From assembly GCA_017883965.1 (NCBI GenBank), contig JAFNKG010000005.1:194-64193 (forward strand): 64,000 nucleotides of DNA. The letters are read 5' to 3'. Source of the DNA: Candidatus Methanophagales archaeon (GTDB lineage: Archaea > Halobacteriota > Syntropharchaeia > Alkanophagales > Methanospirareceae). Of the stretch, positions 1 through 64,000 are shown piece by piece. Positions within the stretch are counted from its first letter, which is position 1; every line of letters begins with the position of its first letter. The position numbers and the translations under genes were made by a program. The notes below the pieces were generated by a model. The model was not told the DNA's origin and did no database searches. It was given only the letters and a program-made list of their open reading frames with translations.

Positions 1-266
1 CGGAGATTCCGATTGTCTTGCACGAGTGCCAGAGGGTTCTTCGAAGCGGCGGGCGTATCTGTGTTGTAGCAATGTCTAAGAAGGGAAAGGCCGGTGTGAT
101 GACGAGGCTTTACGAATGGTTGCACAAGAAGTTTCCGAATTGCTTTGATTGCCGACCGATCTTTGTCCAGAAGACGTTGGAAGATGCCGATTTTCTAATC
201 CTTGATGTAACAGAAATGTCCGTGTGGGGTTTGCCAGTTGAGATTGTTGTGGCAAGGAAAGTATAA
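1..266 (+). CDS. C-terminal fragment of a class I SAM-dependent methyltransferase; the 5' end lies outside the window
   Basis: The reading frame is open from the window edge. The motif [11 protein letters not shown] resembles the post-motif-II region (LkPGGrl) of Methyltransf_11/25 enzymes. The gene is convergent with the next gene. Confidence 0.4.
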
Positions 267-387
267 TTCGTGGTATTTGATTAGCTGCCAAGTTTCAAGA
301 TGCAGGATGCAAGATGCAGGACTATGATTTATGACCAGATTCCTCAGCTTTGTATCTTGTATCATGTATCATGCAGCGGCATTACGC

Positions 388-1791
388 CTAACAACCTGTA
401 AATTTAGTTCCTGCACTCTTAACAAAATTCTCGGCAAACCCTATATAAGAAGCAGCATGTAAATGAACGAAAGAAGCGAGGCAGTTCTTTGAAATGATGC
501 CGTCCATTCCATCTTTTATACCTTCCCCTCTGTGTATCTTATAAGCAAAATCAACGTTTGCCATATCTTCAAGCAGTATTTTAGAATAATGGAATTCATG
601 CCCCTTAAACCTGCTGCCTTTTTTTCCTAATATACAATCCTTCCGAAACTCACCCTCCACATAATTTATGACTCTCTTTTCGCCGCTCATCTTCGCCAAT
701 CCTTTTAGCACACCACACATCTCAAATCTATTACCCTTATATTCGAGTTCTTCCATCAGATACGTCACCCCGCCACACTCCGCGTATATAACCCCGTATC
801 CATCGTAAAAGTTTTTGAGGTCATCGAGCATTTGCGTATTCGAGGAAAGTTCCTCTGCATAAATATCCGGAAAGCCACCACCGATATAAACGGCATCCAC
901 GCCTCCCGGAAGCTTTTTATCCCTTATAGGACTGAAATATACGACCTCCGCACCTTCTAAAGCGAGTAAATCCAACGTATCCTGATAGTAAAAATTGAAC
1001 GCCTCGTCAAAAGCCACTGCAATCCTGACTTTTGCCTCTTCACTTCTACCCGCATGAAAAATCCTTGCCTCCGGCGTTTTCAGAGCACTTGCAGACTTTG
1101 CAACGTCAAAAAGCACTTTTATATCAACATTCTCCTCTACTGACGTTTTTATCCCATCCAAAACGCTGTTAAAATCACTCCATCTATTTTTACATTCCGT
1201 GGCGGTAATCAAGCCAAGGTGACGCATAGAAATACCCAGCTCGCTCTTACGCGGAATCTTACCGATAACTTTTACACCACTATACTTCTCCACTGCCTTC
1301 TCCGCCTTCTCTCCATGTCTCTCGCTTCCAATATTGTTTAAAATAACGCCTGCTATCTGCACCTCAGGGTCAAAACTTTTATAGCCGTTAACCACCGCGG
1401 CAACACTTCTCGTTATGCTACTCGCATCAATCACAAGTATAACCGGGCAGTGCAGAATCTTTGCTATCTGTGCAGTGCTTCCTGCATCATCGAAATAGTT
1501 CAAACCTTCGTAAAGCCCACGCACTCCTTCTATTACTGCAATATCCGCACCCTCACAGCCCCTTATAAATACCTCCTTCACCGTATCTGCTGGCATCAAA
1601 AAACCGTCCAGATTCCTCGACGGTCTGCCAGACACTAATGTATGAAACCCGGGGTCTATATAGTCAAGTCCAACCTTGAAACCCTGAACCTCATGCCCCC
1701 TCTCTCGCAAAGCGCCCAATAGTCCGATACACACGGTAGTCTTACCTGCCGAGCTTCTGTCTCCTGCAATCAACACTCTTGGGATGGTCAT
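388..1791 (-). CDS. cbiA: Cobyrinate / Ni-sirohydrochlorin a,c-diamide synthase (CbiA/CfbB family)
   Basis: 467 aa. The N-terminal P-loop reads IAGDRSSAGKTTVCIGLLGAL. The C-terminal glutamine amidotransferase region contains GHEFHYS. Both are typical of CbiA/CobB. Confidence 0.8.
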   Translation of the reverse strand: MTIPRVLIAGDRSSAGKTTVCIGLLGALRERGHEVQGFKVGLDYIDPGFHTLVSGRPSRNLDGFLMPADTVKEVFIRGCEGADIAVIEGVRGLYEGLNYFDDAGSTAQIAKILHCPVILVIDASSITRSVAAVVNGYKSFDPEVQIAGVILNNIGSERHGEKAEKAVEKYSGVKVIGKIPRKSELGISMRHLGLITATECKNRWSDFNSVLDGIKTSVEENVDIKVLFDVAKSASALKTPEARIFHAGRSEEAKVRIAVAFDEAFNFYYQDTLDLLALEGAEVVYFSPIRDKKLPGGVDAVYIGGGFPDIYAEELSSNTQMLDDLKNFYDGYGVIYAECGGVTYLMEELEYKGNRFEMCGVLKGLAKMSGEKRVINYVEGEFRKDCILGKKGSRFKGHEFHYSKILLEDMANVDFAYKIHRGEGIKDGMDGIISKNCLASFVHLHAASYIGFAENFVKSAGTKFTGC

Positions 1792-2095
1792 AATAATATA
1801 TATCTTTTACATGAGACCTAAACTATATATAAAGCGATATAATCAAAATTTTAGTGTATCTTGGATTCCTGCTATAATGTTGGAATAAGATGAATAAGAT
1901 ATACAAACAAGATGGCATCAAACAAAAAATATGAGGAACTGCTCTGGGTAGAAAAATATGATGATTATGAGAAAGGTGAGAAGATACCAATTGAAAAGCC
2001 GAACCTGCCTTTCCAAGTTGTGGAAACTGTGGATTTCACGGAAAGAACAAAACTCGGAGGAATAACACGAATAAGGTGGTGGAGGTGAGGGGGAG

Positions 2096-2956
2096 ATGAA
2101 TGAGGGGAAAGATTTAGAAGAAATGAAAATTTTAGTCCAGGATAACGGCGAAGTGCCGAAAGAAGACATTGGAGATTTGGGAGAGCAATTTACGGAGGGC
2201 CTATTTAAAGGATTTATAAGGAGGCATGGTACACCAGATTATACCATCACTATGAATAGAAAGGACTTTATCTTAGAGACAACTGTAATAGATAAGATAT
2301 ACCGAAACCCATTAAAAATTTTTTATGATATATGTAAGGAGATAGGGAATAAGAAATTGGCAGCAGACTATGGAATATCAGTAGATCCATCTAACCTTCA
2401 CGAAAAAGATGAAGATACTTTCAAAGAAGAATTAAATGAGATTATAAATATCATCCAAGACAAGCGCCCAAAATATCAAAAATTTTCTATAAAGGGGGTA
2501 ATACGGGATTATACCGTTACATTTGAAAGAAGAAATATAGATTCAACTAAACTTTGTTTGGGTGAAATCTATAGACCAGCATCTAATTTAATCCATACTT
2601 TGATAAAAAAAGGGAAAAACAAACAAATAGAAAAAAGTGATATATTATTGTTGATAATCCTCAACGATTTAGTAGAAAAGAATTACGAGTTACTTGATGA
2701 ATTGTATAAACAAATGGAGGGAGGAACAGAAAATGAGTTTATCACTCAGTATCGTCTTGAAGAAACTGTATGGTTTAACACAAGACTAAAATGTGTTATA
2801 GCCGTTTATCCGGGGGATAAAAATGTGGTCGTCTGTCCTTCTTTATGTCATTATGAGGAGTTTAGTGCGGTTGAATACACAATCTTACGAAAAGTTATAG
2901 AAAATAAGGGATTTAAAGTGGATTCTGTTGTGCATAGCTCGACTATAAATGGATAA
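2096..2956 (+). CDS. Hypothetical protein of 286 aa with no recognisable domain, encoded in AT-rich DNA
   Basis: Long ORF with an upstream purine-rich RBS (ggaggtgaggggga). It lies directly upstream of the AbiE pair. Confidence 0.5.
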   Translation: MNEGKDLEEMKILVQDNGEVPKEDIGDLGEQFTEGLFKGFIRRHGTPDYTITMNRKDFILETTVIDKIYRNPLKIFYDICKEIGNKKLAADYGISVDPSNLHEKDEDTFKEELNEIINIIQDKRPKYQKFSIKGVIRDYTVTFERRNIDSTKLCLGEIYRPASNLIHTLIKKGKNKQIEKSDILLLIILNDLVEKNYELLDELYKQMEGGTENEFITQYRLEETVWFNTRLKCVIAVYPGDKNVVVCPSLCHYEEFSAVEYTILRKVIENKGFKVDSVVHSSTING

Positions 2957-3034
2957 AATAACAAAAAAGAGTGGAAAGTTTTTCTCAACCATATACACCA
3001 ACAATAACAGAATTGTTAAGGATGGTGCATAAAA

Positions 3035-3796
3035 ATGCGAATTACAATGCTTGAAGAACTGGCAAAAAAGGGAAATACTTTCACTATTGAGCATGTTCTA
3101 AGTACGACAAATATTCAAAAAGAGGTGTTATGGGTGATTCTTTCACGATTGGAGAAGAAGGGATGGATTGAGCGAATAGAAAAAGGAAAATATATGATCA
3201 TCCCGCTTGGTGCAGAGAAAGGAAAATATACGTTAAATGAATTTGTTATTGGTTCTTTGCTGGTAAATCCCTATTGTGTTGCTTACTGGAGTGCTCTCAA
3301 TTTTTATGGATTGACCGAGCAGATACCAAATACTGTTTTCATACAGACAACTTCAAGAAAGAAAAAACAGGCAATTGAGGTCTTTGATGTCCGATACAGG
3401 ATTGTTAGGGTAAAAGAAGAGAAGTTTTTTGGAATTAGAAAGGAGTGGATTGAAAACACGCAAATAAACATCACGGATAAAGAAAAAACAATAATAGATT
3501 GCCTTGATAAACCACGGTATTGCGGTGGCGTAATCGAAGTTGCCAAGGCACTAAAATATGGCAGCGAACTGGACAAGAAAAAACTCTTGGAATACGCCCA
3601 AAAGATTGGAAATTCGGGTGTTATTAGAAGATTTGGCTATCTCTGCGATTTCTTAGCCATAGACATTAGCATTCCTGAAATTAAAACGAGGAATTACCTT
3701 TTACTTGACCCCACGATGCCCCATAAAGGTTCAAAAAACGCAAAATGGAGATTGATCATAAATCTGGATGATAAAATACTTGGAGATTTGGAATGA
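3035..3796 (+). CDS. AbiEi-family type IV toxin-antitoxin antitoxin (winged-HTH transcriptional regulator)
   Basis: The N-terminus LEELAKKGNTFTIEHVL...LSRLEKKGWIERIEKGKYMI matches the AbiEi_4 wHTH signature with its G-x-Y motif. It overlaps the downstream AbiEii gene by 4 bp. Confidence 0.65.
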   Translation: MRITMLEELAKKGNTFTIEHVLSTTNIQKEVLWVILSRLEKKGWIERIEKGKYMIIPLGAEKGKYTLNEFVIGSLLVNPYCVAYWSALNFYGLTEQIPNTVFIQTTSRKKKQAIEVFDVRYRIVRVKEEKFFGIRKEWIENTQINITDKEKTIIDCLDKPRYCGGVIEVAKALKYGSELDKKKLLEYAQKIGNSGVIRRFGYLCDFLAIDISIPEIKTRNYLLLDPTMPHKGSKNAKWRLIINLDDKILGDLE

Positions 3797-4584
3797 TACC
3801 TTCAAGAGAGATAAGGGAGAAAGCGAGGGAGTGCGGTGTTCCAGAAACAACGGTTGAAAGAGACTATGCTCAAAATTGGCTGTTAAAATACCTCGCAACT
3901 AAAGATATGCTTCTAAAAGGTGGCACAGGGATAAGAAAAATCTATATTGCAAATTACAGATTCTCTGATGACCTGGACTTCACTTTGCTGGAAGATTTAG
4001 AGAGGAAAGATTTAGAAAACCAAATCAGTAACGCAGTAAAAGGAGCTAAAGAAGAAAGCGGAATAAATTTTGATGATAGTCTTCAGATTGATGAGAATGA
4101 AAATGGATACTTTGTTTCTGTCTATTTTAGGATTATGCGTAACGTTGGGAATCCATTAAAAATCAAACTGGATATTACAAAAACCAAAAAGGAAATAATA
4201 TTGCTTCCGATAGAAAAGAAGTCCATTACTCATCCTTATTCTGATGATTACAAAGCTGAAATAATCGCTTATTCTCTGGAGGAGATTGTCGCTGAAAAGG
4301 CACGTGCTTTATTTGAAAGAACGAGACCAAGGGACCTCTACGACGTAGGGTATCTATGGAATAGGGTCAATAAAGAGAAGGTGTTAGAGGTACTGGAAGA
4401 GAAATGCAGATTTAAGGATGTAACCATCAATATTTCATCCATCATAAATAGAAAAAGCGATTTTGATAATGCGTGGGAGGTTACACTTAGACATCAATTG
4501 AAACAACTCCCGGACTTTAATAAAACATTTGATACAGTTTTAGGAATAATTAAAGGATTTGAAGAAGAGAATGAAACCAACTGA
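3793..4584 (+). CDS. AbiEii/AbiGii-family nucleotidyltransferase toxin
   Basis: The family motif LKGGTGIRKIY...YRFSDDLDFTL is present (consensus GGTaL...RfSeDlDf). It is translationally coupled to AbiEi. Confidence 0.75.
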   Translation: MIPSREIREKARECGVPETTVERDYAQNWLLKYLATKDMLLKGGTGIRKIYIANYRFSDDLDFTLLEDLERKDLENQISNAVKGAKEESGINFDDSLQIDENENGYFVSVYFRIMRNVGNPLKIKLDITKTKKEIILLPIEKKSITHPYSDDYKAEIIAYSLEEIVAEKARALFERTRPRDLYDVGYLWNRVNKEKVLEVLEEKCRFKDVTINISSIINRKSDFDNAWEVTLRHQLKQLPDFNKTFDTVLGIIKGFEEENETN

Positions 4585-4733
4585 GCTTTTAAATCAGGAA
4601 CAAAGACGCCTAAGTGTAATGTCCATCAACATATTGCCGTTTTTGTTCTACCGCGCGGACAGATAGAAAGCCACTAATATTAAAAACGCATATTTATTGG
4701 ATAGTTTCGGCAACAAGTCTATAGACACTATAA

Positions 4734-7265
4734 TTAGATTTCCATCGTGGAGGCATGAGCACTGCAAGAAAAGCCCCTATTCTCTCCTGGTTTTCCTGCC
4801 CACTTCCAACTCTTACCAAAATCCGGAGAAGCTCTTAAGGTATATTCAAATTTACCTTCTTTTGGTGGCTCTATTCCGCCAGTATAAACATATTTATCAC
4901 CTTCCCGCTCAGTAAAATGCAGGTTTATGTGTATCCATTTTCCTTCTTCAGTTGCATTTGTCCAGATCTGAACAAGCACATCCTCTAGGGGCACACCTTC
5001 ACTCAAACTTACCATTGCAGTAACGGGTAAACTCTCTCCCAGGCCAATAGTTACTATTTCTTTAATAGGTCGGGTATCTTCAATCGAGATAACCCCTTCT
5101 CTTTTAAGCGCCTTATTCCACTGCCTTAAGTATTCTGCTGCAGTCAGTTCCGCCTCTAAGATGCGGCTGAGCCTTACAGAAGTCGCCTGATATTTTGCGA
5201 AATCATCAGGATTCATCTCTATCAGCCTTTTAAGTATGGCAAGATAGCTTTGAGATGTGGGATTAGCAGGGATTATGGTATTCCCTTCTCCGGGCACGGC
5301 AAAATTAACGATTACACCTTGAGGCTGTATAATTCCTTCTTTATACGGCGGACCGACTACAAGTCCTCCATTAGCAGAGACATCCGTCTCGGTATATCCC
5401 GCCGCCTCTGTTCCTCTGTCTGAATCCTGAACCTGAATATCGGTAGCGGCTAAAAGTGCAATTTGCTCTTCTATGGTGAAGTTATTGACCACTATTAACT
5501 TTCCCGGGTATCCTTTTGCTTCGAGCCTGTTACGAAACGCCATTAATCCCTTATAAAGCTCCTGGCTTCCTTTCCCGGGCTGAACACTGCCGAAAATGAT
5601 TACCTGTGCACCCATCTTGACTAACTCCTCAATATTTTCATCTGTAAATGCCCGCTTGCGCCCTGCCTTCTCATCTACCAAACGACCGGAATAAGAAATT
5701 ACTGGCTGATAAGGATTCAGTCCCAATTTGACCTTAGCAATTCTTTTCACTATTTCTATCTGTTGTGCTGTAGGAAATTCGACATCCACATCCTCAAAAG
5801 CATCCTTCAAAATTCCCCTGAACACCTTTGCTGAAAAGCTCCTGTCATCTCCGTTGGTAATGGAAATCAGCGGCACACCTTTATCATAATCCTTAACCTC
5901 TTCTACCTGGATCTCACTCACTCCATTGACTCCGTTAGCAGAACGAATCCCTCCACTGCTTATGTCTATAACTCCTTCTTTGGGAATAAACCACCATCTC
6001 ACTTCTTCCGGTAACTTCCACTGTGATAAAATCCTATTTCCTTCCTCATAGCCAAATATCCCACGATTACCGTAAGTATGAGTAGTAAACCAGAACAGGG
6101 CATCGTCTAATACCCCTTTATTATTACGCAAAAATCTGAATATATTTGGAAGTGCAGTCTGAGCATCATTGGTGTGGATAACAGGAGATTTATACTCTTT
6201 CCCATGTCTTTCAAACGCTCGTTCTTCCAGAATACCGATTAACTTTAAGGCTGCTCTTGAGAAAAATTCTGTAAAGTCTTCCCAACTGGTGTATTCTCCA
6301 CCATAAAAATATAACGTCTTCACATGGTAGGCTTCTTTATCCCTGACCAAGAATATAGGTATATCCTCCTCCCTGGTCTTCCCTGTGTAAACAACAACCT
6401 CGACAGGCTTACCCCCTACCTCTATTGCAAACCTTATATATTCTTTTATATCCTTTATTGACTTCTTCCATTTCACCTCTACCTCTTTGCCTTCTCTATT
6501 TAGCCCGTATGGAAAATAAGGCTCAATATGAATAACTTCTGCATCTCTGCCAATTAGTCTCTTTATTGCTTTACCGTGGTTGCGCATAACCCGCTTTAAC
6601 CCGCCTCCTTCTCTTCCCGGATGCCAGATTTCACAGGCAATCTGATAGATACGACGCCCAACAAGTAAAGGAGCGTTCTCTTTCAGCCAATTCTCAGAAA
6701 CTCTACCTGACATCAGCAAAATGGAGTTAATCAAAGGGTCCGCTTGCAGGAAAACACCGGCATCGTGAAGAATAGAAAGCAATCTTTCCTGCTCTTCTTT
6801 ATCTAAGAGAGTTACTGCTTTTAATACCGGCCAGCGTGCTTCAACGGGATGCAAAGGCTTTATACTGGTTGTCCATGAGAGTAGTTTAAGAAAATTAAGT
6901 AAGGTATTGTAATCGTCTAATCTTTCTCTTAAATTACGGATAACCCATTTATAATCGCAGGTTAAAATAGCCAGCTCCGTGAATCCTTTCTTCGGCTTAT
7001 AAAGTAATTCTCTTATCTGCTCTTCATTTAGCTTAAAACCATGTACAAGGAATTCATCTCTGGAAAGTGATATAATTCTTTTTTCATCAACAAGTGCCTC
7101 TCCTCCCAACTGCTCCTTCATATTAACCATTGTCTGACTGAGTAAATTCAAAAGATACCATTCTGGTGAAAGTGCCCCAAGATTTTCTACCCCTACCGCC
7201 AACTCTGCAATCTCTCCTGCTAACTTCGATGCTGCTTCATCCATTTGGTGAATTGTAGCTACCAT
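4734..7265 (-). CDS. Large GT-B fold glycosyltransferase, alpha-glucan phosphorylase/glycogen-synthase-like
   Basis: 843 aa. The N-terminal region contains REGGGLKRV, which resembles the glycogen synthase KxGGL motif. The C-terminal Rossmann half contains TEAAGYTETDVSANGGL, which resembles the GT35 EASGTSNMK...NGAL stretch but lacks its lysine. The size fits alpha-glucan phosphorylases. Confidence 0.4.
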   Translation of the reverse strand: MVATIHQMDEAASKLAGEIAELAVGVENLGALSPEWYLLNLLSQTMVNMKEQLGGEALVDEKRIISLSRDEFLVHGFKLNEEQIRELLYKPKKGFTELAILTCDYKWVIRNLRERLDDYNTLLNFLKLLSWTTSIKPLHPVEARWPVLKAVTLLDKEEQERLLSILHDAGVFLQADPLINSILLMSGRVSENWLKENAPLLVGRRIYQIACEIWHPGREGGGLKRVMRNHGKAIKRLIGRDAEVIHIEPYFPYGLNREGKEVEVKWKKSIKDIKEYIRFAIEVGGKPVEVVVYTGKTREEDIPIFLVRDKEAYHVKTLYFYGGEYTSWEDFTEFFSRAALKLIGILEERAFERHGKEYKSPVIHTNDAQTALPNIFRFLRNNKGVLDDALFWFTTHTYGNRGIFGYEEGNRILSQWKLPEEVRWWFIPKEGVIDISSGGIRSANGVNGVSEIQVEEVKDYDKGVPLISITNGDDRSFSAKVFRGILKDAFEDVDVEFPTAQQIEIVKRIAKVKLGLNPYQPVISYSGRLVDEKAGRKRAFTDENIEELVKMGAQVIIFGSVQPGKGSQELYKGLMAFRNRLEAKGYPGKLIVVNNFTIEEQIALLAATDIQVQDSDRGTEAAGYTETDVSANGGLVVGPPYKEGIIQPQGVIVNFAVPGEGNTIIPANPTSQSYLAILKRLIEMNPDDFAKYQATSVRLSRILEAELTAAEYLRQWNKALKREGVISIEDTRPIKEIVTIGLGESLPVTAMVSLSEGVPLEDVLVQIWTNATEEGKWIHINLHFTEREGDKYVYTGGIEPPKEGKFEYTLRASPDFGKSWKWAGKPGENRGFSCSAHASTMEI

Positions 7266-7266
7266 T

Positions 7267-7638
7267 TTACGCTTCTAAAATCCGCACTATCGCATTCTGC
7301 CATTTCCTGAGCTTGCTTAATATCGCTCTCGCTTCTATCATTGTAAATGGTATGCGGCGACTAAAAACAGTTTCTCGATAGATTTCCATCTCTGCTGCAA
7401 TACCCTCAAATCGTTCATCTCTTCTTAAAATCCACTCCATTATTTGTAATACCTCCCTCATCTTCTCCACCTCAGAAAGACCGGTTTCAATTAAAAATTC
7501 GATTGTATCTTTCAAATCGTCGGGTAGCGTGGGTTCCAATATACATACCATCTTTATCCCTTTCTTCCCCTTTATTATAACATCATCATCGTGAACCCAC
7601 ACAAACGGCAAAGACATGGGAGATATATTGTTCGTCAT
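7267..7638 (-). CDS. Hypothetical protein of 123 aa, co-directional with the glycosyltransferase
   Basis: The ORF ends 2 bp before the downstream gene, so it is probably co-transcribed. No recognisable motif. Confidence 0.35.
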   Translation of the reverse strand: MTNNISPMSLPFVWVHDDDVIIKGKKGIKMVCILEPTLPDDLKDTIEFLIETGLSEVEKMREVLQIMEWILRRDERFEGIAAEMEIYRETVFSRRIPFTMIEARAILSKLRKWQNAIVRILEA

Positions 7639-7793
7639 AACTGATACTTTGTTATTATAAGCTTTAAAATTATTTGTTTACCGCCGTGGTCACGGAGAGC
7701 GCTGAGATAAGATGAGATAAATGATTTTTCTGACTCTCTGTGTTCTCTGCGGGCTCAGCGGTAAATAAGTACAAAATATAATATCAATATCCT

Positions 7794-8432
7794 CTAAAAA
7801 CCTATTTCCTCCATCAACATCCTTATGTGCTCGCTTATTTCATGAAACCTGCGATGTCTTCTCGTAGGATAATAAGAAATCATAAACTTGATGTTTTTAT
7901 CCCCCATCTTCATTTCTAACACTTTTCCCGCTGCCTCGGATAATGTCCTTCCCACTTGCACTCGCATGCCCCATAGATTGCGTAAGATAAAAAAACCACG
8001 TAGCGCTGTCCTTCCTAATAAACAAATACCATCGGGCTTTATATACTCTATTTCTCGTTTAAGGTGGCACTCCGCACAGAGTTTTATAACTTTTCCATGA
8101 GGTGCTGCATTTTGCCCGTTTCTCGCCGAGGGGCATTTCGCTGTCGGCAGAAGATAAAAACCCGCAGCGATAAAATCGCTTACGGAGCTGATTTCATAGC
8201 CCAGGTCAGTTCGTAAGATCTCAAATAAACTATTTCGCAGTCTATCATTTGATTTTTTATTGTAGAAGTAGTAGCGACTGTTCAGAGGCGGTGCTTCGGA
8301 AATAAAAAGAAGCTTTACGTCCTGCGGCTCTGATACAGGAACCCGCTCATCAGGGCATATAACCTCACAATTGTCTTCTTCCTTGCACTTCTTACATTGT
8401 CTTATCTCCTCTTGTAGTTCGTTCCAGTTCAT
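7794..8432 (-). CDS. Uracil-DNA glycosylase superfamily protein (family 4-like, likely Fe-S)
   Basis: The N-terminal Cys cluster CKKCKEEDNCEVIC is present. LFISEAPP resembles motif A (GEaPG). KCPS matches the conserved kCrP. SYYPTRRH resembles motif B (HPS). Confidence 0.45.
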   Translation of the reverse strand: MNWNELQEEIRQCKKCKEEDNCEVICPDERVPVSEPQDVKLLFISEAPPLNSRYYFYNKKSNDRLRNSLFEILRTDLGYEISSVSDFIAAGFYLLPTAKCPSARNGQNAAPHGKVIKLCAECHLKREIEYIKPDGICLLGRTALRGFFILRNLWGMRVQVGRTLSEAAGKVLEMKMGDKNIKFMISYYPTRRHRRFHEISEHIRMLMEEIGF

Positions 8433-8474
8433 ATTGCCATCGTTAGGGCATGCTTTCTTATCTAATTATAACTT

Positions 8475-9257
8475 ATGTCATATACGCCAGATACGAAGGT
8501 GCAAGATAAAATGACATGGAAGGATGAGAAAGAAGAACTCGGAAAAGAGATAACTCGTTTATTATACGAAAAGGGGCTGATTAAAACGTGGTATCGTGAT
8601 AATCCAGACGGTTGGAAGCTCGTTTCTGGCTTATGGAGTCCTTTCTACATACAATTACGACCGCTTCCTTCTTATCCCGAACTGCTCCGAAAGGTGGGAC
8701 ATGCACTTGGAAAAATGCTCAAAGAGGAATGCAAAGCAGTGAATAAAGTAGTGGGCGTAGCAATGACTGGGATACCTATTGCATGTGCAATAACGTTACA
8801 AGAAGGCATACCCTCTTTATGGACGAGAAAAATAGATGTCCGGTCTTTAGACGAATTTAAAAGATACATTCAAAGTTATGGTGAGCATACGCTGGTAGAG
8901 GGCGAGTTTGAGACAGGCGACCGGATAGCGGTTATTGATGACTTAGCGACAAAATTCGATTCCAAACTCGTTGCTATTGAGCAAATAAAAACCGAAGCGA
9001 AGAAGAAGGGTTTAAAGATCGAATGTAAGGATGTGGTTGTTTTACTTGATCGCGAGCAAGGAGCGGCTGAAGTCGCATCTCAGCATGGCATTTCTTTTCA
9101 TTCGCTCATCCCTTTTAAATCGAAAGGAATTGAATGGCTGAAAACTTCGCTATCTGAGATTGAATATGAAGTCATCACTGAATATCTACGGGACGAGAAG
9201 AAATATCAGGATGCGGGGGTTCAAGAGGAGTTATATGAGGTGTGTTTAAAAAGATAA
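8475..9257 (+). CDS. Orotate-phosphoribosyltransferase-like type I PRTase
   Basis: A PRPP-binding loop is present (IAVIDDLATKFDS). The N-terminal region GWKLVSGLWSPFYIQLR resembles the OPRT start (f.lsSGr.SpyY.d.r). At 260 aa it is longer than canonical PyrE. Confidence 0.5.
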   Translation: MSYTPDTKVQDKMTWKDEKEELGKEITRLLYEKGLIKTWYRDNPDGWKLVSGLWSPFYIQLRPLPSYPELLRKVGHALGKMLKEECKAVNKVVGVAMTGIPIACAITLQEGIPSLWTRKIDVRSLDEFKRYIQSYGEHTLVEGEFETGDRIAVIDDLATKFDSKLVAIEQIKTEAKKKGLKIECKDVVVLLDREQGAAEVASQHGISFHSLIPFKSKGIEWLKTSLSEIEYEVITEYLRDEKKYQDAGVQEELYEVCLKR

Positions 9258-9859
9258 TAAACTATATAGTAAATAGGGAAGAAATCATGAAAAAAGGGGG
9301 TTATAAAAGTAAAAGTGATTTTTTGCAGAGGAAACAATTAAAATGGTCTAAAAGGAGCGAAATGCGGGAATTCTTTAAGAATAGATCGAAAATAAAAAGC
9401 GGTGAGATTATCGAAGAAGTAAGAGAAGAAGAAGACAAGGATATATGCAGCGGATTCAATGCATGTTGCAACGGCAAACAATACCAACGCTAACGTGATG
9501 CTGGTTGACGATAGGCATTTTGAGAAGTTTTCTGGGATTGAAGACATGAAGGTATTGAATGTCGCGGATGATGCTTTTCGTGACGTATTTGCAGAAATAA
9601 AGGACAGTTCAAAGAAATTTTGAAGGATGGACGAATATAAAATAAAGATACGGGATGTTGCAAAGGTGGAAAGTCTCCAAGAAGAAGGTTATCAAATCCC
9701 TGTATTGCAAACAAGGGAAGAATTGATAGATTTCTTAATACGAAACAAAGCGTATCCTTACTGTAGCAAAACAGGGAAAATCTTTTTAGGAGATTTAAAA
9801 AAGCGGAAGACGAGAATACGAATTTTGAGGGAATAATAAAGAATGGTGCCGTTAGAAAA

Positions 9860-10426
9860 TTGGGCTTGCAAACAGAAGAAGATTGCAGATTTCTTAGAGA
9901 AAAGATTAATTTCAGGAACTTAGACTCCGCTAGCTTCTCAGAGTTATGCTCGGTTGAAGGAATTGGTATGGCGAAAGCAGCCCAGATAAAAGCAGCTTTG
10001 GAAATAGGCAAACGGTTTTTACGAGAGAAAACCAAAATAGGAAGGAAAATTAAATCGGTTGAAGACGTAGTCAATTATTACAAGCCTTATCTAAGAGATT
10101 TGAAGAAAGAGGTGTTTAAAGTCATGTTGTTGGACGGAAGAAATAAAATAATTAATGATATAACAATTTCAGAAGGAAGTTTGACAGCAAGTGTAGTGCA
10201 TCCACGAGAAGTGATAAAAGAGGCGATAAAGGAATCTGCTGCTGCGCTAATCTTCGTGCATAATCATCCAAGTGGGGAATCACAGCCGAGTGAGGAGGAT
10301 ATTGAGATTACCAATCGGTTGGTTCAGGCTTGCGATTTGGTGGGGATATGGGTTTTGGACCATATTATTATAGGTGGTGATGGTTATATAAGTTTCGTGG
10401 ATGAAGGATTAATGAAGGCGGGATGA
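9860..10426 (+). CDS. radC: RadC-like JAB/MPN domain protein; the N-terminal region appears truncated or frameshifted
   Basis: Contains HNHPSGESQPSEEDIEIT (the JAMM HNHPSG signature), VHPREVIKEAI and VLDHIIIG..YISF. A helix-hairpin-helix motif GIGMAKAAQIKAALEIG is present. The ORF has a TTG start, and its likely N-terminus lies in another frame at 9627-9836. Confidence 0.75.
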   Translation: MGLQTEEDCRFLREKINFRNLDSASFSELCSVEGIGMAKAAQIKAALEIGKRFLREKTKIGRKIKSVEDVVNYYKPYLRDLKKEVFKVMLLDGRNKIINDITISEGSLTASVVHPREVIKEAIKESAAALIFVHNHPSGESQPSEEDIEITNRLVQACDLVGIWVLDHIIIGGDGYISFVDEGLMKAG

Positions 10427-10427
10427 A

Positions 10428-12269
10428 ATGAAAATAAAAAGGGTTAAAATAAAGAATTTTCGATCAATTGGAGAGGAAGGTGTAGATTTTAAACCGAAAG
10501 ATGGATTAAATATAATTATTGGCGAGAATAATGTAGGGAAATCAAATATTCTGAAAGCGTTGAAGCTGTTAGTGGATACGTTAGAAGAAAAACACAAAGA
10601 GATTAGTGAAATTGAATGGTACAATGGAATTACTGAAAGAGAAATTGAAATATCGGTTGAAGTTACTTTAAATGATGAGGAGATTGATAAGGTAATTCAA
10701 AATCTTGTAGGAACCACCCCAATAGATAATAAAACGAAGATAAAACGACTTAAAAAGGATTTTTGTGACAAAGTAGAAATTACCATGTGCCATAAGAAGA
10801 GAGATGACCTCTGGAACTCTATTTTCCTTAAATGGGGCTTTTTGTATTTAGATAGAAGTAATAAAGGTTTTTTAAATCCGGAAGCTAAAAGTTGGAGAAA
10901 TTATTACCCCATTAAATGGAGAGATATACTCTCAGAATATATTAGTGAGAATAATGAAAAATCTATTAATAATGTAATTGAAGAGAGACTTCAGGAAAGG
11001 GATAACGCTATAATCGAGTTTGACCAAAGACACCAAATTCATCCTGTTTTTATAACTATATTTAAAGAAAACTTTAAAGTATTTGAAGATATTCGACAAA
11101 AGCCGATAGGGAAAGGTAGCGATGCTTTAGAATCTTTCGATGGGTTATTAATAGCAGATGTTCTCTTCAATCTGTCTACGGGATATCACCCAAGAAGAAG
11201 GAAATACAAATCAATTCAAGAAAAATTTGGTGCACTGTTCCCTAATTTAGAGTTAGCAGCAGTACAGGACAAAACAAGCAGGAAACCAGACATCCACGTA
11301 ATTAAAAAAACTACAAAATATGAGGGGTCTCTTAATTCTATGGGTACTGGCATTATAGAGATTGTGATATTCTTAACTAACATCATGGCATCTAAAAATA
11401 AAGTGTTTGGAATAGAAGATCCAGAACTTCATCTTCATCCACATGCACAAAGATTGTTATTTGAAATATTACAAAAATATGGGGGCAACAAACAACTATT
11501 CGTAATAACTCATTCTCCCTTGTTTATGGATGTTAAACGAATAGATAGCCTAATTTTAATAAGAGAAGGAAGAGGTGGGACTACGGCAAAGCAGTTACCG
11601 GAAAATCATTTTAGCTCTGAAGAACAATCAAAACTCGAGAAAAATTTAGATGCTGAGAGTAAAGAAATATTTTTCTCCAGAGGAATTTTGCTCGTAGAAG
11701 GTCCTACTGAAAAGGGTGCGCTACCTGTTTTTGCAAAATCTCTCAATTCCGATTTTGATAAAAACGGATTTTCTGTTGTTTGGGTTGGCGGTAAAGATAA
11801 TCTTGAGATATTTATGAAATTGTTAAAAGGATTTGAGATTCCCTATATGGTGACATGTGACAAGGATGCGATTATGGAAATAAGCAAAGGTAAAATGGAG
11901 GGTATCAAAACAAGTTCATTATTCCGTCAACTCCATAATTTAAAAATACTAACTAATGAAGAAGTTGAAAAAATTAAACGATTTGCCAGTCAAATTGAAA
12001 ATAAAAAGAGCTATAAAGAGGATTTATTTGAGGGATTAAAGGAAATTGCTTTAAAATATAATTGCTTTGTTCTTTCCGGTACTTTTGAAGATATTTTAAA
12101 AAAGTCGGGTTATGGAGATTTAATTGAAGAAGCAAAAAATATTGTTGGAAATAGTAACCCAAGAATAGGGAGATATGTTGCTGAAAAAATTGTAGAACAA
12201 GGTGGAGAAATCCCGAAAGAGTTTAAAGAGATAATTTCTAAAGTAAACCAAATCACAGAGGTAGGATAA
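10428..12269 (+). CDS. OLD-family ATP-dependent endonuclease (AAA_15/ABC-type ATPase with a C-terminal TOPRIM)
   Basis: The N-terminus MKIKRVKIKNFRSIGEEGVDF...IIGENNVGKSNILKAL is the Walker A region of the OLD family. The Walker B/D-loop region is IEDPELHLHPHAQRLL. The TOPRIM region reads ILLVEGPTEKGALPVF...VWVGGKDNL...PYMVTCDKD. The start codon lies 1 nt after the radC stop, and the gene is very AT-rich. Confidence 0.85.
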   Translation: MKIKRVKIKNFRSIGEEGVDFKPKDGLNIIIGENNVGKSNILKALKLLVDTLEEKHKEISEIEWYNGITEREIEISVEVTLNDEEIDKVIQNLVGTTPIDNKTKIKRLKKDFCDKVEITMCHKKRDDLWNSIFLKWGFLYLDRSNKGFLNPEAKSWRNYYPIKWRDILSEYISENNEKSINNVIEERLQERDNAIIEFDQRHQIHPVFITIFKENFKVFEDIRQKPIGKGSDALESFDGLLIADVLFNLSTGYHPRRRKYKSIQEKFGALFPNLELAAVQDKTSRKPDIHVIKKTTKYEGSLNSMGTGIIEIVIFLTNIMASKNKVFGIEDPELHLHPHAQRLLFEILQKYGGNKQLFVITHSPLFMDVKRIDSLILIREGRGGTTAKQLPENHFSSEEQSKLEKNLDAESKEIFFSRGILLVEGPTEKGALPVFAKSLNSDFDKNGFSVVWVGGKDNLEIFMKLLKGFEIPYMVTCDKDAIMEISKGKMEGIKTSSLFRQLHNLKILTNEEVEKIKRFASQIENKKSYKEDLFEGLKEIALKYNCFVLSGTFEDILKKSGYGDLIEEAKNIVGNSNPRIGRYVAEKIVEQGGEIPKEFKEIISKVNQITEVG

Positions 12270-12436
12270 AATGCCAAGAGAATACAAACCAACTGAGGAA
12301 GCCACTAAAGAAGGATATGTCCAAGACATAACTGGGGAGTGGCTCCGTGCAACACCGGAGGTTATGGATGCTAAAAAAGTTTTTGCTGATAGATTGGTCA
12401 ATGAATTTGGGTACTCACTAGGACAGATACAAACAA

Positions 12437-12823
12437 TTGAAGGTGTTTAGAGAAGGAGAAATAAGGATTGGGGGTAAAATGAAAAAGGAGAAAAAGAAAA
12501 TTGTTGTGAAAGCAAGAAAAACAATTCGCCTTATCGCTGATAAATTAAAGGAAAGCTACAACCCGGAGAAAATAATCTTATTTGGCTCTTATGCATGGGG
12601 CTTGCCCGATGAAGACAGCGACATTGACATTTTGGTTATTAAGGATACAGAAGAAACACCACATCGCAGAAACGTGAATGCAAGGAAACTTGTTTCATCG
12701 CTTAGAAGGGGCTACGGACTTGATATTTTGGTTATTACACCAGAAGAATTGAAATCAAGGCTTAATATTGGAGATAAATTTCTGGAAGAAATCATTTCAA
12801 GAGGAGAAAGATTATATGGCTAA
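12437..12823 (+). CDS. Minimal nucleotidyltransferase (MNT) antitoxin-type protein
   Basis: The motif ILFGSYAWGLPDEDSDIDILVI matches the polymerase-beta-type GS...D.D motif. Confidence 0.75.
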   Translation: MKVFREGEIRIGGKMKKEKKKIVVKARKTIRLIADKLKESYNPEKIILFGSYAWGLPDEDSDIDILVIKDTEETPHRRNVNARKLVSSLRRGYGLDILVITPEELKSRLNIGDKFLEEIISRGERLYG

Positions 12824-13214
12824 AGAATCTCGCTACTGGAAAGACTGGCTTGATAAAGCGGAAAAGGATTTGCAAAGGGTAGAGAAACGTCTCGAGAATG
12901 GAGATACCGAAGATGCTGCGTTTCACTTACAGCAAGCTGTGGAGAAGTATCTGAAAGGATATCTCTTATCAAAGGGCTGGAAATTTAAACCTATCCATGA
13001 TTTGGAAAGGCTTTTAGATGACGCTGCCCATTTTGACAGCGATTTTGAGAGATTTAGGGAAATTTGCCAAGAGATTACTTCTTATTATACGGAAGAACGT
13101 TATCCTTTCTTCGTTTCCGAGCCAAGCAAGGAAGAAGTTGCGGAAGCTTTGGAGATGGCTAAAGAATTGGTTAAAAGGATTTTTGGGAAGATGAGAAGAG
13201 AGCCTGAAGAATAA
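12816..13214 (+). CDS. HEPN-domain protein, partner of the MNT
   Basis: It overlaps the MNT stop codon. The helical protein contains ...AAFHLQQAVEKYLKGYL... and ERYPFF, the HEPN R-x4-6-H/ERYP region. The start was moved to the internal ATG (MAKESRYW). Confidence 0.6.
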   Translation: MAKESRYWKDWLDKAEKDLQRVEKRLENGDTEDAAFHLQQAVEKYLKGYLLSKGWKFKPIHDLERLLDDAAHFDSDFERFREICQEITSYYTEERYPFFVSEPSKEEVAEALEMAKELVKRIFGKMRREPEE

Positions 13215-13275
13215 ATAGATAAAAGGGGGAGTTTTAAAGACAAGTGGCTACTTATATAGATCATAGCAAAATGAA

Positions 13276-15249
13276 ATGACAAATCTTGACGAATTGGAAG
13301 ATTTGTTGCGCAAAGACGAAAAAGAAAAGGCATACGAACTGATAAAAGAAGATAGAGGCATCACTGCTGAAATTTTAATGGATGAGGGAATCCTTTTTGG
13401 AATTAGCGGAGAATATAGCATTTCGATTTCTTATTTCGAGTTTGGGGAAAAGATTGCCGAAGATGACAAAAAAAAAGAAGTAGCACGGGAAAACGTAGCA
13501 GTAGCTTACAACAAACGAGGGTGTACTTATTATGAATTAACCCAGCATGAAAAAGCGATTGACGACTACAACAAGGCAATTGAATTTAATCCAAATTATG
13601 TCGAGGCTTACTATAACCGTGGAAAAGCTTATCATGAATTGAAACAGCATGAAGAAGCGATTGCCGATTACAACAAGGTAATGGAACTCAATCCATATCT
13701 TGCGGAGGCTTACAACAACCGTGGAGTTGCTTATTGTGAATTAGAACAATATGAAGAAGGGGTTGAAGATTACAACAAGGCAATTGAATTTGATCCAAAT
13801 CATGTCGAGGCTTACTATAACCGTGGAAAATCTTATCATAAATTGAAACAGCATGAAAAGGCGATTGAAGATTTTAACAAGGCGATAGAACTCAATCCAG
13901 AATACGCTGATGCTTATATCAGTCGTGGGCTTGTTTATCGTGAATTATATCAGTATGAAAAGGCAATTGAAGATTTTAACAAGGCAATAGAACTTAATCC
14001 AAAATATACTGGGGCTTACTACAACCGTGGAATTGCTTATCATGAATTAAAGCAGCATGCGAAAGCGATTGAAGATTACAATAAGGCAATAGAACTTAAT
14101 CCAAAAGATGCTGAGGCTTATGCAAATCGTGGAGGGATTCACCTTCAAACAAATAACGATTTAGACACTGCAATTGGCGATTTTAAGACTGCAAGAGACC
14201 TTTTTGAAGGGAAAGATAAAGAGAGGATGCTTGGATTTGTAGAGTGGGCAAAGGCAAGGAAGGAGATGAACATGAAGAATTGGGGTGATTTTAGAGAACG
14301 AATGAACGAAGCAAAAGAAATCTTTGAGAGAATCAACGACCCTTTATCTCTTTCATTTGCCGCTTCTATAAAATTCTCTTATCTGGATGAGGAATTAGAT
14401 AACGCTTTAAACATCCCCGATCCAATAAAAGCATTGGAAGAGATTGAAACGGCATTAAAAAATCTTCCTGAGGTTGAAGGATTGATTGACCCTGAGGCAA
14501 CGATATTTGGTGCAAGAGTTTCATCTTTTGCAATCCTAAGCGAGTTTATTAGCTCCATGAGAAGTATTGACGAGAACACGGATTTAAGAATGGTTAAAGC
14601 CAAACTTGCTGAATTGCTTAAATATTCAAAAAAAGCGGAAGAAGCGTTTGAAGCAGTCGATTTCATCAAAGGGAAGACGGCAATTGTGGATATTCAAGAC
14701 GTTATAAGCTCAGCTAAACAAGAGATAGGAAAAATAGAATGGGCTGCGAACAAAAAGCAAAAGGCTTTGGAGATACTTAGGGGATATTGGTCAAGACTTA
14801 GCTCTGCTATAAAAGTGATGAATGGTATTTCAACTCGCGAAATTGAAAACATTACCTTGGGAAGGGAAATAAGAGAGATGAAAAGTGAATTGCGCGATGG
14901 ATTTACTGAAACAAAAGAGATGATCTCAGAAGGGTTCGAGAAAAGTAGCGAAGAGCATAAAGAGATTTTAGAGAAAATCTACGCGACCGAAAATATTCTG
15001 TTGCAAAAGGATGTAGCGAATGCACGGTATAGAATAGAATTTCCACCATCCCCTTCTCCAACAAAAATTATTGTTGATATCCCAATGGGGAAACTAACAG
15101 AGGAGCAAATAGAAGAAAAAGCAGAAGAGATAGCTTATAAATTTAAATATCTGAAGAGCAAGGTAAAGGAGGAGTTTTTGGAGGCAATTAAGCGTATACC
15201 GGAAATAGGTGATAAGCTTCTGAAGAGGTTGAAGAAGACAAGAGGTTAA
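13276..15249 (+). CDS. TPR-repeat protein: about 8 tandem TPR units followed by a C-terminal domain of about 300 aa with unknown function
   Basis: Repeated 34-aa units AYYNRGKAYHELKQHEEAIADYNKAIELNP are present, and the repeats are also very similar at DNA level. Confidence 0.8.
   Translation: MTNLDELEDLLRKDEKEKAYELIKEDRGITAEILMDEGILFGISGEYSISISYFEFGEKIAEDDKKKEVARENVAVAYNKRGCTYYELTQHEKAIDDYNKAIEFNPNYVEAYYNRGKAYHELKQHEEAIADYNKVMELNPYLAEAYNNRGVAYCELEQYEEGVEDYNKAIEFDPNHVEAYYNRGKSYHKLKQHEKAIEDFNKAIELNPEYADAYISRGLVYRELYQYEKAIEDFNKAIELNPKYTGAYYNRGIAYHELKQHAKAIEDYNKAIELNPKDAEAYANRGGIHLQTNNDLDTAIGDFKTARDLFEGKDKERMLGFVEWAKARKEMNMKNWGDFRERMNEAKEIFERINDPLSLSFAASIKFSYLDEELDNALNIPDPIKALEEIETALKNLPEVEGLIDPEATIFGARVSSFAILSEFISSMRSIDENTDLRMVKAKLAELLKYSKKAEEAFEAVDFIKGKTAIVDIQDVISSAKQEIGKIEWAANKKQKALEILRGYWSRLSSAIKVMNGISTREIENITLGREIREMKSELRDGFTETKEMISEGFEKSSEEHKEILEKIYATENILLQKDVANARYRIEFPPSPSPTKIIVDIPMGKLTEEQIEEKAEEIAYKFKYLKSKVKEEFLEAIKRIPEIGDKLLKRLKKTRG
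13480..14140 (+). repeat. Tandem TPR-encoding DNA repeats of about 102 bp
   Basis: Near-identical strings such as gaggcttactataaccgtggaaaa and caacaaggcaattgaatt recur. Confidence 0.6.
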
Positions 15250-15363
15250 ATAAGGCAGAGTTTGCCTTTTTGGAGATTTTGCAAAACTGCTCTCACTTCG
15301 ATAATAAAAAACTTTGTGAAAAGCACTCTCTTTCTAAGAAGAAACCTGTGTTGAGAAATGATT

Positions 15364-15942
15364 TTATTCAAACTCCTTCAACCCATAACAAAACCTCTTC
15401 AACTTCTCTTTACCCCTTTCGAGCATGAAATTCGCCTTCGATAAGATAAAATCCAGATGCGCTTCACTGCAAAACATCATCCCGTCTTTACCCAGAGGAA
15501 CGTCCATCCTTTCCGTGCTCATTATCTCCACCACCACTCTTTCATTATCCCTTGAAATCGCCTTTATGCTACTGTATTTAAAGCCGGATTCAATCGCTAT
15601 CCTTAACAATCCCTTTGCCTTCTCTAAACCCCTACACGCCACGTGCAATATCGGCGATTGTGATAACAACCATATCTCGCCTTTTTCTGAAGCCTTTAAC
15701 GCCTCTAACACTTCCTCCTTCCTTACTGAACGATGCCACTTGCCAATAAATGTCGCTTCTCGCTTCGCACCTATCTCAGGTAAACGAATCAAGGATATTC
15801 TGCCTGAGCAACTGCTCGTTGTAAAGAATCCTTCGAGGCTGTTCAGCTTCTCTATTATCTCCTCCACTTCTTCGTCTGCTCCCCTTATCCGCAGTTTCTC
15901 AAGCGCCCTCTTCTTCTGCTCTTTAAATTCCGACATCAACAA
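15364..15942 (-). CDS. taw3: tRNA wybutosine-synthesis protein 3 (Taw3/TYW3 family methyltransferase)
   Basis: 192 aa. The TYW3 signature TSSCSGRISLI is present. Confidence 0.6.
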   Translation of the reverse strand: MLMSEFKEQKKRALEKLRIRGADEEVEEIIEKLNSLEGFFTTSSCSGRISLIRLPEIGAKREATFIGKWHRSVRKEEVLEALKASEKGEIWLLSQSPILHVACRGLEKAKGLLRIAIESGFKYSSIKAISRDNERVVVEIMSTERMDVPLGKDGMMFCSEAHLDFILSKANFMLERGKEKLKRFCYGLKEFE

Positions 15943-15967
15943 CAGAAAAATTCCAAAAGTTATTTAT

Positions 15968-15990
15968 AATATCCCAACAACCAACATACT
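15968..15990 (+). promoter_or_regulatory. Candidate archaeal BRE/TATA box upstream of the antiporter operon
   Basis: The sequence aaagttatttataatatcc lies about 30-45 nt upstream of the mrpF start. Confidence 0.3.
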
Positions 15991-16018
15991 ATAAATTAAT
16001 CAAAGAAGCAAGCGAAAA

Positions 16019-16312
16019 ATGATAGAGCTGGATGTATTCCTAAAAGACTACGTATTCCTCGCTATCGGGCTGTTAATCGCACTCACGATATTGTTGTGTT
16101 TATACAGAGCAGTGCTTGGACCAGGCGTGTTTAATCGCGTGACAGCGGTGAATGTAATAGGGACAAAAACAATCGTTCTCTTAGTTATTATAGGCTATAT
16201 ATTCGAAAGACCTCTGTTCTTTGACATCTCGCTTCTCTATGCAATGCTAAATTTCATTGCCACTTTAGTTTTCGCAAAATATTTAGAGAGGGGTGAGGTA
16301 TGCTTGAGATAA
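16019..16312 (+). CDS. mrpF: Mrp/Mnh antiporter subunit F-like protein (MbhB-like)
   Basis: 97 aa with 3 transmembrane helices. RAVLGPGVFNRVTAVNVIGT matches MnhF (LrGPt..DRvvAld). Confidence 0.7.
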   Translation: MIELDVFLKDYVFLAIGLLIALTILLCLYRAVLGPGVFNRVTAVNVIGTKTIVLLVIIGYIFERPLFFDISLLYAMLNFIATLVFAKYLERGEVCLR

Positions 16313-16623
16313 TCGTGATATTACTCCTAGCTGTCGGAATTTTCTTTATGTTCACCGGCGCAATTGGATTATTACGATTGCCTGACTTTTATACAAGACT
16401 GCATGCAACAGGGAAGTGCGACACGCTTGGAGAAGTCCTTATAATCTTTGGTTTGTTGTTATACCATTTATTCCATTACCCGGAAACACCTCTCGTACCT
16501 GTGAAGCTTCTATTTTTAATAATATTTATTTTTCTCGCCAATCCAACAGCGACACATGCGATAATGAAAGCGGCTTATAATACAGGTGTGAAGCCCTGGA
16601 AGGTGGGGGAAGAGAGAAGATGA
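16300..16623 (+). CDS. mrpG: Mrp/Mnh antiporter subunit G-like protein (MbhC-like)
   Basis: GAIGLLRLPDFYTRLHATGKCDTLG matches the MnhG signature (GalGllRfPDvytRlHAatK). Confidence 0.75.
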   Translation: MLEIIVILLLAVGIFFMFTGAIGLLRLPDFYTRLHATGKCDTLGEVLIIFGLLLYHLFHYPETPLVPVKLLFLIIFIFLANPTATHAIMKAAYNTGVKPWKVGEERR

Positions 16624-17126
16624 AAGGTAAAGGAGGAAAGGGATTTGGAATACTTGTAACGTTTTGTGCCATGTTTCTGTTCTGGCTCCTCTTATCTGGT
16701 TTTTTCGATGCTTTCCATCTCACAGCAGGTGTGATATGCAGTGCGATTGTGGCGTTGATTTCTCATGACCTGCTGGTAAAGGAAAAGGGCGATAAAATGC
16801 TTTTGAAGTCCTTTAAGTTCGTTATTTACCTCGGCTGGGAGTTGTGGCAGATAGTATTGGCGAACTTCGATGTCGCATATCGTGTTCTACATCCAAAGAT
16901 GCCGATAGACCCTCGTATAATAGAATTTGATACTTCCTTGAGAAGCGATTTTGCTCTCGTTACCTTAGCTAATTCCATCACCTTAACGCCCGGAACGATA
17001 ACTATATTGGTAGACCCAGAAAAAGGTACGTTCTGGGTGCATGCAATAGCAAAAAAACCCGCGGATGGGCTCTTAGTGGATAAGACGATGCAGAGGAAAG
17101 TGGCTAACGTGTATATGGAATGGTGA
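16620..17126 (+). CDS. mrpE: Mrp/Mnh antiporter subunit E-like protein (MbhA-like)
   Basis: 168 aa. The N-terminal transmembrane segment FLFWLLLSGFFDAFHLTAGVI resembles MnhE, and the gene is co-oriented in the operon. Confidence 0.6.
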   Translation: MKGKGGKGFGILVTFCAMFLFWLLLSGFFDAFHLTAGVICSAIVALISHDLLVKEKGDKMLLKSFKFVIYLGWELWQIVLANFDVAYRVLHPKMPIDPRIIEFDTSLRSDFALVTLANSITLTPGTITILVDPEKGTFWVHAIAKKPADGLLVDKTMQRKVANVYMEW

Positions 17127-17186
17127 TAAAAATGACAGTTTTTTATATTATATTTATAAACAACAGAAATAGGAGATAAATAAAAA

Positions 17187-17432
17187 ATGATATGGCAGCT
17201 TGACCTCATACTGCTGTTTTTAATTGTGGTTATCGCGATAGCTTCAATAACTGTGAGAGACCTTTTGAGTGCAATCATGTTATTGGGTGCATATAGTTTT
17301 CTGATGGCAATGGTCTGGGTAGAGATGCATTCGGTGGATGTGGGCTTTACAGAGGCTGCCGTCGGCGCCGGTGCAACCACCGCTTTCTTAATCGCTGCTT
17401 TATCCAGGACAGTGAGGTGGGAGAAGAAATGA
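17187..17432 (+). CDS. Small MrpB-N-terminal-like (DUF4040/MbhD-like) membrane subunit
   Basis: 81 aa with 3 transmembrane helices. Its position in the operon corresponds to MbhD/MbhE. Confidence 0.45.
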   Translation: MIWQLDLILLFLIVVIAIASITVRDLLSAIMLLGAYSFLMAMVWVEMHSVDVGFTEAAVGAGATTAFLIAALSRTVRWEKK

Positions 17433-17959
17433 AACTACTGCCGACAATGGGACTCATTTTTGTAATCCTTTTAGGCGGTCTTTTCATATACGTAGCGGAA
17501 GATATACCCGCATTTGGAGACCCGTACTCTCCTCCTAATAAGTATGTCAACTTGTCTATCAGTATTGATGCCGCTGAGTTAGAGGATAATTTGAACCAGG
17601 GTGTTATCCCTGCGAGTTTAATGGATAAAATTGAAGAGAGAGGGCTTCCACTACCTTCCAGGATTGAGAAGGTGGAGGAGGGATGGGACATGATAATTGA
17701 AAAGGGGGAGTTGCATTATCATGAGGAAGAGAGATATTACTTTGTCACTGAGGAAGGCGATGCGTTGTGGGTTTACCGGTATGCGCCTATCGTGAGATAC
17801 ATAGAGAAAGGTCACGAGGAGACAGAAGTGCCGAATATGGTAACCTATATTCTCGCGGATTACAGGGGTTACGATACGCTTGGTGAGACCACTGTCATAT
17901 TTACCGCTGGTGTGGCGGTTATATTATTATTGAGGAGGCGAGAGAAAAGACCTGAATAG
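17417..17959 (+). CDS. Membrane-anchored hypothetical subunit: N-terminal TM, soluble domain, C-terminal TM
   Basis: It overlaps the upstream gene by 16 bp and has no recognisable motif. Confidence 0.4.
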   Translation: MGEEMKLLPTMGLIFVILLGGLFIYVAEDIPAFGDPYSPPNKYVNLSISIDAAELEDNLNQGVIPASLMDKIEERGLPLPSRIEKVEEGWDMIIEKGELHYHEEERYYFVTEEGDALWVYRYAPIVRYIEKGHEETEVPNMVTYILADYRGYDTLGETTVIFTAGVAVILLLRRREKRPE

Positions 17960-18021
17960 ACAATGCGAATAGGTAATGAAGGTATGTCGGTCACATTATT
18001 GTTGAGGAGGCGAGGTAAGCT

Positions 18022-18516
18022 TTGAACCCGGAAAATAGTGAGATAGGAAAAGGCAGGGCGGGGGGTGGAGATGTCATAGTAGAGACAGTATCGAGACTGA
18101 TGGTACCTTTTATCCAGTTGTTTGCATTGTATGTGATAATACATGGAGCAGGCGGACCCGGGGGAGGATTTCAAGGAGGAGTTATATTCGCCGCTTCTTT
18201 TGTCTTACTCGTCATCGCTTTTGGGATTGTTGATGCAGGCGACAGATTCCCGGAGGCTGCAAATATCGCTTTCATCAGTCTTGGAGTGTATATCTTTGCT
18301 GGAGTGGGACTCCTATGCATAATCCTGAGTTTAGGAGCTGCGCAGTACCTCAACTATGGTTTCATTCCATTAACAACCCATTTCGAGGAGAATAGGGCTT
18401 TGGGAATAGACCTCGTAGAGGTAGGAATAGGAATAACAGTAATGGCAGTAATCACTTCTATATTTTTTAACCTCGCGTGGAAAAGAGAAAGTGAAGAAGG
18501 AGGTAGGGAGGAATAG
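18022..18516 (+). CDS. mrpB: Mrp/Mnh antiporter subunit B-like protein (MbhF-like)
   Basis: HGAGGPGGGFQGGVIFAASF matches the MnhB signature HGhltPGGGFqGG. Confidence 0.75.
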   Translation: MNPENSEIGKGRAGGGDVIVETVSRLMVPFIQLFALYVIIHGAGGPGGGFQGGVIFAASFVLLVIAFGIVDAGDRFPEAANIAFISLGVYIFAGVGLLCIILSLGAAQYLNYGFIPLTTHFEENRALGIDLVEVGIGITVMAVITSIFFNLAWKRESEEGGREE

Positions 18517-18518
18517 AA

Positions 18519-18899
18519 ATGATGGAATGGCTAATCGAGGAAATATTTGCAAAATATAATTACTGGGTTTCCATAATTCTCATGCTCATCGGTTTCTATG
18601 CGATGATAGCAAAGGATAATCTGATAAAGAAGGTCATCGGATTGACCATATTCCAAACCGCTATATTCCTGTTCTTCATATCGCTGGGTGATATGGTAGG
18701 AGGAACCGAGCCAATCTATATAAAAGGATACGAAGGCTTATACGTGAATCCGTTACCTCACGTGCTTATCCTGACGGCAATAGTGGTGGCAGTATCCACA
18801 ACCGCAGTTGCCCTCGCTCTGGTAATAAGGATGTATGAGGAATACGGGACGATAGAGGAAGAGGAGATAATAGAGAAGGAGAGAGAATTGGGGCTGTAG
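18519..18899 (+). CDS. mrpC: Mrp/Mnh antiporter subunit C-like protein (NuoK/MbhG-like)
   Basis: 126 aa with 3 transmembrane helices. VIGLTIFQTAIFLFFISLG is NuoK/MnhC-like. Confidence 0.7.
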   Translation: MMEWLIEEIFAKYNYWVSIILMLIGFYAMIAKDNLIKKVIGLTIFQTAIFLFFISLGDMVGGTEPIYIKGYEGLYVNPLPHVLILTAIVVAVSTTAVALALVIRMYEEYGTIEEEEIIEKERELGL

Positions 18900-18973
18900 C
18901 ATCACGGCGCACATTGAAAGCTCAAATCCCCACTGATTTTTGAGCAGATAAGCGCTGAGAGGGGCTAAAAAGC

Positions 18974-18987
18974 GTGTCACCGGTGTC
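18974..18987 (+). promoter_or_regulatory. GTGTCAC-cg-GTGTC motif upstream of the first large antiporter subunit
   Basis: The sequence is gtgtcaccggtgtc. It shares its heptamer with the sites at 31968, 35487 and 43008. Confidence 0.3.
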
Positions 18988-19106
18988 TCGTCAGAGATAA
19001 ATGGGGAGTTTTATATCTAATGGTTTTTTATTCTATAAATGTAGAACTTTTTAGTCCTCTCGGGTGAGAATAGAATGAATAATAAAAAGGAGGAAAGTAA
19101 GGTCTG

Positions 19107-20639
19107 ATGCTGAGTATAGTTGAACAATTTCCTATACTTGTGGTTGCAATATCCTTGCTTTCCGCTTTCACTATTTTGATTGTTGGATGGCTAAACAAGA
19201 AATCTTGCTGTTTCATTTCCATCGCAACCATTCTCGTTCAGCTCGTCATGGCTATTTTTATCCTGGATCATGTCCTGACCAAAGGAACCATACATTACTG
19301 GCTTGGTGGCTGGAAGCCCCCCTGGGGCATAGAATATCTCGTGGATGCCTTGAATGCATACGTATTGGTCATCGTTCTGTTTTTAGGCTTGATATGCGCA
19401 CTACATTCAAAGAGTAGCATAGAACACGAACTGCCTCATAAAAGTGACACTTTTTATACCATTTACCAACTCTTTATAGCTGGATTATGCGGTGTAACCG
19501 TGACCGGCGATATATTTAACATGTATGTGTTCCTCGAGATATTGTCTATATCTGCGTATGCATTAGTAGCTTCGAAAGGAGGAATTGCACTGAGGGCAGG
19601 TTTTACTTACCTCGTAATGGGTTCTATCGGTGCTTGCTTCTTTTTGTTGGGGGTAGGTTTTCTGTATGTGATAACGGGTTCGCTGAACATACATGACCTC
19701 TCGCTTTTATTGCCCCCTTTATACGGAAATAGAGTGGTTCAAGCGGCTTTTATTTTCTTCATCGTGGGATTGGGTATAAAGATGGCTATCTTTCCACTTC
19801 ATACGTGGTTGCCAGATGCACACCCAGCTGCACCCAGTCCAATCTCGGCTATGCTGAGTGGAATCATGATAATGGTTGGACTTTATGCGTTAATTAGAGT
19901 GCTGTTTACACTCTTCCCCTCTTACTACAATTATGGACCCATCTTGCTTATCCTGGGTCTTCTGTCAATGACAGTGGCAAACCTCTTTGCCTTCTTCCAA
20001 AAGGACTTAAAAAGACTTCTCGCTTACTCAAGCATTGTCAATATGGGTATTATAGCCACAGGTGTAGGAGTTGCCGCTTATATTCTCTCAACTGTATCAT
20101 CACCATCAGAGGCTCCTCCAGAGGAGGCTTCTTTAGCCATGGCAGGTGCCTTACTCCATGTTTTGAGTCATGGTGTAGCCAAAGCGATGGCTTTCTTAGG
20201 TTCTGGTAACATTCATTCCAGTATCAATACCAGGGAGCTTGCGAAAATGGGAGGCGTTGGAAGGGACATGCCCTTAACAGGTTACTCGATGTCGGTAGGC
20301 TTGCTCTCATTATTAGGCTTGCCTCCCTTAATTGGTTTTTGGAGTAAATTTCTAATAATAATGTCTGTGGCAATGGCAATTCGATCTGTTGGTGGAGTGG
20401 TAATAATTATGACTTTTTTTCTTCTCTTATTTAATGTTATATATGCTGCTTCATATTATCTCAGAGTGACAAAGGTTTTAATGATGGAAAGCGGGGCTGT
20501 TAGAACCCACGAGGCACCCTTTCCAATGGTATTCTCGGTTGTTGTTTTTGCGCTCTTCTGTATAATAGGGGGTTTATTCCCCATTCCACTCATTAGATTA
20601 GCCGTAAGAGCGTCACTTATAGTTTTAGGAGGTGGATGA
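19107..20639 (+). CDS. NuoN/MrpD-family proton-pumping antiporter-like subunit (set A, D1)
   Basis: 510 aa, about 14 TM helices. Contains WLPDAHPAAPSPISAMLSG and LAYSSIVNMG. It is a paralog of 35555..37063. Confidence 0.8.
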   Translation: MLSIVEQFPILVVAISLLSAFTILIVGWLNKKSCCFISIATILVQLVMAIFILDHVLTKGTIHYWLGGWKPPWGIEYLVDALNAYVLVIVLFLGLICALHSKSSIEHELPHKSDTFYTIYQLFIAGLCGVTVTGDIFNMYVFLEILSISAYALVASKGGIALRAGFTYLVMGSIGACFFLLGVGFLYVITGSLNIHDLSLLLPPLYGNRVVQAAFIFFIVGLGIKMAIFPLHTWLPDAHPAAPSPISAMLSGIMIMVGLYALIRVLFTLFPSYYNYGPILLILGLLSMTVANLFAFFQKDLKRLLAYSSIVNMGIIATGVGVAAYILSTVSSPSEAPPEEASLAMAGALLHVLSHGVAKAMAFLGSGNIHSSINTRELAKMGGVGRDMPLTGYSMSVGLLSLLGLPPLIGFWSKFLIIMSVAMAIRSVGGVVIIMTFFLLLFNVIYAASYYLRVTKVLMMESGAVRTHEAPFPMVFSVVVFALFCIIGGLFPIPLIRLAVRASLIVLGGG

Positions 20640-22200
20640 GTTGGTGATAGTGGAATCCATAAGACCGTTGTTAGCAATTTCATGCCCATTTATTTGTGCT
20701 TTTCTCATATTACTATTTAGAAAGCGACCGAACATAAGAGAGAGCTGCACGATGTTCGCCAGCATATTGCAGTTTTTGATTATCTTTTCTATGGCACCGA
20801 TTATTGTAGAAGGAAATGTAATCGAATGCCCTCTCTTTACTATATTTACTGGACTTGATTTTATATTCAAAGTAGATGCTTTTGGTCTTATTTTCGCTAT
20901 TACTTCTTCCTCCCTGTGGATTCTGGTATCGTCCTACTCCATAGGATATATGAGGTCGCTGCGCGAACACGCCCAAACGCGATACTACGCCTGTTTCGCT
21001 TTAGCCATTTTCGGTGCGGTAGGCATAGCAATGTCCAAGAACCTGATCACAATGTACTTCTTTTATGAGGCATTAACGATAGCAACCTATCCCTTAGTGG
21101 CTCACGATGGCTTACCCGAATGGGGTCACAAGGCAGAGGAGTCTGACAAGGCACGGGAAGCACGATTTGCGGGTCGTAAATACCTAGCTTACTTGCTTAC
21201 TTCTGGTTGGTGTTTCTTTGTTGCGATAGTGTTAACGTTTTACCTTACCGGGACGACTGATTTTGAGAACGGAGGGATTTTAACGGTTGCTTCAGCATCA
21301 CGCGTGACCTTGATGCTGCTATTTGCGCTATTCATGTTGGGCTCCATGAAAGCTGCATGGATGCCTTTTCACTCATGGTTGCCAACGGCAATGGCTGCGC
21401 CAACGCCGGTGAGTGCGCTTTTGCATGCCGTAGCAGTGGTAAAGGCGGGGGTGTTTGTAGTCGTCAGAATAGTCTGTTACATATATGGTGTGGATTTGAT
21501 GAGTGCGCTTGGACTGGGGATAATACTCGCTTGTCTGGCATCTTTCACGATGATAGTTGCCAATTTATTTGCCATTGGAGAAGACAACTTGAAAAGAATG
21601 CTTGCATATTCTACTATAAACCAACTATCTTTTATAATCTTAGGAGTGGCATTATTAAGTCCTATGGGAATAACAGGAGCAATGATTCACATTCCTTTCC
21701 ATGGGTTCATGAAGATAACCCTCTTTCTGTGCGCTGGTGCGATTATGGTGGTAACAGGAAAGAGGAACATAAGTGAGATGGCGGGCATAGGACGAATAAT
21801 GCCGGTAACAATGATGGCATTTACCATAGCCGCATTTGGAATGTGCGGAATTCCACCGATATCAGGTTTTATAACTAAATGGTATATTTGCTTGGGTTCG
21901 ATGCAAGCAGGTGTGGTAGCTTTCTTATTTGTTGCCGTGATATCTTCTTTGCAGGATGTTGTTTATTACTTTCGGGTAATAAGAACTGCATTCTTTGGAA
22001 AACCAGCGGAAACAAATGGAGGAAGCGGAGAAGAAAAGACAAGAAATAAAGAAACAGAACATCCTGTATATCTTTTCATGCTCATTCCATTAGCGATAAC
22101 TGCTATTTTCTCCATCATGTTTTGCTTATTCCCACATGCATTTTATATACTCGACCTTGCGCAAATGGCGGTTAGAGATCTTTTTGGAGGTGTGGTATGA
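20632..22200 (+). CDS. NuoL/M/MrpA/D-family antiporter-like subunit (set A, D2)
   Basis: 522 aa. Contains WLPTAMAAPTPVSALLHAVAVVKAGVFVVVR and KRMLAYSTINQLSFI. Confidence 0.8.
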   Translation: MDELVIVESIRPLLAISCPFICAFLILLFRKRPNIRESCTMFASILQFLIIFSMAPIIVEGNVIECPLFTIFTGLDFIFKVDAFGLIFAITSSSLWILVSSYSIGYMRSLREHAQTRYYACFALAIFGAVGIAMSKNLITMYFFYEALTIATYPLVAHDGLPEWGHKAEESDKAREARFAGRKYLAYLLTSGWCFFVAIVLTFYLTGTTDFENGGILTVASASRVTLMLLFALFMLGSMKAAWMPFHSWLPTAMAAPTPVSALLHAVAVVKAGVFVVVRIVCYIYGVDLMSALGLGIILACLASFTMIVANLFAIGEDNLKRMLAYSTINQLSFIILGVALLSPMGITGAMIHIPFHGFMKITLFLCAGAIMVVTGKRNISEMAGIGRIMPVTMMAFTIAAFGMCGIPPISGFITKWYICLGSMQAGVVAFLFVAVISSLQDVVYYFRVIRTAFFGKPAETNGGSGEEKTRNKETEHPVYLFMLIPLAITAIFSIMFCLFPHAFYILDLAQMAVRDLFGGVV

Positions 22201-22433
22201 TGAAAATAACGTGGAATGTTTTATTCAAGATATACTACATTCTCATGGCTGTGAGTGTCTTGATAGGTTTATTGATGCTTCATTTCCATATGCTTCATTA
22301 TCACTTCCCGTTTCAATGGATACCGGCATTTTTTGCCATTTTTGGATTCTTTGGTTGCGCTCTTTTGATTCTTATAGCCAAAGGAATGGGTCACTGGCTT
22401 ATGAAGGGGGAGGATTATTATGAGAAACGCTAG
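22197..22433 (+). CDS. Small membrane protein with 2 TM helices between antiporter subunits
   Basis: 78 aa. A similarly small, unrelated 2-TM membrane ORF (43767..43994) lies just before the paralogous large subunit in set B. Confidence 0.4.
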   Translation: MMKITWNVLFKIYYILMAVSVLIGLLMLHFHMLHYHFPFQWIPAFFAIFGFFGCALLILIAKGMGHWLMKGEDYYEKR

Positions 22434-22448
22434 GAGGAGGCAGGTAAA

Positions 22449-24299
22449 ATGATTGAATGGATACATCCAGGGATTGTAATTTTGCTTGGCGCTTTCCTGA
22501 TACCAGTTATTAGAAACGAAAAAGTGAAGAAGGCGTACTTCCTTCTGCTCCCCATTATAGGGCTTATAATCCTAATTCTAACATCAATGGGAGTTTTTGG
22601 AATTATTCCTCCTTACCCTGACGCGCTCCATAAATGGCGTATCCCGTTTTTGCATTATACGCTCGAATTAGGAAGGATAGATAAATTGAGCATGATTTTC
22701 GCATACGTATACGTGATTGCTGCGTTTTGCATGAATATATTTGCACTCCGCGTGAAGAAGGATTGGGAGCATGTAGCAGCAATGATCTATGTTGGGAGTT
22801 CGCTTGGAGCAGTTTTCGCTCGTGACCTTTTTACTCTGTATTTCTTTTTGGAGATAATGTCTTTCTCAGCCACATTCCTCGTTTGGTTCCGAGGGACGAA
22901 GACAGCAATGGGTGCTGGATTTAGATATCTTTTTTGGCACCTTTTCAGTGGTGTATGCGTGTTGGCAGGTGCTATCATACATGTGCAAACCACTGGGTCA
23001 ATTGAATTTGTTCATTTCCCCTGGGGATTGGGCTGGGATTATTTTGGCTATTACCTCATACTCCTTGGATTTCTAATAAATTCTGCTTGTACTCCATTCC
23101 ATTCATGGTTGTCTGATGCCTATTCTGAGGCATCTGTTACTGGCGCTATATATATGACCGCATATACTACAAAGACTGGGATATATTGTTTGATAAGAGG
23201 TTTCTCTGGTGTGGAGATTGTTATGTTTATGGGGGCGATAAGTGCCGTGTTTGCACTTTTCCTGGCGGTGCTTGAGAACGATGGAAGAAGACTCTGCTCC
23301 TATCACATCATCTCTCAGCTTGGATACATGGTATGTGGAGTAGGAATAGGAACTCACATGGCAGTAAACGGTGCGGCTTCTCATGCTCTCTGTCATATTA
23401 TCTACAATGCGCTGCTTTACATGGGTGCAAGTACTGTCTTGTCAGTAGCAGGAACGAGCAAATTCAGTGAAACGGGCGGTCTCTACAAATATATGCCCCT
23501 CTCTTGGGCACTTTACATGGTTGGTGGTTTTTCCATTTCCGGATTCCCTCTATTCAATGGATTTGTGAGCAAGTGCATGACTATAGAGGCTGCAGAATTG
23601 ATACATCAACCAATTGTATATTTACTACTTGAAGGAGCTACGGTAGGAACTTTCCTACATACTGGTCTGAAACTTCCCTGGAATATATGGTTTCAAGGGA
23701 GAAAGGAGCCACCAGCAGATATAAAGGCAAAACTAAAAGAGTCGCGTATAAATACGCCTATAAACATGTTAGTTGGCATGGGCATCTTAGCGTTTCTGTG
23801 CATTTTTATTGGTGTATATCCTTATATACTTTATGGCATGCTTCCTCATCCAGTTGAGTTCATTCCTTTCACGCCTACTCGTGTATTTTCAATACTGCAA
23901 CTCTTTCTATTCACATTTCCAGCATTTTGGTTATTAAGAGCATTGGTTCGTGGCATGCCAACATATACAGTTGATTCAGATTGGTTCGGTAGAATACTTG
24001 GTAGTGCGCTTATCTTGTTCTGCGAGAGACAGTTAATGGCATTTGGAGCTTTCATTGACCGTAATGTAATGAGAATGGCAGTTCATTTTCGCTTTCTCAT
24101 ACCAAAGACTCAGCCAGTTGTTGAGGATCCACTGGATAAAGCGTTTCACGAGAGACTTCCTGCTCTTCTAAACTTCGAAAAGACCCATGACAAAATAAAG
24201 CAATTTAAGCTCAGGGAATTGTCGTATAATTTGGTGTATATAATTTTTGCTATGCTACTCCTTCTCCTATATATACTATTTATGGTGGTGATGAAATGA
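22449..24299 (+). CDS. NuoM/MrpD-family antiporter-like subunit with a C-terminal extension (set A, M1)
   Basis: 616 aa. Contains WLSDAYSEASVTGAIYM and LCSYHIISQLGYM. The C-terminal tail ...DPLDKAFHERLP... ends in a transmembrane segment. It is a paralog of 43987..45810. Confidence 0.8.
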   Translation: MIEWIHPGIVILLGAFLIPVIRNEKVKKAYFLLLPIIGLIILILTSMGVFGIIPPYPDALHKWRIPFLHYTLELGRIDKLSMIFAYVYVIAAFCMNIFALRVKKDWEHVAAMIYVGSSLGAVFARDLFTLYFFLEIMSFSATFLVWFRGTKTAMGAGFRYLFWHLFSGVCVLAGAIIHVQTTGSIEFVHFPWGLGWDYFGYYLILLGFLINSACTPFHSWLSDAYSEASVTGAIYMTAYTTKTGIYCLIRGFSGVEIVMFMGAISAVFALFLAVLENDGRRLCSYHIISQLGYMVCGVGIGTHMAVNGAASHALCHIIYNALLYMGASTVLSVAGTSKFSETGGLYKYMPLSWALYMVGGFSISGFPLFNGFVSKCMTIEAAELIHQPIVYLLLEGATVGTFLHTGLKLPWNIWFQGRKEPPADIKAKLKESRINTPINMLVGMGILAFLCIFIGVYPYILYGMLPHPVEFIPFTPTRVFSILQLFLFTFPAFWLLRALVRGMPTYTVDSDWFGRILGSALILFCERQLMAFGAFIDRNVMRMAVHFRFLIPKTQPVVEDPLDKAFHERLPALLNFEKTHDKIKQFKLRELSYNLVYIIFAMLLLLLYILFMVVMK

Positions 24300-25795
24300 T
24301 GATACCCTATATTCTCCTCCAAACAATAGTAGTGCCAGTTATAGCCTCCCTGATCATAATTTTAACCAAATACAAAATAGGAAGAAAATCAGGATGGATA
24401 CCATGTATAACCCTGCTATACACTAATGCTCTTCTCTGCATAGCGGGCATCAGAGTTTATCAGGGTGCAGTAATTAGCGAGGAATACGTGTGGGGACCAT
24501 ATGTGATATTTGGTCTCTTAGCTGACGGTTTGAGTCTACCGGTTGCGTTGATAATAAATATAATATGCACTGCCCTTGCATTTTACTCAATACACTATGT
24601 GGAACACAGAACAGATATAATATATGGAGAAGAGGATGAAAAGACAAAACTTTCCTATTACACCACGTTTTTCTGGCTATACCTCCTCTTTCCCGCAAGT
24701 TTCATCGGTATTTGCTTTGCTGCAAACCTCATAGTAATATATCTTTTTATAGAATTAATGGTTATTCCCCTCTACTTCATAATGAGTTTATTTGGTTATA
24801 TAGAGCGCTTTAGGGTTGCCGTAATGTGTTTCCTATGGGGAATTGTTGGTGGAACATTCGTCTTATTTGGATCTGTATTAGTTTATTCTCAGATAGGAAC
24901 CTTTGAAATCTCGGAGTTACACACCCTTGCCGGGAATCCATTGGTTATTTGGATTGCATTACTTATCCTTCTCGGTTTATTTACTAAGCTGGCAGTATTT
25001 CCCCTTCACGTTTGGATGCCCTGGGTTCACGCAGAGCATCCCACATGCATAGCTGGGTTGCTTGCTATTTATGCGAATATAGGAGCCTATGTGATTGTCA
25101 GGGTTCTCATCTTACCACTCCATAATGATCTCAAAATTTTCAGCATACCTATCATGATAATGGCTATGATAACCATAGTATATGGTGCGCTCCTCACACT
25201 GGCTCAAGATGACGTGAAGCGACTCTGTGCTTGCTCAACTATCGGTCAGATATCATACTCTCTCGTTGGACTGGGAGCACTCACCATCTGGAGTATTGAA
25301 GGCGGAATGTTTTATTTCCTGAGTCATATCCTGGGTAAAGCCATTCTCTTCTCAACTGCAGGTATAGTAGTTTACGTAACGGGAATCAGGGATATGAATA
25401 AGATGGGGGGACTTATACATAAGATGCCAATAGCCGCTACGCTCTGGATATCAGGCTCAATAATTCTCACAGGGGTTCCTCTCTCAAGCGGTTTTACAGG
25501 GAAATGGATACTGTTTACAGGCGTTTTCGGTGCATATCCAACTTCCTTCGGACTGATAATTGCGATTATAGGTATCTTCTCAACCATATTGACGGGAGCA
25601 TATACATTCTGGGCTGCGTATAGAATATTCTTTAAGGGCCCCTTGAAGCCTGAACTATTAAATGATCCTGAGATCAAGGATCCTCCATTAACGATGAGTA
25701 TTCCTCTTCTCATCCTGGCAGTTATATCTATCATCATAGGCTTGTATCCTAAACCCCTCATGGATCTCTTTCACTCTGTGATAGGATTATTATGA
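24296..25795 (+). CDS. NuoN/MrpD-family antiporter-like subunit (set A, N1)
   Basis: 499 aa. Contains VWMPWVHAEHPTCIAGLLA and KRLCACSTIGQISYS. It is a paralog of 39242..40753. Confidence 0.8.
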   Translation: MMIPYILLQTIVVPVIASLIIILTKYKIGRKSGWIPCITLLYTNALLCIAGIRVYQGAVISEEYVWGPYVIFGLLADGLSLPVALIINIICTALAFYSIHYVEHRTDIIYGEEDEKTKLSYYTTFFWLYLLFPASFIGICFAANLIVIYLFIELMVIPLYFIMSLFGYIERFRVAVMCFLWGIVGGTFVLFGSVLVYSQIGTFEISELHTLAGNPLVIWIALLILLGLFTKLAVFPLHVWMPWVHAEHPTCIAGLLAIYANIGAYVIVRVLILPLHNDLKIFSIPIMIMAMITIVYGALLTLAQDDVKRLCACSTIGQISYSLVGLGALTIWSIEGGMFYFLSHILGKAILFSTAGIVVYVTGIRDMNKMGGLIHKMPIAATLWISGSIILTGVPLSSGFTGKWILFTGVFGAYPTSFGLIIAIIGIFSTILTGAYTFWAAYRIFFKGPLKPELLNDPEIKDPPLTMSIPLLILAVISIIIGLYPKPLMDLFHSVIGLL

Positions 25796-25837
25796 GTACA
25801 TCAACAAATAACGAAATGTTTATAAATCGTTCGCTTA

Positions 25838-26126
25838 TATAAAAAGAGAGGAAAAGGAGATGGGAAGTAAATTCAGTAGTGCGGTGAAATGTTTTATTAA
25901 ATGTCCAGTGTGCACAATTAGACTTATGCGGAGTTTTGGTTCGTATGATCAGGGGACAGAGGAATTAATAAAGAAAAGTTGTCCTGAAGTAGACGTGGAG
26001 AGCTTAGGTTATTACTTCGGTATTTTCCAGGCTATTATCTTCGTTGTTCTTTGTGTGATGGCGTATCTATTTTTTTACGCGCTTAAAGTCGTTCTCTTTT
26101 ACCGGGAAATGCTTTTCCCTCCATGA
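25838..26126 (+). repeat. Left copy of an approximately 290 bp direct repeat flanking the HEAT/IS66 block
   Basis: ggagatgggaagtaaattca...aaatgttttattaaatgtccagtg recurs at 28481..28770. Confidence 0.6.
25860..26126 (+). CDS. Small tail-anchored Cys-rich protein (CF.K.PV...R.M / CPEV family)
   Basis: 88 aa. Contains KCFIKCPVCTIRLM...SCPEVDVESLG followed by one TM helix. It belongs to the same family as 43097..43378 and 43432..43704 and the C-terminal tail of 43987..45810. Confidence 0.5.
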   Translation: MGSKFSSAVKCFIKCPVCTIRLMRSFGSYDQGTEELIKKSCPEVDVESLGYYFGIFQAIIFVVLCVMAYLFFYALKVVLFYREMLFPP

Positions 26127-26236
26127 AAACCTTGAGCGTGTTTGATACCCGCCTTTTCCCCGAAGCACATTCCGTAATTGCTCAATATATTGTAAACCTT
26201 CAAATGAGAAAATTATGTCCCAATATTTAATTTAAC

Positions 26237-26944
26237 TTAAAAGCTTTTCTTTATCTTCTCCAAGGCTCCTCTCGCAGCCTCTCGAACATAGCGATCTTCA
26301 TCCTTCAAAGCCTGAATCAAAGACTCTGTCGCTCTTTCATCCTCTATCTCTCCGAGAGCTTCTGCCGCACTCTTTTGAACCTGCCAATCTTCATCCTTCA
26401 AAGCCAGGATTAAAGGCTCTACCGCTCTTTCATCTCTTATCCCTCTAAGAGCTATTGCAGCTCCCCATCGAACAAGCAAACGTTCGTCCTTCAAAGCCTG
26501 AATTAAAGGCTCTACTGCTCTTTCACCCCCTATCCATCTAAGAGCTTGTGCAGCTCCCCATCCAACATAATCATGTTCATCATTCAAAACTTGAATTAAC
26601 GGTTTTACCGCTCTCTTATCTCTTATCTTTCCAAGAGCTAGCGCCGCACTCTTCCGAACACTCCAATCTTCATCCTTCAAAGCCTGAATTAAAGGCTCTA
26701 CTGCTCTTTCATCCTTTATCTCTCCGAGAGCTTCTGCCGCTTTCCATCGAACAAACTCATGTTCATCCTTCAAAGCCCGAATTAAAGGCTCTACCGCTCT
26801 CTTATCTCCTATCTCTCCAAGAGTTTCTGCCCCTATCCATCGAACATACTTATTTCTATTATTTAATGCTTTTATCAGTCCATCAACGTCTTTCTTCTCT
26901 TCCAATTTATATGCTTTGAACATATCAACTATCCCCATCTTCAC
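26237..26944 (-). CDS. HEAT-repeat (PBS-lyase HEAT-like) protein
   Basis: Six or more repeats of [28 protein letters not shown]. Confidence 0.8.
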
Positions 26945-26953
26945 ACCTTTTTA

Positions 26954-27397
26954 CTATTTCGTAACATTTACTGTCTGGCTAAATATTTGCTGATCGCTCT
27001 TTAAATCTATAATTACCAATTTCCCGACTTTCCCCTCTGTTATGTTTATATCCTTTTCTAATTTAGCTACTTCACCAGGTTCAAACTTCGCAATTACACT
27101 TGATTCAGGCCCATTTAATACTAAAGCACCACCTTCTTCAGTGAGATCCGGAGCAGATATATCAGGTGTCCATATACATTTCGTGTTTGCAAACCATATG
27201 ATATCTCCGCCTTGATGTGTTATTATTAGGTTCTTTGCACTTGCAGATGTTTGTGTGATATGTAAAAGTGGTTGTGGTAGTTTTGGTGGAGCAAACGTTA
27301 TAACAGCTGCAACCGCAATTATCACCCCAATCAGGAAAATAGCGCTACCGATTACTGACCAGTCCACACGAGGGTTTTTTTTAAATGTTTTTTTCAT
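26954..27397 (-). CDS. Membrane-anchored/secreted hypothetical protein
   Basis: 147 aa. The N-terminus has a basic stretch followed by a hydrophobic helix (KKNPRVDWSVIGSAIFLIGVIIAVAAVI), then a beta-rich domain. Confidence 0.45.
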   Translation of the reverse strand: MKKTFKKNPRVDWSVIGSAIFLIGVIIAVAAVITFAPPKLPQPLLHITQTSASAKNLIITHQGGDIIWFANTKCIWTPDISAPDLTEEGGALVLNGPESSVIAKFEPGEVAKLEKDINITEGKVGKLVIIDLKSDQQIFSQTVNVTK

Positions 27398-27839
27398 TTT
27401 TTTCTTTTTATTAGATGTTTTTCTTCATGTTATTTAAATATTTTGATTTTTTGCTGTGTCACATAAATAATAAAATAGGTATCTATCCCATATTCCGCAC
27501 TTTAAAATTTTAAGGATATTGTTTTCTGAAATTTTTATTTCCCTTTTTGTCTTAATTTCACCGCTTTGGAATGATTATCGAATAAGAATTTCGGAAAAGG
27601 ATCTAAAACATCTGAGGAATGTGGTAGAGAAAGTGATAGATAAGCACAAAGAACATTGGTAAAAGTTACCAATAAATATAAGATCATGGAATAGATACAT
27701 AGGAGGGGACGTTTTTTAAAAATCTGCCATGTTTAGCTTTTAAAAGCAAGTTTAAAAATTACGTAATGCATTCAACAATCCCCCTTAACCGAACACATAT
27801 GAAATTCATCCGAATGTACAAATCCTAAGCCAAAAAGCG

Positions 27840-28462
27840 TGGTCCTCCTTTTGGGCACAAAGGGACTTCACGCAAAAAGCCCGAAAGGGTGGATAAAGCA
27901 GTCATCATCCGGTTTGAAGCTTGCCCTCACTGCGGAGGTGAGCTAAAAGAATTGGAGGATGTGGGGATAGATATGTGGAAGAAATAGTCCCTATTCCAAT
28001 CCTCGTTATCAGGTATATCATTAAAGGGGGCTACTGCAAGAAATGTGGCAAGGTTGTTTATCCTGAGGTTCCTGAGACAATCGGAAAACGCTAAAAACCA
28101 GCCAGGACCGGGAGAGGGTATATGCCGAGTTTGTGAAAAGGCTGGAGGAGTTCGTAACGAAGGAGGGGAAATGGAAGCACTACAAAGTGAAAATGCTGGC
28201 GAAGCGTGCTTTTAAGTACAGGAATGAACTCTTCACTTTTATCCTCGTGCCCGGTGTAGAGCCCACGAATAACGTTGCTGAGCGAGCACTCCGACCAAGG
28301 GTGAGGCAAAGGAAGATATGGGGTGCTTTAGAACTGAAAAAGGTGCCAAAAACAGTGATATCGTAATGAGCGTTCTGGAGACAATGAAAAAGCTGGAAAA
28401 AGATCTGCTCATTCATGGTAAGGAATATGTCCTCCGCAAACTTTCTCAAAAAGGTGAATAGA
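27840..28462 (+). mobile_element. Degraded IS66-family transposase (TnpC) remnant, a pseudogene with internal deletion and frame breaks
   Basis: Three fragments in different frames are visible. ACPHCGGELKELEDVG and GYCKKCGKVVYPEV are the zf-IS66 CxxC pairs. The C-terminal fragment contains EPTNNVAERALRPRVRQRKIW, the IS66 DNNxAER...GRKNW motif. Confidence 0.6.
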
Positions 28463-28480
28463 TACTAAATCATAAAGCTT

Positions 28481-28770
28481 TTATATAAAAGGGGGAAAAA
28501 GGATGGGAAGTAAATTCATCAGTGCGCTGAAATGTTTTATTAAATGTCCAGTGGACTCAGCGAGACTCATGCTGACTTCGGGTTACGAATCGAGACCTGT
28601 GGAATCAATAAAGGCGCGTTGTCCCGAAGTAGAAGTGGAGAGTTTTGGTTTTTACGTAGGTCTTTTCATGGGTATTATCTTCGTTGTTCTCTGCGTGATG
28701 GCGTATCTATTTTTTACGCGCTTAAAGTCGTTATCCTGTACCGGGAAATGCTTTTCCCTCCATGAATTCA
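28481..28770 (+). repeat. Right copy of the approximately 290 bp direct repeat
   Basis: Near-identical to 25838..26126 with indels that cause a frameshift. Confidence 0.6.
28503..28765 (+). pseudogene. Frameshifted second copy of the small CPEV tail-anchored protein
   Basis: MGSKFISALKCFIKCPV... is nearly identical at DNA level to 25860..26126. The C-terminus continues in another frame (ORF 28544..28765 ends ...YREMLFPP, as the intact copy does). Confidence 0.5.
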
Positions 28771-28816
28771 AAAAATCGAAATGCTTTTTATTTGTGTATC
28801 TTTTATATTAAAAAAT

Positions 28817-30208
28817 ATGGATAGTGGAATACTGCCTGAATTGAGGGAGGCGCTATCAGCGGGGGCGGGGTATTCGCTGCTGATAAAGGGGGAGCCGGGA
28901 ACAGGGAAGACAATGCTTGCATTTGAGATGCTCGACGAGTTCGGGGGCGACAATGCTGTTTATCTTTCAGCGAGGATTTCACCCCCCTCTCTTTACAAAC
29001 AATTTCCATGGCTGAAAAAACGTATCGGTTTTAGCGTGATAGATGCAACTAAGTTGTATCTCTCATCAAAAGCATTTCCAAGGGCGCGCACTTTCTCTGA
29101 CATTCTTTACCTGAAAATGGTACAGGAAAAAAAACCCGCTACGCTCGTAATTGATAGCTGGGAGGCGATAGCATCGGAAGTAAAAAAGGAAGAGATAGAA
29201 ATGCTGGAAGCTGCGATAACTGACCTGATAAGGAATTATGCAACGCAATACGAAATGAATTTGATACTCATATCAGAAAGAAGTGGGACAACCCCGCTCG
29301 ATTATATTGTTGATGGAATAGTAGAGCTAAGCCGCATAACCATTGACTACCGGAGGGCGAGGGAAATGGTGCTAAAGAAATTAAGAGGCGTCAGAATAGA
29401 CCAGCACAAATATGGTTTTACCTTAGATGGTGGCAGATTTCGTTTCTTCGCTCCTTTCGAGCGGAGGAAAATAGAGAAGCCGAGAAGGGTAGAGGTTGTG
29501 CCAAATACTCCCACACATATATCTACGGGGTGTGTGGAGATAAATAGGATTTTGGGTGGTGGATTAAGTAAGGGAAGCACCCATATTATAGACTATGGAG
29601 ATGATTTATCTCTATTAGGATACCAATCCATCGTTTCTCACATGATTATAAACAGTATACAGCAAGGGAATTATTGTGTGAAGATTCCGAGTAGTGGATG
29701 GGATGAGAGGAGATTAAGGAGGGGGATATTGCCCTTCGTGAAGGAAGAGGATTATATGAAGTATTTCACAATCTTTGAGATAAGAAGGGAGAAGAAAGAA
29801 GTAAGAGAGAACGTGAAGGTTTTGAAAGGCGAATCAATGGAGGAAGATTTTCCATTGTTCACTGATTTCATTTCCAATTTAGAACCTCCGGTCATGGTTA
29901 TTATCGGAACGGATTTGTTAGAGTATCAATATCGTTTGAAAACAGTGACCAACCTTGCGAGAATGTTGGAGTTATTCTCATATTGGATAATGGAGTTGAG
30001 AGAGGCAGGAAATGTAGGAGTATTTGGAATGCCCACCGGAGGCGCATTGGGCGAAGAGCTGGGTCACATGGTAACGAATCGCTGGAAGATGACTGTGCTT
30101 GATAAGGGTGTTATCCTCTATTGCAATCGCCCTGATACCAAATTACATTGCGTGGAGAATATTATCACCGAAGAAACTCTTAAGTTAAAGCTCACTCCTT
30201 TTGTGTGA
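28817..30208 (+). CDS. KaiC/RecA-superfamily two-domain ATPase; domain 1 has an intact P-loop and domain 2 a degenerate one
   Basis: Contains GYSLLIKGEPGTGKTMLAFEML (Walker A). The second domain has the GGGLSKGSTHIIDYGDDLS loop in place of a P-loop. The start was set at MDSGILPELREAL by alignment with the paralog at 41014. Confidence 0.65.
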   Translation: MDSGILPELREALSAGAGYSLLIKGEPGTGKTMLAFEMLDEFGGDNAVYLSARISPPSLYKQFPWLKKRIGFSVIDATKLYLSSKAFPRARTFSDILYLKMVQEKKPATLVIDSWEAIASEVKKEEIEMLEAAITDLIRNYATQYEMNLILISERSGTTPLDYIVDGIVELSRITIDYRRAREMVLKKLRGVRIDQHKYGFTLDGGRFRFFAPFERRKIEKPRRVEVVPNTPTHISTGCVEINRILGGGLSKGSTHIIDYGDDLSLLGYQSIVSHMIINSIQQGNYCVKIPSSGWDERRLRRGILPFVKEEDYMKYFTIFEIRREKKEVRENVKVLKGESMEEDFPLFTDFISNLEPPVMVIIGTDLLEYQYRLKTVTNLARMLELFSYWIMELREAGNVGVFGMPTGGALGEELGHMVTNRWKMTVLDKGVILYCNRPDTKLHCVENIITEETLKLKLTPFV

Positions 30209-30226
30209 AGATAATTATAATATTCT

Positions 30227-30574
30227 TCACTTTTTACGAAAAATCTCCACGCCCTCTTCTAAAGCTTTTCTTATGAAGAAATTACCTTCGCTCTTCATCT
30301 TTTCTACCTCCTTCTCTGTATAAGGAAATACATCCACCCCTACCGGGAACCGAGAAGGTAAAAAGCGAGGTATCCTTTTCAAGAATGCCTCTCTCGACTC
30401 TCTCAATATCACAAGCAGGTCTATATCACTCCGAACAAAGGAGCCGAAGAGGAGCACACGCTCTACTTCAGGGTGTTTTCCCCCTATCTCTTTCAGATAT
30501 CTCCTGAGCGATTCTTCCACCAACTTCTTATCGAAATATCTTATCCTCACAGAATCTGACAATTTCCTCTGCAT
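30227..30574 (-). CDS. Minimal nucleotidyltransferase (MNT)
   Basis: Contains VLLFGSFVRSDIDLLVIL. Confidence 0.7.
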   Translation of the reverse strand: MQRKLSDSVRIRYFDKKLVEESLRRYLKEIGGKHPEVERVLLFGSFVRSDIDLLVILRESREAFLKRIPRFLPSRFPVGVDVFPYTEKEVEKMKSEGNFFIRKALEEGVEIFRKK

Positions 30575-30734
30575 ATCCTATTACCCTTTCTGCTCCTTCT
30601 CTTGTGTAAAAATCTAAAGGTGCACCAGAAGGATAGGAATTGGGATAATCTTCATCCTCAAGAGCATGCCGAGCATGCTCCAAATCCCTTTTTGCCTGCC
30701 TTAGCCAATCTTCATCTCTTCTCGCCATTTTCAC
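30528..30734 (-). CDS. Short HEPN-like protein (68 aa, possibly truncated) overlapping the MNT
   Basis: DWLRQAKRDLEHARHALE and YTREGAERVIGYAEEIV resemble the N- and C-terminal HEPN helices of 12816..13214. The central part is missing. Confidence 0.4.
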   Translation of the reverse strand: MKMARRDEDWLRQAKRDLEHARHALEDEDYPNSYPSGAPLDFYTREGAERVIGYAEEIVRFCEDKIFR

Positions 30735-30836
30735 CTCTTAATACTTGCATCTAAGATTTTATAAAGCTTCCTGAAAAATTTGGTGCTTTGAACTTGTAAT
30801 TTTTAAAGGCAGCGGGACAAAACTTTTTACGGTTAC

Positions 30837-31823
30837 TTACTGGCTTGCCCTCGATACTTCAGCGGATAACAACCTGTATTCCTCATACGCCCTTTTTAGA
30901 AACTTCGATAGCACTATTGATGCACAATAAAATATCACTAACGCAAAAAATCTTGCATCTCTGAAAAGGAAATCCATTGGCACAAAAGCTTCTTCCGCTA
31001 AGCCCGCTAAGCTATACCATCTCATTCCATAGTAAACAAGAACATAAATGTTTATAGTGGTTAGACCAATGGCAGTTCCATGATAGACCTTAACCAGTTC
31101 TAACCAGTCTTTCTGTTTCCTGGGCATAGAATATATATAAGCGAAAAAGAGCCAGCCCATGATGAAAAGAGCAATACCTGAGCACATACTTTCCACTATG
31201 GTTATATTGAAGTCAATGCTTATGACTGTTCGCCATAAAAACGCTAAACCTACTATCACTAATAATGTTCGTTCATCAGTTATCACCGTGCCTATTAGTT
31301 CTTTCATGCCCATTTCTCTCAGCTTTTTAACCCTTGGGTATAAATATGGTGATATGAGATGCAGAAGACCCTTCTCTTTGGATAGCGATATATAATCCTC
31401 GTGCATCTTTTTTACATACTTCACTGACCATAGAACCGCACAATAAAACACCACTAATGCGATATATCTTATATCTCTGAAAAGGAAATCCATTGGCGGA
31501 TAAGCTTCTACTTGCAGTAACTCGAACCATCTCATTCCATAGTAAATAACAACGTAAATATTTATAGAGACCATGCTAACGGCAATCCCTTGACAAATCA
31601 AATTCGACATTACCCAGCCCTCCAGTTTCTTGGACTTGTGATACATGTAAGCAAAGAGAACCCAGCCAAATATGAAAATAGCAATGCCTGAACACATACT
31701 TTCCCAAGGGGCTATCTTTCCATCAAGACTAATGACCGTTCGCCATAAAATCGCTACAAATATTATCGCTATTAATGTTCGCCCATCCATTATCACTTTG
31801 CCTACGGAATCTTTTATGCCCAT
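30837..31823 (-). CDS. Polytopic membrane protein built from two tandem homologous halves
   Basis: Residues 1-165 and 166-328 align: MGIKDSVGKVIMDGRTLIAIIFVAILWRTVISLD... versus MGMKELIGTVITDERTLLVIVGLAFLWRTVISID... Confidence 0.55.
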   Translation of the reverse strand: MGIKDSVGKVIMDGRTLIAIIFVAILWRTVISLDGKIAPWESMCSGIAIFIFGWVLFAYMYHKSKKLEGWVMSNLICQGIAVSMVSINIYVVIYYGMRWFELLQVEAYPPMDFLFRDIRYIALVVFYCAVLWSVKYVKKMHEDYISLSKEKGLLHLISPYLYPRVKKLREMGMKELIGTVITDERTLLVIVGLAFLWRTVISIDFNITIVESMCSGIALFIMGWLFFAYIYSMPRKQKDWLELVKVYHGTAIGLTTINIYVLVYYGMRWYSLAGLAEEAFVPMDFLFRDARFFALVIFYCASIVLSKFLKRAYEEYRLLSAEVSRASQ

Positions 31824-31967
31824 CTTTATCTGAAAACTCCTATCCTTCTGGCTATTATTTTAATAGGTAAGTGTGTATAAATATATTTCGGTTTTTAGGC
31901 ACCATGATTTAACCTTTCCTCTTTTTATCAACCCAAAATCATCTACCATATATGGCATAAGGCACTT

Positions 31968-31993
31968 GTGACATAAGTGACACAAAGTGACAC
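31968..31993 (+). promoter_or_regulatory. Three direct GTGACA(C) repeats at about 10 bp spacing upstream of frhB-hdrA
   Basis: The sequence is gtgacataagtgacacaaagtgacac. Confidence 0.35.
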
Positions 31994-32228
31994 GAAAAAA
32001 ACATTAAGTTTTATATAGTATGAATTCTAAATTATTAAATGTGGTGAAGTGATGGCAACAACTCTTGCTCCTCACGGGAATAGGGGTTGCATCAGCGGAA
32101 GGGAAAGCGGAAGCGAGAGCAGAGCAGCGGGTGGATGAATTACAGACAGTGCATGGATAGCATCAAAATAAAAATGAATAAAGGAATGGCAGAAGCAGAA
32201 TTGAAGAGCGGGATTCTCACTATGGACG

Positions 32229-33263
32229 GTGTTAAAAGTGTTAAAAGGGAGGGTCAAGAGATTTGAGGGGTTAAAGGAGGAGATAATTGACAGAAATCTA
32301 TGTTCATACTGTGGAGCTTGCGTTTCCTTCTGTGAACATCTCGAACTTGGACCTAACGCACCAATGTTAAAAGAAGAGTGCCCGCTCGATAAGGAGGGAG
32401 TGCTGAAGTGTAGCGAGAATGGGACTTGCTATGATATATGTCCGATGACGGAAACGGATATAGAAGGTTTAGAGGAGACGTTTTTGGATCCCGAAGGCAT
32501 GAGAGATGAGCATTTTGGCATCTACAAGAAGTCAATCGCCGGAAAAACATCAATAGAAGGGCAGGATGGAGGGGTAGTTACTTCTATGCTGGTCGCAGGC
32601 GTGGAAAAAGAGCTATTTGATTGCGTTATCGTGGCAGAAAGGGTGGAAGGCTACAATGCGGTTCCAAAGATAGCAGAGGATGTAGATACGATAAAAAAAG
32701 CAAAGGGGACAAAATATGTGCAATGCCCCATGGTATCGAAGATAGGGGAAGCGGTGAAAAGAGGGAAAAGAAGAATTGCGATTGTCGGGACAGCATGCGA
32801 GATAAGAGCAGTTCGGAAAATACAGTCTGTTTTGCTAAAAGAAGTCCCACAGATAGGGATTACCACCGTTGGACTTTTTTGTTTCGAAAGTTTTTACTGC
32901 GATAAGTTCGTAAACGAGACGAAGGAGTTATTAGGAATTGACCTTTCGTCTGCCTCTAAAATTCAGATAGCAAAGGGTGAATGTGAGGTTACGGTGAAGG
33001 GGAGGCATTATAAAACAAAAATAACCAATCTGGAAGAGATAGTGAGGGACAGCTGTCGCTATTGTGATGATTTTACTGCGAGGCTTGCGGATATTTCTGT
33101 CGGGTCGGTAGGTAGTGCAGAGGGGTATTGCACCGTAATCGTCAGGTCTGAGAGGGGGGAGCAGCTTTTGGATTTGATTGAATTCGCCAGAGGCGAGGTC
33201 AATAAAGAGGAAATCAGTAAGATAGTGCGGTACAAAAAGGTGAAGATTGAGGATAGAATATGA
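32229..33263 (+). CDS. F420-hydrogenase/dehydrogenase beta-subunit family protein (FrhB/FdhB/FpoF-like) with N-terminal Fe-S motifs
   Basis: CSYCGACVSFC is a 4Fe-4S motif. IEGQDGGVVTSMLVAG matches FrhB_FdhB_N, and IAIVGTACEIRAVRK matches FrhB_FdhB_C. The stop codon overlaps the hdrA start. Confidence 0.75.
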   Translation: MLKVLKGRVKRFEGLKEEIIDRNLCSYCGACVSFCEHLELGPNAPMLKEECPLDKEGVLKCSENGTCYDICPMTETDIEGLEETFLDPEGMRDEHFGIYKKSIAGKTSIEGQDGGVVTSMLVAGVEKELFDCVIVAERVEGYNAVPKIAEDVDTIKKAKGTKYVQCPMVSKIGEAVKRGKRRIAIVGTACEIRAVRKIQSVLLKEVPQIGITTVGLFCFESFYCDKFVNETKELLGIDLSSASKIQIAKGECEVTVKGRHYKTKITNLEEIVRDSCRYCDDFTARLADISVGSVGSAEGYCTVIVRSERGEQLLDLIEFARGEVNKEEISKIVRYKKVKIEDRI

Positions 33264-35233
33264 AAATAGGCGTTTATATATGTCACTGTGGGACGAACAT
33301 AGCAGCAACGGTGGATGTGAACGAGGTAACGAAGTTTGCAAAGAATCTATCAGGCGTTGCTATATCGAGAGATTACGTTTATATGTGCTCAGATCCAGGT
33401 CAGGAGCTGATAAAAAAGGACATTTTAAATGCGAAGCTGGACAGAGTTGTTGTTGCTTCCTGCTCTCCGAGGATGCACGAAGTTACTTTCAGAGGGGCGT
33501 GTGAGGAAGTGGGATTGAACGGCTATTGCATGGAAATGGCAAATATAAGGGAACAGTGCAGTTGGGTTCATTCTGACAAAGAAAAGGCGACAGAGAAAGC
33601 AAAGGAACTGGTGGCGAGTGCAGTTGCAAAAGCATCTTTATTACAGCCTTTGGAGCCAATGCGAGTAGGTGTAACGCCTTCTGCACTGATAATAGGAGGA
33701 GGAATAGCAGGAATTCAATGTGCATTAGATATTGCAGATGCAGGTTTTCAGGTGTATTTAGTAGAAAGGGAGCCCTCAGTAGGCGGGCACATGGCACAGC
33801 TTGATAAGACTTTTCCAACTTTGGATTGTTCTGCTTGCATTCTCACACCGAAGATGGCGGATGTGGCTCGCCATAAGAACATCGAGCTGGTTACTTATGC
33901 GGATGTGGAGAACGTAGAGGGCTACATAGGGAATCTCAAGGTGGTGGTGAGGAAGAAAGTGAGGTATGTGGATGAAGAAAAATGCACGGGATGCGGTTAT
34001 TGTGCGAAAGTGTGTCCCGTGACCATCTCTAATGAGTTTGATATGGGATTAGGAACGAGAAAAGCAGCTTATATCCCTTTTCCACAGGCTGTTCCTTTAG
34101 CTTACACGCTTGAGCGTGCAAAATGTATGGGTTGTGCTCTGTGCGAAGTAGTATGTGAGGTGGGAGCGATAAATTTTGAAGATGATGATGAGGAAATCGA
34201 GTTAGAAGTAGGAGCGATAGTAGTGGCGACGGGTTATGATTTATTTGACCCTTCTTTAGAGCCGAATTACGGCTATGAGTATGATAGGGTAATAACGGGC
34301 TTGGAGTTTGAGCGGCTTTGTAACGCTTCGGGTCCGACAAAGGGGGGTATAGAAATAAATGGTAAAGAGCCGAAAGATGTGGTTTTCATAAGCTGCGTGG
34401 GCTCGAGGGAGAAAGATGTGGAGGGAGGGAAAGGGAATGAATGTTGCTCTCGTGTATGTTGCATGTATATAGCGAAACAAGCGCATTTGGTGAAGGAGCA
34501 GATACCGGATGCGAATGTAACTGTTTTTTATACGGATGTTCAAGCATTCGGTAAAGGATTTGAAGAATTCTACTGGCGAGTGAAAGAAGAGGGAGTTAAT
34601 TACATAAGAAGGGAGTTAAAAGACGAGATAAAAGTAGAGAAGAAAGAGAATGGGAGGTTGAAAGTAAAAACAGTAAGAGAAGGTCGCCCGATAGAGAAGG
34701 AAGCAGACCTCGTAGTGCTCGCAACCGGCATTGTTCCTCGAAGGGATGTCTCTGACCTTGTAAGGAAATTGAAGATAACACAAAGTGGCGATAAATTCTT
34801 CCTTGAGGCACATCCAAAACTCCGCCCGATGGATACGCTTACTGATGGTATTTTCATCACTGGCTGTTGTCAATCGCCAAAAGACATTCCGGATAGCGTT
34901 GCACAGGCATCGGCTGCGGCATCGAGGGTTTGTAGCATATTATCTCAGGACTATATAGAAGTAGAGCCGATAATCGCAGAAGTAAAAGAAGAACTTTGCA
35001 TCGGCTGTGGTTCTTGTAAGGAAGTTTGTCCCTTCGGAGCGATAGAGTTAAAAGAAGAAGAAAGGCAGTTTGAGGAAATCGTGTTAAGAACGAGGAAATC
35101 GTATGTGACCCCAGCGCTCTGCAAAGGTTGTGGCGCTTGCATTCCCGAATGCCCCGTCAGTGCGATGACACAAAAGCACTTCACATCTGCACAGATAGAG
35201 GCGATGCTGAGGGGAGTTGGTGTTACAGCGTGA
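33260..35233 (+). CDS. hdrA: Heterodisulfide reductase subunit A (HdrA), FAD/Fe-S protein
   Basis: 657 aa. The FAD-binding site GGGIAGIQCALDIADAGFQVYLVEREPSVGGHMAQLD is present, with several ferredoxin CxxCxxCxxxCP motifs (CTGCGYCAKVCP, CIGCGSCKEVCP, CKGCGACIPECP). Confidence 0.85.
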   Translation: MKIGVYICHCGTNIAATVDVNEVTKFAKNLSGVAISRDYVYMCSDPGQELIKKDILNAKLDRVVVASCSPRMHEVTFRGACEEVGLNGYCMEMANIREQCSWVHSDKEKATEKAKELVASAVAKASLLQPLEPMRVGVTPSALIIGGGIAGIQCALDIADAGFQVYLVEREPSVGGHMAQLDKTFPTLDCSACILTPKMADVARHKNIELVTYADVENVEGYIGNLKVVVRKKVRYVDEEKCTGCGYCAKVCPVTISNEFDMGLGTRKAAYIPFPQAVPLAYTLERAKCMGCALCEVVCEVGAINFEDDDEEIELEVGAIVVATGYDLFDPSLEPNYGYEYDRVITGLEFERLCNASGPTKGGIEINGKEPKDVVFISCVGSREKDVEGGKGNECCSRVCCMYIAKQAHLVKEQIPDANVTVFYTDVQAFGKGFEEFYWRVKEEGVNYIRRELKDEIKVEKKENGRLKVKTVREGRPIEKEADLVVLATGIVPRRDVSDLVRKLKITQSGDKFFLEAHPKLRPMDTLTDGIFITGCCQSPKDIPDSVAQASAAASRVCSILSQDYIEVEPIIAEVKEELCIGCGSCKEVCPFGAIELKEEERQFEEIVLRTRKSYVTPALCKGCGACIPECPVSAMTQKHFTSAQIEAMLRGVGVTA

Positions 35234-35486
35234 AAGAGGAGAAGGAAGCCCTGATTTATGTTGTCATATACACTCAACTACTCGTTTTTTGTAAACGTTT
35301 TTTATCCTTGCTAAAATTGATTCCAATCCCAAGGAAGCTGGTTGAATACGTGGAAAGCGAGGGCAAACATTACGGAATGAAAAGGTCTTTAATTGTGCGA
35401 CACAGCACAGCATGTTTTTACATCTTCGACATTTCAAGCTGAAGTTTAACGCCGAAAAGCAAGATATCTTTCTTGCAGTTTTCAGC

Positions 35487-35502
35487 GTGTCACCAGTGAC
35501 AC
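35487..35502 (+). promoter_or_regulatory. Palindrome GTGTCAC-ca-GTGACAC upstream of antiporter set B
   Basis: The sequence is gtgtcaccagtgacac, a perfect inverted heptamer, about 55 nt upstream of 35555. Confidence 0.35.
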
Positions 35503-35554
35503 ATAGAGGGAAAAAGAATAACTTTATATATTTTGTTTCCTATAAACAGTTCTG

Positions 35555-37063
35555 ATGTTGAGTGTAGTTGAACATTTTCCTGTGCTTATCGTTGTAATAT
35601 CGCTGTTTTCTGCATTCACCATCTTGATTGTCGGCTCTGTGAAGAAGAAATCGTGCTGTTTCATTTCCATTGGAACCATTCTCGTTCAATTCGTCATGGC
35701 TGTTTTTATCCTGCGTCATGTCCTGACTGAAGGAACCATTCATTACTGGCTCGGGGGATGGAGCCCGCCATGGGGCATAGAATATGTCGTAGATGCCTTG
35801 AATGCATACGTATTGGTCATACTTCTGGTTTTAGCTTTGATATGTGCGATATATTCAAAGAGGAGCATAGAGCACGAATTGCCGCATAAAATTGTCCCTT
35901 TTTATACCATTTATCAACTCCTTATCACTGGTCTGTGCGGTATAACCGTGACCGGCGATATTTTTAATATGTATGTGTTTGTCGAGATAACGTCCTTATC
36001 TGCGTATGCGTTAGTAGCATCGAGGGGTAAAATAGCGTTAAAGGCGAGTTTTACTTACCTCGTATTGGGCTCCATCGGTGCTTGCTTCTTCTTGTTGGGG
36101 GTAGGTTTCCTGTATTCAGTAACGGGTTCGCTGAACATGCACGACCTCTCGCTCTTATTACCACCTTTATACGGGAATAGAGTAGTTCAGGCGGCTTTTG
36201 TTTTTTTCATAGTTGGACTAAGCATAAAAATGGCGCTATTCCCGCTTCATACGTGGTTACCAGATGCACATGCCTTTGCACCTTCGGAGATAAGCGCAAT
36301 GCTTTCCGGTATAATCATCGAGGTTTGCACCTATGCATATATAAGGGTTGCGTTCTCTGTATTCACGCTGGAGTTCATCACGCTTTACGTGCCTATATCC
36401 GGTATACTTTGCTGGATATCTGCAATAGCCATGATCTTTGGTTCTATTCTTGCGATAGCGCAGTTTAATTTAAAGAGGATGCTTGCTTATTCGAGTGTAG
36501 CGCATATGGGCTATATTATGCTCGGTGTGGGGCTTTCCACTTCCAACCCTTTAGGACTAACTCCTCCTTTGATGCACATACTGAACCACGCATTGATGAA
36601 AGGATGCTTGTTCCTGGTTGCCGGTGCTTTTATTTACAAGGCGGATTTGTGGAATATAACGGATTTCCGGGGTTTGGGAAGAAAAATGCCTTATACATGC
36701 ATGGCCTTCATTTTAGCTGCTCTCTCAATGTTAGGAATGCCACCAAGCGTGGGATTCGTCACGAAATGGTATCTAATAATTGCCGCTTTGGAGGCAAAAC
36801 AATTTATATTTGTGGCGGTGATATTCTTTAGCACGCTTCTTATGGTATTTTATTTTTGGCGTGTGATAGAATATATGTATATAAGGGTGGGAGACGAGGA
36901 AGGAAAAGAAAAGGAAATAGAGGAGATACCGAGGAGTATGCTCATCCCGGTGTTAGTACTCGCATTTCTCTGTTTCATCATGGGAATTATCTGGCTCACT
37001 GAGATACCTTTACCCATATTGGACGCAGTTAATTCAATGTATGGATTGGGGGTGGTGCCATAA
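35555..37063 (+). CDS. NuoN/MrpD-family antiporter-like subunit (set B, D1')
   Basis: 502 aa. The N-terminal 70 aa are nearly identical to those of 19107..20639. Contains LAYSSVAHMG. Confidence 0.8.
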   Translation: MLSVVEHFPVLIVVISLFSAFTILIVGSVKKKSCCFISIGTILVQFVMAVFILRHVLTEGTIHYWLGGWSPPWGIEYVVDALNAYVLVILLVLALICAIYSKRSIEHELPHKIVPFYTIYQLLITGLCGITVTGDIFNMYVFVEITSLSAYALVASRGKIALKASFTYLVLGSIGACFFLLGVGFLYSVTGSLNMHDLSLLLPPLYGNRVVQAAFVFFIVGLSIKMALFPLHTWLPDAHAFAPSEISAMLSGIIIEVCTYAYIRVAFSVFTLEFITLYVPISGILCWISAIAMIFGSILAIAQFNLKRMLAYSSVAHMGYIMLGVGLSTSNPLGLTPPLMHILNHALMKGCLFLVAGAFIYKADLWNITDFRGLGRKMPYTCMAFILAALSMLGMPPSVGFVTKWYLIIAALEAKQFIFVAVIFFSTLLMVFYFWRVIEYMYIRVGDEEGKEKEIEEIPRSMLIPVLVLAFLCFIMGIIWLTEIPLPILDAVNSMYGLGVVP

Positions 37064-39153
37064 TGATAGCAGAAGTTGCCTGGTTATGCTTCCTTTTTCC
37101 TTTTGCCGGCGCGCTTTTATCTCCTGTTCTAGCCAGAATTCATCCTAAGCTCAGAGATTATGGGGCGGTGTTTTTCTCTTTCCTCGCAGCTCTATCCAGC
37201 GTGATGTTCATACCCTATTTATTTCATCCCTCGAAGTTGCCAATCGAGAGTGCTTTTGTATGGCTCACCACACCCATAGAATTGAGAGTTGGTGTTTTGA
37301 TTGATCCTTTGAGTATAGTGATGGCAAATGTAGTTGCAGTTATAAGCTTTATAATAATGGTTTATTCCCTGGGGTATATGAAGGGAGACCCTTCCTTAAC
37401 AAGGTGGTGGATGTGGATGAACCTTTTCATTGGAAGTATGCTCCTTCTGGTTCTTTCCAATAACTTGCTATTTCTCTTCGTCGGATGGAAAATGGTAGGC
37501 TTGTGCAGCTATGGATTAATAGGTTTTTACTATAGGGACGAGAAGAAATACTGGATAGGTGGTCCTTCCCCCACTAAATACTGCACACCTTCCCACGCAG
37601 GCTTAAAAGCTTTAGTTGTAACGTCCGCTGGGGATGTTCTCATGTTAGGTGGGATTCTTATAATGTATTCCTATTCGGGAACCTTAAACATCCTGGAACT
37701 TTATGAGACTTCATCAATATGGATACCGGAAATGGCAAAGTCATCGGGAATGATCTTACTGGCGAGTATTCTCCTTCTTGCAGGACCCATCGGTAAGTCA
37801 GCACAGTTTCCACTTCACGAGTGGCTTCCGGAAGCTATGGCAGGTCCTGGTCCAGTTTCAGCACTGATCCATGCAGCAACAATGGTTAAAAGCGGGGTTT
37901 ATCTGGTTGCCAGATTCATACCAATTTTCTTCTACGGCTATTGGGTAGCTGGATGCAGCGAAGCTTCTTATTTCTTCATTTTAACCGCTTGGGTAGGTGC
38001 AATCACAGCCTTTTTGGCTGCTACTCAAGGTATGGTCTCCTTGGAACTGAAAAAAGCGCTTGCATTTTCTACCGTTAGTCAGATAGGCTACATGATGCTT
38101 GCATTAGGAGTATCCGGATTAACTGCGCCCAGTCTAATGGGAGGCTTTACATCAGGAATGTTTCACCTGGTAAATCATGCTCTGTTTAAGGCTTGTCTCT
38201 TCCTTTGCGCTGGTTCGGTCATTCACACCGCTCACTCTATCTATATGAACGATATGGGCTCCATCAGAAAGTACATGCCGTTTACCTGGATTTTCATGTT
38301 TATTGCGGCTCTATCTCTGATGGGTGTTCCGCCACTGCCTGGATTTTGGAGTAAAGACGCCATTCTTGTATCATGTCTGGAAGCCCATAATTACCCATTA
38401 TTCTTACTCGCCTTAATTACCGTAGTCGTAACTTCATTCTATACGCTACGCTTTATAGGAATGGTCTTTCATGGAAGTGAGAGTAAAAACGTAGAAAAAT
38501 TAAAGCAAAAAGGTACGCATCTCGGTGAAGCCCACCGTACAATGGTGGGTGCATGCGGTGTTTTAGCTATCACGATTATTGTACTTGGCATATTTGGTCT
38601 CCCCTTAGAGCATTTATTAGGAGAAGGATTCGGATATACTATGGAAAAACTTCATCTGCCAGTTGAACATGCTACCGAGCATTCGATGCCTCATTTATTA
38701 GTTCCTCTTCTATCAGTAATTTCAGTGGTTATAGGTATTGTGCCGGCATATTTACTTTACATATCGAGAAAAATAGATCCAGAGGGCATGTTGGAGAAGT
38801 ATCTAACCCTGAAGGTGCTTCATAAGTTCTTCTGGAATAGGTGGTACATAGATCGTTTCTATTACATGTTTTTTGTAGGTGGAATGACCAAGCTTTTTAC
38901 TTCTGTACCCAAGTATATTGAAAATCCACTGGATAAATTGTTTCATAAGATAATCCCCTCTATTCCCGGAAGACTCTATGACGGGGGGCGGCTCATTCTG
39001 GCAAGTAAGTATGGGCGAGAGGAGGTAGAAGGGGCACCAGAAGAAGAACCAGTGGTAGGAATAAGCATAGGGCTCGCATTGCTGCTGGTGCTTTTCTGCA
39101 TCGCTTTATATTTGATAGCTATGTTTATACGTGGGTGGCTTATAAGTCCCTAA
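37063..39153 (+). CDS. NuoL/MrpA-family antiporter-like subunit with a long C-terminal extension
   Basis: 696 aa. Contains WLPEAMAGPGPVSALIHAATMVKSGVYLVARF and HLVNHALFKACLF (NuoL-like). The C-terminal tail ...NPLDKLFHKIIP... ends in a TM segment. It overlaps the upstream gene by 1 nt. Confidence 0.8.
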   Translation: MIAEVAWLCFLFPFAGALLSPVLARIHPKLRDYGAVFFSFLAALSSVMFIPYLFHPSKLPIESAFVWLTTPIELRVGVLIDPLSIVMANVVAVISFIIMVYSLGYMKGDPSLTRWWMWMNLFIGSMLLLVLSNNLLFLFVGWKMVGLCSYGLIGFYYRDEKKYWIGGPSPTKYCTPSHAGLKALVVTSAGDVLMLGGILIMYSYSGTLNILELYETSSIWIPEMAKSSGMILLASILLLAGPIGKSAQFPLHEWLPEAMAGPGPVSALIHAATMVKSGVYLVARFIPIFFYGYWVAGCSEASYFFILTAWVGAITAFLAATQGMVSLELKKALAFSTVSQIGYMMLALGVSGLTAPSLMGGFTSGMFHLVNHALFKACLFLCAGSVIHTAHSIYMNDMGSIRKYMPFTWIFMFIAALSLMGVPPLPGFWSKDAILVSCLEAHNYPLFLLALITVVVTSFYTLRFIGMVFHGSESKNVEKLKQKGTHLGEAHRTMVGACGVLAITIIVLGIFGLPLEHLLGEGFGYTMEKLHLPVEHATEHSMPHLLVPLLSVISVVIGIVPAYLLYISRKIDPEGMLEKYLTLKVLHKFFWNRWYIDRFYYMFFVGGMTKLFTSVPKYIENPLDKLFHKIIPSIPGRLYDGGRLILASKYGREEVEGAPEEEPVVGISIGLALLLVLFCIALYLIAMFIRGWLISP

Positions 39154-39241
39154 ACTTCTTTATATTATTCTTCAGCAAATGGTCACGAAAGAAATGATTA
39201 GGAACGTGGTGGATGCAACAAGAGATGGGGTGGTGATGTAA

Positions 39242-40753
39242 ATGATACCTTATATCCTTTTTCAAATAACAGCAGTACCAATTATAGCCTCCGTATTCAT
39301 ATTTTTAACCAGACCAAGATTAGGTGAGAAAGCAGGCTGGATAGTGGGTATTACCCTCTTATACACTACTGCGCTTCTTTGTATGGTTGGCATCAGAGTT
39401 TATCAGGGCACAATAATTTATGAGGAATATCCATTAGCCCCGGCGGTGAATTTTAATCTTTTAGCCGACGGTTTGAGTATACCTGTTGCATTGATAATGA
39501 ATCTGTGCTGTGTAGTCCTGGCATTTTACTCAATACACTATGTAGGACACAGAATAGAGGTAATATATGGAGAAGTGGATAAAGAGACATGGCTTATGTA
39601 TTACACGAGGTTTTTCTTTTTATTTCCCTTCTTTTCCACGGGTTTCATGGGTATTGCCTTTTCTACAAACCTTATAGCGATGTATTTCTTCATGGAACTA
39701 TTGACTATTATTCCCCTTTATTTCATAATGGCTCAATTTGGTTATTCCGATTTTATAGAGCGTTATAAAGTTGCCCTAATGTGTCTTTTCTGGGGAATTG
39801 CTGGGGCGACCCTCTTCCTGATTGGTATCCTTTTAGCATATACCCAGATAGATAGCTTTGAAATCTCGGAGTTGCGCACTCTTTCGGGAAATCCAGTAAT
39901 TACCTGGATTATCTTATGCATGCTTCTTGGTTTATTTTCTAAGCTGGCAATATTTCCACTTCATGTTTGGATGCCCTGGGTTCACGCAGAGCATCCCACA
40001 TGCATAGCTGGATTGCTTGCGGTTTATGCGAATATAGCAGCTTATGTGATGGTTAGGGTTCTCATCTTGCCACTTTATAATGATTTCAAAGTTTTTGGCA
40101 TACCTATTATGGTGTTGGCTCTGGTAACCATGGTATATGGCTCTCTTCTTGCTATGGCTCAAAATGACGTGAAACGATTCGCTGCTTGCTCAACTATAAG
40201 CCAGATATCATATTCTGTCCTTGGACTGAGCGCACTCACAATCTGGAGTATTGAAGGGGGGCTCTTTTTCTTTTTGAGTCACATCATGGGTAAAGCAATT
40301 CTCTTCTCAACCGCTGGTATATTAGTCTATGTGACAGGGATCAGGGATATGAGAGAGATGGGTGGACTCGCATCCAGGATGCCAATAACTGCTACGCTCT
40401 GGATAATGGGCGCTATGATGCTCTCAGGCCTTCCGCCTTTTAGCACCTTCGCAGCAGAATGGATAATGTTCACAGGCATCTTCATGTTTGGAGCACATGG
40501 TCCTTCTATTGCACTGATAGTTGCAATTCTGGGTGTTTCTGCAGTTGGATTAACGATTGCTTACACATTCTGGTCCGCGAAGAGAATATTTTTTGGTCCA
40601 TTGAAACCTAATCTGTCAAATGATGAAATCAGGGACCCACCATTAACGATGTGTGTTCCACTTCTACTTTTAGCTGTTGTATCAATCATCCTTGGCCTGT
40701 ATCCTAAACCCATAATGGATCTTTTTCATTTTGTGATAGGAGGAGTAATATGA
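39242..40753 (+). CDS. NuoN/MrpD-family antiporter-like subunit (set B, N1')
   Basis: 503 aa and a paralog of 24296..25795. VWMPWVHAEHPTCIAGLLA is identical between the two. Confidence 0.8.
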   Translation: MIPYILFQITAVPIIASVFIFLTRPRLGEKAGWIVGITLLYTTALLCMVGIRVYQGTIIYEEYPLAPAVNFNLLADGLSIPVALIMNLCCVVLAFYSIHYVGHRIEVIYGEVDKETWLMYYTRFFFLFPFFSTGFMGIAFSTNLIAMYFFMELLTIIPLYFIMAQFGYSDFIERYKVALMCLFWGIAGATLFLIGILLAYTQIDSFEISELRTLSGNPVITWIILCMLLGLFSKLAIFPLHVWMPWVHAEHPTCIAGLLAVYANIAAYVMVRVLILPLYNDFKVFGIPIMVLALVTMVYGSLLAMAQNDVKRFAACSTISQISYSVLGLSALTIWSIEGGLFFFLSHIMGKAILFSTAGILVYVTGIRDMREMGGLASRMPITATLWIMGAMMLSGLPPFSTFAAEWIMFTGIFMFGAHGPSIALIVAILGVSAVGLTIAYTFWSAKRIFFGPLKPNLSNDEIRDPPLTMCVPLLLLAVVSIILGLYPKPIMDLFHFVIGGVI

Positions 40754-41013
40754 GTGCTTGAAAAACTAAGACTTGACCGACAATTACGCTTGACACAGAC
40801 TGGTTCTACCGGATAACAGGATGTATTAAAACGCTTTTTCTCCAATCAAATTCATCGCTTTGTTATCCATTTAATTGCCCGCTGTTCTCGTCACTCGAAA
40901 CTTCCCCTTCTTCCATTGACAACGACCTTTCTTTGAAAAGAAAGCGTGACCAAAGAAATATGTTTTTAATAACAAAAAACCTTTTTATATATATAAAAAC
41001 AAACTTTTTGATT

Positions 41014-42402
41014 ATGATGGAAGCGAAAATGCCCCCGGAGTTAGCTGAGGCATTCTCCTCACCGAGAGGCTATTCACTGCTGATAAAGGGAGCGCCGGGG
41101 ACAGGGAAGACGATACTCGCACTTGAGCTAATCGGCGAGTTAGGCGAAGTTAATGCCGTTTACCTTTCAGCCCGGGTCTCCACTCACGCCCTTTACGACC
41201 AGCTCCCCTGGCTGGACGAATGTGTCAGCCCGTTGAACCTGATAGATGCCACAAAGTTCTACGTATCTTCGGATATAGTTCCAGGAGTGCAATCTTTCCC
41301 TGATATTCTTTACACAAGGTTAGGGAAAATAAAAAAACCCGCTACCGTTGTAATTGATAGCTGGGAAGCGATAACATCTCAGATGGAGAGGGAAAAGACA
41401 GAAGCGCTGGAAGCGGCGATTACCGAATTAGCAAGACATGCCGAAATGAAATTGATACTCGTGTCAGAGAATCTTGGTATATCATCGCTTGATTACATGG
41501 TGGATGGGATAGTAACGCTAAAGCGTTTAACGCTGAATTACAGAAGGGCGAGGGAATTAGAGATAGAGAAATTAAGGGGTATCCGAATAGACCAGCCAAA
41601 ATATGCATTCTCCTTAGAAGGAGGCAGATTTCATTATTTCAGACCTTTCGAGCGGAGGAAAATAGAGAAGCCGAGAAGAGTAGAGATTGTGCAAAATAGC
41701 GAAGCATACTTGTCTACCGGGGTCCGGGACTTAGATAAAATTCTGAGCGGGGGATTCAGAAAGGGAAGTTTTAATATTATAGAAGCCGGAGATGATATGT
41801 CTGTTTTGGGTTACCAATCCATTATCGCTCACATGATTATAAACAGCATACAGCAAGGGAATAACTGTGTATGTATTCCATGTTGCGGCTGGAATGAGCG
41901 GAGATTGAGAAGGGGGATATTGCCTTTTGTAAATGAAGAAGACTATAATAAGTTTTTCACTGTATTCGAGATAGGTTCAGAGGAGAAGGAAGATGAGGGA
42001 GAGAATGTGAGAATATTGAAAGGAGAGTCGATGAAGACGGACTTTCCCAAATTCCGGGATTTCATTTCTGATTTGGAGCCGCAAGTAATGGTAATTATCG
42101 GAGCGGATACGCTGGAGTATCCATATCAGTTGAAAGAGAAAGGTAAAGTAGGTGAAATGGTGGGGATGTTATCCCGGTTGATGATAGATGTGAGGGATGC
42201 AGATAATGTAGGTGTATTTGGAGTGACTCCGGGGCTTGTGCTGAGCAGTGAGCTGATTCACCTCTCGTCAGTGCACCTGAAGTTGACCGTGCTCGATAGA
42301 AGTGTTATCCTTTACTGCAATCGCCCTGATACCAAAGTACATTGTCTGGAGAATGTTGTTACTGATGATAGTCTTAGAATAGAACTCACTGCTATTGTAT
42401 AG
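41014..42402 (+). CDS. KaiC/RecA-superfamily two-domain ATPase, paralog of 28817..30208
   Basis: Contains GYSLLIKGAPGTGKTILALELI. It shares the stretch FERRKIEKPRRVE with the first copy, and the DNA there is identical over about 35 nt. A TATA-like ttttatatatataaaa lies just upstream. The start was trimmed to the internal ATG. Confidence 0.65.
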   Translation: MMEAKMPPELAEAFSSPRGYSLLIKGAPGTGKTILALELIGELGEVNAVYLSARVSTHALYDQLPWLDECVSPLNLIDATKFYVSSDIVPGVQSFPDILYTRLGKIKKPATVVIDSWEAITSQMEREKTEALEAAITELARHAEMKLILVSENLGISSLDYMVDGIVTLKRLTLNYRRARELEIEKLRGIRIDQPKYAFSLEGGRFHYFRPFERRKIEKPRRVEIVQNSEAYLSTGVRDLDKILSGGFRKGSFNIIEAGDDMSVLGYQSIIAHMIINSIQQGNNCVCIPCCGWNERRLRRGILPFVNEEDYNKFFTVFEIGSEEKEDEGENVRILKGESMKTDFPKFRDFISDLEPQVMVIIGADTLEYPYQLKEKGKVGEMVGMLSRLMIDVRDADNVGVFGVTPGLVLSSELIHLSSVHLKLTVLDRSVILYCNRPDTKVHCLENVVTDDSLRIELTAIV

Positions 42403-43007
42403 GGAGGAAGAAATATGGAGATAGACGTGCAGGTAATGGTAGGCAGCAACATAATTATCACCTTTGGCAGGGTAGACGTGGAGTTGACGAAAGAACAGGC
42501 GGAGAAACTAAAAGTACTTCTTGTAGATGCCCTTGAGAGAAGTGAGCGTAATCTTCTCCTCAGAGGGGTCGATAAAGGCAAGTAAAGTCCTTTCCGTGAA
42601 GAGGAAGAAGTCATCGCCACATTTCTCTCTTATCTCTTCTATACTCTTATTATCGAAATAAATCCGCTTTCCTCTTTCATCCCCTGCTCTTTGAACAGAA
42701 GCAATAAGCTCGATAATATTCTTCTCTTTCCTTTCATTTTTCTCTTCCCCTTCGGGCTCTTCATCAACCATTTTATTATTTTCATTTATTGCTTCTTTTT
42801 CGTTAATAAAAAGCTTTTCTTTTTGATTTGAAATCTTTGGTATGAAAATACTTTATATTTTCATGCTTATGGGTGTCCCGGCGGGTCATGAAAGTTTCCT
42901 TTTGTTTTATCTCACTGGATATTAAAGGACTGAGAACCTGCATTCTGCATCTTCATTGAAATTTACCGAAAACTTTATAAAGCACTGGTGCCATATAAGT
43001 AATTGGA

Positions 43008-43021
43008 GACACAAGTGTCAC
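43008..43021 (+). promoter_or_regulatory. GACACA-a-GTGTCAC inverted heptamer upstream of the small-protein genes
   Basis: The sequence is gacacaagtgtcac. Confidence 0.3.
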
Positions 43022-43096
43022 GAAAGGCACAAAGAAGGAATGCCTCCGAAAAGGGATAAGGTAAAAGTGGTGTCCCGAAAGGGATAAAAAAAGAAG

Positions 43097-43378
43097 GTGG
43101 TGGGAATGGGAATAAAAAAAATAGTTGGCACGTGGCGATGCTTTGGCAAGGACCCGGTGCTCGCAACAAGGATAATGATAGATGTGGCGGGTGCGAAGTT
43201 ACTGGGGACATTTAATCCTGTATATAAGAAATACGAGCAGGATTTGGAAGTGACAAAGAGAAGATGCCACGAAGAAGCGGTCCAAAACCTGGCGATTGGG
43301 ACAGTGGCATTGATGTCGCTTGTCTTCGGGACTCTCTACCTGTTTATTTACCTGACGTATAGGGTGCTGTGGATTTAA
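43097..43378 (+). CDS. Small tail-anchored protein (CF.K.PV..TRIM family), copy 1
   Basis: 93 aa. Contains WRCFGKDPVLATRIMIDVAGAKLLGTFNPVYKKYEQDLEV followed by one TM helix. The gene and its leader are tandemly duplicated. Confidence 0.5.
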   Translation: MVGMGIKKIVGTWRCFGKDPVLATRIMIDVAGAKLLGTFNPVYKKYEQDLEVTKRRCHEEAVQNLAIGTVALMSLVFGTLYLFIYLTYRVLWI

Positions 43379-43431
43379 TTGAAGCTGTGGCGATAATTCC
43401 CGAAAGGGGATAAAATAGGAGGTGAAAGGGA

Positions 43432-43704
43432 ATGGAAATAAAAAAAATTGTCGGCACGTGGCGATGCTTTGGCAAGGACCCGGTGCTCGCAACAAGGATA
43501 ATGATAGATGTGGCAAGTGCGAAGTTACTGGGGACATTTAATCCTGTATATAAGAAATACGAGCAGGATTTGGAAGTGTGTAAGAGAAATTGCCCTGAGG
43601 TATCATGTCATAGTCTGGCTATCGGCACGGGGGTCCTGCTGGCAGTTCTTTTCGGCGTTTTTTGCGCAGTAGCGTATGCGATTCAGGTATTGGTCATTCC
43701 ATAA
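43432..43704 (+). CDS. Small tail-anchored protein (same family), copy 2, with a CPEV motif
   Basis: 90 aa. The N-terminal 45 aa are identical to those of copy 1, then NCPEVSCHSLAIG followed by a TM helix. Confidence 0.5.
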   Translation: MEIKKIVGTWRCFGKDPVLATRIMIDVASAKLLGTFNPVYKKYEQDLEVCKRNCPEVSCHSLAIGTGVLLAVLFGVFCAVAYAIQVLVIP

Positions 43705-43766
43705 ACGCCTGATTCAAGGCAGTAAAGAAGAAACAGATTTTGTCATCGCATAAAGATTAGGATACC

Positions 43767-43994
43767 ATGTTAAAAATGAGGGATGGAATGGAACTTGGAA
43801 AGGAGTTGAAAGGACTTATTATAGCTGGTATATGTGGTATAGGCGTAGCATTAGCTACATCTGCCTTATTTGTGGAGCATCATGAACATTTTTTTGGTTT
43901 CTACGCCCTATACGGGGCGATAGGAGTGGGATTCTTTCTATTAACCACGAAGATATTGTCCGCAATACAAAAGGAGGGGAGTCAAGATGATTGA
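43767..43994 (+). CDS. Small membrane protein with 2 TM helices
   Basis: 75 aa. It overlaps the downstream antiporter gene by 8 bp, in the same relative position as 22197..22433. Confidence 0.4.
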   Translation: MLKMRDGMELGKELKGLIIAGICGIGVALATSALFVEHHEHFFGFYALYGAIGVGFFLLTTKILSAIQKEGSQDD

Positions 43995-45810
43995 AATAAG
44001 TAGCATACCCAATATACCTCCTGTTCTCATTTACTTCGCAGGAGCTGCATTAATACCCCTGCTCGGAAAGGGTAAAGTGCGGAAGATTTATCTCATCATA
44101 TTAGCCGCGCTTGGATTGATATGTGTAACGTTATTAAGACCGCAGCCACCAAGTTGGGTATTCCCTATTCTACCGGGATTTGAACTGACACTCTTGCATG
44201 TAGATAGATTGAGCCTTATAATGGGCTACATATTTGTCATAGCGGGAGGTGCTGCGATATTATACTCGGTTAGCACTATAAAGGAGGCGGGACAATATGT
44301 GTGTGCGTTGCTATACCTGGGAAGCGCTTTAGGAGCGGTATTCGCGGGGGACTTCTTCACCCTGTATATCTTCTGGGAGATAATGGCGTTCTCTTCTCTT
44401 GGCTTGATATGGTATAGCCAAACGGAGAGGGCGACGAACGCAGGGATGCGATACATTTTGTTTCACCTGTTTGGTGGTTGTGCCCTTCTTGGCGGGATAA
44501 TAATTCATTATATGAATACCGGTTCTATCGCAGTAGGACCAGTAGAGCTTGGTATAGGATATTTTCTTTTGCTTATGGGGATAGGAGTAAATACTGCATT
44601 TATACCACTTCATACCTGGCTGCCGGATTCATATCCGAAGGCAACGATAGCTGGCACCATTTTTTTGTCCATATTCACGACAAAAATGGGTGTATACGTG
44701 CTTGCGAGGACCTTTTCGGGTGTAGAAGCGGTAGCATACATGGGCGGAGTGATGTGCCTCTATGGCGTTATATTTGCGATATTACAGAATGATGTAAGAA
44801 AACTTCTTTCGTATCACATTGTGAGTCAGTTGGGCTACATGGTAGCAGCGGTTGGAATAGGCACTTCAATAGCGATAAACGGAGGAATTGCACATCTTTT
44901 TAACAACCTGTTGTTCAAGACAACCCTGTTCATGTGTATGGGTGCAGTAATATACAGGACAGGGAAAAACAACCTCACAGAACTTGGTGGACTGGCGAAG
45001 AAGATGCCCGTGACGATGATAACATGTGTGATTGCGGCTCTTTCCATCTCCGGTGTTGCAGGCTTTAATGGATACATAAGTAAAGGAATGGTAATACACG
45101 CTGTGGAATTGGAGGGAATGCGTGTCCTCGCACTCGCTTTGATGCTGGGTTCAGTAGGCACACTTATTTCATTCTTAAAACTCACGTATTTCACGTTTTT
45201 CAGTAAAAATGAGAATATAGAAGCGAAGGAGGCGCCGTTACCCATGCTTGTTGCGATGAGCGTTACCGCTTTCCTTTGCGTTGCTATCGGGTTATACCCA
45301 AAGTTGCTTTACGGAATATTGCCTTACAAAGAGGTGGCGTTACATTATCAGGCATACGCACTCGGACACGCTTTAGGAACAGTAGAGTTGGTGCTGATGA
45401 CTGTTTTTATGTTCTTCTCGCTGGGGTTCTTCGTACCTCATGAGAAGATAACACGTGACATGGATTATATATACAGAAAGGTAGGGAGAGGGTTTATATG
45501 GTTCTGTGAGAAACCGTTAGTGAGTTTTGCGAATTCCATTGACGAGGGAATAATGAGAATAGCTTCTTCTTCTGTATGGTTCAGCAGGAATCCAGTAGCG
45601 GCATCAAGAATAATGGTAGATATGATGGGTGCAGTGGTGTTGAGACCTTTCAATCCAGTATATATGCGCTATGAACGAGACTTAGAAGAGGTGAAGAGAA
45701 TGTATCCTGGGGAGCCGGTGCAAAGCCTGGCTATCGGTAGTGGAGTGCTGCTGGTACTCGTCTTCTTCGCTTTCTATTTGGCGATATATTTGATGTATGG
45801 GCTAATGTAA
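43987..45810 (+). CDS. NuoM/MrpD-family antiporter-like subunit fused at its C-terminus to the small-protein domain (set B, M1')
   Basis: 607 aa. Contains WLPDSYPKATIAGTIFL and LLSYHIVSQLGYM. The last approximately 75 aa (NPVAASRIMVDMMGAVVLRPFNPVYMRYERDLEEV...PVQSLAIGSGVLL-TM) match the proteins at 43097 and 43432. Confidence 0.8.
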   Translation: MIEISSIPNIPPVLIYFAGAALIPLLGKGKVRKIYLIILAALGLICVTLLRPQPPSWVFPILPGFELTLLHVDRLSLIMGYIFVIAGGAAILYSVSTIKEAGQYVCALLYLGSALGAVFAGDFFTLYIFWEIMAFSSLGLIWYSQTERATNAGMRYILFHLFGGCALLGGIIIHYMNTGSIAVGPVELGIGYFLLLMGIGVNTAFIPLHTWLPDSYPKATIAGTIFLSIFTTKMGVYVLARTFSGVEAVAYMGGVMCLYGVIFAILQNDVRKLLSYHIVSQLGYMVAAVGIGTSIAINGGIAHLFNNLLFKTTLFMCMGAVIYRTGKNNLTELGGLAKKMPVTMITCVIAALSISGVAGFNGYISKGMVIHAVELEGMRVLALALMLGSVGTLISFLKLTYFTFFSKNENIEAKEAPLPMLVAMSVTAFLCVAIGLYPKLLYGILPYKEVALHYQAYALGHALGTVELVLMTVFMFFSLGFFVPHEKITRDMDYIYRKVGRGFIWFCEKPLVSFANSIDEGIMRIASSSVWFSRNPVAASRIMVDMMGAVVLRPFNPVYMRYERDLEEVKRMYPGEPVQSLAIGSGVLLVLVFFAFYLAIYLMYGLM

Positions 45811-45885
45811 ATGCATAAGAATTCGTATATCAGGGATACTACAGGCAATACAATACCGAAAATAAGTAAAGCCAAATGAGATTTC

Positions 45886-46028
45886 TTCCACAAGTACAAA
45901 TACGGAAAGCGATGGCATTCAGAGAGCACCTTCTCGGCGGTAAAGCGTAAATTTGGTGAATTTGTTTTCTACAATGCGATAATAGAGTATGATGTGACTC
46001 AAGGATCGTTTTTCGCAAACTTACTCTG
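45886..46028 (+). pseudogene. C-terminal fragment of an IS4/IS5-type (DDE_Tnp_1) transposase
   Basis: The translation FFHKYKYGKRWHSESTFSAVKRKFGEFVFYNAI matches the conserved transposase terminus YxxRWxIEtxFsxLKrxfG. No upstream portion of the gene is present. Confidence 0.45.
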
Positions 46029-46124
46029 AATAAAAGATATATGTATTAGTAAAAATCTTATATCGAAGATAGTTTAATTCTCAAAACAGCACTTCTTCTT
46101 ATCAAGTTAAATATTCTTTAGCAA

Positions 46125-47015
46125 ATGATCACGAAAGAATTGATAAAGAAAGTGACGGTGAACATTTTGAGGAGAGCGGAGACAACGCTTCCGAGCGATG
46201 TGAAAGAGGCACTGGTTCGTGCATACGAGTGCGAAGAGAATGAAATAGCAAAGGTGCAGTTGGAGGCGATGCTCGAAAATGTAAAGCTCGGCGAAACGAT
46301 GCAAAGACCTTTATGTCAGGACACGGGCATTCCGCTTTTTTACGTAACGCTCGGTAGTGGCAACGGAAACGTGAATCTTAACGATATCGAAAGTGGCATA
46401 CGCGAGGGTGTGAAGGAAGCGACGGAAATAATCCCTTTGCGCCCGAATGTGGTGGATGCGATAACAAGAGAAAGAGAGGGTGGAGAAGCGAATGTAGGTG
46501 ATAGAATGCCGTATATAGATTATAAAATTGAGACTGGTATAGATGGACTGGAGATAACGGCATTTCCAAAAGGCGGTGGTTCGGAGAATGTCAGTGCTTT
46601 TGCTATGCTTGCTCCTAAGCTGGGGGCGGAAGCGGAGAAGGAGATAAAGAAGTTTGTTCTTGAGGCGGTGCTCAATGCTGCCGGGAAACCTTGCCCGCCT
46701 ACTATCATTGGTGTTGGTATAGGTGGGTCTGCAGATATGGCGATGCGGCTCGCAAAAGCAGCGTTGCTTCGACCTGTATGCGTGAGAAACAAGAATGCGA
46801 GGATAGCGAGAATTGAGGAAGAGCTTCTTGAAGCGGTGAACAACACTGGTATCGGTCCTATGGGATTAGGAGGAAAAACAACGGCGCTTGATCTGCATAT
46901 AGAAACCGCAGCTACGCACATAACAAGTTTGCCAGTAGCAATAAATTTCCAGTGCTGGGCAGCTCGTAAAGCAGCGGCAAAAATATATTCGAGTGGCAGT
47001 GTAGAATATTTGTGA
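46125..47015 (+). CDS. fumA: Fe-S hydro-lyase, fumarate hydratase class I alpha subunit / tartrate dehydratase alpha type
   Basis: 296 aa. Contains PLCQDTGIPLFYV, the CQDTG signature. Confidence 0.7.
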   Translation: MITKELIKKVTVNILRRAETTLPSDVKEALVRAYECEENEIAKVQLEAMLENVKLGETMQRPLCQDTGIPLFYVTLGSGNGNVNLNDIESGIREGVKEATEIIPLRPNVVDAITREREGGEANVGDRMPYIDYKIETGIDGLEITAFPKGGGSENVSAFAMLAPKLGAEAEKEIKKFVLEAVLNAAGKPCPPTIIGVGIGGSADMAMRLAKAALLRPVCVRNKNARIARIEEELLEAVNNTGIGPMGLGGKTTALDLHIETAATHITSLPVAINFQCWAARKAAAKIYSSGSVEYL

Positions 47016-47022
47016 TAAATAG

Positions 47023-48135
47023 ATGAGAATAGAGAGAAGCGAGATAATAATAGAGATTATTGCTATTATAATTGCGATAAAGGTTTTTTCCTTTATCTTA
47101 GCTCCTCTATCATGGCTTGTTTTGAAAAATCAGTTCTGCGATATTATTTCACTATGGAACCGATGGGACGCTCCGCATTACGTGGACATAGCAAAGAATG
47201 GTTACACCAGTGTCGGAGAAGGAAGATATTTTATCGTTTTTATGCCGCTGTATCCTTTTTTGATAAGGCTCTTAGCCTCCATCATTGGGAACTACGAGGT
47301 CTCCGCCATGTTAATATCAAACTTCGCATCGCTCTTTGCATGCTTATACCTTTACAAACTCGCAAAAATTGACTATTCCCACAGCACGGCACTAAAAAGC
47401 GTCTTCTATTTTTCTATTTTCCCCACTTCTTACTTCTTAATCGCAGGCTATACCGAAAGTTTGTTCCTGTTTTTGACGATTGGCAGCTTCTATTATGCGA
47501 GGAAAGGGAATTGGCTTTCAGCAGGTGTGATGGGGATGTTCGCATCCGCTACAAGAATCACCGGGCTTGCTCTTATCCCCTCTTTAATCTATGAGTATTT
47601 ATCGCAGAAATCGAAATCGGAATCCGAAACAAGGAGCGTGAAGGACATTTTTTTCCTGTGCATGATCAGCTTCGGGTTTATATCTTATCTCATATTGAAC
47701 TACATCGTATTTGGAAATGCTTTTATGTTTGTTGAGATGCAGAGGGAGCATTGGTCCAGGTACCTCGTACCTCCCTGCGTAGGGCTATTGAGCGATTTGT
47801 GGGGCATTTTATGGCGAGACCCCGCAGGAAAAGTGCTTGTAGGAGGCGCAGAAGTTGTATTTGGCTTATTTGGCTTGGGTTGCATCATTTTTGCATACAT
47901 CAAAAAATTCCGGCTTTCTTACACCATTTACATGCTTCTTACATGGCTTGCAGTAGCTTCAACCGCTTATTGGTTAAGTATGCCACGTTATACGCTCTCT
48001 TTATTCCCTATTTTCATCATGCTCGCTATTATAGGGGATAAGCGAGAAGAGCTGCATTATGTAATGACCATTGCTTTTCTGCTATTTTTTAGTTTCTTCC
48101 TCGTTCTTTTCACGCAGGGGTATTGGGCGTTTTGA
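47023..48135 (+). CDS. Polytopic membrane protein, probable GT-C glycosyltransferase (PIG-V/DUF2029-like)
   Basis: 370 aa with about 9 TM helices. The loop motif WNRWDAPHYVDIAKNGY is typical of mannosyltransferase-like GT-C enzymes. Confidence 0.4.
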   Translation: MRIERSEIIIEIIAIIIAIKVFSFILAPLSWLVLKNQFCDIISLWNRWDAPHYVDIAKNGYTSVGEGRYFIVFMPLYPFLIRLLASIIGNYEVSAMLISNFASLFACLYLYKLAKIDYSHSTALKSVFYFSIFPTSYFLIAGYTESLFLFLTIGSFYYARKGNWLSAGVMGMFASATRITGLALIPSLIYEYLSQKSKSESETRSVKDIFFLCMISFGFISYLILNYIVFGNAFMFVEMQREHWSRYLVPPCVGLLSDLWGILWRDPAGKVLVGGAEVVFGLFGLGCIIFAYIKKFRLSYTIYMLLTWLAVASTAYWLSMPRYTLSLFPIFIMLAIIGDKREELHYVMTIAFLLFFSFFLVLFTQGYWAF

Positions 48136-48199
48136 TAAGCTATCTATATATCTTTCATTAAAGATAAACTACTGAATCTTTATGTATTAGGAATGCATC

Positions 48200-48895
48200 A
48201 TGATATCAATCGTTATCCCGGCGTATAATGTAGCAGAGCATCTTAAAAATGTGATTACAGCATTACTTGATATAAAAAATGTAGAAATAATAATCGCAGA
48301 AGATGGTTCGCTCGATGGTACTAAAGAGATTGCTGAGGAACTTGCAAAGAAATATGAAAATGTGATTTTAACAGGTAGTAGTAAAAGGAGTGGAAAGGGT
48401 GGAGCAATTAAAAGAGGATTTGAAATTTCAAAGGGGGATGTAGTTGGATTTTTAGACGCTGATGAATCAATAGGAATAAAAGATTTAAAAAATCTTCTCG
48501 ATGCTTTGGCTGATGCTGATGCTAATGTTGATGCTGTAATAGCTTCAAGATGGTTAAAAACCTCAAAAATTACTAAAAAACAGCCTTTGAGGAGAAGGGT
48601 TGCAAGTAGAGTTTTTAATATCCTTATACGGTTAATTTTTAATTTGCCATTCAAAGATACACAGTGTGGAGTAAAAGTATTCAAGAAGGAAGTAATTAAA
48701 GCTATTTTAAGTGAAATAAAGGCAAACGGATTTGAATTCGATGTTGAATTGCTCTGGAAATTGAAAAAGAGGGGCTATAAAATAAAGGAGGTCCCTATTA
48801 CCTGGAAACACGAAGAGAGATCAAGTTTTAAGTTATCTTACGCACCACAGATGCTTTTATCGCTATTAAAAATCAGGGTAGCATCCTGGAAATAG
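48200..48895 (+). CDS. GT2 family glycosyltransferase (dolichyl-phosphate hexose synthase-like)
   Basis: Contains ISIVIPAYNVAEHLKNV...IIIAEDGSLDGT and the DAD motif FLDADES. Confidence 0.8.
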   Translation: MISIVIPAYNVAEHLKNVITALLDIKNVEIIIAEDGSLDGTKEIAEELAKKYENVILTGSSKRSGKGGAIKRGFEISKGDVVGFLDADESIGIKDLKNLLDALADADANVDAVIASRWLKTSKITKKQPLRRRVASRVFNILIRLIFNLPFKDTQCGVKVFKKEVIKAILSEIKANGFEFDVELLWKLKKRGYKIKEVPITWKHEERSSFKLSYAPQMLLSLLKIRVASWK

Positions 48896-48929
48896 AAGAA
48901 CGCGAATTCTCTGAATTCGGAAAATGAGA

Positions 48930-50876
48930 TTATTTATAGATGACTTCATATATCCTCCATCTCTCCCCTCCCAACATCTCATCGTATTTTAAATAAAATC
49001 GTGTTTTATCGTCGAAAGCGGAATAATTTATGTCGAAGTGGTTATCCATTGCGAAGGCTTCCTCGTATGGACCAACGCATACGTAATCAACGCCATATTT
49101 CTTAATAAGTGAGTAATTCCCTTTATATATCGCTATTTCATCTCGTTTTACCTCCATAACTTTTGACCAGTTAAATCCCTGCGACCACAGCCAACCCTCA
49201 TAGCCCATCACTCTTTGCCTTCCAGACAGGGAAGGTATAGGATGATTGTGGGCGCTTCCGGTTAAGAACACACTATCGGGCGCTGTATTCTCACGCACCC
49301 ATTCTGCAATTTTTATTTCTTCACCAGACCAAACCATATAATCATTCCTCACCATCGCTACGTGCGTTACCAAGCCAAATAAAGTGCAAGCGATGACCAA
49401 AGTAGCGAGTGATAAGGTAGCGAGTGATTTATCAGACCTTTTACCAAAGTCGTTTATCCAAAATATCGCCAGCGAAGCCAGCACTGCCGTCAGTGATAGC
49501 CAATGTATAAATATCTTGTAGTTGTCAAAATACCAGGGTTGGAATTTCACGACGTTTGCAATGAAGAAAAGAAATAGGAATGGGAGATAAAAAATTCGGG
49601 CTTCGCTATTTGCTTTTAAAAACCCAAAAGAGAGCAGGATGATGAGAGCTCCTGCGTTTAACGCCCAGAATATTTGAAGTAGGAGAATTGTTTTTGTAAC
49701 GGAAGAAAAGGAAGCGGCGATGGAAGACCAATCAAATCCCATTATCATGTTCCTGTTCTCTTCTGCCCAGCCGGGGAAAAAGACGAAGAAATCCTCGGAT
49801 ACCCCTGTCCTTATACTTAATATCTGGGGTAAGGAAAGGAGAATTAACGGCGCAAATAAGAAAATGAAGATTTTTAAATCTCGCTTTCGTATAAAAGCAA
49901 AAGAAGAAAGGAATAGAGAGACGAAAGCAGTGACCATAAAGGAATGAGCGTGGATGTAAGGGAGCAAGCCAATGAGCGCCCCGGCAAGAATCAGTTCCCT
50001 ATGTGTATGTGTCTGTCCTGACGCAGGCTTTTTCTCTTTTTCGTTATCCTCGGTAAACAATGCGTGGAATAGAAGGATATAGATGGCAAAAGAGATTGCC
50101 ATACCCAGGGATGCGGTTCTTTGAGGCATGATAACGGCATACATCGGGTTCAGGAAGTGAATGCCTGAGGATTGCAGACCCGGAGGAAAGCCAGCGAAGA
50201 TGAAAATAAACGTGGCTAATATTCCTACCTTCTTTAAGCCCGTCAATCTGTAAGCAAGAAAAAAGAACAGTCCGAAAAAGGAAAGTTGAAATATTATGTT
50301 TGGAATGATGATAGAACCTCTCAGGTCCAACCCGCCTTTCATTAATACCGCAGAGTAGAAATCCAGGAGGAATGGATAGTGCATTTCCGTCTGTAAAAAC
50401 TGCGGATAACCCGGTGGAAAAGTAAAATCAGCACTATAAACAAAAGAAGTGATGACAGAGGTATGAAAAGGATAATCAGCCCAAACAGTGTGAAAAGCAT
50501 ATAGATTTCCCGATTCGTCAGGGCGAAAAACGCCGTATAAATTCATCACCAGCAGGTAAAGCAGAATGAAGATAAGAAAAGACAGGGTGTATTTATCAAA
50601 CCTTTCTTTGGAAAAGAACTCAAAGAAACTTTTACGCTTAGTTCTAAAAAATATAAGCGATGCCAAAGCGCATATAACGATGCAGAGCAGGATAACGCCG
50701 ATACTTAACGACCCGTTTAGACACGCGAGAAGAAAAATAATCCATATAGATATTGCATGACCAACGACGAAAGAGAAAAAAGCCCTTTCTATCTCGTGGA
50801 AATTGTAATCCAGAAGAAAGGAGATGGAAAGTCCGAGAAAGAAGCTGACTACGATGAATAATATCCATAGAGGCAT
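48930..50876 (-). CDS. Large polytopic membrane protein, probable GT-C glycosyltransferase (PMT/ArnT-like)
   Basis: 648 aa with at least 13 TM helices and a C-terminal soluble domain. It sits next to the GT2 gene. Confidence 0.35.
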   Translation of the reverse strand: MPLWILFIVVSFFLGLSISFLLDYNFHEIERAFFSFVVGHAISIWIIFLLACLNGSLSIGVILLCIVICALASLIFFRTKRKSFFEFFSKERFDKYTLSFLIFILLYLLVMNLYGVFRPDESGNLYAFHTVWADYPFHTSVITSFVYSADFTFPPGYPQFLQTEMHYPFLLDFYSAVLMKGGLDLRGSIIIPNIIFQLSFFGLFFFLAYRLTGLKKVGILATFIFIFAGFPPGLQSSGIHFLNPMYAVIMPQRTASLGMAISFAIYILLFHALFTEDNEKEKKPASGQTHTHRELILAGALIGLLPYIHAHSFMVTAFVSLFLSSFAFIRKRDLKIFIFLFAPLILLSLPQILSIRTGVSEDFFVFFPGWAEENRNMIMGFDWSSIAASFSSVTKTILLLQIFWALNAGALIILLSFGFLKANSEARIFYLPFLFLFFIANVVKFQPWYFDNYKIFIHWLSLTAVLASLAIFWINDFGKRSDKSLATLSLATLVIACTLFGLVTHVAMVRNDYMVWSGEEIKIAEWVRENTAPDSVFLTGSAHNHPIPSLSGRQRVMGYEGWLWSQGFNWSKVMEVKRDEIAIYKGNYSLIKKYGVDYVCVGPYEEAFAMDNHFDINYSAFDDKTRFYLKYDEMLGGERWRIYEVIYK

Positions 50877-50964
50877 GTATATCCATTATTTTCTCGGTTT
50901 TTAAATATTTGATGGTGTTTCATCCAGGGTTAAGATTCACCGTCCGCAGATAAATACAGGCTTT

Positions 50965-51957
50965 TTATGCTTTTACCTTTTTCCTTGCTTTTGCTTTTTC
51001 TACGCCTTTTTTCACACTTCGCTTTCCATATTTCTTCCTTTCCTTCTTCTCCAGATACCACCTTAATATCCCTGCGTTCAGCAGCCATGTGTTCATCAAA
51101 TCCATGACGAGACCGAACAGAAGCACGATTGAAATCTCCCTTAACATGGGGATAGGAGCGAAATGAGCGGAGAATAAATGGATAGAAGAAGAAACGAAGA
51201 ACATGGCGAATACCGCGGACAGCGTTGTGGAAGTCATCGTTATACCTGTTTTCATTGCGTTTCTTACCTTCTCGTTTAAGTCGCCTTTTTTACGAAGCAG
51301 ATTTGTCGTCAGTAAGATATTAGAGTCCACGGAATAGCCAATGAGCATGAGCAATGCGGCTACCGTGCCAAGCGACAATTCCATTCCTATTATGTCCATA
51401 CAGGCAACTGCGATGACGATGTCAGAAAAAGCGGCAAAAATTACTGCCAGCGGTGGTATAACTGTTCGGAACACCACGAAAACGACTATTGCCATCAGAA
51501 CAAAAGCAATTATCACAGCACGCACTGCCTGATTTCGGAATCGTTCGCCAAATACAGGATTCATACTCTTGGGTATTTCATATTGTCCCGACTCATATTG
51601 CTCATCAAGCATATTTTCCAACTCTTCCTTTTGCGATTCGCTCATCGGTCCGAATTGTATCATCGTTTTATTCCCCACATCTGTCTTTCCAACGAGTTCA
51701 ACAGGAAATGCAGAGAATTTTGCAGTTAGCTCTTCGCTTGTTTCGTCAGTTCTTATTTCCACCATTGTTCCGCCTATAAAGTCCATTCCTAAATGGGCCG
51801 GGGAATGAGGCGAATGAGGATATACGGGTGGTTGCACATAAGTGTAAGTGAGCACGATTAGAGAGATGAGTAGGAGGATTAAAGGTATTGCAATCAATTT
51901 TTTCACCGGATATTTTGTTATATCCACCTTTTCAAACAGGCTTTCTCTTTCCTTCAT
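50965..51957 (-). CDS. secF: Protein-export membrane protein SecF (archaeal type)
   Basis: LGMDFIGGTMVEI matches the SecD/F GlDfkGGt motif. The transmembrane core SDIVIAVACMDIIGMELSLGTVAALLMLIGYSVDSNIL matches the SecF core. Confidence 0.6.
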   Translation of the reverse strand: MKERESLFEKVDITKYPVKKLIAIPLILLLISLIVLTYTYVQPPVYPHSPHSPAHLGMDFIGGTMVEIRTDETSEELTAKFSAFPVELVGKTDVGNKTMIQFGPMSESQKEELENMLDEQYESGQYEIPKSMNPVFGERFRNQAVRAVIIAFVLMAIVVFVVFRTVIPPLAVIFAAFSDIVIAVACMDIIGMELSLGTVAALLMLIGYSVDSNILLTTNLLRKKGDLNEKVRNAMKTGITMTSTTLSAVFAMFFVSSSIHLFSAHFAPIPMLREISIVLLFGLVMDLMNTWLLNAGILRWYLEKKERKKYGKRSVKKGVEKAKARKKVKA

Positions 51958-52043
51958 GTCCCTTCACCTTTACCTTTTATCATATCTAAACTAAAGGAAA
52001 TAATTATTTCTTTAGTAAAGGTTTCTTTTTAAAAGAAAAGTTT

Positions 52044-54371
52044 ATGAAAAGGTTTGAAGTAAGGATAATGGATGCGGACGATGAAGAATTGAAGCGAATA
52101 AGTGAGGAGATGGGGCTTTCGCTGAATTTAGAGGAGATGCGAAGGATAAAACGATATTTCATAGCGAAAAACAGAGAGCCAACGGATGTGGAGCTGCAAA
52201 GTATTGCACAGGCGTGGTCGGAACATTGCTGTTATAAGAGTTCGAAAAAGGTATTGCAGGAGTTCGTTTTTGGCATAGAAGCGCCGCAAAATATGTTAGT
52301 GATAAAAGAAGATGCGGGCGTGCTGGAATTTGACGAAGAACATGCTTATGTTCTGGCGTTCGAGAGCCATAACCATCCTTCTGCCATAGAGCCTTACGGC
52401 GGCGCCGCAACGGGAATAGGAGGGATAGTGCGGGATGTAATCTGCATGGGAGCACAGCCTATTGCTTTGGTTGACCCTTTATTCTTTGGGCATCTGGATT
52501 ACCCATACGAAAAACTTCCGGAGACGGTGAAGCATCCGCGGTTTTTGTTTAATGGTGTCGTTGCAGGGATAAGCGACTACGGGAATCGGATAGGCATTCC
52601 AACGTGTGCGGGTATGGTTTATTTCGATGAGGGCTACGTGGGTAATTGCGTGGTGAACGTGGGCTGTGTGGGGATAATGAAGAAGTCGGATTTGAGAAGA
52701 AGCAAGGCGAAGTCCGGCGAGGTGCTTGTTCTGGTCGGCGGAAAAACGGGAAGGGATGGCATACACGGTGTTACTTTTGCTTCGGTTGAGTTAACCGGTG
52801 AGGAGGAATTCAGAAGCGCAGTTCAATTAGGTGACCCGATAAGAAAGGAACCGCTGATGCATGCGATATTAGAAGCGAATGAGAAGAGATTGATAAGCGG
52901 GATGAAAGACCTCGGAGGCGGCGGGCTATCATGTGCAGTGAGCGAGATGTGTCATGCAGGCGGATGCGGTGCTGAAATTCAGTTAGAGAACGTGAAGTTG
53001 AAGGAAGAGGGGCTTAGCGCATGGGAGATATGGGTTTCTGAATCGCAGGAACGGTTCTTAATCGCGGTGGAGCGAGAAAAAGAGGAAGAGTTGCTGGCGA
53101 TATTTGAGAAATGGGATGTAGATGCCGTGGTCATAGGTCAAACTTTTAAAAAAAGTTCAATCAAAAATACTTCGTCAGCTTCGGAGATAAGGATTTTCCA
53201 CGATGGAGAGAAGATATTTGAGCTGGATACCGATTTTCTTGTTTCATGTCCTGTTTATGAGCGTCCGATGGAGGTGATGAGAGAGGAGAAGGAGGAATTC
53301 CTGGAGATAGAAGAGCCTGCGGACTACAATGAAACATTAAAATTGTTGCTTGCATCTCCAAACATCGCATCACGGGAATGCGTTATAAGACAATACGACC
53401 ACGAAGTGCGAGCTTCTACGGTAATAAAACCGATGCAAGGGCTAATAGGGAAAGAGACGCATGGAGATGCCGCGGTGATAAAGCCGTTAGAATCGTCCTA
53501 TAAGGGTATTGCAATTACAACGGATGTGAACCCGTCATTTTGCAAAACGAATCCGTTCTGGGGTGCTGCGAGTGTGGTGGATGAAGTTTGCAGGAATTTA
53601 ACTGCGGTGGGCGCAGTGCCGCACGCGTTTGCCGACTGCTTGAATTTCGGCAACCCGGAGAAGCCAGACCGAATGGGTGCCTTTTATGAATGCTGTCGAG
53701 GTTTAGGCTACATGGCTTCTTCGCTTGGAATACCGTTTGTGAGCGGAAATGTGAGTTTTTATAACGAATCAGCAGCCATTAATGAGTCTATTCCTCCCAC
53801 ACCCACTATTATGGGCGTAGGGATATGCGAAGATATAAGAGAATGCATTACCGTGGACGTGAAGGAAGCATCGAATTTTTTATACGTGGTAGGAGAAACG
53901 AAAAAGGAGTTGGGTGGAAGTGAGTATTATAAGTTACGGGATGTAGAGGCAGGAATTGTGCCGAGGACTGACCCGGATGCGCTGACAAGGAGTATGGATG
54001 CGTTACGGGAAGCGATGAAGGCTGGATTAATCGCGAGCTGCCATGATGTTTCGGAAGGTGGTCTTGCGGTTGCGGTATGCGAGATGTTGATAGGGGGTGA
54101 TATTGGCGCTTCTATTGATATTTCAGGTGTAAATCCAAAACTGAGAAGCGATTATACGTTGTTCTCGGAATCGAATTCGAGGTGGGTGGTGGAGGTGTGG
54201 AGTGAGGAGAAGAGAAGGTTTGAGGAGTTGTTTAAGGAAAGGGGGATTTGTATAAGTAAAATAGGGGAGACGATGGATGAGAAGAGGGTTGGTATATACA
54301 ATGGTGGTAAAAAATTGGTGAATATTTCGTTGGAAGAGGTGAGAGAAGCGTGGAGTGGGGAGGTTTGTTGA
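52044..54371 (+). CDS. purL: Phosphoribosylformylglycinamidine synthase II (PurL)
   Basis: 775 aa. Contains AQAWSEHCCYKSSK and HNHPSAIEPYGGAATGIGGIVRD, an AIRS domain and an AIRS_C domain, each repeated twice. Confidence 0.9.
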   Translation: MKRFEVRIMDADDEELKRISEEMGLSLNLEEMRRIKRYFIAKNREPTDVELQSIAQAWSEHCCYKSSKKVLQEFVFGIEAPQNMLVIKEDAGVLEFDEEHAYVLAFESHNHPSAIEPYGGAATGIGGIVRDVICMGAQPIALVDPLFFGHLDYPYEKLPETVKHPRFLFNGVVAGISDYGNRIGIPTCAGMVYFDEGYVGNCVVNVGCVGIMKKSDLRRSKAKSGEVLVLVGGKTGRDGIHGVTFASVELTGEEEFRSAVQLGDPIRKEPLMHAILEANEKRLISGMKDLGGGGLSCAVSEMCHAGGCGAEIQLENVKLKEEGLSAWEIWVSESQERFLIAVEREKEEELLAIFEKWDVDAVVIGQTFKKSSIKNTSSASEIRIFHDGEKIFELDTDFLVSCPVYERPMEVMREEKEEFLEIEEPADYNETLKLLLASPNIASRECVIRQYDHEVRASTVIKPMQGLIGKETHGDAAVIKPLESSYKGIAITTDVNPSFCKTNPFWGAASVVDEVCRNLTAVGAVPHAFADCLNFGNPEKPDRMGAFYECCRGLGYMASSLGIPFVSGNVSFYNESAAINESIPPTPTIMGVGICEDIRECITVDVKEASNFLYVVGETKKELGGSEYYKLRDVEAGIVPRTDPDALTRSMDALREAMKAGLIASCHDVSEGGLAVAVCEMLIGGDIGASIDISGVNPKLRSDYTLFSESNSRWVVEVWSEEKRRFEELFKERGICISKIGETMDEKRVGIYNGGKKLVNISLEEVREAWSGEVC

Positions 54372-55607
54372 TTGCGAAACGCTTTCTTTTTAAAGAAAGG
54401 GTTTATGCTAAAAGTCAGTGACTCATTATATATTATGAACATGGAAAAAGGAACAATCATTGAAATGTCAAAAGAGCATTTCGGGGAGATCATAGAGGAG
54501 CAGCTAAACCGTGTTGAAACACTGAAAAAAGCCGATAAATGGATAGACTACGAGGCACTGAAACCTATTGTAATAGGCATTATTGGCGGTGACGGTATTG
54601 GACCTTACATTACTAATGAAGCGAAGCGGGTATTGGAGTTTCTACTGGAAGAGAAAGAGAAGAGCGGTAAGGTTCAGTTAAATGATATTGAAGGTTTGAC
54701 CATCGAACGTCGTGCAGAGCTCATGCAGGCAATACCGGATGACGTGCTTGACGAAATAAAGAGATGTCACGTGATTCTTAAAGGACCTACGACAACGCCT
54801 AAAAAGGGCGACCAGTGGCCAAACCTCGAGAGCGCAAATGTCACATTAAGACGAGAACTGGACCTCTTTGCCAATGTGCGTCCGGTAAAAGTGCCTGAAC
54901 AGGGGATAGACTGGGTTTTCTTCAGGGAGAATACCGAAGGCGCGTATATACTCGGAAGTAAAGGTATAAACGTCACCGATGACCTCGCTGTGGACTTTAA
55001 GGTCATCACAACCCAGGGCGCAGAGAGAATAATACGGATGGCGTTTGATTATGCCAAGAAGAACAACATCAACAAGGTAACGGTAGTGACAAAGGCAAAT
55101 ATAATAAAAGCGACTGACGGTAAGTTCCTCAGCGTGGCGGAACGGGTAGCTGGGGAGTATCCAGAAGCCGAATGCGACCACTGGTTCGTGGACATCTTCA
55201 GTGCAAAACTCGTTGACACGAAACGGAGGAAGGAGTTCAGGGTCGTTGTGCTTCCTAACCTGTATGGCGACATTATTACAGATGAAGCAGCGGAATTTCA
55301 GGGTGGCGTGGGCACCGCGGGCAGCGCCAATATCGGCAAACGATACGCAATGTTCGAAGCTATTCACGGCTCCGCACCGAGGATGGTGGAGGAAGGAAGA
55401 GCGAAGTATGCCAATCCGTCAAGCATAATGCGTGCTGCGGTAATGCTTCTCCGCCACATAGGGTTCGTCGAGGAGGCGAAGAAATTAGAGACGGCGCTTG
55501 ACGTCTGTACTCATGATAAAAAACTCGTCATAACCGGTCGTTCTGATGGCGCAACCGGCTCGGAATTTGCCGATTACGTGCGGGAAACAATTAAGGAGCT
55601 AAAATAA
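54372..55607 (+). CDS. icd: Isocitrate dehydrogenase (NADP), prokaryotic type
   Basis: Contains IGIIGGDGIGPYI, KGPTTTPKKGDQWPNLESANVTLRRELDLFANVRPVK and NLYGDIITDEAAEFQGGVGTAGSANIG. The true start may be an internal ATG. Confidence 0.8.
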   Translation: MRNAFFLKKGFMLKVSDSLYIMNMEKGTIIEMSKEHFGEIIEEQLNRVETLKKADKWIDYEALKPIVIGIIGGDGIGPYITNEAKRVLEFLLEEKEKSGKVQLNDIEGLTIERRAELMQAIPDDVLDEIKRCHVILKGPTTTPKKGDQWPNLESANVTLRRELDLFANVRPVKVPEQGIDWVFFRENTEGAYILGSKGINVTDDLAVDFKVITTQGAERIIRMAFDYAKKNNINKVTVVTKANIIKATDGKFLSVAERVAGEYPEAECDHWFVDIFSAKLVDTKRRKEFRVVVLPNLYGDIITDEAAEFQGGVGTAGSANIGKRYAMFEAIHGSAPRMVEEGRAKYANPSSIMRAAVMLLRHIGFVEEAKKLETALDVCTHDKKLVITGRSDGATGSEFADYVRETIKELK

Positions 55608-56234
55608 ATGGCTGATTTGTTAGAAAATATCTTTGGGACTCTGTTCAGTCCGGTTTCTACGTTTAGGCGCATGTTAGAAGAGAGGACAGCAGTAACTACT
55701 GCGGCTATCGTAGTTCTAATTGCAGGTATTTGTAGTGGAGTAGGGGGCATATTAACGCAAAGCGTGCTCATGTCTATGTTCACAGAGTTTCCGCCGGGTT
55801 TTGAACCTGCCACAGATTTTGAAGAAATGGCGTTTTCGCCGGCTGCATCCATGAACATAAGCGTAGTTGGTGGATTTATCGGCTGGGTCTTTATCGCAGG
55901 CATACTTCATGTGGTAGCAAAGATTCTTGGCGGAAAGGGCGCTTTCACAGAAATGCTGGTGCTAATGGGTTTCGCTATGCTTCCAAAGGTATTCCAGGCT
56001 CCAATTGGTTTAGCCGTCATACATATCGGTAGTCTGACTGGAGCATTCGTATCTATGGGTTTGGGAGGCATTTTAACGATCTGGATTTTGATACTCGATG
56101 TTCTCGCAATTAGAGAAGCACATAAGTTCTCAACAGGTAGGGCAATTGCAACTCTCGTCCTCCCATTTGCAATACTTATATTGCTGGCGTTTATACTCGT
56201 GATAAGTATTTTTTTAATTTCAGGAATATTATAA
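55608..56234 (+). CDS. Yip1-family membrane protein
   Basis: 208 aa with 5 TM helices. The N-terminus has LFSPVSTFRRM, typical of Yip1/DUF1282. Confidence 0.4.
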   Translation: MADLLENIFGTLFSPVSTFRRMLEERTAVTTAAIVVLIAGICSGVGGILTQSVLMSMFTEFPPGFEPATDFEEMAFSPAASMNISVVGGFIGWVFIAGILHVVAKILGGKGAFTEMLVLMGFAMLPKVFQAPIGLAVIHIGSLTGAFVSMGLGGILTIWILILDVLAIREAHKFSTGRAIATLVLPFAILILLAFILVISIFLISGIL

Positions 56235-56249
56235 AATGGAGGAGTTTAA

Positions 56250-57194
56250 ATGGAGAGCATAAAAGCGGTAATTGAGAAGAAAAGAAAAGTCATCGCCTTG
56301 CTCCTATTAGGGCTTTGTTTGACTTCCGCGGTGATAGGAATTGCCATTATAGCGGGGGATTCTTTTGATAGTGGTGGTATAGGCGGCGGTAAAATAGCAA
56401 TAATCAACATTGAAGGTGCAATCGTAGGTGGCAGAGGTGGATTTGGGATACTTGGTCCGCAATCAGGCGCTGATGATATTGCGAAGCAGATAAAACATGC
56501 AGGCGAAGACCCTTCGGTAGAGGCGATCATACTCAGGATAAATAGCCCTGGCGGAAGCGCTGCGGCATCTCAAGAATTGCACAAAGAGATATGCAAGGCA
56601 CGAGAGAATGATAAGATAGTTGTAGCTTCGATGAGCGATGTAGCCACTTCTGGAGGCTATTATGTTGCTTGTGCAGCAGACAAAATAGTTGCGAATCCCG
56701 GGACTATAACCGGAAGCATTGGCGCGATCTTTTCACAGTTGCAGTACTCTGAGCTGCTTGAGGAGTATGGGATAAAGGCTAATGTCATAAAGAGCGGTAA
56801 ATATAAAGACATTGGGTCACCGCTTAGAAATATGACTGAAGAAGAGCGTCAAATCCTTCAGGAAATGGTTGATGACATATATATTCAGTTTGTTCGCGCA
56901 GTTGCGGAAGGAAGAGACATGAACGAGAGCGAAGTCCTGGAGCTTGCTGATGGCAGGATTCTCACCGGCAGGCAGGCAAAAGAACTGGGGTTGGTTGATG
57001 AATTGGGGAATTTTCAGGATGCCGTTGACCTCGCAGCGGAAATGGCAGGAATCAAAGGGAAGCCAAAAGTTGTTGAATACGGAAGGAAATCAGCTTTTGA
57101 AGCGATCTTCGGCGTATTTGCAAGAGAACTTGGTCATGGGATAGCAGAGACAATTTTAGAGACGGGAAAGCAGCGAGTGGAGTTGGGGTGGTGA
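56250..57194 (+). CDS. sppA: Signal peptide peptidase SppA (36K type, S49 family)
   Basis: Contains SMSDVATSGGYYVACAADKIVANPGTITGSIGAI, the catalytic Ser/Lys region of S49 peptidases. Confidence 0.8.
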   Translation: MESIKAVIEKKRKVIALLLLGLCLTSAVIGIAIIAGDSFDSGGIGGGKIAIINIEGAIVGGRGGFGILGPQSGADDIAKQIKHAGEDPSVEAIILRINSPGGSAAASQELHKEICKARENDKIVVASMSDVATSGGYYVACAADKIVANPGTITGSIGAIFSQLQYSELLEEYGIKANVIKSGKYKDIGSPLRNMTEEERQILQEMVDDIYIQFVRAVAEGRDMNESEVLELADGRILTGRQAKELGLVDELGNFQDAVDLAAEMAGIKGKPKVVEYGRKSAFEAIFGVFARELGHGIAETILETGKQRVELGW

Positions 57195-57412
57195 AGATCA
57201 GTGGAATCGTTGCTTCTCGTTTGGACTTGAAAAGCGTGTTTTAGGCACTTGTTTTTTCTATATGGCTCTGACATGCGTTATTTATACTTAAACTCTTTTA
57301 TGATGCCTTTGATGAATCTTTATGTAAAACTTTTTACGGTTACAGGCTTCGTACTTAGGTGCAGGGTATGTGACTCCCGTATTTAATTTTTCCAGCAAAA
57401 GGAGGGTTATCC

Positions 57413-57628
57413 ATGGAAGAAAAGAGAGTATCACTTTCGATCATTGTAAGTATTGGATGGCTTGTATTTCTCATCCTATGGTTATTCTTTTATGCCTCGG
57501 ATTTCACTGTGTATGAGAATATAGCGATTGTCGTTGTATCTATTTTAATCATGGTGGCAATACTCGGTGCTTCATGGGCTTCATGGGGAATAAAATATGG
57601 TCCTAAATGTGGGAAAGGAAAAAAATAA
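57413..57628 (+). CDS. Small membrane protein
   Basis: 71 aa with 2 TM helices. An RBS aaaggaggg lies upstream. Confidence 0.35.
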   Translation: MEEKRVSLSIIVSIGWLVFLILWLFFYASDFTVYENIAIVVVSILIMVAILGASWASWGIKYGPKCGKGKK

Positions 57629-57849
57629 AAAGTCTAATCTATTTTGCGAAAATTCCTGTCTTTTTAGTAATATTAGGCATTGCCCTTCCAATCTTTGGTG
57701 CAATCGCCATCTATGGTGGGATATGCGCAGTCAGAAGAGAGAAATTTGAATGGGCAATCGTAGGGGGAATTTTTGCTTTACTATCCTTTACCATTCTGCG
57801 TCTACTTGGACTAATACTCATTATAGTAGCGAGAGATGAATTCAAATGA
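57607..57849 (+). CDS. Small membrane protein
   Basis: 80 aa with 2 TM helices. It overlaps the previous ORF. Confidence 0.3.
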   Translation: MWERKKIKSLIYFAKIPVFLVILGIALPIFGAIAIYGGICAVRREKFEWAIVGGIFALLSFTILRLLGLILIIVARDEFK

Positions 57850-57938
57850 GATAAGTGGTTTTAAGTTATCAGTTCAAAATTCTCTGGCGTTCCTGTTTTA
57901 AAAGAGACTCTGACATGCGGGACGAAAACAATCCGCCA

Positions 57939-58562
57939 CTACAATAGACTTTCTATAAATTCCTTCTCAAGAACAGGAGCGGGAATAATATCAAAAAACA
58001 TGATTCCGGATAGCCTCAAGATTTCCAGGAGTCTATGCACTTCTTCTTCCGATAAGCCGTAAAGTTCCATAAGATCACTAAAAGGTGTCAGTAAAATGGA
58101 ACTGCCAGCACTGGTAATTTTCCCTTTAGAAAATCTGCTTGAAGAGACATCACTCAAAAATGTTCTGATGAATGGTGCAGCAGCATCGTAATCGGATATT
58201 TTCACCGCAATCTCTTTTCTGTTAACATGTCTAAGGTAAACTTCTTTGAGAATTTCATAAAAATCCAGTTCAATGATATCCAGGACCTCTTCATATTCAT
58301 AGAATGATGTATGCTCAACCAAAGCTTTAAGAAGCTCTTTCCCTGCGTCAACCGCTTCTATCAGCTTCTCATCTTTCAGGAAAATAGAAAGATAAGGTTC
58401 CAATCGTGCCTCCATTAATCCCTCTTCTCTACACAGAACAGGAATATCAGTCCCATATCTCACCCTGAATCTTAATATCAGTAAAGCTATGTAAACACCA
58501 AGTGCTTTGGCATCGTTGTCTATCCATTCCTTTCCGAACCATGATAATGTTCCCTTCATCAA
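57939..58562 (-). CDS. Hypothetical protein
   Basis: 207-aa ORF with no recognisable motif. Confidence 0.4.
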   Translation of the reverse strand: MMKGTLSWFGKEWIDNDAKALGVYIALLILRFRVRYGTDIPVLCREEGLMEARLEPYLSIFLKDEKLIEAVDAGKELLKALVEHTSFYEYEEVLDIIELDFYEILKEVYLRHVNRKEIAVKISDYDAAAPFIRTFLSDVSSSRFSKGKITSAGSSILLTPFSDLMELYGLSEEEVHRLLEILRLSGIMFFDIIPAPVLEKEFIESLL

Positions 58563-58616
58563 TTATATTTTGACCCTTTACTATGATATTGCTTTAACTT
58601 AACTCTACGAGTACCT

Positions 58617-59909
58617 TTACAAATCAAAACCCACCTTTAACCTTTCCACGCACTCCTCCACGCTCAATTTCTCCTGCTCCCCAGTATCGAGATTTCTCAA
58701 TGTCACTTTCGCTTCTTTCATCTCGTTTTTACCCACGAGCACGGCAAAAGCGGCATTAATAGAATTTGCATAAGACAACTGAGCGCTTAGACTTCTGCGC
58801 ATCACATCCATATAAGTGGGGAAAAATTCCCTCAGCTCAAACGCTATTTTTATCGCCTCTTTAACCACATCCTGCGCAGCATTTTTCTCTCTTACCGGCA
58901 CCACTACTACCTTCATGCTCTTCAAATCCTTAGTTTCTAGGGGGAATATCTCCGCTACTCGGTCAAAGCCAAAAGCAAAACCGGTAGAAGGCGTGTCATC
59001 ACCACCGAACAATGCAGCCAGCCGATATGACCCGCCACCGCATATCTGATTCTGTGCTCCTAACTTGCCATCGGCTTCGTAGATCTCAAACACCATTCCA
59101 GTGTAATAATCCAAACCTCGTGCTATTCCAAGGTTCAAAGTATAAAGAACGCCGTAATAGTCAAGGATTTCCAGCAGCATCTCCAATTCCTTCAACGCAT
59201 CGCTGCTATCAGAAGCAACTATTTTGTGGTCACGTGCTTCCTTTAACGCATATTTTCCTTTTAAATCTATTAAACATATTAAGTCGTCAATCAACTCCTC
59301 TTTCACTCCCAGCTCGTTCATAAACCCAACCACTTCTTCTCTTTCTCCCTTGTCTATCAACCTCATCACATTGTTTATCTTCTCCTCACCCACATTTGCA
59401 CCACGTAATGTCTCTCTTATCAGACCCACATGACCCACGTGAAGCTCTGCTTTTACGCCCAACGACTTCACGATAAAGTAAGCGAGTGCGATTATCTCTG
59501 CCTGTGCCTCCGGACTGTCAGACCCGATTATCTCAGCGCCGAACTGCCAGAACTCTCTGTAACGAGCCTTTTGCGGCTCCTCATACCTGAAGCAATTGCC
59601 AAAATAATAAACCTTCGTTGGTTTCGGTGCCATCTTCAGTTCGTTAACATACATTCTTATCACAGGTGCGGTCAACTCAGGTCTCAGTGCTAAATGCCGT
59701 CCTCCCTTATCCTTGAACTCGTACATCTCTTTCAGGATTTCTTCGCCGGATTTGAGTGTGAAGAGTTCAGAGCGCTCAAAAGTGGGTGTTCTTATTTCTT
59801 CGTAGCCCCATTTCTCTGCTATCTCACGCATTCGCTCTTCCATTATTCTCCTCTTCCTCATTTCTGCGGGCATGAAGTCCCTTGTCCCACGTGCTCTTTC
59901 TATTCGCAT
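58617..59909 (-). CDS. hisS: Histidine--tRNA ligase
   Basis: Contains ARGTRDFMPAEM, a class II aaRS motif 2/3 region (FRYEEPQKARYREFWQFGAE) and a C-terminal anticodon-binding domain. Confidence 0.9.
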   Translation of the reverse strand: MRIERARGTRDFMPAEMRKRRIMEERMREIAEKWGYEEIRTPTFERSELFTLKSGEEILKEMYEFKDKGGRHLALRPELTAPVIRMYVNELKMAPKPTKVYYFGNCFRYEEPQKARYREFWQFGAEIIGSDSPEAQAEIIALAYFIVKSLGVKAELHVGHVGLIRETLRGANVGEEKINNVMRLIDKGEREEVVGFMNELGVKEELIDDLICLIDLKGKYALKEARDHKIVASDSSDALKELEMLLEILDYYGVLYTLNLGIARGLDYYTGMVFEIYEADGKLGAQNQICGGGSYRLAALFGGDDTPSTGFAFGFDRVAEIFPLETKDLKSMKVVVVPVREKNAAQDVVKEAIKIAFELREFFPTYMDVMRRSLSAQLSYANSINAAFAVLVGKNEMKEAKVTLRNLDTGEQEKLSVEECVERLKVGFDL

Positions 59910-60034
59910 TCTTCTCTTTGTGTCCTGCTATTTTGCTAAGAATAAAAAGCAAAGGTCATAAACTAATAAAATAATAAAGTTTAATTAAAGATAAATCGCC
60001 AGCAATGGCGAACTTCTTATGCAATGGTTGAAAA

Positions 60035-60463
60035 ATGGAGAAAAAGGAAAAAGCCGTAAGGGATTTTGTGGAAAGAATTAGAGGAAAATTCAAGGATAAA
60101 ATAGAAGGGATAATCCTATTCGGAAGTTATGCACGTAGGGAAGCCAAGAAATTCTCTGATATTGATATTTTAATCGTGTTTAAAGAACTGCCAGAGGAAT
60201 GGGAAAAGAGGATAGAAAGTGTCATAGATGAGACTTCTGAAATCGCTTTGGTTTACGGTGTGAAAATATCTCCTCTTTTGCTCTCAAAAGAAGAGCTTTT
60301 GGATAATATTAATTCAGAAGCGCTTTTGTTCCTTGACTTAACCCGAAGCTATCGCATAATTTATGATAACTGTGGTTTTGAAGAAGAAATGGCAAAATTC
60401 AAAGAGAGAATTGCACGGGAATATACATACAATGAGGAGTTTGAGGCATGGATAGAGAAATAG
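60035..60463 (+). CDS. Minimal nucleotidyltransferase (MNT)
   Basis: Contains GIILFGSYARREAKKFSDIDILIVF. Confidence 0.7.
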   Translation: MEKKEKAVRDFVERIRGKFKDKIEGIILFGSYARREAKKFSDIDILIVFKELPEEWEKRIESVIDETSEIALVYGVKISPLLLSKEELLDNINSEALLFLDLTRSYRIIYDNCGFEEEMAKFKERIAREYTYNEEFEAWIEK

Positions 60464-60849
60464 TCGAGGCTTTTTGCAAATCCGCAGAGAGTGATTTAAA
60501 GCTTGCAGAGGAGCTTCTTGAAGCTGGGGAATATTATTATGCAAGCGTTATTTTCTCACAGCAAGCGGCTGAGAAAATTTGTAAAGCTTATTTAGCCTGT
60601 AAAGGGATGAAAAATATAAGAAAACATGATGTTTCAGGAATTTTAGCTCGGTTTATAGATGAAAAAGAAATAATAAAAGCTCTCCAGTTCCTTGAAGCCC
60701 ATGTGACCAAAGCAAGGTATCCTTTCAGGTTGGAACATAGATTAATTTCACCCCCAGAAGCTTATTCCAGAAAAGAAGCGAAACTTGCCTTTGAGAGAGC
60801 AAAGGCAGTTTATAATTATATCGTCGAGGAAATTGAAAAAGAAACATGA
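60448..60849 (+). CDS. HEPN-domain protein, partner of the MNT
   Basis: It overlaps the MNT gene by 16 bp. Contains AAEKICKAYL and KARYPF. Confidence 0.6.
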   Translation: MDREIVEAFCKSAESDLKLAEELLEAGEYYYASVIFSQQAAEKICKAYLACKGMKNIRKHDVSGILARFIDEKEIIKALQFLEAHVTKARYPFRLEHRLISPPEAYSRKEAKLAFERAKAVYNYIVEEIEKET

Positions 60850-61595
60850 ATTTCAGACTGATTTTTGTGATGGATTTGCTTAATGGTATTGTAGTGCATG
60901 CGAAGAAAGGAGAGCGTGATAAATACGAGCCAATTCACCTTTTCAGTTCTATCGTTAGTTCCTCTGATCCTGTACATGTCATCGAAGAGATAAAGCCTGA
61001 GGAAGTTTATATCGCTGACCTGAATAGACTCATGGGTACTGGCTCTAATAAAGGAATAATAAAGGAGATAAGAAATCGAAATAGAAACAGAAAGACGAGA
61101 ATAACGGTAGAATATGGTATAAAGAGGATGGAGGACCTGAAAGAGGCTGTTGAAGCCGGGATAGCCGATAGCATTATTTTAGGAACAGAAACAGCATCTA
61201 TGGAACTGATTGGTGAGGCTTCTAAAAATGATAGTTTTAAGGATACACGTGTAAGTGTGAGCGTTGACCTTTTCAATAAAGAAGTGCTGTCGAGGGATAA
61301 GAGGATGAAGATAGATCCTCTATTGTTAATACAAGAATTGAACGAATATCCGATAGGGGATGTAATCGTGCTGGAACTGGACAGAGTAGGAACGAAAAGT
61401 GGAATAGACTTTGATTTCCTCGCTCGTGCTGTTGAGTGCTCAGAACGGGACATACTGTGCGGTGGTGGCGTTAGGAGTTGCGAAGATGTGCATAAGATGG
61501 AAGAGATAGGAGTAAAAGGCGCACTGGTCGCTACTGCTGTTCACGATGGGGGTATTCCTTTATCATTTATTCGAGAAGAGGGATCCGTTAAATGA
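60846..61595 (+). CDS. HisA/HisF-family (beta/alpha)8-barrel protein
   Basis: The N-terminus reads LIFVMDLLNGIVVHA. The C-terminal phosphate-binding region reads GGGVRSCEDVHKMEEIGVKGALVATAVHDG. Confidence 0.5.
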   Translation: MNFRLIFVMDLLNGIVVHAKKGERDKYEPIHLFSSIVSSSDPVHVIEEIKPEEVYIADLNRLMGTGSNKGIIKEIRNRNRNRKTRITVEYGIKRMEDLKEAVEAGIADSIILGTETASMELIGEASKNDSFKDTRVSVSVDLFNKEVLSRDKRMKIDPLLLIQELNEYPIGDVIVLELDRVGTKSGIDFDFLARAVECSERDILCGGGVRSCEDVHKMEEIGVKGALVATAVHDGGIPLSFIREEGSVK

Positions 61596-61753
61596 AAGTA
61601 TAAAGTTAAAAGCGAAATATTTAAATTGGATTTCCCGTATATTATGTTTATGCTTGAAATATTATACATTTGCGTTATCGCAGGTGTGCTTTGGTTTCTC
61701 TATATCTATCAGAAGGATGACCAATATTACCAACCCGCATAAAATTACGACTT

Positions 61754-62164
61754 TTAACTTCCTTCTAGTTCTCCAACTTCTAAATTTTTCCTCGCAATTT
61801 CCAATATTTCCTCTGCTACGGATATTACAAACTCACCTTCTTTTACTTCTAACCTTGCTGACGGAACATACCTCGCCTCTGCTCTGAGCATCAAAGCTTT
61901 AACGACATTCTCTCCGAGTTCTTTGCTTATTTCCCCAGTGTTAACGAATATTTCTCCGAATTGTTGGATTAGTTCTCCATGTGAAGATGCTAAGCTTTTC
62001 CTTTTGCTTATTATTAGCGCTTTTACTAGATGCTCGATGGCATTGTATCCAGCATCTATGCAAAGCCTTATCTTTTCTTCTCTCATTGCATCCTTCGCAT
62101 AGCTCAAATACTCGTTTGCCAGTTGTAAATACTCCTCAAACTCAAATTTCCATTCTCTTTCCAT
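61754..62164 (-). CDS. HEPN-domain protein, partner of the upstream MNT fusion
   Basis: Contains AGYNAIEHLVKALII and RAEARYVPS, the HEPN R-x-Y/H region. It overlaps 62142..63818 by 23 bp. Confidence 0.55.
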   Translation of the reverse strand: MEREWKFEFEEYLQLANEYLSYAKDAMREEKIRLCIDAGYNAIEHLVKALIISKRKSLASSHGELIQQFGEIFVNTGEISKELGENVVKALMLRAEARYVPSARLEVKEGEFVISVAEEILEIARKNLEVGELEGS

Positions 62165-64000
62165 GCTCTAACACCTCCCATAAAAATGGTGATTTACCTA
62201 TCTGCCGGTTGAATTCGTCCTCATCAAATAAAATCACCTCCATTAACTCCCCATGTTCGCATGCGATATCAAAAGATATTCCGCCTATTTTATCCATTAT
62301 TTCTTCTCTCGCAATACTTTTATAAACCACAAGGGCATCAATATCACTACGCTTTTTAGCGGTTCCTTTTGCCAAACTTCCATACACATAAATCTCAATT
62401 ATGTTCTCACCAAGTGTGTTTCGAACCCTACCTGTAAATTCTTTCAGTGCTTCTTCCTTCTTACTCGATATCAAGCTATACAATGCCACGAGTTTATTTT
62501 TCTCACTTAAATATCTCTTCTCTTTTATTCGTCCTTCTTTTTTCAATTCTTCTAAACTCACAAGTTCTTTATTTACATCTTCTTCCAGAATATCTAAGAA
62601 TGGCTTCTCGTCTCCATCTTTTATATCAAATCTGATATCATCGAGTCTATCAATCAAAAAATCGCCAATCACCGCTATAAAAATGCCTATGAATACCGAA
62701 AATAAAGATCCAGGTAATATCCTATCCAAGACAGGGTTTGCAACAGGGAAAGTCAATACGGGTGGCAAGAATTTTGTTACGAAGTAATCTATTAAGGTGA
62801 TGCTCAGCACTGCATCTAATGCAAAGAAGATACTTTTTTCTCTCATACGCAATCTGAACTTATCGAGGTTCTTCCTCAATTCAATTTTAATTTTATATGT
62901 TTTCTTCTTCAGGGTTTTTGACGGAAACTCAGCGAAATATGCACGCTTTGGGTTCAATATAGTTACTTCACTATGCATTTTTCCACCTGGTAGACTTGCA
63001 CTGCATTTCACAGAGCGATTCGAATTATTGAATAGTATAAGAAGTGTCGTGTCTTTACGAGCTGCAACTAGGGCGCCAATGCCCATCAAGAAATGAGATT
63101 TTAAAGAAGTAGTTAAAAAATGCCATGTCGCAGGTTTTGCGCTTATATCTAACAGCGGACCTACACCAATAACAATTACGCCTAATATCTTCGCTACGAA
63201 TTTGCGAATAGATTGTAAAATGAAAGATTCAAAAAATTCGCCTATTAAATACTTCCATATAAATATAAAAGCACCTATGATAATACCGATTTTAGAAAGT
63301 TCTTCTAACAGGCTCGCCTTTGGCAAATACCATGGTCCCTTTCCATTGCCAACAGCGTGATTATCTCTGAATACAATGCCTTTACATGAATCATCTACAT
63401 AGAAACCGTACTCTGCGTTAAAAGAAGCATCGTTGTTTATTATCATGTCGTTATTCGAAGATGTAATATAAACACCACTTCTCATACTAAATTTTGCAGT
63501 ATTGTTAATTATCTGACAGTTATCAGATGAGTCCAGAAAGATGCCAAAGAGTGATAGTTGACGTGGAGGGTTTCTGTGAAGGTTACCATGGATATCATAG
63601 GTTGGTGGATTTAATGGATCTTTCCAGAATTGATTTACAGTATTGTTGATTATTTGGTTGTTAAGGGATGAAACTAACGAGATACCAGCGAAGCTGTTAA
63701 AATCAGCGGTGTTATAGTTTATATTATTGCTGGACGAATCTCTTAGCGAGATACCTTTTTGGTCGTTATAAATGGCGGTGTTATAAGTTACATTGTTGTT
63801 GCTGGACGAATCTAGCACGATGCCAGAAAAGTCGTTACGGTTGGCTGTGTTAGAGGTTATATTGTTGTTACTGGATGAATGTAGCGAGATACCCTCTTGG
63901 TCGTTATACTTGGCTCTGTTATGGATTATATCGTTGTTGCTGGACGAATGTAGCGAGATACCGTTTTCGTTTAAATTAACGATGTTATTAACTATGCTAT
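62142..64000 (-). CDS. Multidomain protein: N-terminal parallel beta-helix (PbH1/NosD-like) repeats, a polytopic TM region and a C-terminal MNT nucleotidyltransferase domain. The N-terminus runs past the window edge.
   Basis: The MNT motif IEIYVYGSLAKGTAKKRSDIDALVVY is present. The N-terminus has repeated SSSNNNxTxNTAxxN units. The track ORF ends at 63818, but the frame stays open and repeat-encoding through position 64000. Confidence 0.55.
   Translation of the reverse strand, partial: SIVNNIVNLNENGISLHSSSNNDIIHNRAKYNDQEGISLHSSSNNNITSNTANRNDFSGIVLDSSSNNNVTYNTAIYNDQKGISLRDSSSNNINYNTADFNSFAGISLVSSLNNQIINNTVNQFWKDPLNPPTYDIHGNLHRNPPRQLSLFGIFLDSSDNCQIINNTAKFSMRSGVYITSSNNDMIINNDASFNAEYGFYVDDSCKGIVFRDNHAVGNGKGPWYLPKASLLEELSKIGIIIGAFIFIWKYLIGEFFESFILQSIRKFVAKILGVIVIGVGPLLDISAKPATWHFLTTSLKSHFLMGIGALVAARKDTTLLILFNNSNRSVKCSASLPGGKMHSEVTILNPKRAYFAEFPSKTLKKKTYKIKIELRKNLDKFRLRMREKSIFFALDAVLSITLIDYFVTKFLPPVLTFPVANPVLDRILPGSLFSVFIGIFIAVIGDFLIDRLDDIRFDIKDGDEKPFLDILEEDVNKELVSLEELKKEGRIKEKRYLSEKNKLVALYSLISSKKEEALKEFTGRVRNTLGENIIEIYVYGSLAKGTAKKRSDIDALVVYKSIAREEIMDKIGGISFDIACEHGELMEVILFDEDEFNRQIGKSPFLWEVLEHGKRMEI

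Follow-up and report, generated by a model that had tools for sequence, protein, structure and literature searches.

The frhB-hdrA gene pair of an ANME-1 archaeon most probably encodes (we put the probability at about 0.6) two parts of a soluble heterodisulfide reductase (Hdr), its F420 arm and its flavin bifurcation core, with partners that are encoded elsewhere. It adjoins antiporter genes because a segment of 3.6 kb was recently inserted into a conserved supercluster of Mrp type, and this closeness gives no ground for inferring a new respiratory complex. The host belongs to the Methanophagales (ANME-1) and is a methane-oxidising archaeon. The window, i.e. the whole stretch of 64,000 nucleotides that was analysed, represents nearly all of a 64.3-kb contig (64,269 bp), to which a recorded protein identical to the FrhB-like one is assigned; an exact search for the HdrA protein returned no record.

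The re-oxidation of CoM-SH and CoB-SH in ANME-1, which proceeds without HdrDE, is a central open question of anaerobic methane oxidation, for which HdrA complexes linked to F420 rank as the foremost candidates. The pairing of FrhB with HdrA is not new and was already known for ANME-1: HdrA clusters with an FdhB homolog only were described by Chadwick et al. 2022 in PLoS Biol (bifurcation-complex section and Fig 8A; FrhB3-5 '(HdrABC)' clades of Fig 16; PMC9012536). The present locus is a clean minimal example, composed only of an F420 subunit and a fully liganded HdrA that are tightly coupled and mobile as a cassette. It marks the FrhB-like protein and HdrA as a conserved core.

The frhB-hdrA operon and its products

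All features described here are on the forward strand. The frhB-like gene (32229-33263) starts with GTG and codes for a protein of 344 residues, predicted from Pfam, PDB match and AF2 model to be an F420-oxidoreductase subunit. An alternative in-frame GTG at 32238 would yield 341 residues, the length seen in orthologs. The gene hdrA (33260-35233) codes for a complete type-I heterodisulfide reductase subunit A of 657 residues without MvhD fusion. As stated in the preliminary description, the FrhB/FdhB-family gene ends inside the hdrA start codon. The junction reads ...GAT AGA ATA TGA, with the ATG at 33260-33262, and the frhB stop and hdrA start overlap by the 4 nt ATGA (33260-33263). A GAGGA Shine-Dalgarno-like motif is found 6 nt 5' of the hdrA ATG. 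The ATGA junction is kept in 12/12 relatives' loci with FrhB at 75-86% identity, a count of the loci with the junction on the contig (L001-L005, L012-L017; L012-L015 share an identical FrhB protein) that leaves out the closest relative L008, whose contig ends inside frhB. The overlap is not a chance feature because it is conserved in all scorable loci. As a sequence feature it shows that frhB and hdrA are, by prediction, co-transcribed, and it would be compatible with their translational coupling.

A putative operator upstream of frhB consists of three GTGACA(C) direct repeats at intervals of 9-10 nt (31968-31993). The TATA-box-like sequence TTTTATATA (32009-32017), read as a putative archaeal promoter of frhB-hdrA, lies 16 nt 3' of these repeats. 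Two terminator-like T6 runs of archaeal type (35285-35290 and 35298-35303) fall 52-70 nt past the hdrA stop. The 200-nt frhB leader displayed no unusual folding (z = +1.3), and no known RNA was detected in the whole window (Rfam at gathering threshold, tRNA scans). Judging from these signals, frhB-hdrA is a self-contained bicistronic operon with a presumed promoter and terminator.

The FrhB-like protein passes both Pfam thresholds of its family (FrhB_FdhB_N, 51.3 bits for a cutoff of 22; FrhB_FdhB_C, 123.9 bits for a cutoff of 23.3) and is a predicted F420 redox subunit of the FrhB/FdhB/FpoF family. It scores below the equivalog cutoffs of true FrhB (TIGR03289, 155 vs 331.5) and of FpoF (NF040616, 146.5 vs 475). 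An N-terminal 2x[4Fe-4S] ferredoxin domain precedes a FAD/[4Fe-4S] core. In an alignment of 38 homologs, C190, C218, C276, C279 and the GQDGG motif (G111-G115) are invariant, and each of the eight N-terminal cysteines is found in 90% or more of the sequences. The core cysteines and GQDGG also align with FrhB and with 8RIU_B, the best PDB sequence match (E=1e-45, residues 15-321). The AF2 model (pLDDT 89.7) predicts an FrhB fold, with TM-scores of 0.86 to 8RIU_B, 0.82 to 8RJA_E, 0.81 to Fsr and 0.69 to FrhB. In its cofactor ligands and its fold, the predicted protein agrees with F420 reductase modules of proven function.

The two closest structures, which are also the best sequence matches, are F420-reductase subunits from Ca. 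Ethanoperedens, namely CODH zeta (8RIU_B) and FwdI of Fwd (8RJA_E) (Lemaire et al. 2024, PMC11493965). They share with the window protein the N-terminal 2x[4Fe-4S] ferredoxin domain, the FAD/[4Fe-4S] F420-reductase domain and a plug-in logic in which a module wires a ferredoxin-type enzyme to F420. In 8RIU, it is through the N-terminal domain that the F420-reductase module is fixed to its partner and electrically connected with it, and F420 reduction has been demonstrated by measurement (PMC11493965). In the window, however, the partner is HdrA and not CODH or Fwd, and identity is ~30%. FpoF/FqoF, the subunit through which F420H2 feeds the complex I homologs Fpo/Fqo, also belongs to the FrhB family and carries an N-terminal ferredoxin extension. 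The window protein aligns with the FpoF model over its full length (positions 6-294 of 337), but its score of ~146 bits is far below the cutoff, its clade is Hdr-associated and no Fqo core genes are present in the window.

HdrA aligns over its full length with 5ODC_A (residues 2-652 with residues 5-648, 784 bits) and matches the HdrA of 8RVU with 752 bits. The four-domain architecture is present, with the N-terminal, TrxR-like FAD, inserted ferredoxin and C-terminal ferredoxin domains. In comparison with M. wolfeii HdrA, the cysteine ligands of all six [4Fe-4S] clusters are kept, including Cys197 and C386/399/403/404. Among NCBIfam models, HdrA2 scores best (846 bits vs 584 for the HdrA model). 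The match (NF040770, 845.6 bits for a cutoff of 1100) covers model positions 1-639 of 777, and positions 640-777, corresponding to the C-terminal MvhD fusion, are unmatched. The dN/dS ratios of 0.21-0.31 for frhB and 0.10-0.15 for hdrA are averages over the whole divergence, in which a recent post-insertion relaxation would escape notice; on this divergence-wide average, both genes are estimated to be under purifying selection.

Arrangement in relatives and insertion into the supercluster

In relatives, the pair is usually part of an hdrA(u)-frhB-hdrA(d) arrangement, which FlpD/MvhD and HdrBC-like genes often accompany. FlpD adjoins the hdrA-frhB-hdrA cluster in L012-L015, a FlpD-HdrC-HdrB fusion lies directly 3' of the pair in L017, with hdrCB 8 kb 5', and L018 contains several HdrA and FlpD genes with the FrhB ortholog. 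FrhB homologs at 52-56% identity also sit in Hdr, FlpD and CCG clusters, and an association of the FrhB clade with Hdr was seen at all identity levels sampled. The window resembles the known ANME-1 HdrA/FdhB-only clusters by its orthologous FrhB (72-89% identity), its orthologous downstream HdrA (76-87% identity) and the same 4-nt overlap. It retains frhB-hdrA(d) but differs by the absence of hdrA(u), FlpD, GltD-HdrA and the HdrBC-like genes usual nearby, and by the location of the pair inside an Mrp-type supercluster. A divergent membrane-protein gene is found upstream of frhB-hdrA, where relatives carry hdrA(u). The gene hdrA(u) is likewise missing from L005, a two-gene form in a different context, and is directly 5' of frhB in L008 (FrhB 89% identical). 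No FlpD or HdrBC was found in the fetched flanks of three independent frhB-hdrA loci (window, L005, L016).

The preliminary description had reported no HdrBC or MvhD nearby, and this holds for the 64-kb window: a check for hdrBC, mvhD and other hdrA copies, run on the window, found none. Pfam scans of all substantial ORFs detected no CCG domain, no FlpD and no HdrC-like protein, and neither HdrB nor HdrC is encoded in the 64 kb. In tblastn searches of the window with ANME-1 FlpD and both HdrA paralogs, the sole HdrA match was 33260-35233, and neither FlpD, a second HdrA, nor remnants of hdrA(u), FlpD or GltD-HdrA were detected. No molybdopterin-family protein of the FdhA/ElpA scaffold type appeared in the Pfam scans of the window, nor were FrhA/G, Fpo core genes or Fqo core genes (B, C, D, H, I, J, K) found there. 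A conventional HdrBC/MvhD cluster directly downstream, considered in the preliminary description, is not there: nothing relevant was found in the 29 kb to the contig end.

Three related loci (L020, L021 and L022) carry the same supercluster of antiporter, KaiC-like and membrane-protein genes without frhB-hdrA, hence the pair is a lineage-specific insertion of ~3.6 kb. The empty site has a membrane-protein gene (328 aa) on one side and the antiporter trio on the other; the gene layouts of L020 and L021 are near-identical. Alignment of L020 and L022 with the window breaks off after 31897 and resumes at ~35467, and the intergenic region of both loci at the insertion point is only ~169 nt. The inserted segment (31898-35466) comprises a putative promoter, leader, frhB, hdrA, putative terminators and trailer. 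For the leader (31898-32228) and the trailer (35234-35466), blastn detected no source in any fetched locus or in the window. The insertion flanks vary, with a HEPN/NTase pair in the window and a GH38 gene in L020.

Proposed function and alternative explanations

The FrhB-like subunit would exchange hydride between F420/F420H2 and its FAD. From its core [4Fe-4S] cluster, electrons would travel through the N-terminal 2x[4Fe-4S] ferredoxin domain to HdrA, along subunit contacts that we infer. The bifurcating FAD of HdrA would tie the mid-potential branch to ferredoxin via the inserted ferredoxin domain, and to the high-potential branch (CoM-S-S-CoB/thiols) via HdrBC-type proteins. The mid-potential electrons probably enter through an MvhD/FlpD-type [2Fe-2S] protein. 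Because HdrBC and MvhD are not in the frhB-hdrA locus, they must be encoded elsewhere and would be supplied in trans. There is precedent for this in the case of MvhD, which is encoded elsewhere in M. thermolithotrophicus (PMC12350162). In a methane oxidiser, the expected direction would be confurcation, i.e. CoM-SH + CoB-SH + reduced ferredoxin -> 2 F420H2, a model already published for ANME (PMC9012536, PMC12054007, PMC4683180). The preliminary description's suggestion of an F420-linked HdrA unit, plausibly bifurcating or confurcating, is supported by the Hdr-associated clade, the F420-reductase ligands and fold, and the completeness of HdrA.

F420H2-dependent Hdr complexes were proven biochemically in two systems, Elp-Hdr (PMC12350162) and HdrA2B2C2 (PMC5296606). 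In the Elp-Hdr complex of Methanothermobacter marburgensis (ElpABC-HdrABC, 8RVU; Nature 2025, PMC12350162), a canonical HdrA receives the electrons of F420H2 from a flavo-FeS subunit of the FrhB/FdhB family, as proposed here. However, the FrhB subfamily of ElpB is a different one (phmmer E=5e-13; TM 0.60), and Elp depends on an FdhA-like scaffold, ElpA, and an MvhD-like connector, ElpC, neither of which is encoded in the window; the same absence separates the locus from Fdh-type, formate-dependent Hdr. HdrA2B2C2 of Methanosarcina acetivorans (Yan, Wang & Ferry 2017, PMC5296606) is related through the HdrA2 model and catalyzes the reaction that the window pair may perform, F420H2-dependent bifurcation to ferredoxin and heterodisulfide. 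In contrast to the window HdrA, HdrA2 carries a fused MvhD domain and takes F420H2 without an FrhB subunit, and hdrB2C2 is adjacent in Methanosarcina. Some observations weigh against the soluble Hdr with partners in trans: the 64-kb contig carries no HdrBC or MvhD to complete the complex, the locus lacks HdrA(u), the paralog that relatives usually have upstream, and the FrhB subfamily differs from the FdhB/ElpB of solved Hdr complexes (TM ~0.6).

The lack of FlpD and HdrBC in the fetched flanks of the window, L005 and L016 could alternatively point to a minimal stand-alone (FrhB-HdrA)2 enzyme, working without HdrBC and MvhD, for example as an F420H2:ferredoxin oxidoreductase or by means of a different high-potential acceptor. 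Its FrhB ferredoxin domain would replace MvhD as connector, in line with the docking and wiring role of this domain in 8RIU and 8RJA (PMC11493965), and HdrA appears able to homodimerise since the N-terminal domain and Cys197 are both present. Such an enzyme is rather improbable: F420H2 (-340 mV) needs a coupled exergonic branch to reduce ferredoxin (-500 mV) (PMC9012536), the solved complexes pass mid-potential electrons to the bifurcating FAD via MvhD/ElpC (PMC12350162), and FlpD and CCG genes adjoin the pair in most relatives. A similarly low probability is given to an origin of the pair from a full hdrA(u)-frhB-hdrA(d)-flpD cluster, by recent partial duplication or by translocation of a fragment, in a genomic hotspot; the pair would then be redundant or decaying and its position meaningless. 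The hdrA(u) retained in L008, the variable insertion flanks, the L005 copy among nuclease and SMC-like genes and the structural variation affecting hdrA and frhB in ANME-1 (a 2026 study, PMC13385816) all agree with such an origin. Decay is nevertheless at odds with two intact ORFs that retain every cofactor ligand, with dN/dS of 0.10-0.31, and with a cassette that has its own promoter-like and terminator-like signals.

The antiporter genes and a shared promoter motif

The preliminary description had viewed FrhB-HdrA as a possible electron input of the adjacent membrane modules, which would amount to a new redox-driven ion pump. The pair does physically adjoin three Proton_antipo_M genes, the antiporter-like trio starting at 35555, 320 nt 3' of frhB-hdrA, and the three GTGACAC half-sites of the frhB promoter recur as half-site in both antiporter palindromes described below. 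This reading is nonetheless disfavoured and highly improbable. The supercluster exists without the pair in L020-L022, and reciprocally, none of 21 other loci fetched through FrhB homologues of other organisms has antiporter-like neighbours of its frhB-hdr cluster, the lone antiporter-like gene among them being in L009, on the opposite strand and ~7 kb off. The operon appears to have its own TATA box and T-run terminators, and no membrane-anchoring feature was found in FrhB or HdrA. The membrane modules of the window consist only of Mrp small subunits (F, G, E, MbhD, MbhE, B, C) and Proton_antipo_M proteins, without any NuoB/C/D/H/I- or MbhJ-N-type connecting subunit in Pfam scans of the window. 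Both in L022 and in the Desulfobacterales contig L025, the trio belongs to an ordinary operon for an antiporter of Mrp type. Compared with complex I/Fpo/Mbh-type ion pumps, the connecting subunits are absent and the synteny of redox and membrane genes is not conserved. The possibility that the trio represents a split-off membrane arm of Fqo, with FrhB in the role of FqoF, was also considered and was rejected on the contiguity of the trio with Mrp small subunits (L022, L025) and on an FpoF model score far below cutoff.

The trio is preceded by a putative resident promoter/operator element, the palindrome GTGTCACCAGTGACAC (35487-35502), followed by the TATA-like CTTTATATA (35522-35530). A homologous element, GTGCCACC(G/A)GTGTCCC, occupies the same position in L020 and L022, and a related one, GTGTCACCGGTGTCTC, is found at 18974-18989, 5' of the paralogous PA19107. 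The 7-mer of the frhB promoter repeats is the half-site of the palindrome 5' of both antiporter gene sets. No GTGACA clusters were found 5' of the relatives' hdr clusters, therefore the motif was not inherited from an hdr cluster promoter. The shared GTGTCAC motif hints at a co-regulation of frhB-hdrA with the antiporter genes, which would mean that the pair was captured into an Mrp-like regulon. The strongest form of this idea, in which FrhB-HdrA docks on the antiporter-like subunits to make a new Hdr-driven ion pump, is the least probable of all the readings. A regulatory coupling that involves no physical contact is much more likely, though itself of fairly low probability, and the shared promoter motif constitutes a small lead on regulation.

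The overlapping gene pair and its products

The FrhB/FdhB-family gene (frhB, 32229-33263, + strand, 344 aa) and hdrA (33260-35233, + strand, 657 aa) share four nucleotides, the TGA stop codon of the former overlapping the ATG of the latter in the junction ...GAT AGA ATA TGA AAA..., and a GAGGA motif lies 6 nt 5' of the hdrA ATG. The ATGA overlap noticed in the preliminary description is thus confirmed by the ORFs and the junction sequence. A second GTG, at 32238, is likely the true frhB start since it yields 341 aa, as in orthologs. The junction is kept in 12/12 relatives' loci in which it lies on the contig and FrhB is 75-86% identical (L001-L005 and L012-L017, fetched from other contigs or genomes; the FrhB protein is identical in L012-L015). 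The closest relative, L008 (89%), is outside this count as its contig stops inside frhB. The same description had seen no HdrBC or MvhD nearby, which is borne out across the 64-kb window: Pfam scans of every substantial ORF returned no CCG-domain (HdrB/D), HdrC, FlpD/MvhD or second HdrA protein, and tblastn with ANME-1 FlpD and both HdrA paralogs agrees in finding no FlpD/MvhD or second HdrA. The window is practically the whole contig, since an identical FrhB protein is recorded on a 64,269-bp contig.

In Pfam, the hdrA product shows the FAD and ferredoxin domains typical of HdrA, and it aligns over residues 2-652 to the solved HdrA (5ODC, 784 bits). All cysteine ligands of the six [4Fe-4S] clusters of M. 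wolfeii HdrA are kept, as is Cys197, which completes the N-terminal cluster of the partner subunit, so that the canonical homodimer is possible. The top NCBIfam model is HdrA2, of which only positions 1-639 of 777 are matched, so that the protein lacks the MvhD domain fused to HdrA2 in Methanosarcina.

The FrhB-like protein matches FrhB_FdhB_N and FrhB_FdhB_C in Pfam and scores below the NCBIfam thresholds of both true FrhB and FpoF. Its closest solved relative is 8RIU_B (E=1e-45, residues 15-321), the zeta subunit that makes the Ca. Ethanoperedens CODH F420-reducing and that consists of an N-terminal ferredoxin domain (two [4Fe-4S], partner anchor) and an FAD/[4Fe-4S] F420-reductase domain (PMC11493965). 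Across a 38-sequence family alignment, the N-terminal cysteines C25, C28, C31, C35, C51, C61, C67 and C71 are at least 90% conserved, and the core cysteines C190, C218, C276 and C279 are invariant together with GQDGG. The AF2 model (pLDDT 89.7, pTM 0.91) resembles 8RIU_B (TM 0.86), FwdI (8RJA_E, 0.82), the F420H2-oxidase half of Fsr (0.81) and FrhB (0.69), but ElpB/FdhB of the solved Hdr complexes reach only ~0.60.

Relatives of the locus and insertion of the pair

FrhB relatives at 72-89% identity belong to ANME-1/Methanophagales genomes and MAGs, in which the conserved core is hdrA(u)-frhB-hdrA(d), with one hdrA paralog on either side of frhB. The window HdrA is the hdrA(d) ortholog (76-87% identity, vs only ~62% to hdrA(u)). 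Of the ligands located in the inserted ferredoxin domain, Cys296 is replaced by Y or S in HdrA(u) of the close relatives L012, L016 and L017, whereas their HdrA(d) is complete. Such a loss would fit HdrA(u) and HdrA(d) pairing as an asymmetric heterodimer, as Chadwick et al. proposed for other tandem HdrA pairs.

The gene content around the core is variable: nothing else Hdr-related surrounds it in L016, L012-L015 add FlpD and an 857-aa GltD/HdrA-type protein, L017 has hdrC-hdrB 8 kb upstream, and L018 contains two FlpD genes along with MetF and several HdrA-like ones. At 52-56% identity, FrhB homologs likewise lie in clusters with HdrA, FlpD and CCG proteins. This gene content robustly points to an Hdr-associated FrhB clade. 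Directly 3' of hdrA(d), L017 (13014-14705) also encodes a 563-aa fusion of FlpD (MvhD-like), ferredoxin (HdrC-like) and CCG (HdrB-like) parts; one polypeptide of this kind could provide every partner absent from the window.

The arrangement in the window differs from that of L020, L021 and L022, three loci found through homologs of the NuoL-like protein (L020 and L021 being near-identical in gene layout). They hold the same supercluster, including a KaiC-like gene and a divergent 328-aa membrane protein gene (30837-31823, - strand, in the window), and in 3/3 the 328-aa gene is followed after ~169 nt by the antiporter trio, i.e. three Proton_antipo_M genes (MrpD-like, NuoL-like and NuoM-like; 35555-40753 in the window). 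The breakpoints in the nucleotide alignment (~31897/31898 and ~35466/35467) and the three loci without the segment identify, by sequence comparison, an insertion of ~3.6 kb comprising promoter, leader, frhB, hdrA and trailer. The rearrangement is recent, since L008 keeps hdrA(u) upstream. L020 and L013, the latter carrying hdrA-frhB-hdrA-flpD on another contig, come from the same sample with similar coverage (1088x vs 1046x) and presumably from one genome. The two-gene form is also found in L005, in a different variable region where PD-(D/E)XK, DUF2779 and SMC-like genes surround it. The window locus represents the known ANME-1 frhB-hdrA cluster type in a rearranged, minimal form.

Toxin-antitoxin/defence-type genes are numerous in the window (AbiEi/AbiEii, an OLD-family AAA/TOPRIM nuclease and several nucleotidyltransferase/HEPN-like pairs; 3035-4584, 10428-12269, 12437-13214, 30227-30734, 60035-60849 and 61754-62164). 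One nucleotidyltransferase/HEPN-like pair separates the KaiC-like gene from the 328-aa gene; in L020 a GH38 gene takes this place. This swap and the defence-type genes mark the region as variable.

The inserted segment has a putative promoter with a TATA-like box at 32009-32017. If it is used, the frhB leader is ~190 nt long and purine-rich (32040-32228); no Rfam match, unusual folding or homolog in relatives was found for it. A second A/T-rich stretch (~32165-32185) might serve as promoter instead. Candidate terminators are two T6 runs located 52-70 nt past the hdrA stop. The trio is preceded by a separate TATA-like box (35522-35530, ~29 nt before its ATG), part of a putative promoter that also bears the palindrome GTGTCACCAGTGACAC (35487-35502). 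Homologous elements are present at the same position in L020 (8397-8412) and L022 (~12935) as GTGCCACC(G/A)GTGTCCC, and at 18974-18989 as GTGTCACCGGTGTCTC, followed by a TATA-like box, upstream of the paralogous antiporter gene set. Both paralogous sets thereby show an operator-like GTGTCAC-N2-GTG(A/T)C(A/T)C ~20 nt upstream of their TATA boxes. The frhB-hdrA promoter contains GTGACA(C) as three direct repeats (31968-31993) that lie 16 nt upstream of its TATA box, and no such cluster is found upstream of the relatives' hdr clusters. AGTGACAC occurs four times in the window vs 0.77 expected, 3/4 being at the promoters of the inserted segment and the trio. The motif distribution suggests that the segment may have come to share a regulator with the Mrp-like genes, for which the GTGTCAC-type element and the frhB-promoter half-sites may be the binding site.

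Proposed role and rival explanations

HdrA clusters with an FdhB homolog but no FdhA homolog are described as exclusive to ANME-1, and the FrhB3-5 clades are tagged '(HdrABC)' in Fig 16 of the same study (Chadwick et al. 2022, PMC9012536). Type I HdrA clustered with fdhB was given as an F420-dependent variant in a 2025 survey. The F420-HdrA interpretation put forward from the sequence is thus reasonable, but had been published before for ANME-1 (Chadwick et al. 2022, PMC9012536).

In the best-supported reading, a soluble heterodisulfide reductase would have the FrhB-like protein as its F420 arm and HdrA as its bifurcating core. Electrons from F420H2 would enter the FAD of FrhB and pass through its Fe-S clusters and a presumed FrhB-HdrA contact to the HdrA flavin, from which one branch would lead to ferredoxin and the other, through HdrBC, to CoM-S-S-CoB. 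In ANME-1 the direction would probably be the opposite one (confurcation). The genes for HdrBC-type and MvhD/FlpD-type partners would lie elsewhere, which fits the ANME-1 hdrA genes far outnumbering the hdrBC genes (S9 Fig legend, PMC9012536), the trans-encoded MvhD of the M. thermolithotrophicus Elp-Hdr complex (PMC12350162) and the F420H2-dependent bifurcation proven for Elp-Hdr (PMC12350162) and HdrA2B2C2 (PMC5296606).

A less likely rival explanation is a stand-alone FrhB-HdrA enzyme, to be weighed between a window devoid of partner genes and relatives' clusters that mostly contain them. Also less likely is that the pair is a redundant translocated duplicate; it lies in an inserted segment, but dN/dS against four orthologs (0.21-0.31 for frhB, 0.10-0.15 for hdrA) indicates purifying selection on both genes. 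A role as electron input for the adjacent antiporter modules, proposed in the preliminary description, is not supported. L020-L022 do without the pair, which has its own promoter- and terminator-like signals, and no NuoB/C/D/H/I-type connecting subunit is encoded in the window. The trio directly follows Mrp small-subunit genes in L022 and in L025, a Desulfobacterales contig from the same metagenome, and is therefore part of an ordinary Mrp-type cation/proton antiporter, for which electron input is not needed. The adjacency is best explained by the recent insertion.

The antiporter supercluster

Antiporter-related genes form three sets in the window: an Mrp-type cluster (MrpF, G, E, MbhD, MbhE, MnhB and MnhC; 16019-18899) followed by four Proton_antipo_M genes up to 25795, the trio, and one further Proton_antipo_M gene (43987-45810), i.e. 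eight Proton_antipo_M genes in total. Scattered among them are genes for two KaiC/GvpD-like ATPases (28781-30208 and 40933-42402), the 328-aa membrane protein and small Cys-containing proteins. Other Methanophagales (L020, L021, L022) keep this supercluster, including the KaiC-like and 328-aa genes, with permuted module order. In Chadwick et al. 2022 (PMC9012536), the terms antiporter, Mrp, MrpD and Mnh were not found in the main text.

The NuoL-like and following antiporter-like proteins (37063-40753) share 79% and 72% identity with their counterparts in the Mrp operon of L025, whose MAG is labelled Desulfobacterales and where bacterial-type histidine kinase and response regulator genes flank the operon. 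These identities and this bacterial context suggest that Mrp genes passed between ANME-1 and sulfate reducers.

The 328-aa protein, without Pfam or NCBIfam match, is an internal tandem duplication of a ~160-aa membrane module whose halves match each other in blastn too; its gene is always divergent and upstream of an antiporter gene set. Four small Cys-containing proteins of 88-102 aa (25860-26126, 28503-28811, 43097-43378 and 43432-43704) matched no known family; the first two carry a hydrophobic tail. These small proteins recur behind antiporter modules or immediately 5' of KaiC-like genes and appear to be paralogs.

Follow-up and report, generated by a model that had tools for sequence, protein, structure and literature searches.

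An MNT nucleotidyltransferase domain in frame with a beta-helix membrane protein in an ANME-1 archaeon: probably a one-off cassette fusion

At the end of a 64,000-nt stretch of a Candidatus Methanophagales contig, hereafter called the window, a single minus-strand open reading frame (ORF) joins parallel beta-helix repeats, a transmembrane (TM) region and an MNT nucleotidyltransferase domain, and overlaps a gene for a HEPN protein. We read this arrangement, with a probability of roughly 0.55, as a strain-specific and recent fusion of a mobile MNT/HEPN cassette to a surface-protein gene, with the pair keeping an ordinary toxin-antitoxin function. In the history that we infer, a mobile cassette of two genes, MNT and HEPN (HEPN-T class), would have landed at the 3' end of a fast-evolving gene for a beta-helix membrane protein, and the MNT would now be read in frame as the C-terminal domain of that surface protein, a join that should succeed in about one of three cases once the upstream stop is lost (our estimate). 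HEPN would be translated from its own ribosome-binding site, and the MNT domain would neutralise it by binding and/or nucleotidylylation, whether as the cytoplasmic tail of the membrane protein or as a separate product started internally at GTG504 or TTG509. Judging from this analysis, the cassette is most likely still an ordinary MNT/HEPN toxin-antitoxin pair, and the beta-helix and the TM region are probably carried along as a passenger, not as a sensor.

One reading frame from beta-helix to MNT

The locus comprises the following features, in the order in which they are read.

63324..64000, minus strand: parallel beta-helix (PbH1/NosD-type) coils, residues 1-225, with the N-terminus cut off where window and contig end (Pfam, TIGR03804)
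63762..63962, minus strand: 69-nt (23-residue) tandem repeat in the beta-helix, 2.9 copies, 77% identity
63231..63299, minus strand: TM1, residues 234-256, Kyte-Doolittle peak 1.84
63141..63209, minus strand: TM2, residues 264-286, Kyte-Doolittle peak 2.14
63054..63116, minus strand: marginal segment, possibly TM3, residues 295-315, mean hydropathy ~1.27, under the 1.4 threshold
62835..63053, minus strand: very basic loop, residues 316-388, predicted strand-rich in a low-confidence AlphaFold2 model
62766..62834, minus strand: TM4, residues 389-411, Kyte-Doolittle peak 1.83
62643..62717, minus strand: TM5, residues 428-452, Kyte-Doolittle peak 2.40
62469..62642, minus strand: helical linker, residues 453-510, charged (acidic and basic), no homologue found
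62142..62468, minus strand: MNT domain, residues 511-618 plus stop, carrying GS-x10-DID (Pfam, PADLOC)
62172..62179, minus strand: GGGAGGTG, strong Shine-Dalgarno sequence 7 nt before the HEPN ATG
61754..62164, minus strand: HEPN gene (HEPN-T, PF05168), 136 aa, Pfam E 2.5e-14, 53.9 bits

On translation, the minus-strand frame at 62142-63998 holds 618 codons without a stop, ends with the stop codon at 62142-62144 and is open through the window end, just as the preliminary description had supposed for an ORF that it placed at 62142-63818; the GTG at 63818 is only the listed start, as the ORF listing omits ORFs running off the window. An ENA scaffold (L001, 9161 bp) and a Logan contig (L002, 2564 bp) are 100% identical to the window over 9109 and 2537 bases, respectively, and reach 52 and 27 bases past it, both ending inside the ORF with the frame still open. 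Extension through these assemblies, proposed earlier as a way to the true N-terminus and a signal peptide, thus yielded 17 more residues and an ORF of at least 636 aa, but the added residues are still beta-helix and the N-terminus was not reached. Every assembly breaks in this 5' part of the ORF, probably because of the 69-nt tandem repeat at 63762-63962.

Could a chimeric join or a consensus error in metagenome assembly have merged separate genes? The gene adjoins the repeats at which every assembly breaks, and all three assemblies appear from their accessions to derive from one sample, which makes them not biologically independent. However, the ENA and Logan assemblies are 100% identical across both domain junctions, repeated 16-mers in 61600-64000 are confined to the tandem-repeat region at 63762..63962, and no 16-mer at either junction recurs in the window. 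Furthermore, a single error would be unable to clear stops over 390 codons and to retain frame-specific codon usage, and we regard an assembly artefact as very unlikely.

The coding signal of the ORF was assessed by log-odds of codon usage, with 24 long ORFs of the window as the training set. Each segment scores highest in the frame in which it is read, and the five other frames of the region carry many stops; 295 stop-free codons would arise by chance with a probability of ~5e-10, an estimate from ~0.07 stops per codon at ~36% G+C. The TM segments, the linker and the MNT score 0.23-0.38, a range shared with HisS, a HisA-like gene and a neighbouring MNT/HEPN pair, while the basic loop has the lowest score among the non-repeat segments (0.07) and the Asn/Ser-rich beta-helix scores -0.12, yet far above its other frames. 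By its codon-position G+C of 0.49/0.16/0.24 and its score of 0.38, the linker bears a clean coding signature, unlike a former intergenic spacer. The preliminary description had allowed for the beta-helix and MNT parts lying in different frames once sequencing errors were corrected; beta-helix, TM and MNT parts share one frame, and nothing in the sequence points to a frame error or to a misjoin driven by repeats. A gene on the opposite strand under the TM region was also considered and rejected, the plus-strand ORFs there being short and of low complexity, with lower coding scores.

The repeats that had been recognised as a beta-helix are matched by Pfam Beta_helix (PF13229, E 4.9e-25, 88.4 bits), Pfam NosD (PF05048, E 3.2e-24, 86 bits) and TIGR03804 para_beta_helix (5.3e-32, 109.2 bits, five stretches), and the region lies above family thresholds for repeated coils; its bounds at residues 1-225 were set by us, the best-scoring stretches falling at residues 2-121. 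Upstream of the MNT, this is the sole part of the ORF with homologues, namely generic archaeal beta-helix proteins at 30-50% identity, and like archaeal PbH1/NosD surface proteins it is built of 23-residue coils with an S-S-S-N-N signature. Similar beta-helix proteins occur in other ANME-1 loci, three of them with an N-terminal signal or anchor helix (L027, L031, L054) and one with a single C-terminal anchor helix (L049), and none of these four has a C-terminal polytopic region or an enzyme domain.

The MNT/HEPN pair and its known counterparts

Both members of the pair are what they had been taken for, a canonical MNT domain and an overlapping HEPN gene at 61754-62164. The MNT carries the motif YGSLAKGTAKKRSDIDALVV and matches NTP_transf_2 (PF01909, 34.1 bits, cut-off 21) and Polbeta (PF18765, 30.8 bits, cut-off 26.9), both at residues 530-568, as well as positions 5-104 of 108 of PADLOC PDC-S09 and, among PDB entries, 9xbd chain E and 2rff. 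The HEPN gene overlaps the 3' end of the MNT ORF by 23 nt, PF05168 covers residues 10-126 of its product, and its Shine-Dalgarno sequence lies within the codons for conserved W-E-V residues of the MNT. PF05168 is the family named HEPN-T by Anantharaman et al., in which the HEPN RNase motif Rx4-6H may have D in place of H (PMC3710099). The HEPN protein matches PDB 9xbd chain A, and MNT and HEPN thus match both partners of one solved HEPN/nucleotidyltransferase complex; at the motif position it reads R94-AEAR-Y99, compared with RNRSDY in 9xbd_A, and an R55-x6-H62 stretch with a conserved SSH lies elsewhere in the protein. By eye, no hydrophobic stretch is visible in this 136-aa protein, and it has no fused TM segments of its own.

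Two-gene MNT/HEPN modules correspond to type VII HepT/MntA, and the HEPN-T class (PF05168) is common in archaea; the characterised AMPylating systems reportedly use a DUF86-type HepT. As in such modules, an MNT with GS...DxD precedes a HEPN gene that overlaps it, but here the MNT forms the C-terminal end of a longer ORF, at least 636 aa in length, which also encodes TM helices and a beta-helix. Likewise, the MNT is encoded not as a small (~100-140 aa) stand-alone cytosolic protein but behind four or five TM segments. In characterised MNT/HEPN systems, the HEPN RNase is neutralised by complex formation and by AMPylation of a tyrosine adjoining the active-site motif (PMC7641770, PMC11586414, PMC13000451). 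Fused MNT-HEPN proteins have also been characterised, for instance FhepTA of Shewanella (PMC13000451), and the MNT and HEPN described here have their closest sequence relatives in three fused proteins of this kind, P0118 (265 aa), P0119 (239 aa) and P0120 (206 aa). The MNT is 56% identical to P0118 over 105 residues beginning at ORF residue 512 (BLASTP) and 57% identical to P0119, homology to these relatives beginning at residues 511-512, and HEPN is 62% identical to the HEPN half of P0118. These relatives are, however, single soluble polypeptides of 206-265 aa, without TM or beta-helix, whereas here there are two overlapping genes and the extension lies at the N-terminus of the MNT. P0118 and P0119 read through at the place where the stop codon at 62142-62144, together with a change of frame, keeps MNT and HEPN from being a single polypeptide here.

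A further comparison is offered by membrane-associated HEPN proteins of bacteria, which were proposed to couple surface stimuli to RNA cleavage (PMC3710099). They share with our locus the joining of a conflict-system module to TM helices, but in them the TM segments are on HEPN itself and the families are conserved, while here it is the MNT that is tethered and the arrangement is unique. A literature search returned no account of a TM- or beta-helix-tethered MNT. What is new is thus the tethered MNT arrangement, membrane-associated HEPN and fused MNT-HEPN being already known (PMC3710099, PMC13000451).

Distribution, genomic context and candidate internal starts

The combination of beta-helix, TM region and MNT is absent from all other organisms searched in the protein, GTDB and JGI collections, and the fusion is known from one sequence in one metagenome. 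Queried at full length, the protein gave generic beta-helix matches only, covering at most 41%; an exhaustive HMMER search with residues 226-520 (295 aa) against 1.84 billion representative proteins gave zero matches, and a scan of GTDB genomes with the TM and MNT parts gave nothing. In a word-index search, the TM and MNT parts retrieved one protein, and the linker and MNT parts three, P0118, P0119 and P0120; the gene for P0118 sits after a CDC48-like one and has neither a membrane-protein nor a beta-helix gene in its neighbourhood. The single match in the JGI metagenome scan was dismissed as chance: an unrelated 159-aa protein (L084) shares the identical peptide FDIKDGDEKP and surfaced because this peptide was the search pattern. 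Judged by these searches, residues 226-510 can be described as orphan sequence. The protein collection lacks this sample's own proteins and covers close ANME-1 strains incompletely; no self matches are therefore expected, and the negative result, unaffected by self-matching, applies to all other sampled organisms. As the fusion is seen in no other sequenced organism, a recent local accident seems a better description of it than a new signalling system.

The surroundings of the locus are also informative. The HisS gene at 58617-59909 places the host in ANME-1 (Methanophagales): it is 91% identical to that of the closest relative, MAG CSMAG_1265 (L006), and 70-85% identical to those of dozens of other ANME-1 genomes, and DNA identity to L006 is ~92% across HisS and its neighbours. 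In L006, the HisS and HisA-like genes are only 82 bp apart, whereas in the window a canonical stand-alone MNT/HEPN pair (60035-60849) is inserted between them, 1.3 kb from the fusion locus. Past the HisA-like gene, L006 and L007 have a PspA-like block in the place of the HEPN gene and fusion ORF of the window; synteny is lost within the final 37 nt of the HisA-like gene, and the C-terminus of its product is altered. L006 thus keeps HisS and the HisA-like gene and has neither the fusion/HEPN block nor the 60035-60849 pair, which suggests that MNT/HEPN cassettes are mobile here. As far as the compared sequences tell, the position is a variable one among ANME-1 genomes. A search for insertion scars in the form of direct or inverted repeats on either side of the MNT/HEPN cassette returned short chance matches only.

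These insertions bear on a further explanation, namely that the MNT is made mainly as a free protein of ~110 aa, starting at GTG504 or TTG509 and perhaps driven by an internal promoter, and that the long ORF belongs to a surface-protein gene that is disrupted or in decay and is in frame by chance. Three in-frame start candidates lie in the linker, GTG504 (62487-62489), TTG506 and TTG509 (62472-62474), and coincide with the aligned start codons of free-standing relatives: Met1 of P0118 aligns to ORF residue 503 and that of P0119 to ~511. An A/T-rich, TATA-like ATATTTAA ~20 nt upstream of GTG504, the insertion of MNT/HEPN cassettes relative to L006 and the one-in-three chance of an in-frame join after a stop-removing insertion, again our own estimate, would all fit such a free MNT. 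However, no Shine-Dalgarno sequence was found before any of the three candidates and no ATG between M385 and the MNT core, whereas many window genes, the HEPN gene included, are preceded by a clear Shine-Dalgarno sequence. In addition, TATA-like strings are common in A/T-rich coding sequence here, and the upstream part bears no signs of decay, having no stops and good codon usage in TM segments and linker. Separate translation of the MNT from an internal start would be possible but is not indicated by the sequence, and we consider a free MNT below a decaying gene plausible, though rather unlikely. With neither a Shine-Dalgarno sequence nor an ATG, the MNT may exist solely as the long fusion, which would favour the fusion as the functional form.

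Membrane topology and the question of a sensor

The preliminary description had counted at least five TM helices. Four are clear in Kyte-Doolittle profiles, but the fifth (residues 295-315) is marginal, with a mean hydropathy worked out by hand, and it appears as no more than a short helix in the low-confidence AlphaFold2 model. Structure prediction, which had also been proposed, gave a mean pLDDT of 45 for residues 226-618 modelled without an alignment; the MNT part alone is moderately confident, but the remainder of the modelled part is of low confidence. Between the third and fourth segments, residues 314-388 hold 20 K/R against 6 D/E, and the basic loop at 316-388 is presumably cytoplasmic. 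The marginal TM3 decides whether the beta-helix and MNT ends face opposite sides of the membrane. If it is real, the positive-inside rule would predict an N-out/C-in protein with the beta-helix outside and the MNT in the cytoplasm, able to reach HEPN; if only four helices exist, beta-helix and MNT would lie on one side of the membrane. A Pfam search of the middle part at E up to 10 returned noise only (GvpG, DMAP_binding, 2HCT), and a SLATT-like or other conflict-system TM effector was rejected as a candidate, as nothing outside the MNT matches Pfam or PADLOC.

On such a topology one could build a sensor, in which an extracellular beta-helix detects a surface event (virus attachment, envelope damage or a glycan), five TM helices relay it, and the cytoplasmic MNT is switched off, so that the HEPN RNase is released to bring about abortive infection or dormancy. 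The five-TM, N-out/C-in arrangement fits the positive-inside rule, as it would place the C-terminal tail and both basic loops (257-266 and 314-388) in the cytoplasm; the MNT has no obvious independent start, the whole ORF is coding-like, and bacterial membrane-associated HEPN proteins were already proposed as sensors of surface stimuli (PMC3710099). However, the architecture is a singleton whose supposed transducer is not conserved, the topology depends on the marginal TM3 (~1.27 mean hydropathy), the N-terminus and any signal peptide are missing from the sequence, and the closest relative L006 is without the locus. We therefore hold this sensor to be quite unlikely. Stated as a membrane-spanning antitoxin, in which an ANME-1 beta-helix receptor would control the HEPN RNase through five TM helices and the MNT and would thereby sense, from the outside in, virus contact or damage to the envelope, the proposal seems to us decidedly doubtful. 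The preliminary description had likewise suggested an unusual, possibly signal-responsive variant in which the antitoxin is tethered to the membrane, a suggestion that gained no support here: the same tripartite architecture was found in no other genome, an outcome which that description had itself named as refuting, the TM and linker parts are without homologues, the close relatives of the MNT are all short and soluble, and the locus is missing from the nearest relative genome.

If an active fusion protein is made, it would be, to our knowledge, the first MNT antitoxin with a membrane anchor and an extracellular domain ahead of it, which would hint that type VII-like toxin-antitoxin pairs can be coupled to surface events. 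The fusion locus itself is no evidence of a new system. As it stands, it mainly illustrates the insertion of MNT/HEPN cassettes in ANME-1, as comparison with a ~92%-identical genome shows two of them in a span of 4 kb. Such insertions can create new multi-domain ORFs, and the locus offers an example of gene birth by fusion.

Relatives of the fusion ORF and its HEPN partner

The MNT/HEPN pair at the fusion ORF has its closest relatives in JGI and ENA metagenomes: proteins of the PF05168 class in which MNT and HEPN are fused into one polypeptide (locus L003, 2068-2865; soluble proteins P0118, P0119 and P0120). Compared with these, the linker at the junction in the window is shorter and the reading frame changes, resulting in two overlapping genes, and the conserved MNT residues W-E-V encode the Shine-Dalgarno sequence of the HEPN gene (61754-62164). 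Separately, the exact decapeptide FDIKDGDEKP is common to the linker of the fusion ORF and a 159-aa protein of an unrelated JGI contig (L084, 2338-2817); this match, picked out by the search pattern, was judged to be chance.

Several other ANME-1 genomes share a conserved beta-helix surface protein (~820 aa), encoded a few kb away from HisS and in the opposite orientation to the fusion ORF:
L027, 1118-3580
L031, 464-2923
L054, 431-2890
In these three loci, the protein has its anchor helix at the N-terminus and lacks TM helices at the C-terminus.

Variation around HisS

Comparison with L006, the closest relative, concerned three features:
57939-58562, minus strand, 207-aa ORF adjoining HisS (L006 11348-11739)
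60035-60849, plus strand, second MNT/HEPN pair, canonical and stand-alone (MNT 142 aa, HEPN 133 aa)
61558-61595, synteny breakpoint in the HisA-like gene (60846-61595), at its 3' end

As L006 matches only residues 1-62 and 134-207 of the 207-aa ORF, an indel of ~70 residues or a frameshift is suggested to separate the two versions. The second pair sits between HisS and the HisA-like gene, where L006 has just an 82-bp spacer; locus L004 carries its HEPN half, with no match to its MNT found there. This absence from L006, together with the match of the HEPN half alone in L004, indicates a recent cassette insertion. Finally, synteny with L006 ends within the final 37 nt of the HisA-like gene, and consequently the C-terminal residues differ (...GGIPLSFIREEGSVK in the window versus ...SAIPVSLLRL in L006); the putative recombination breakpoint is inside the coding sequence.
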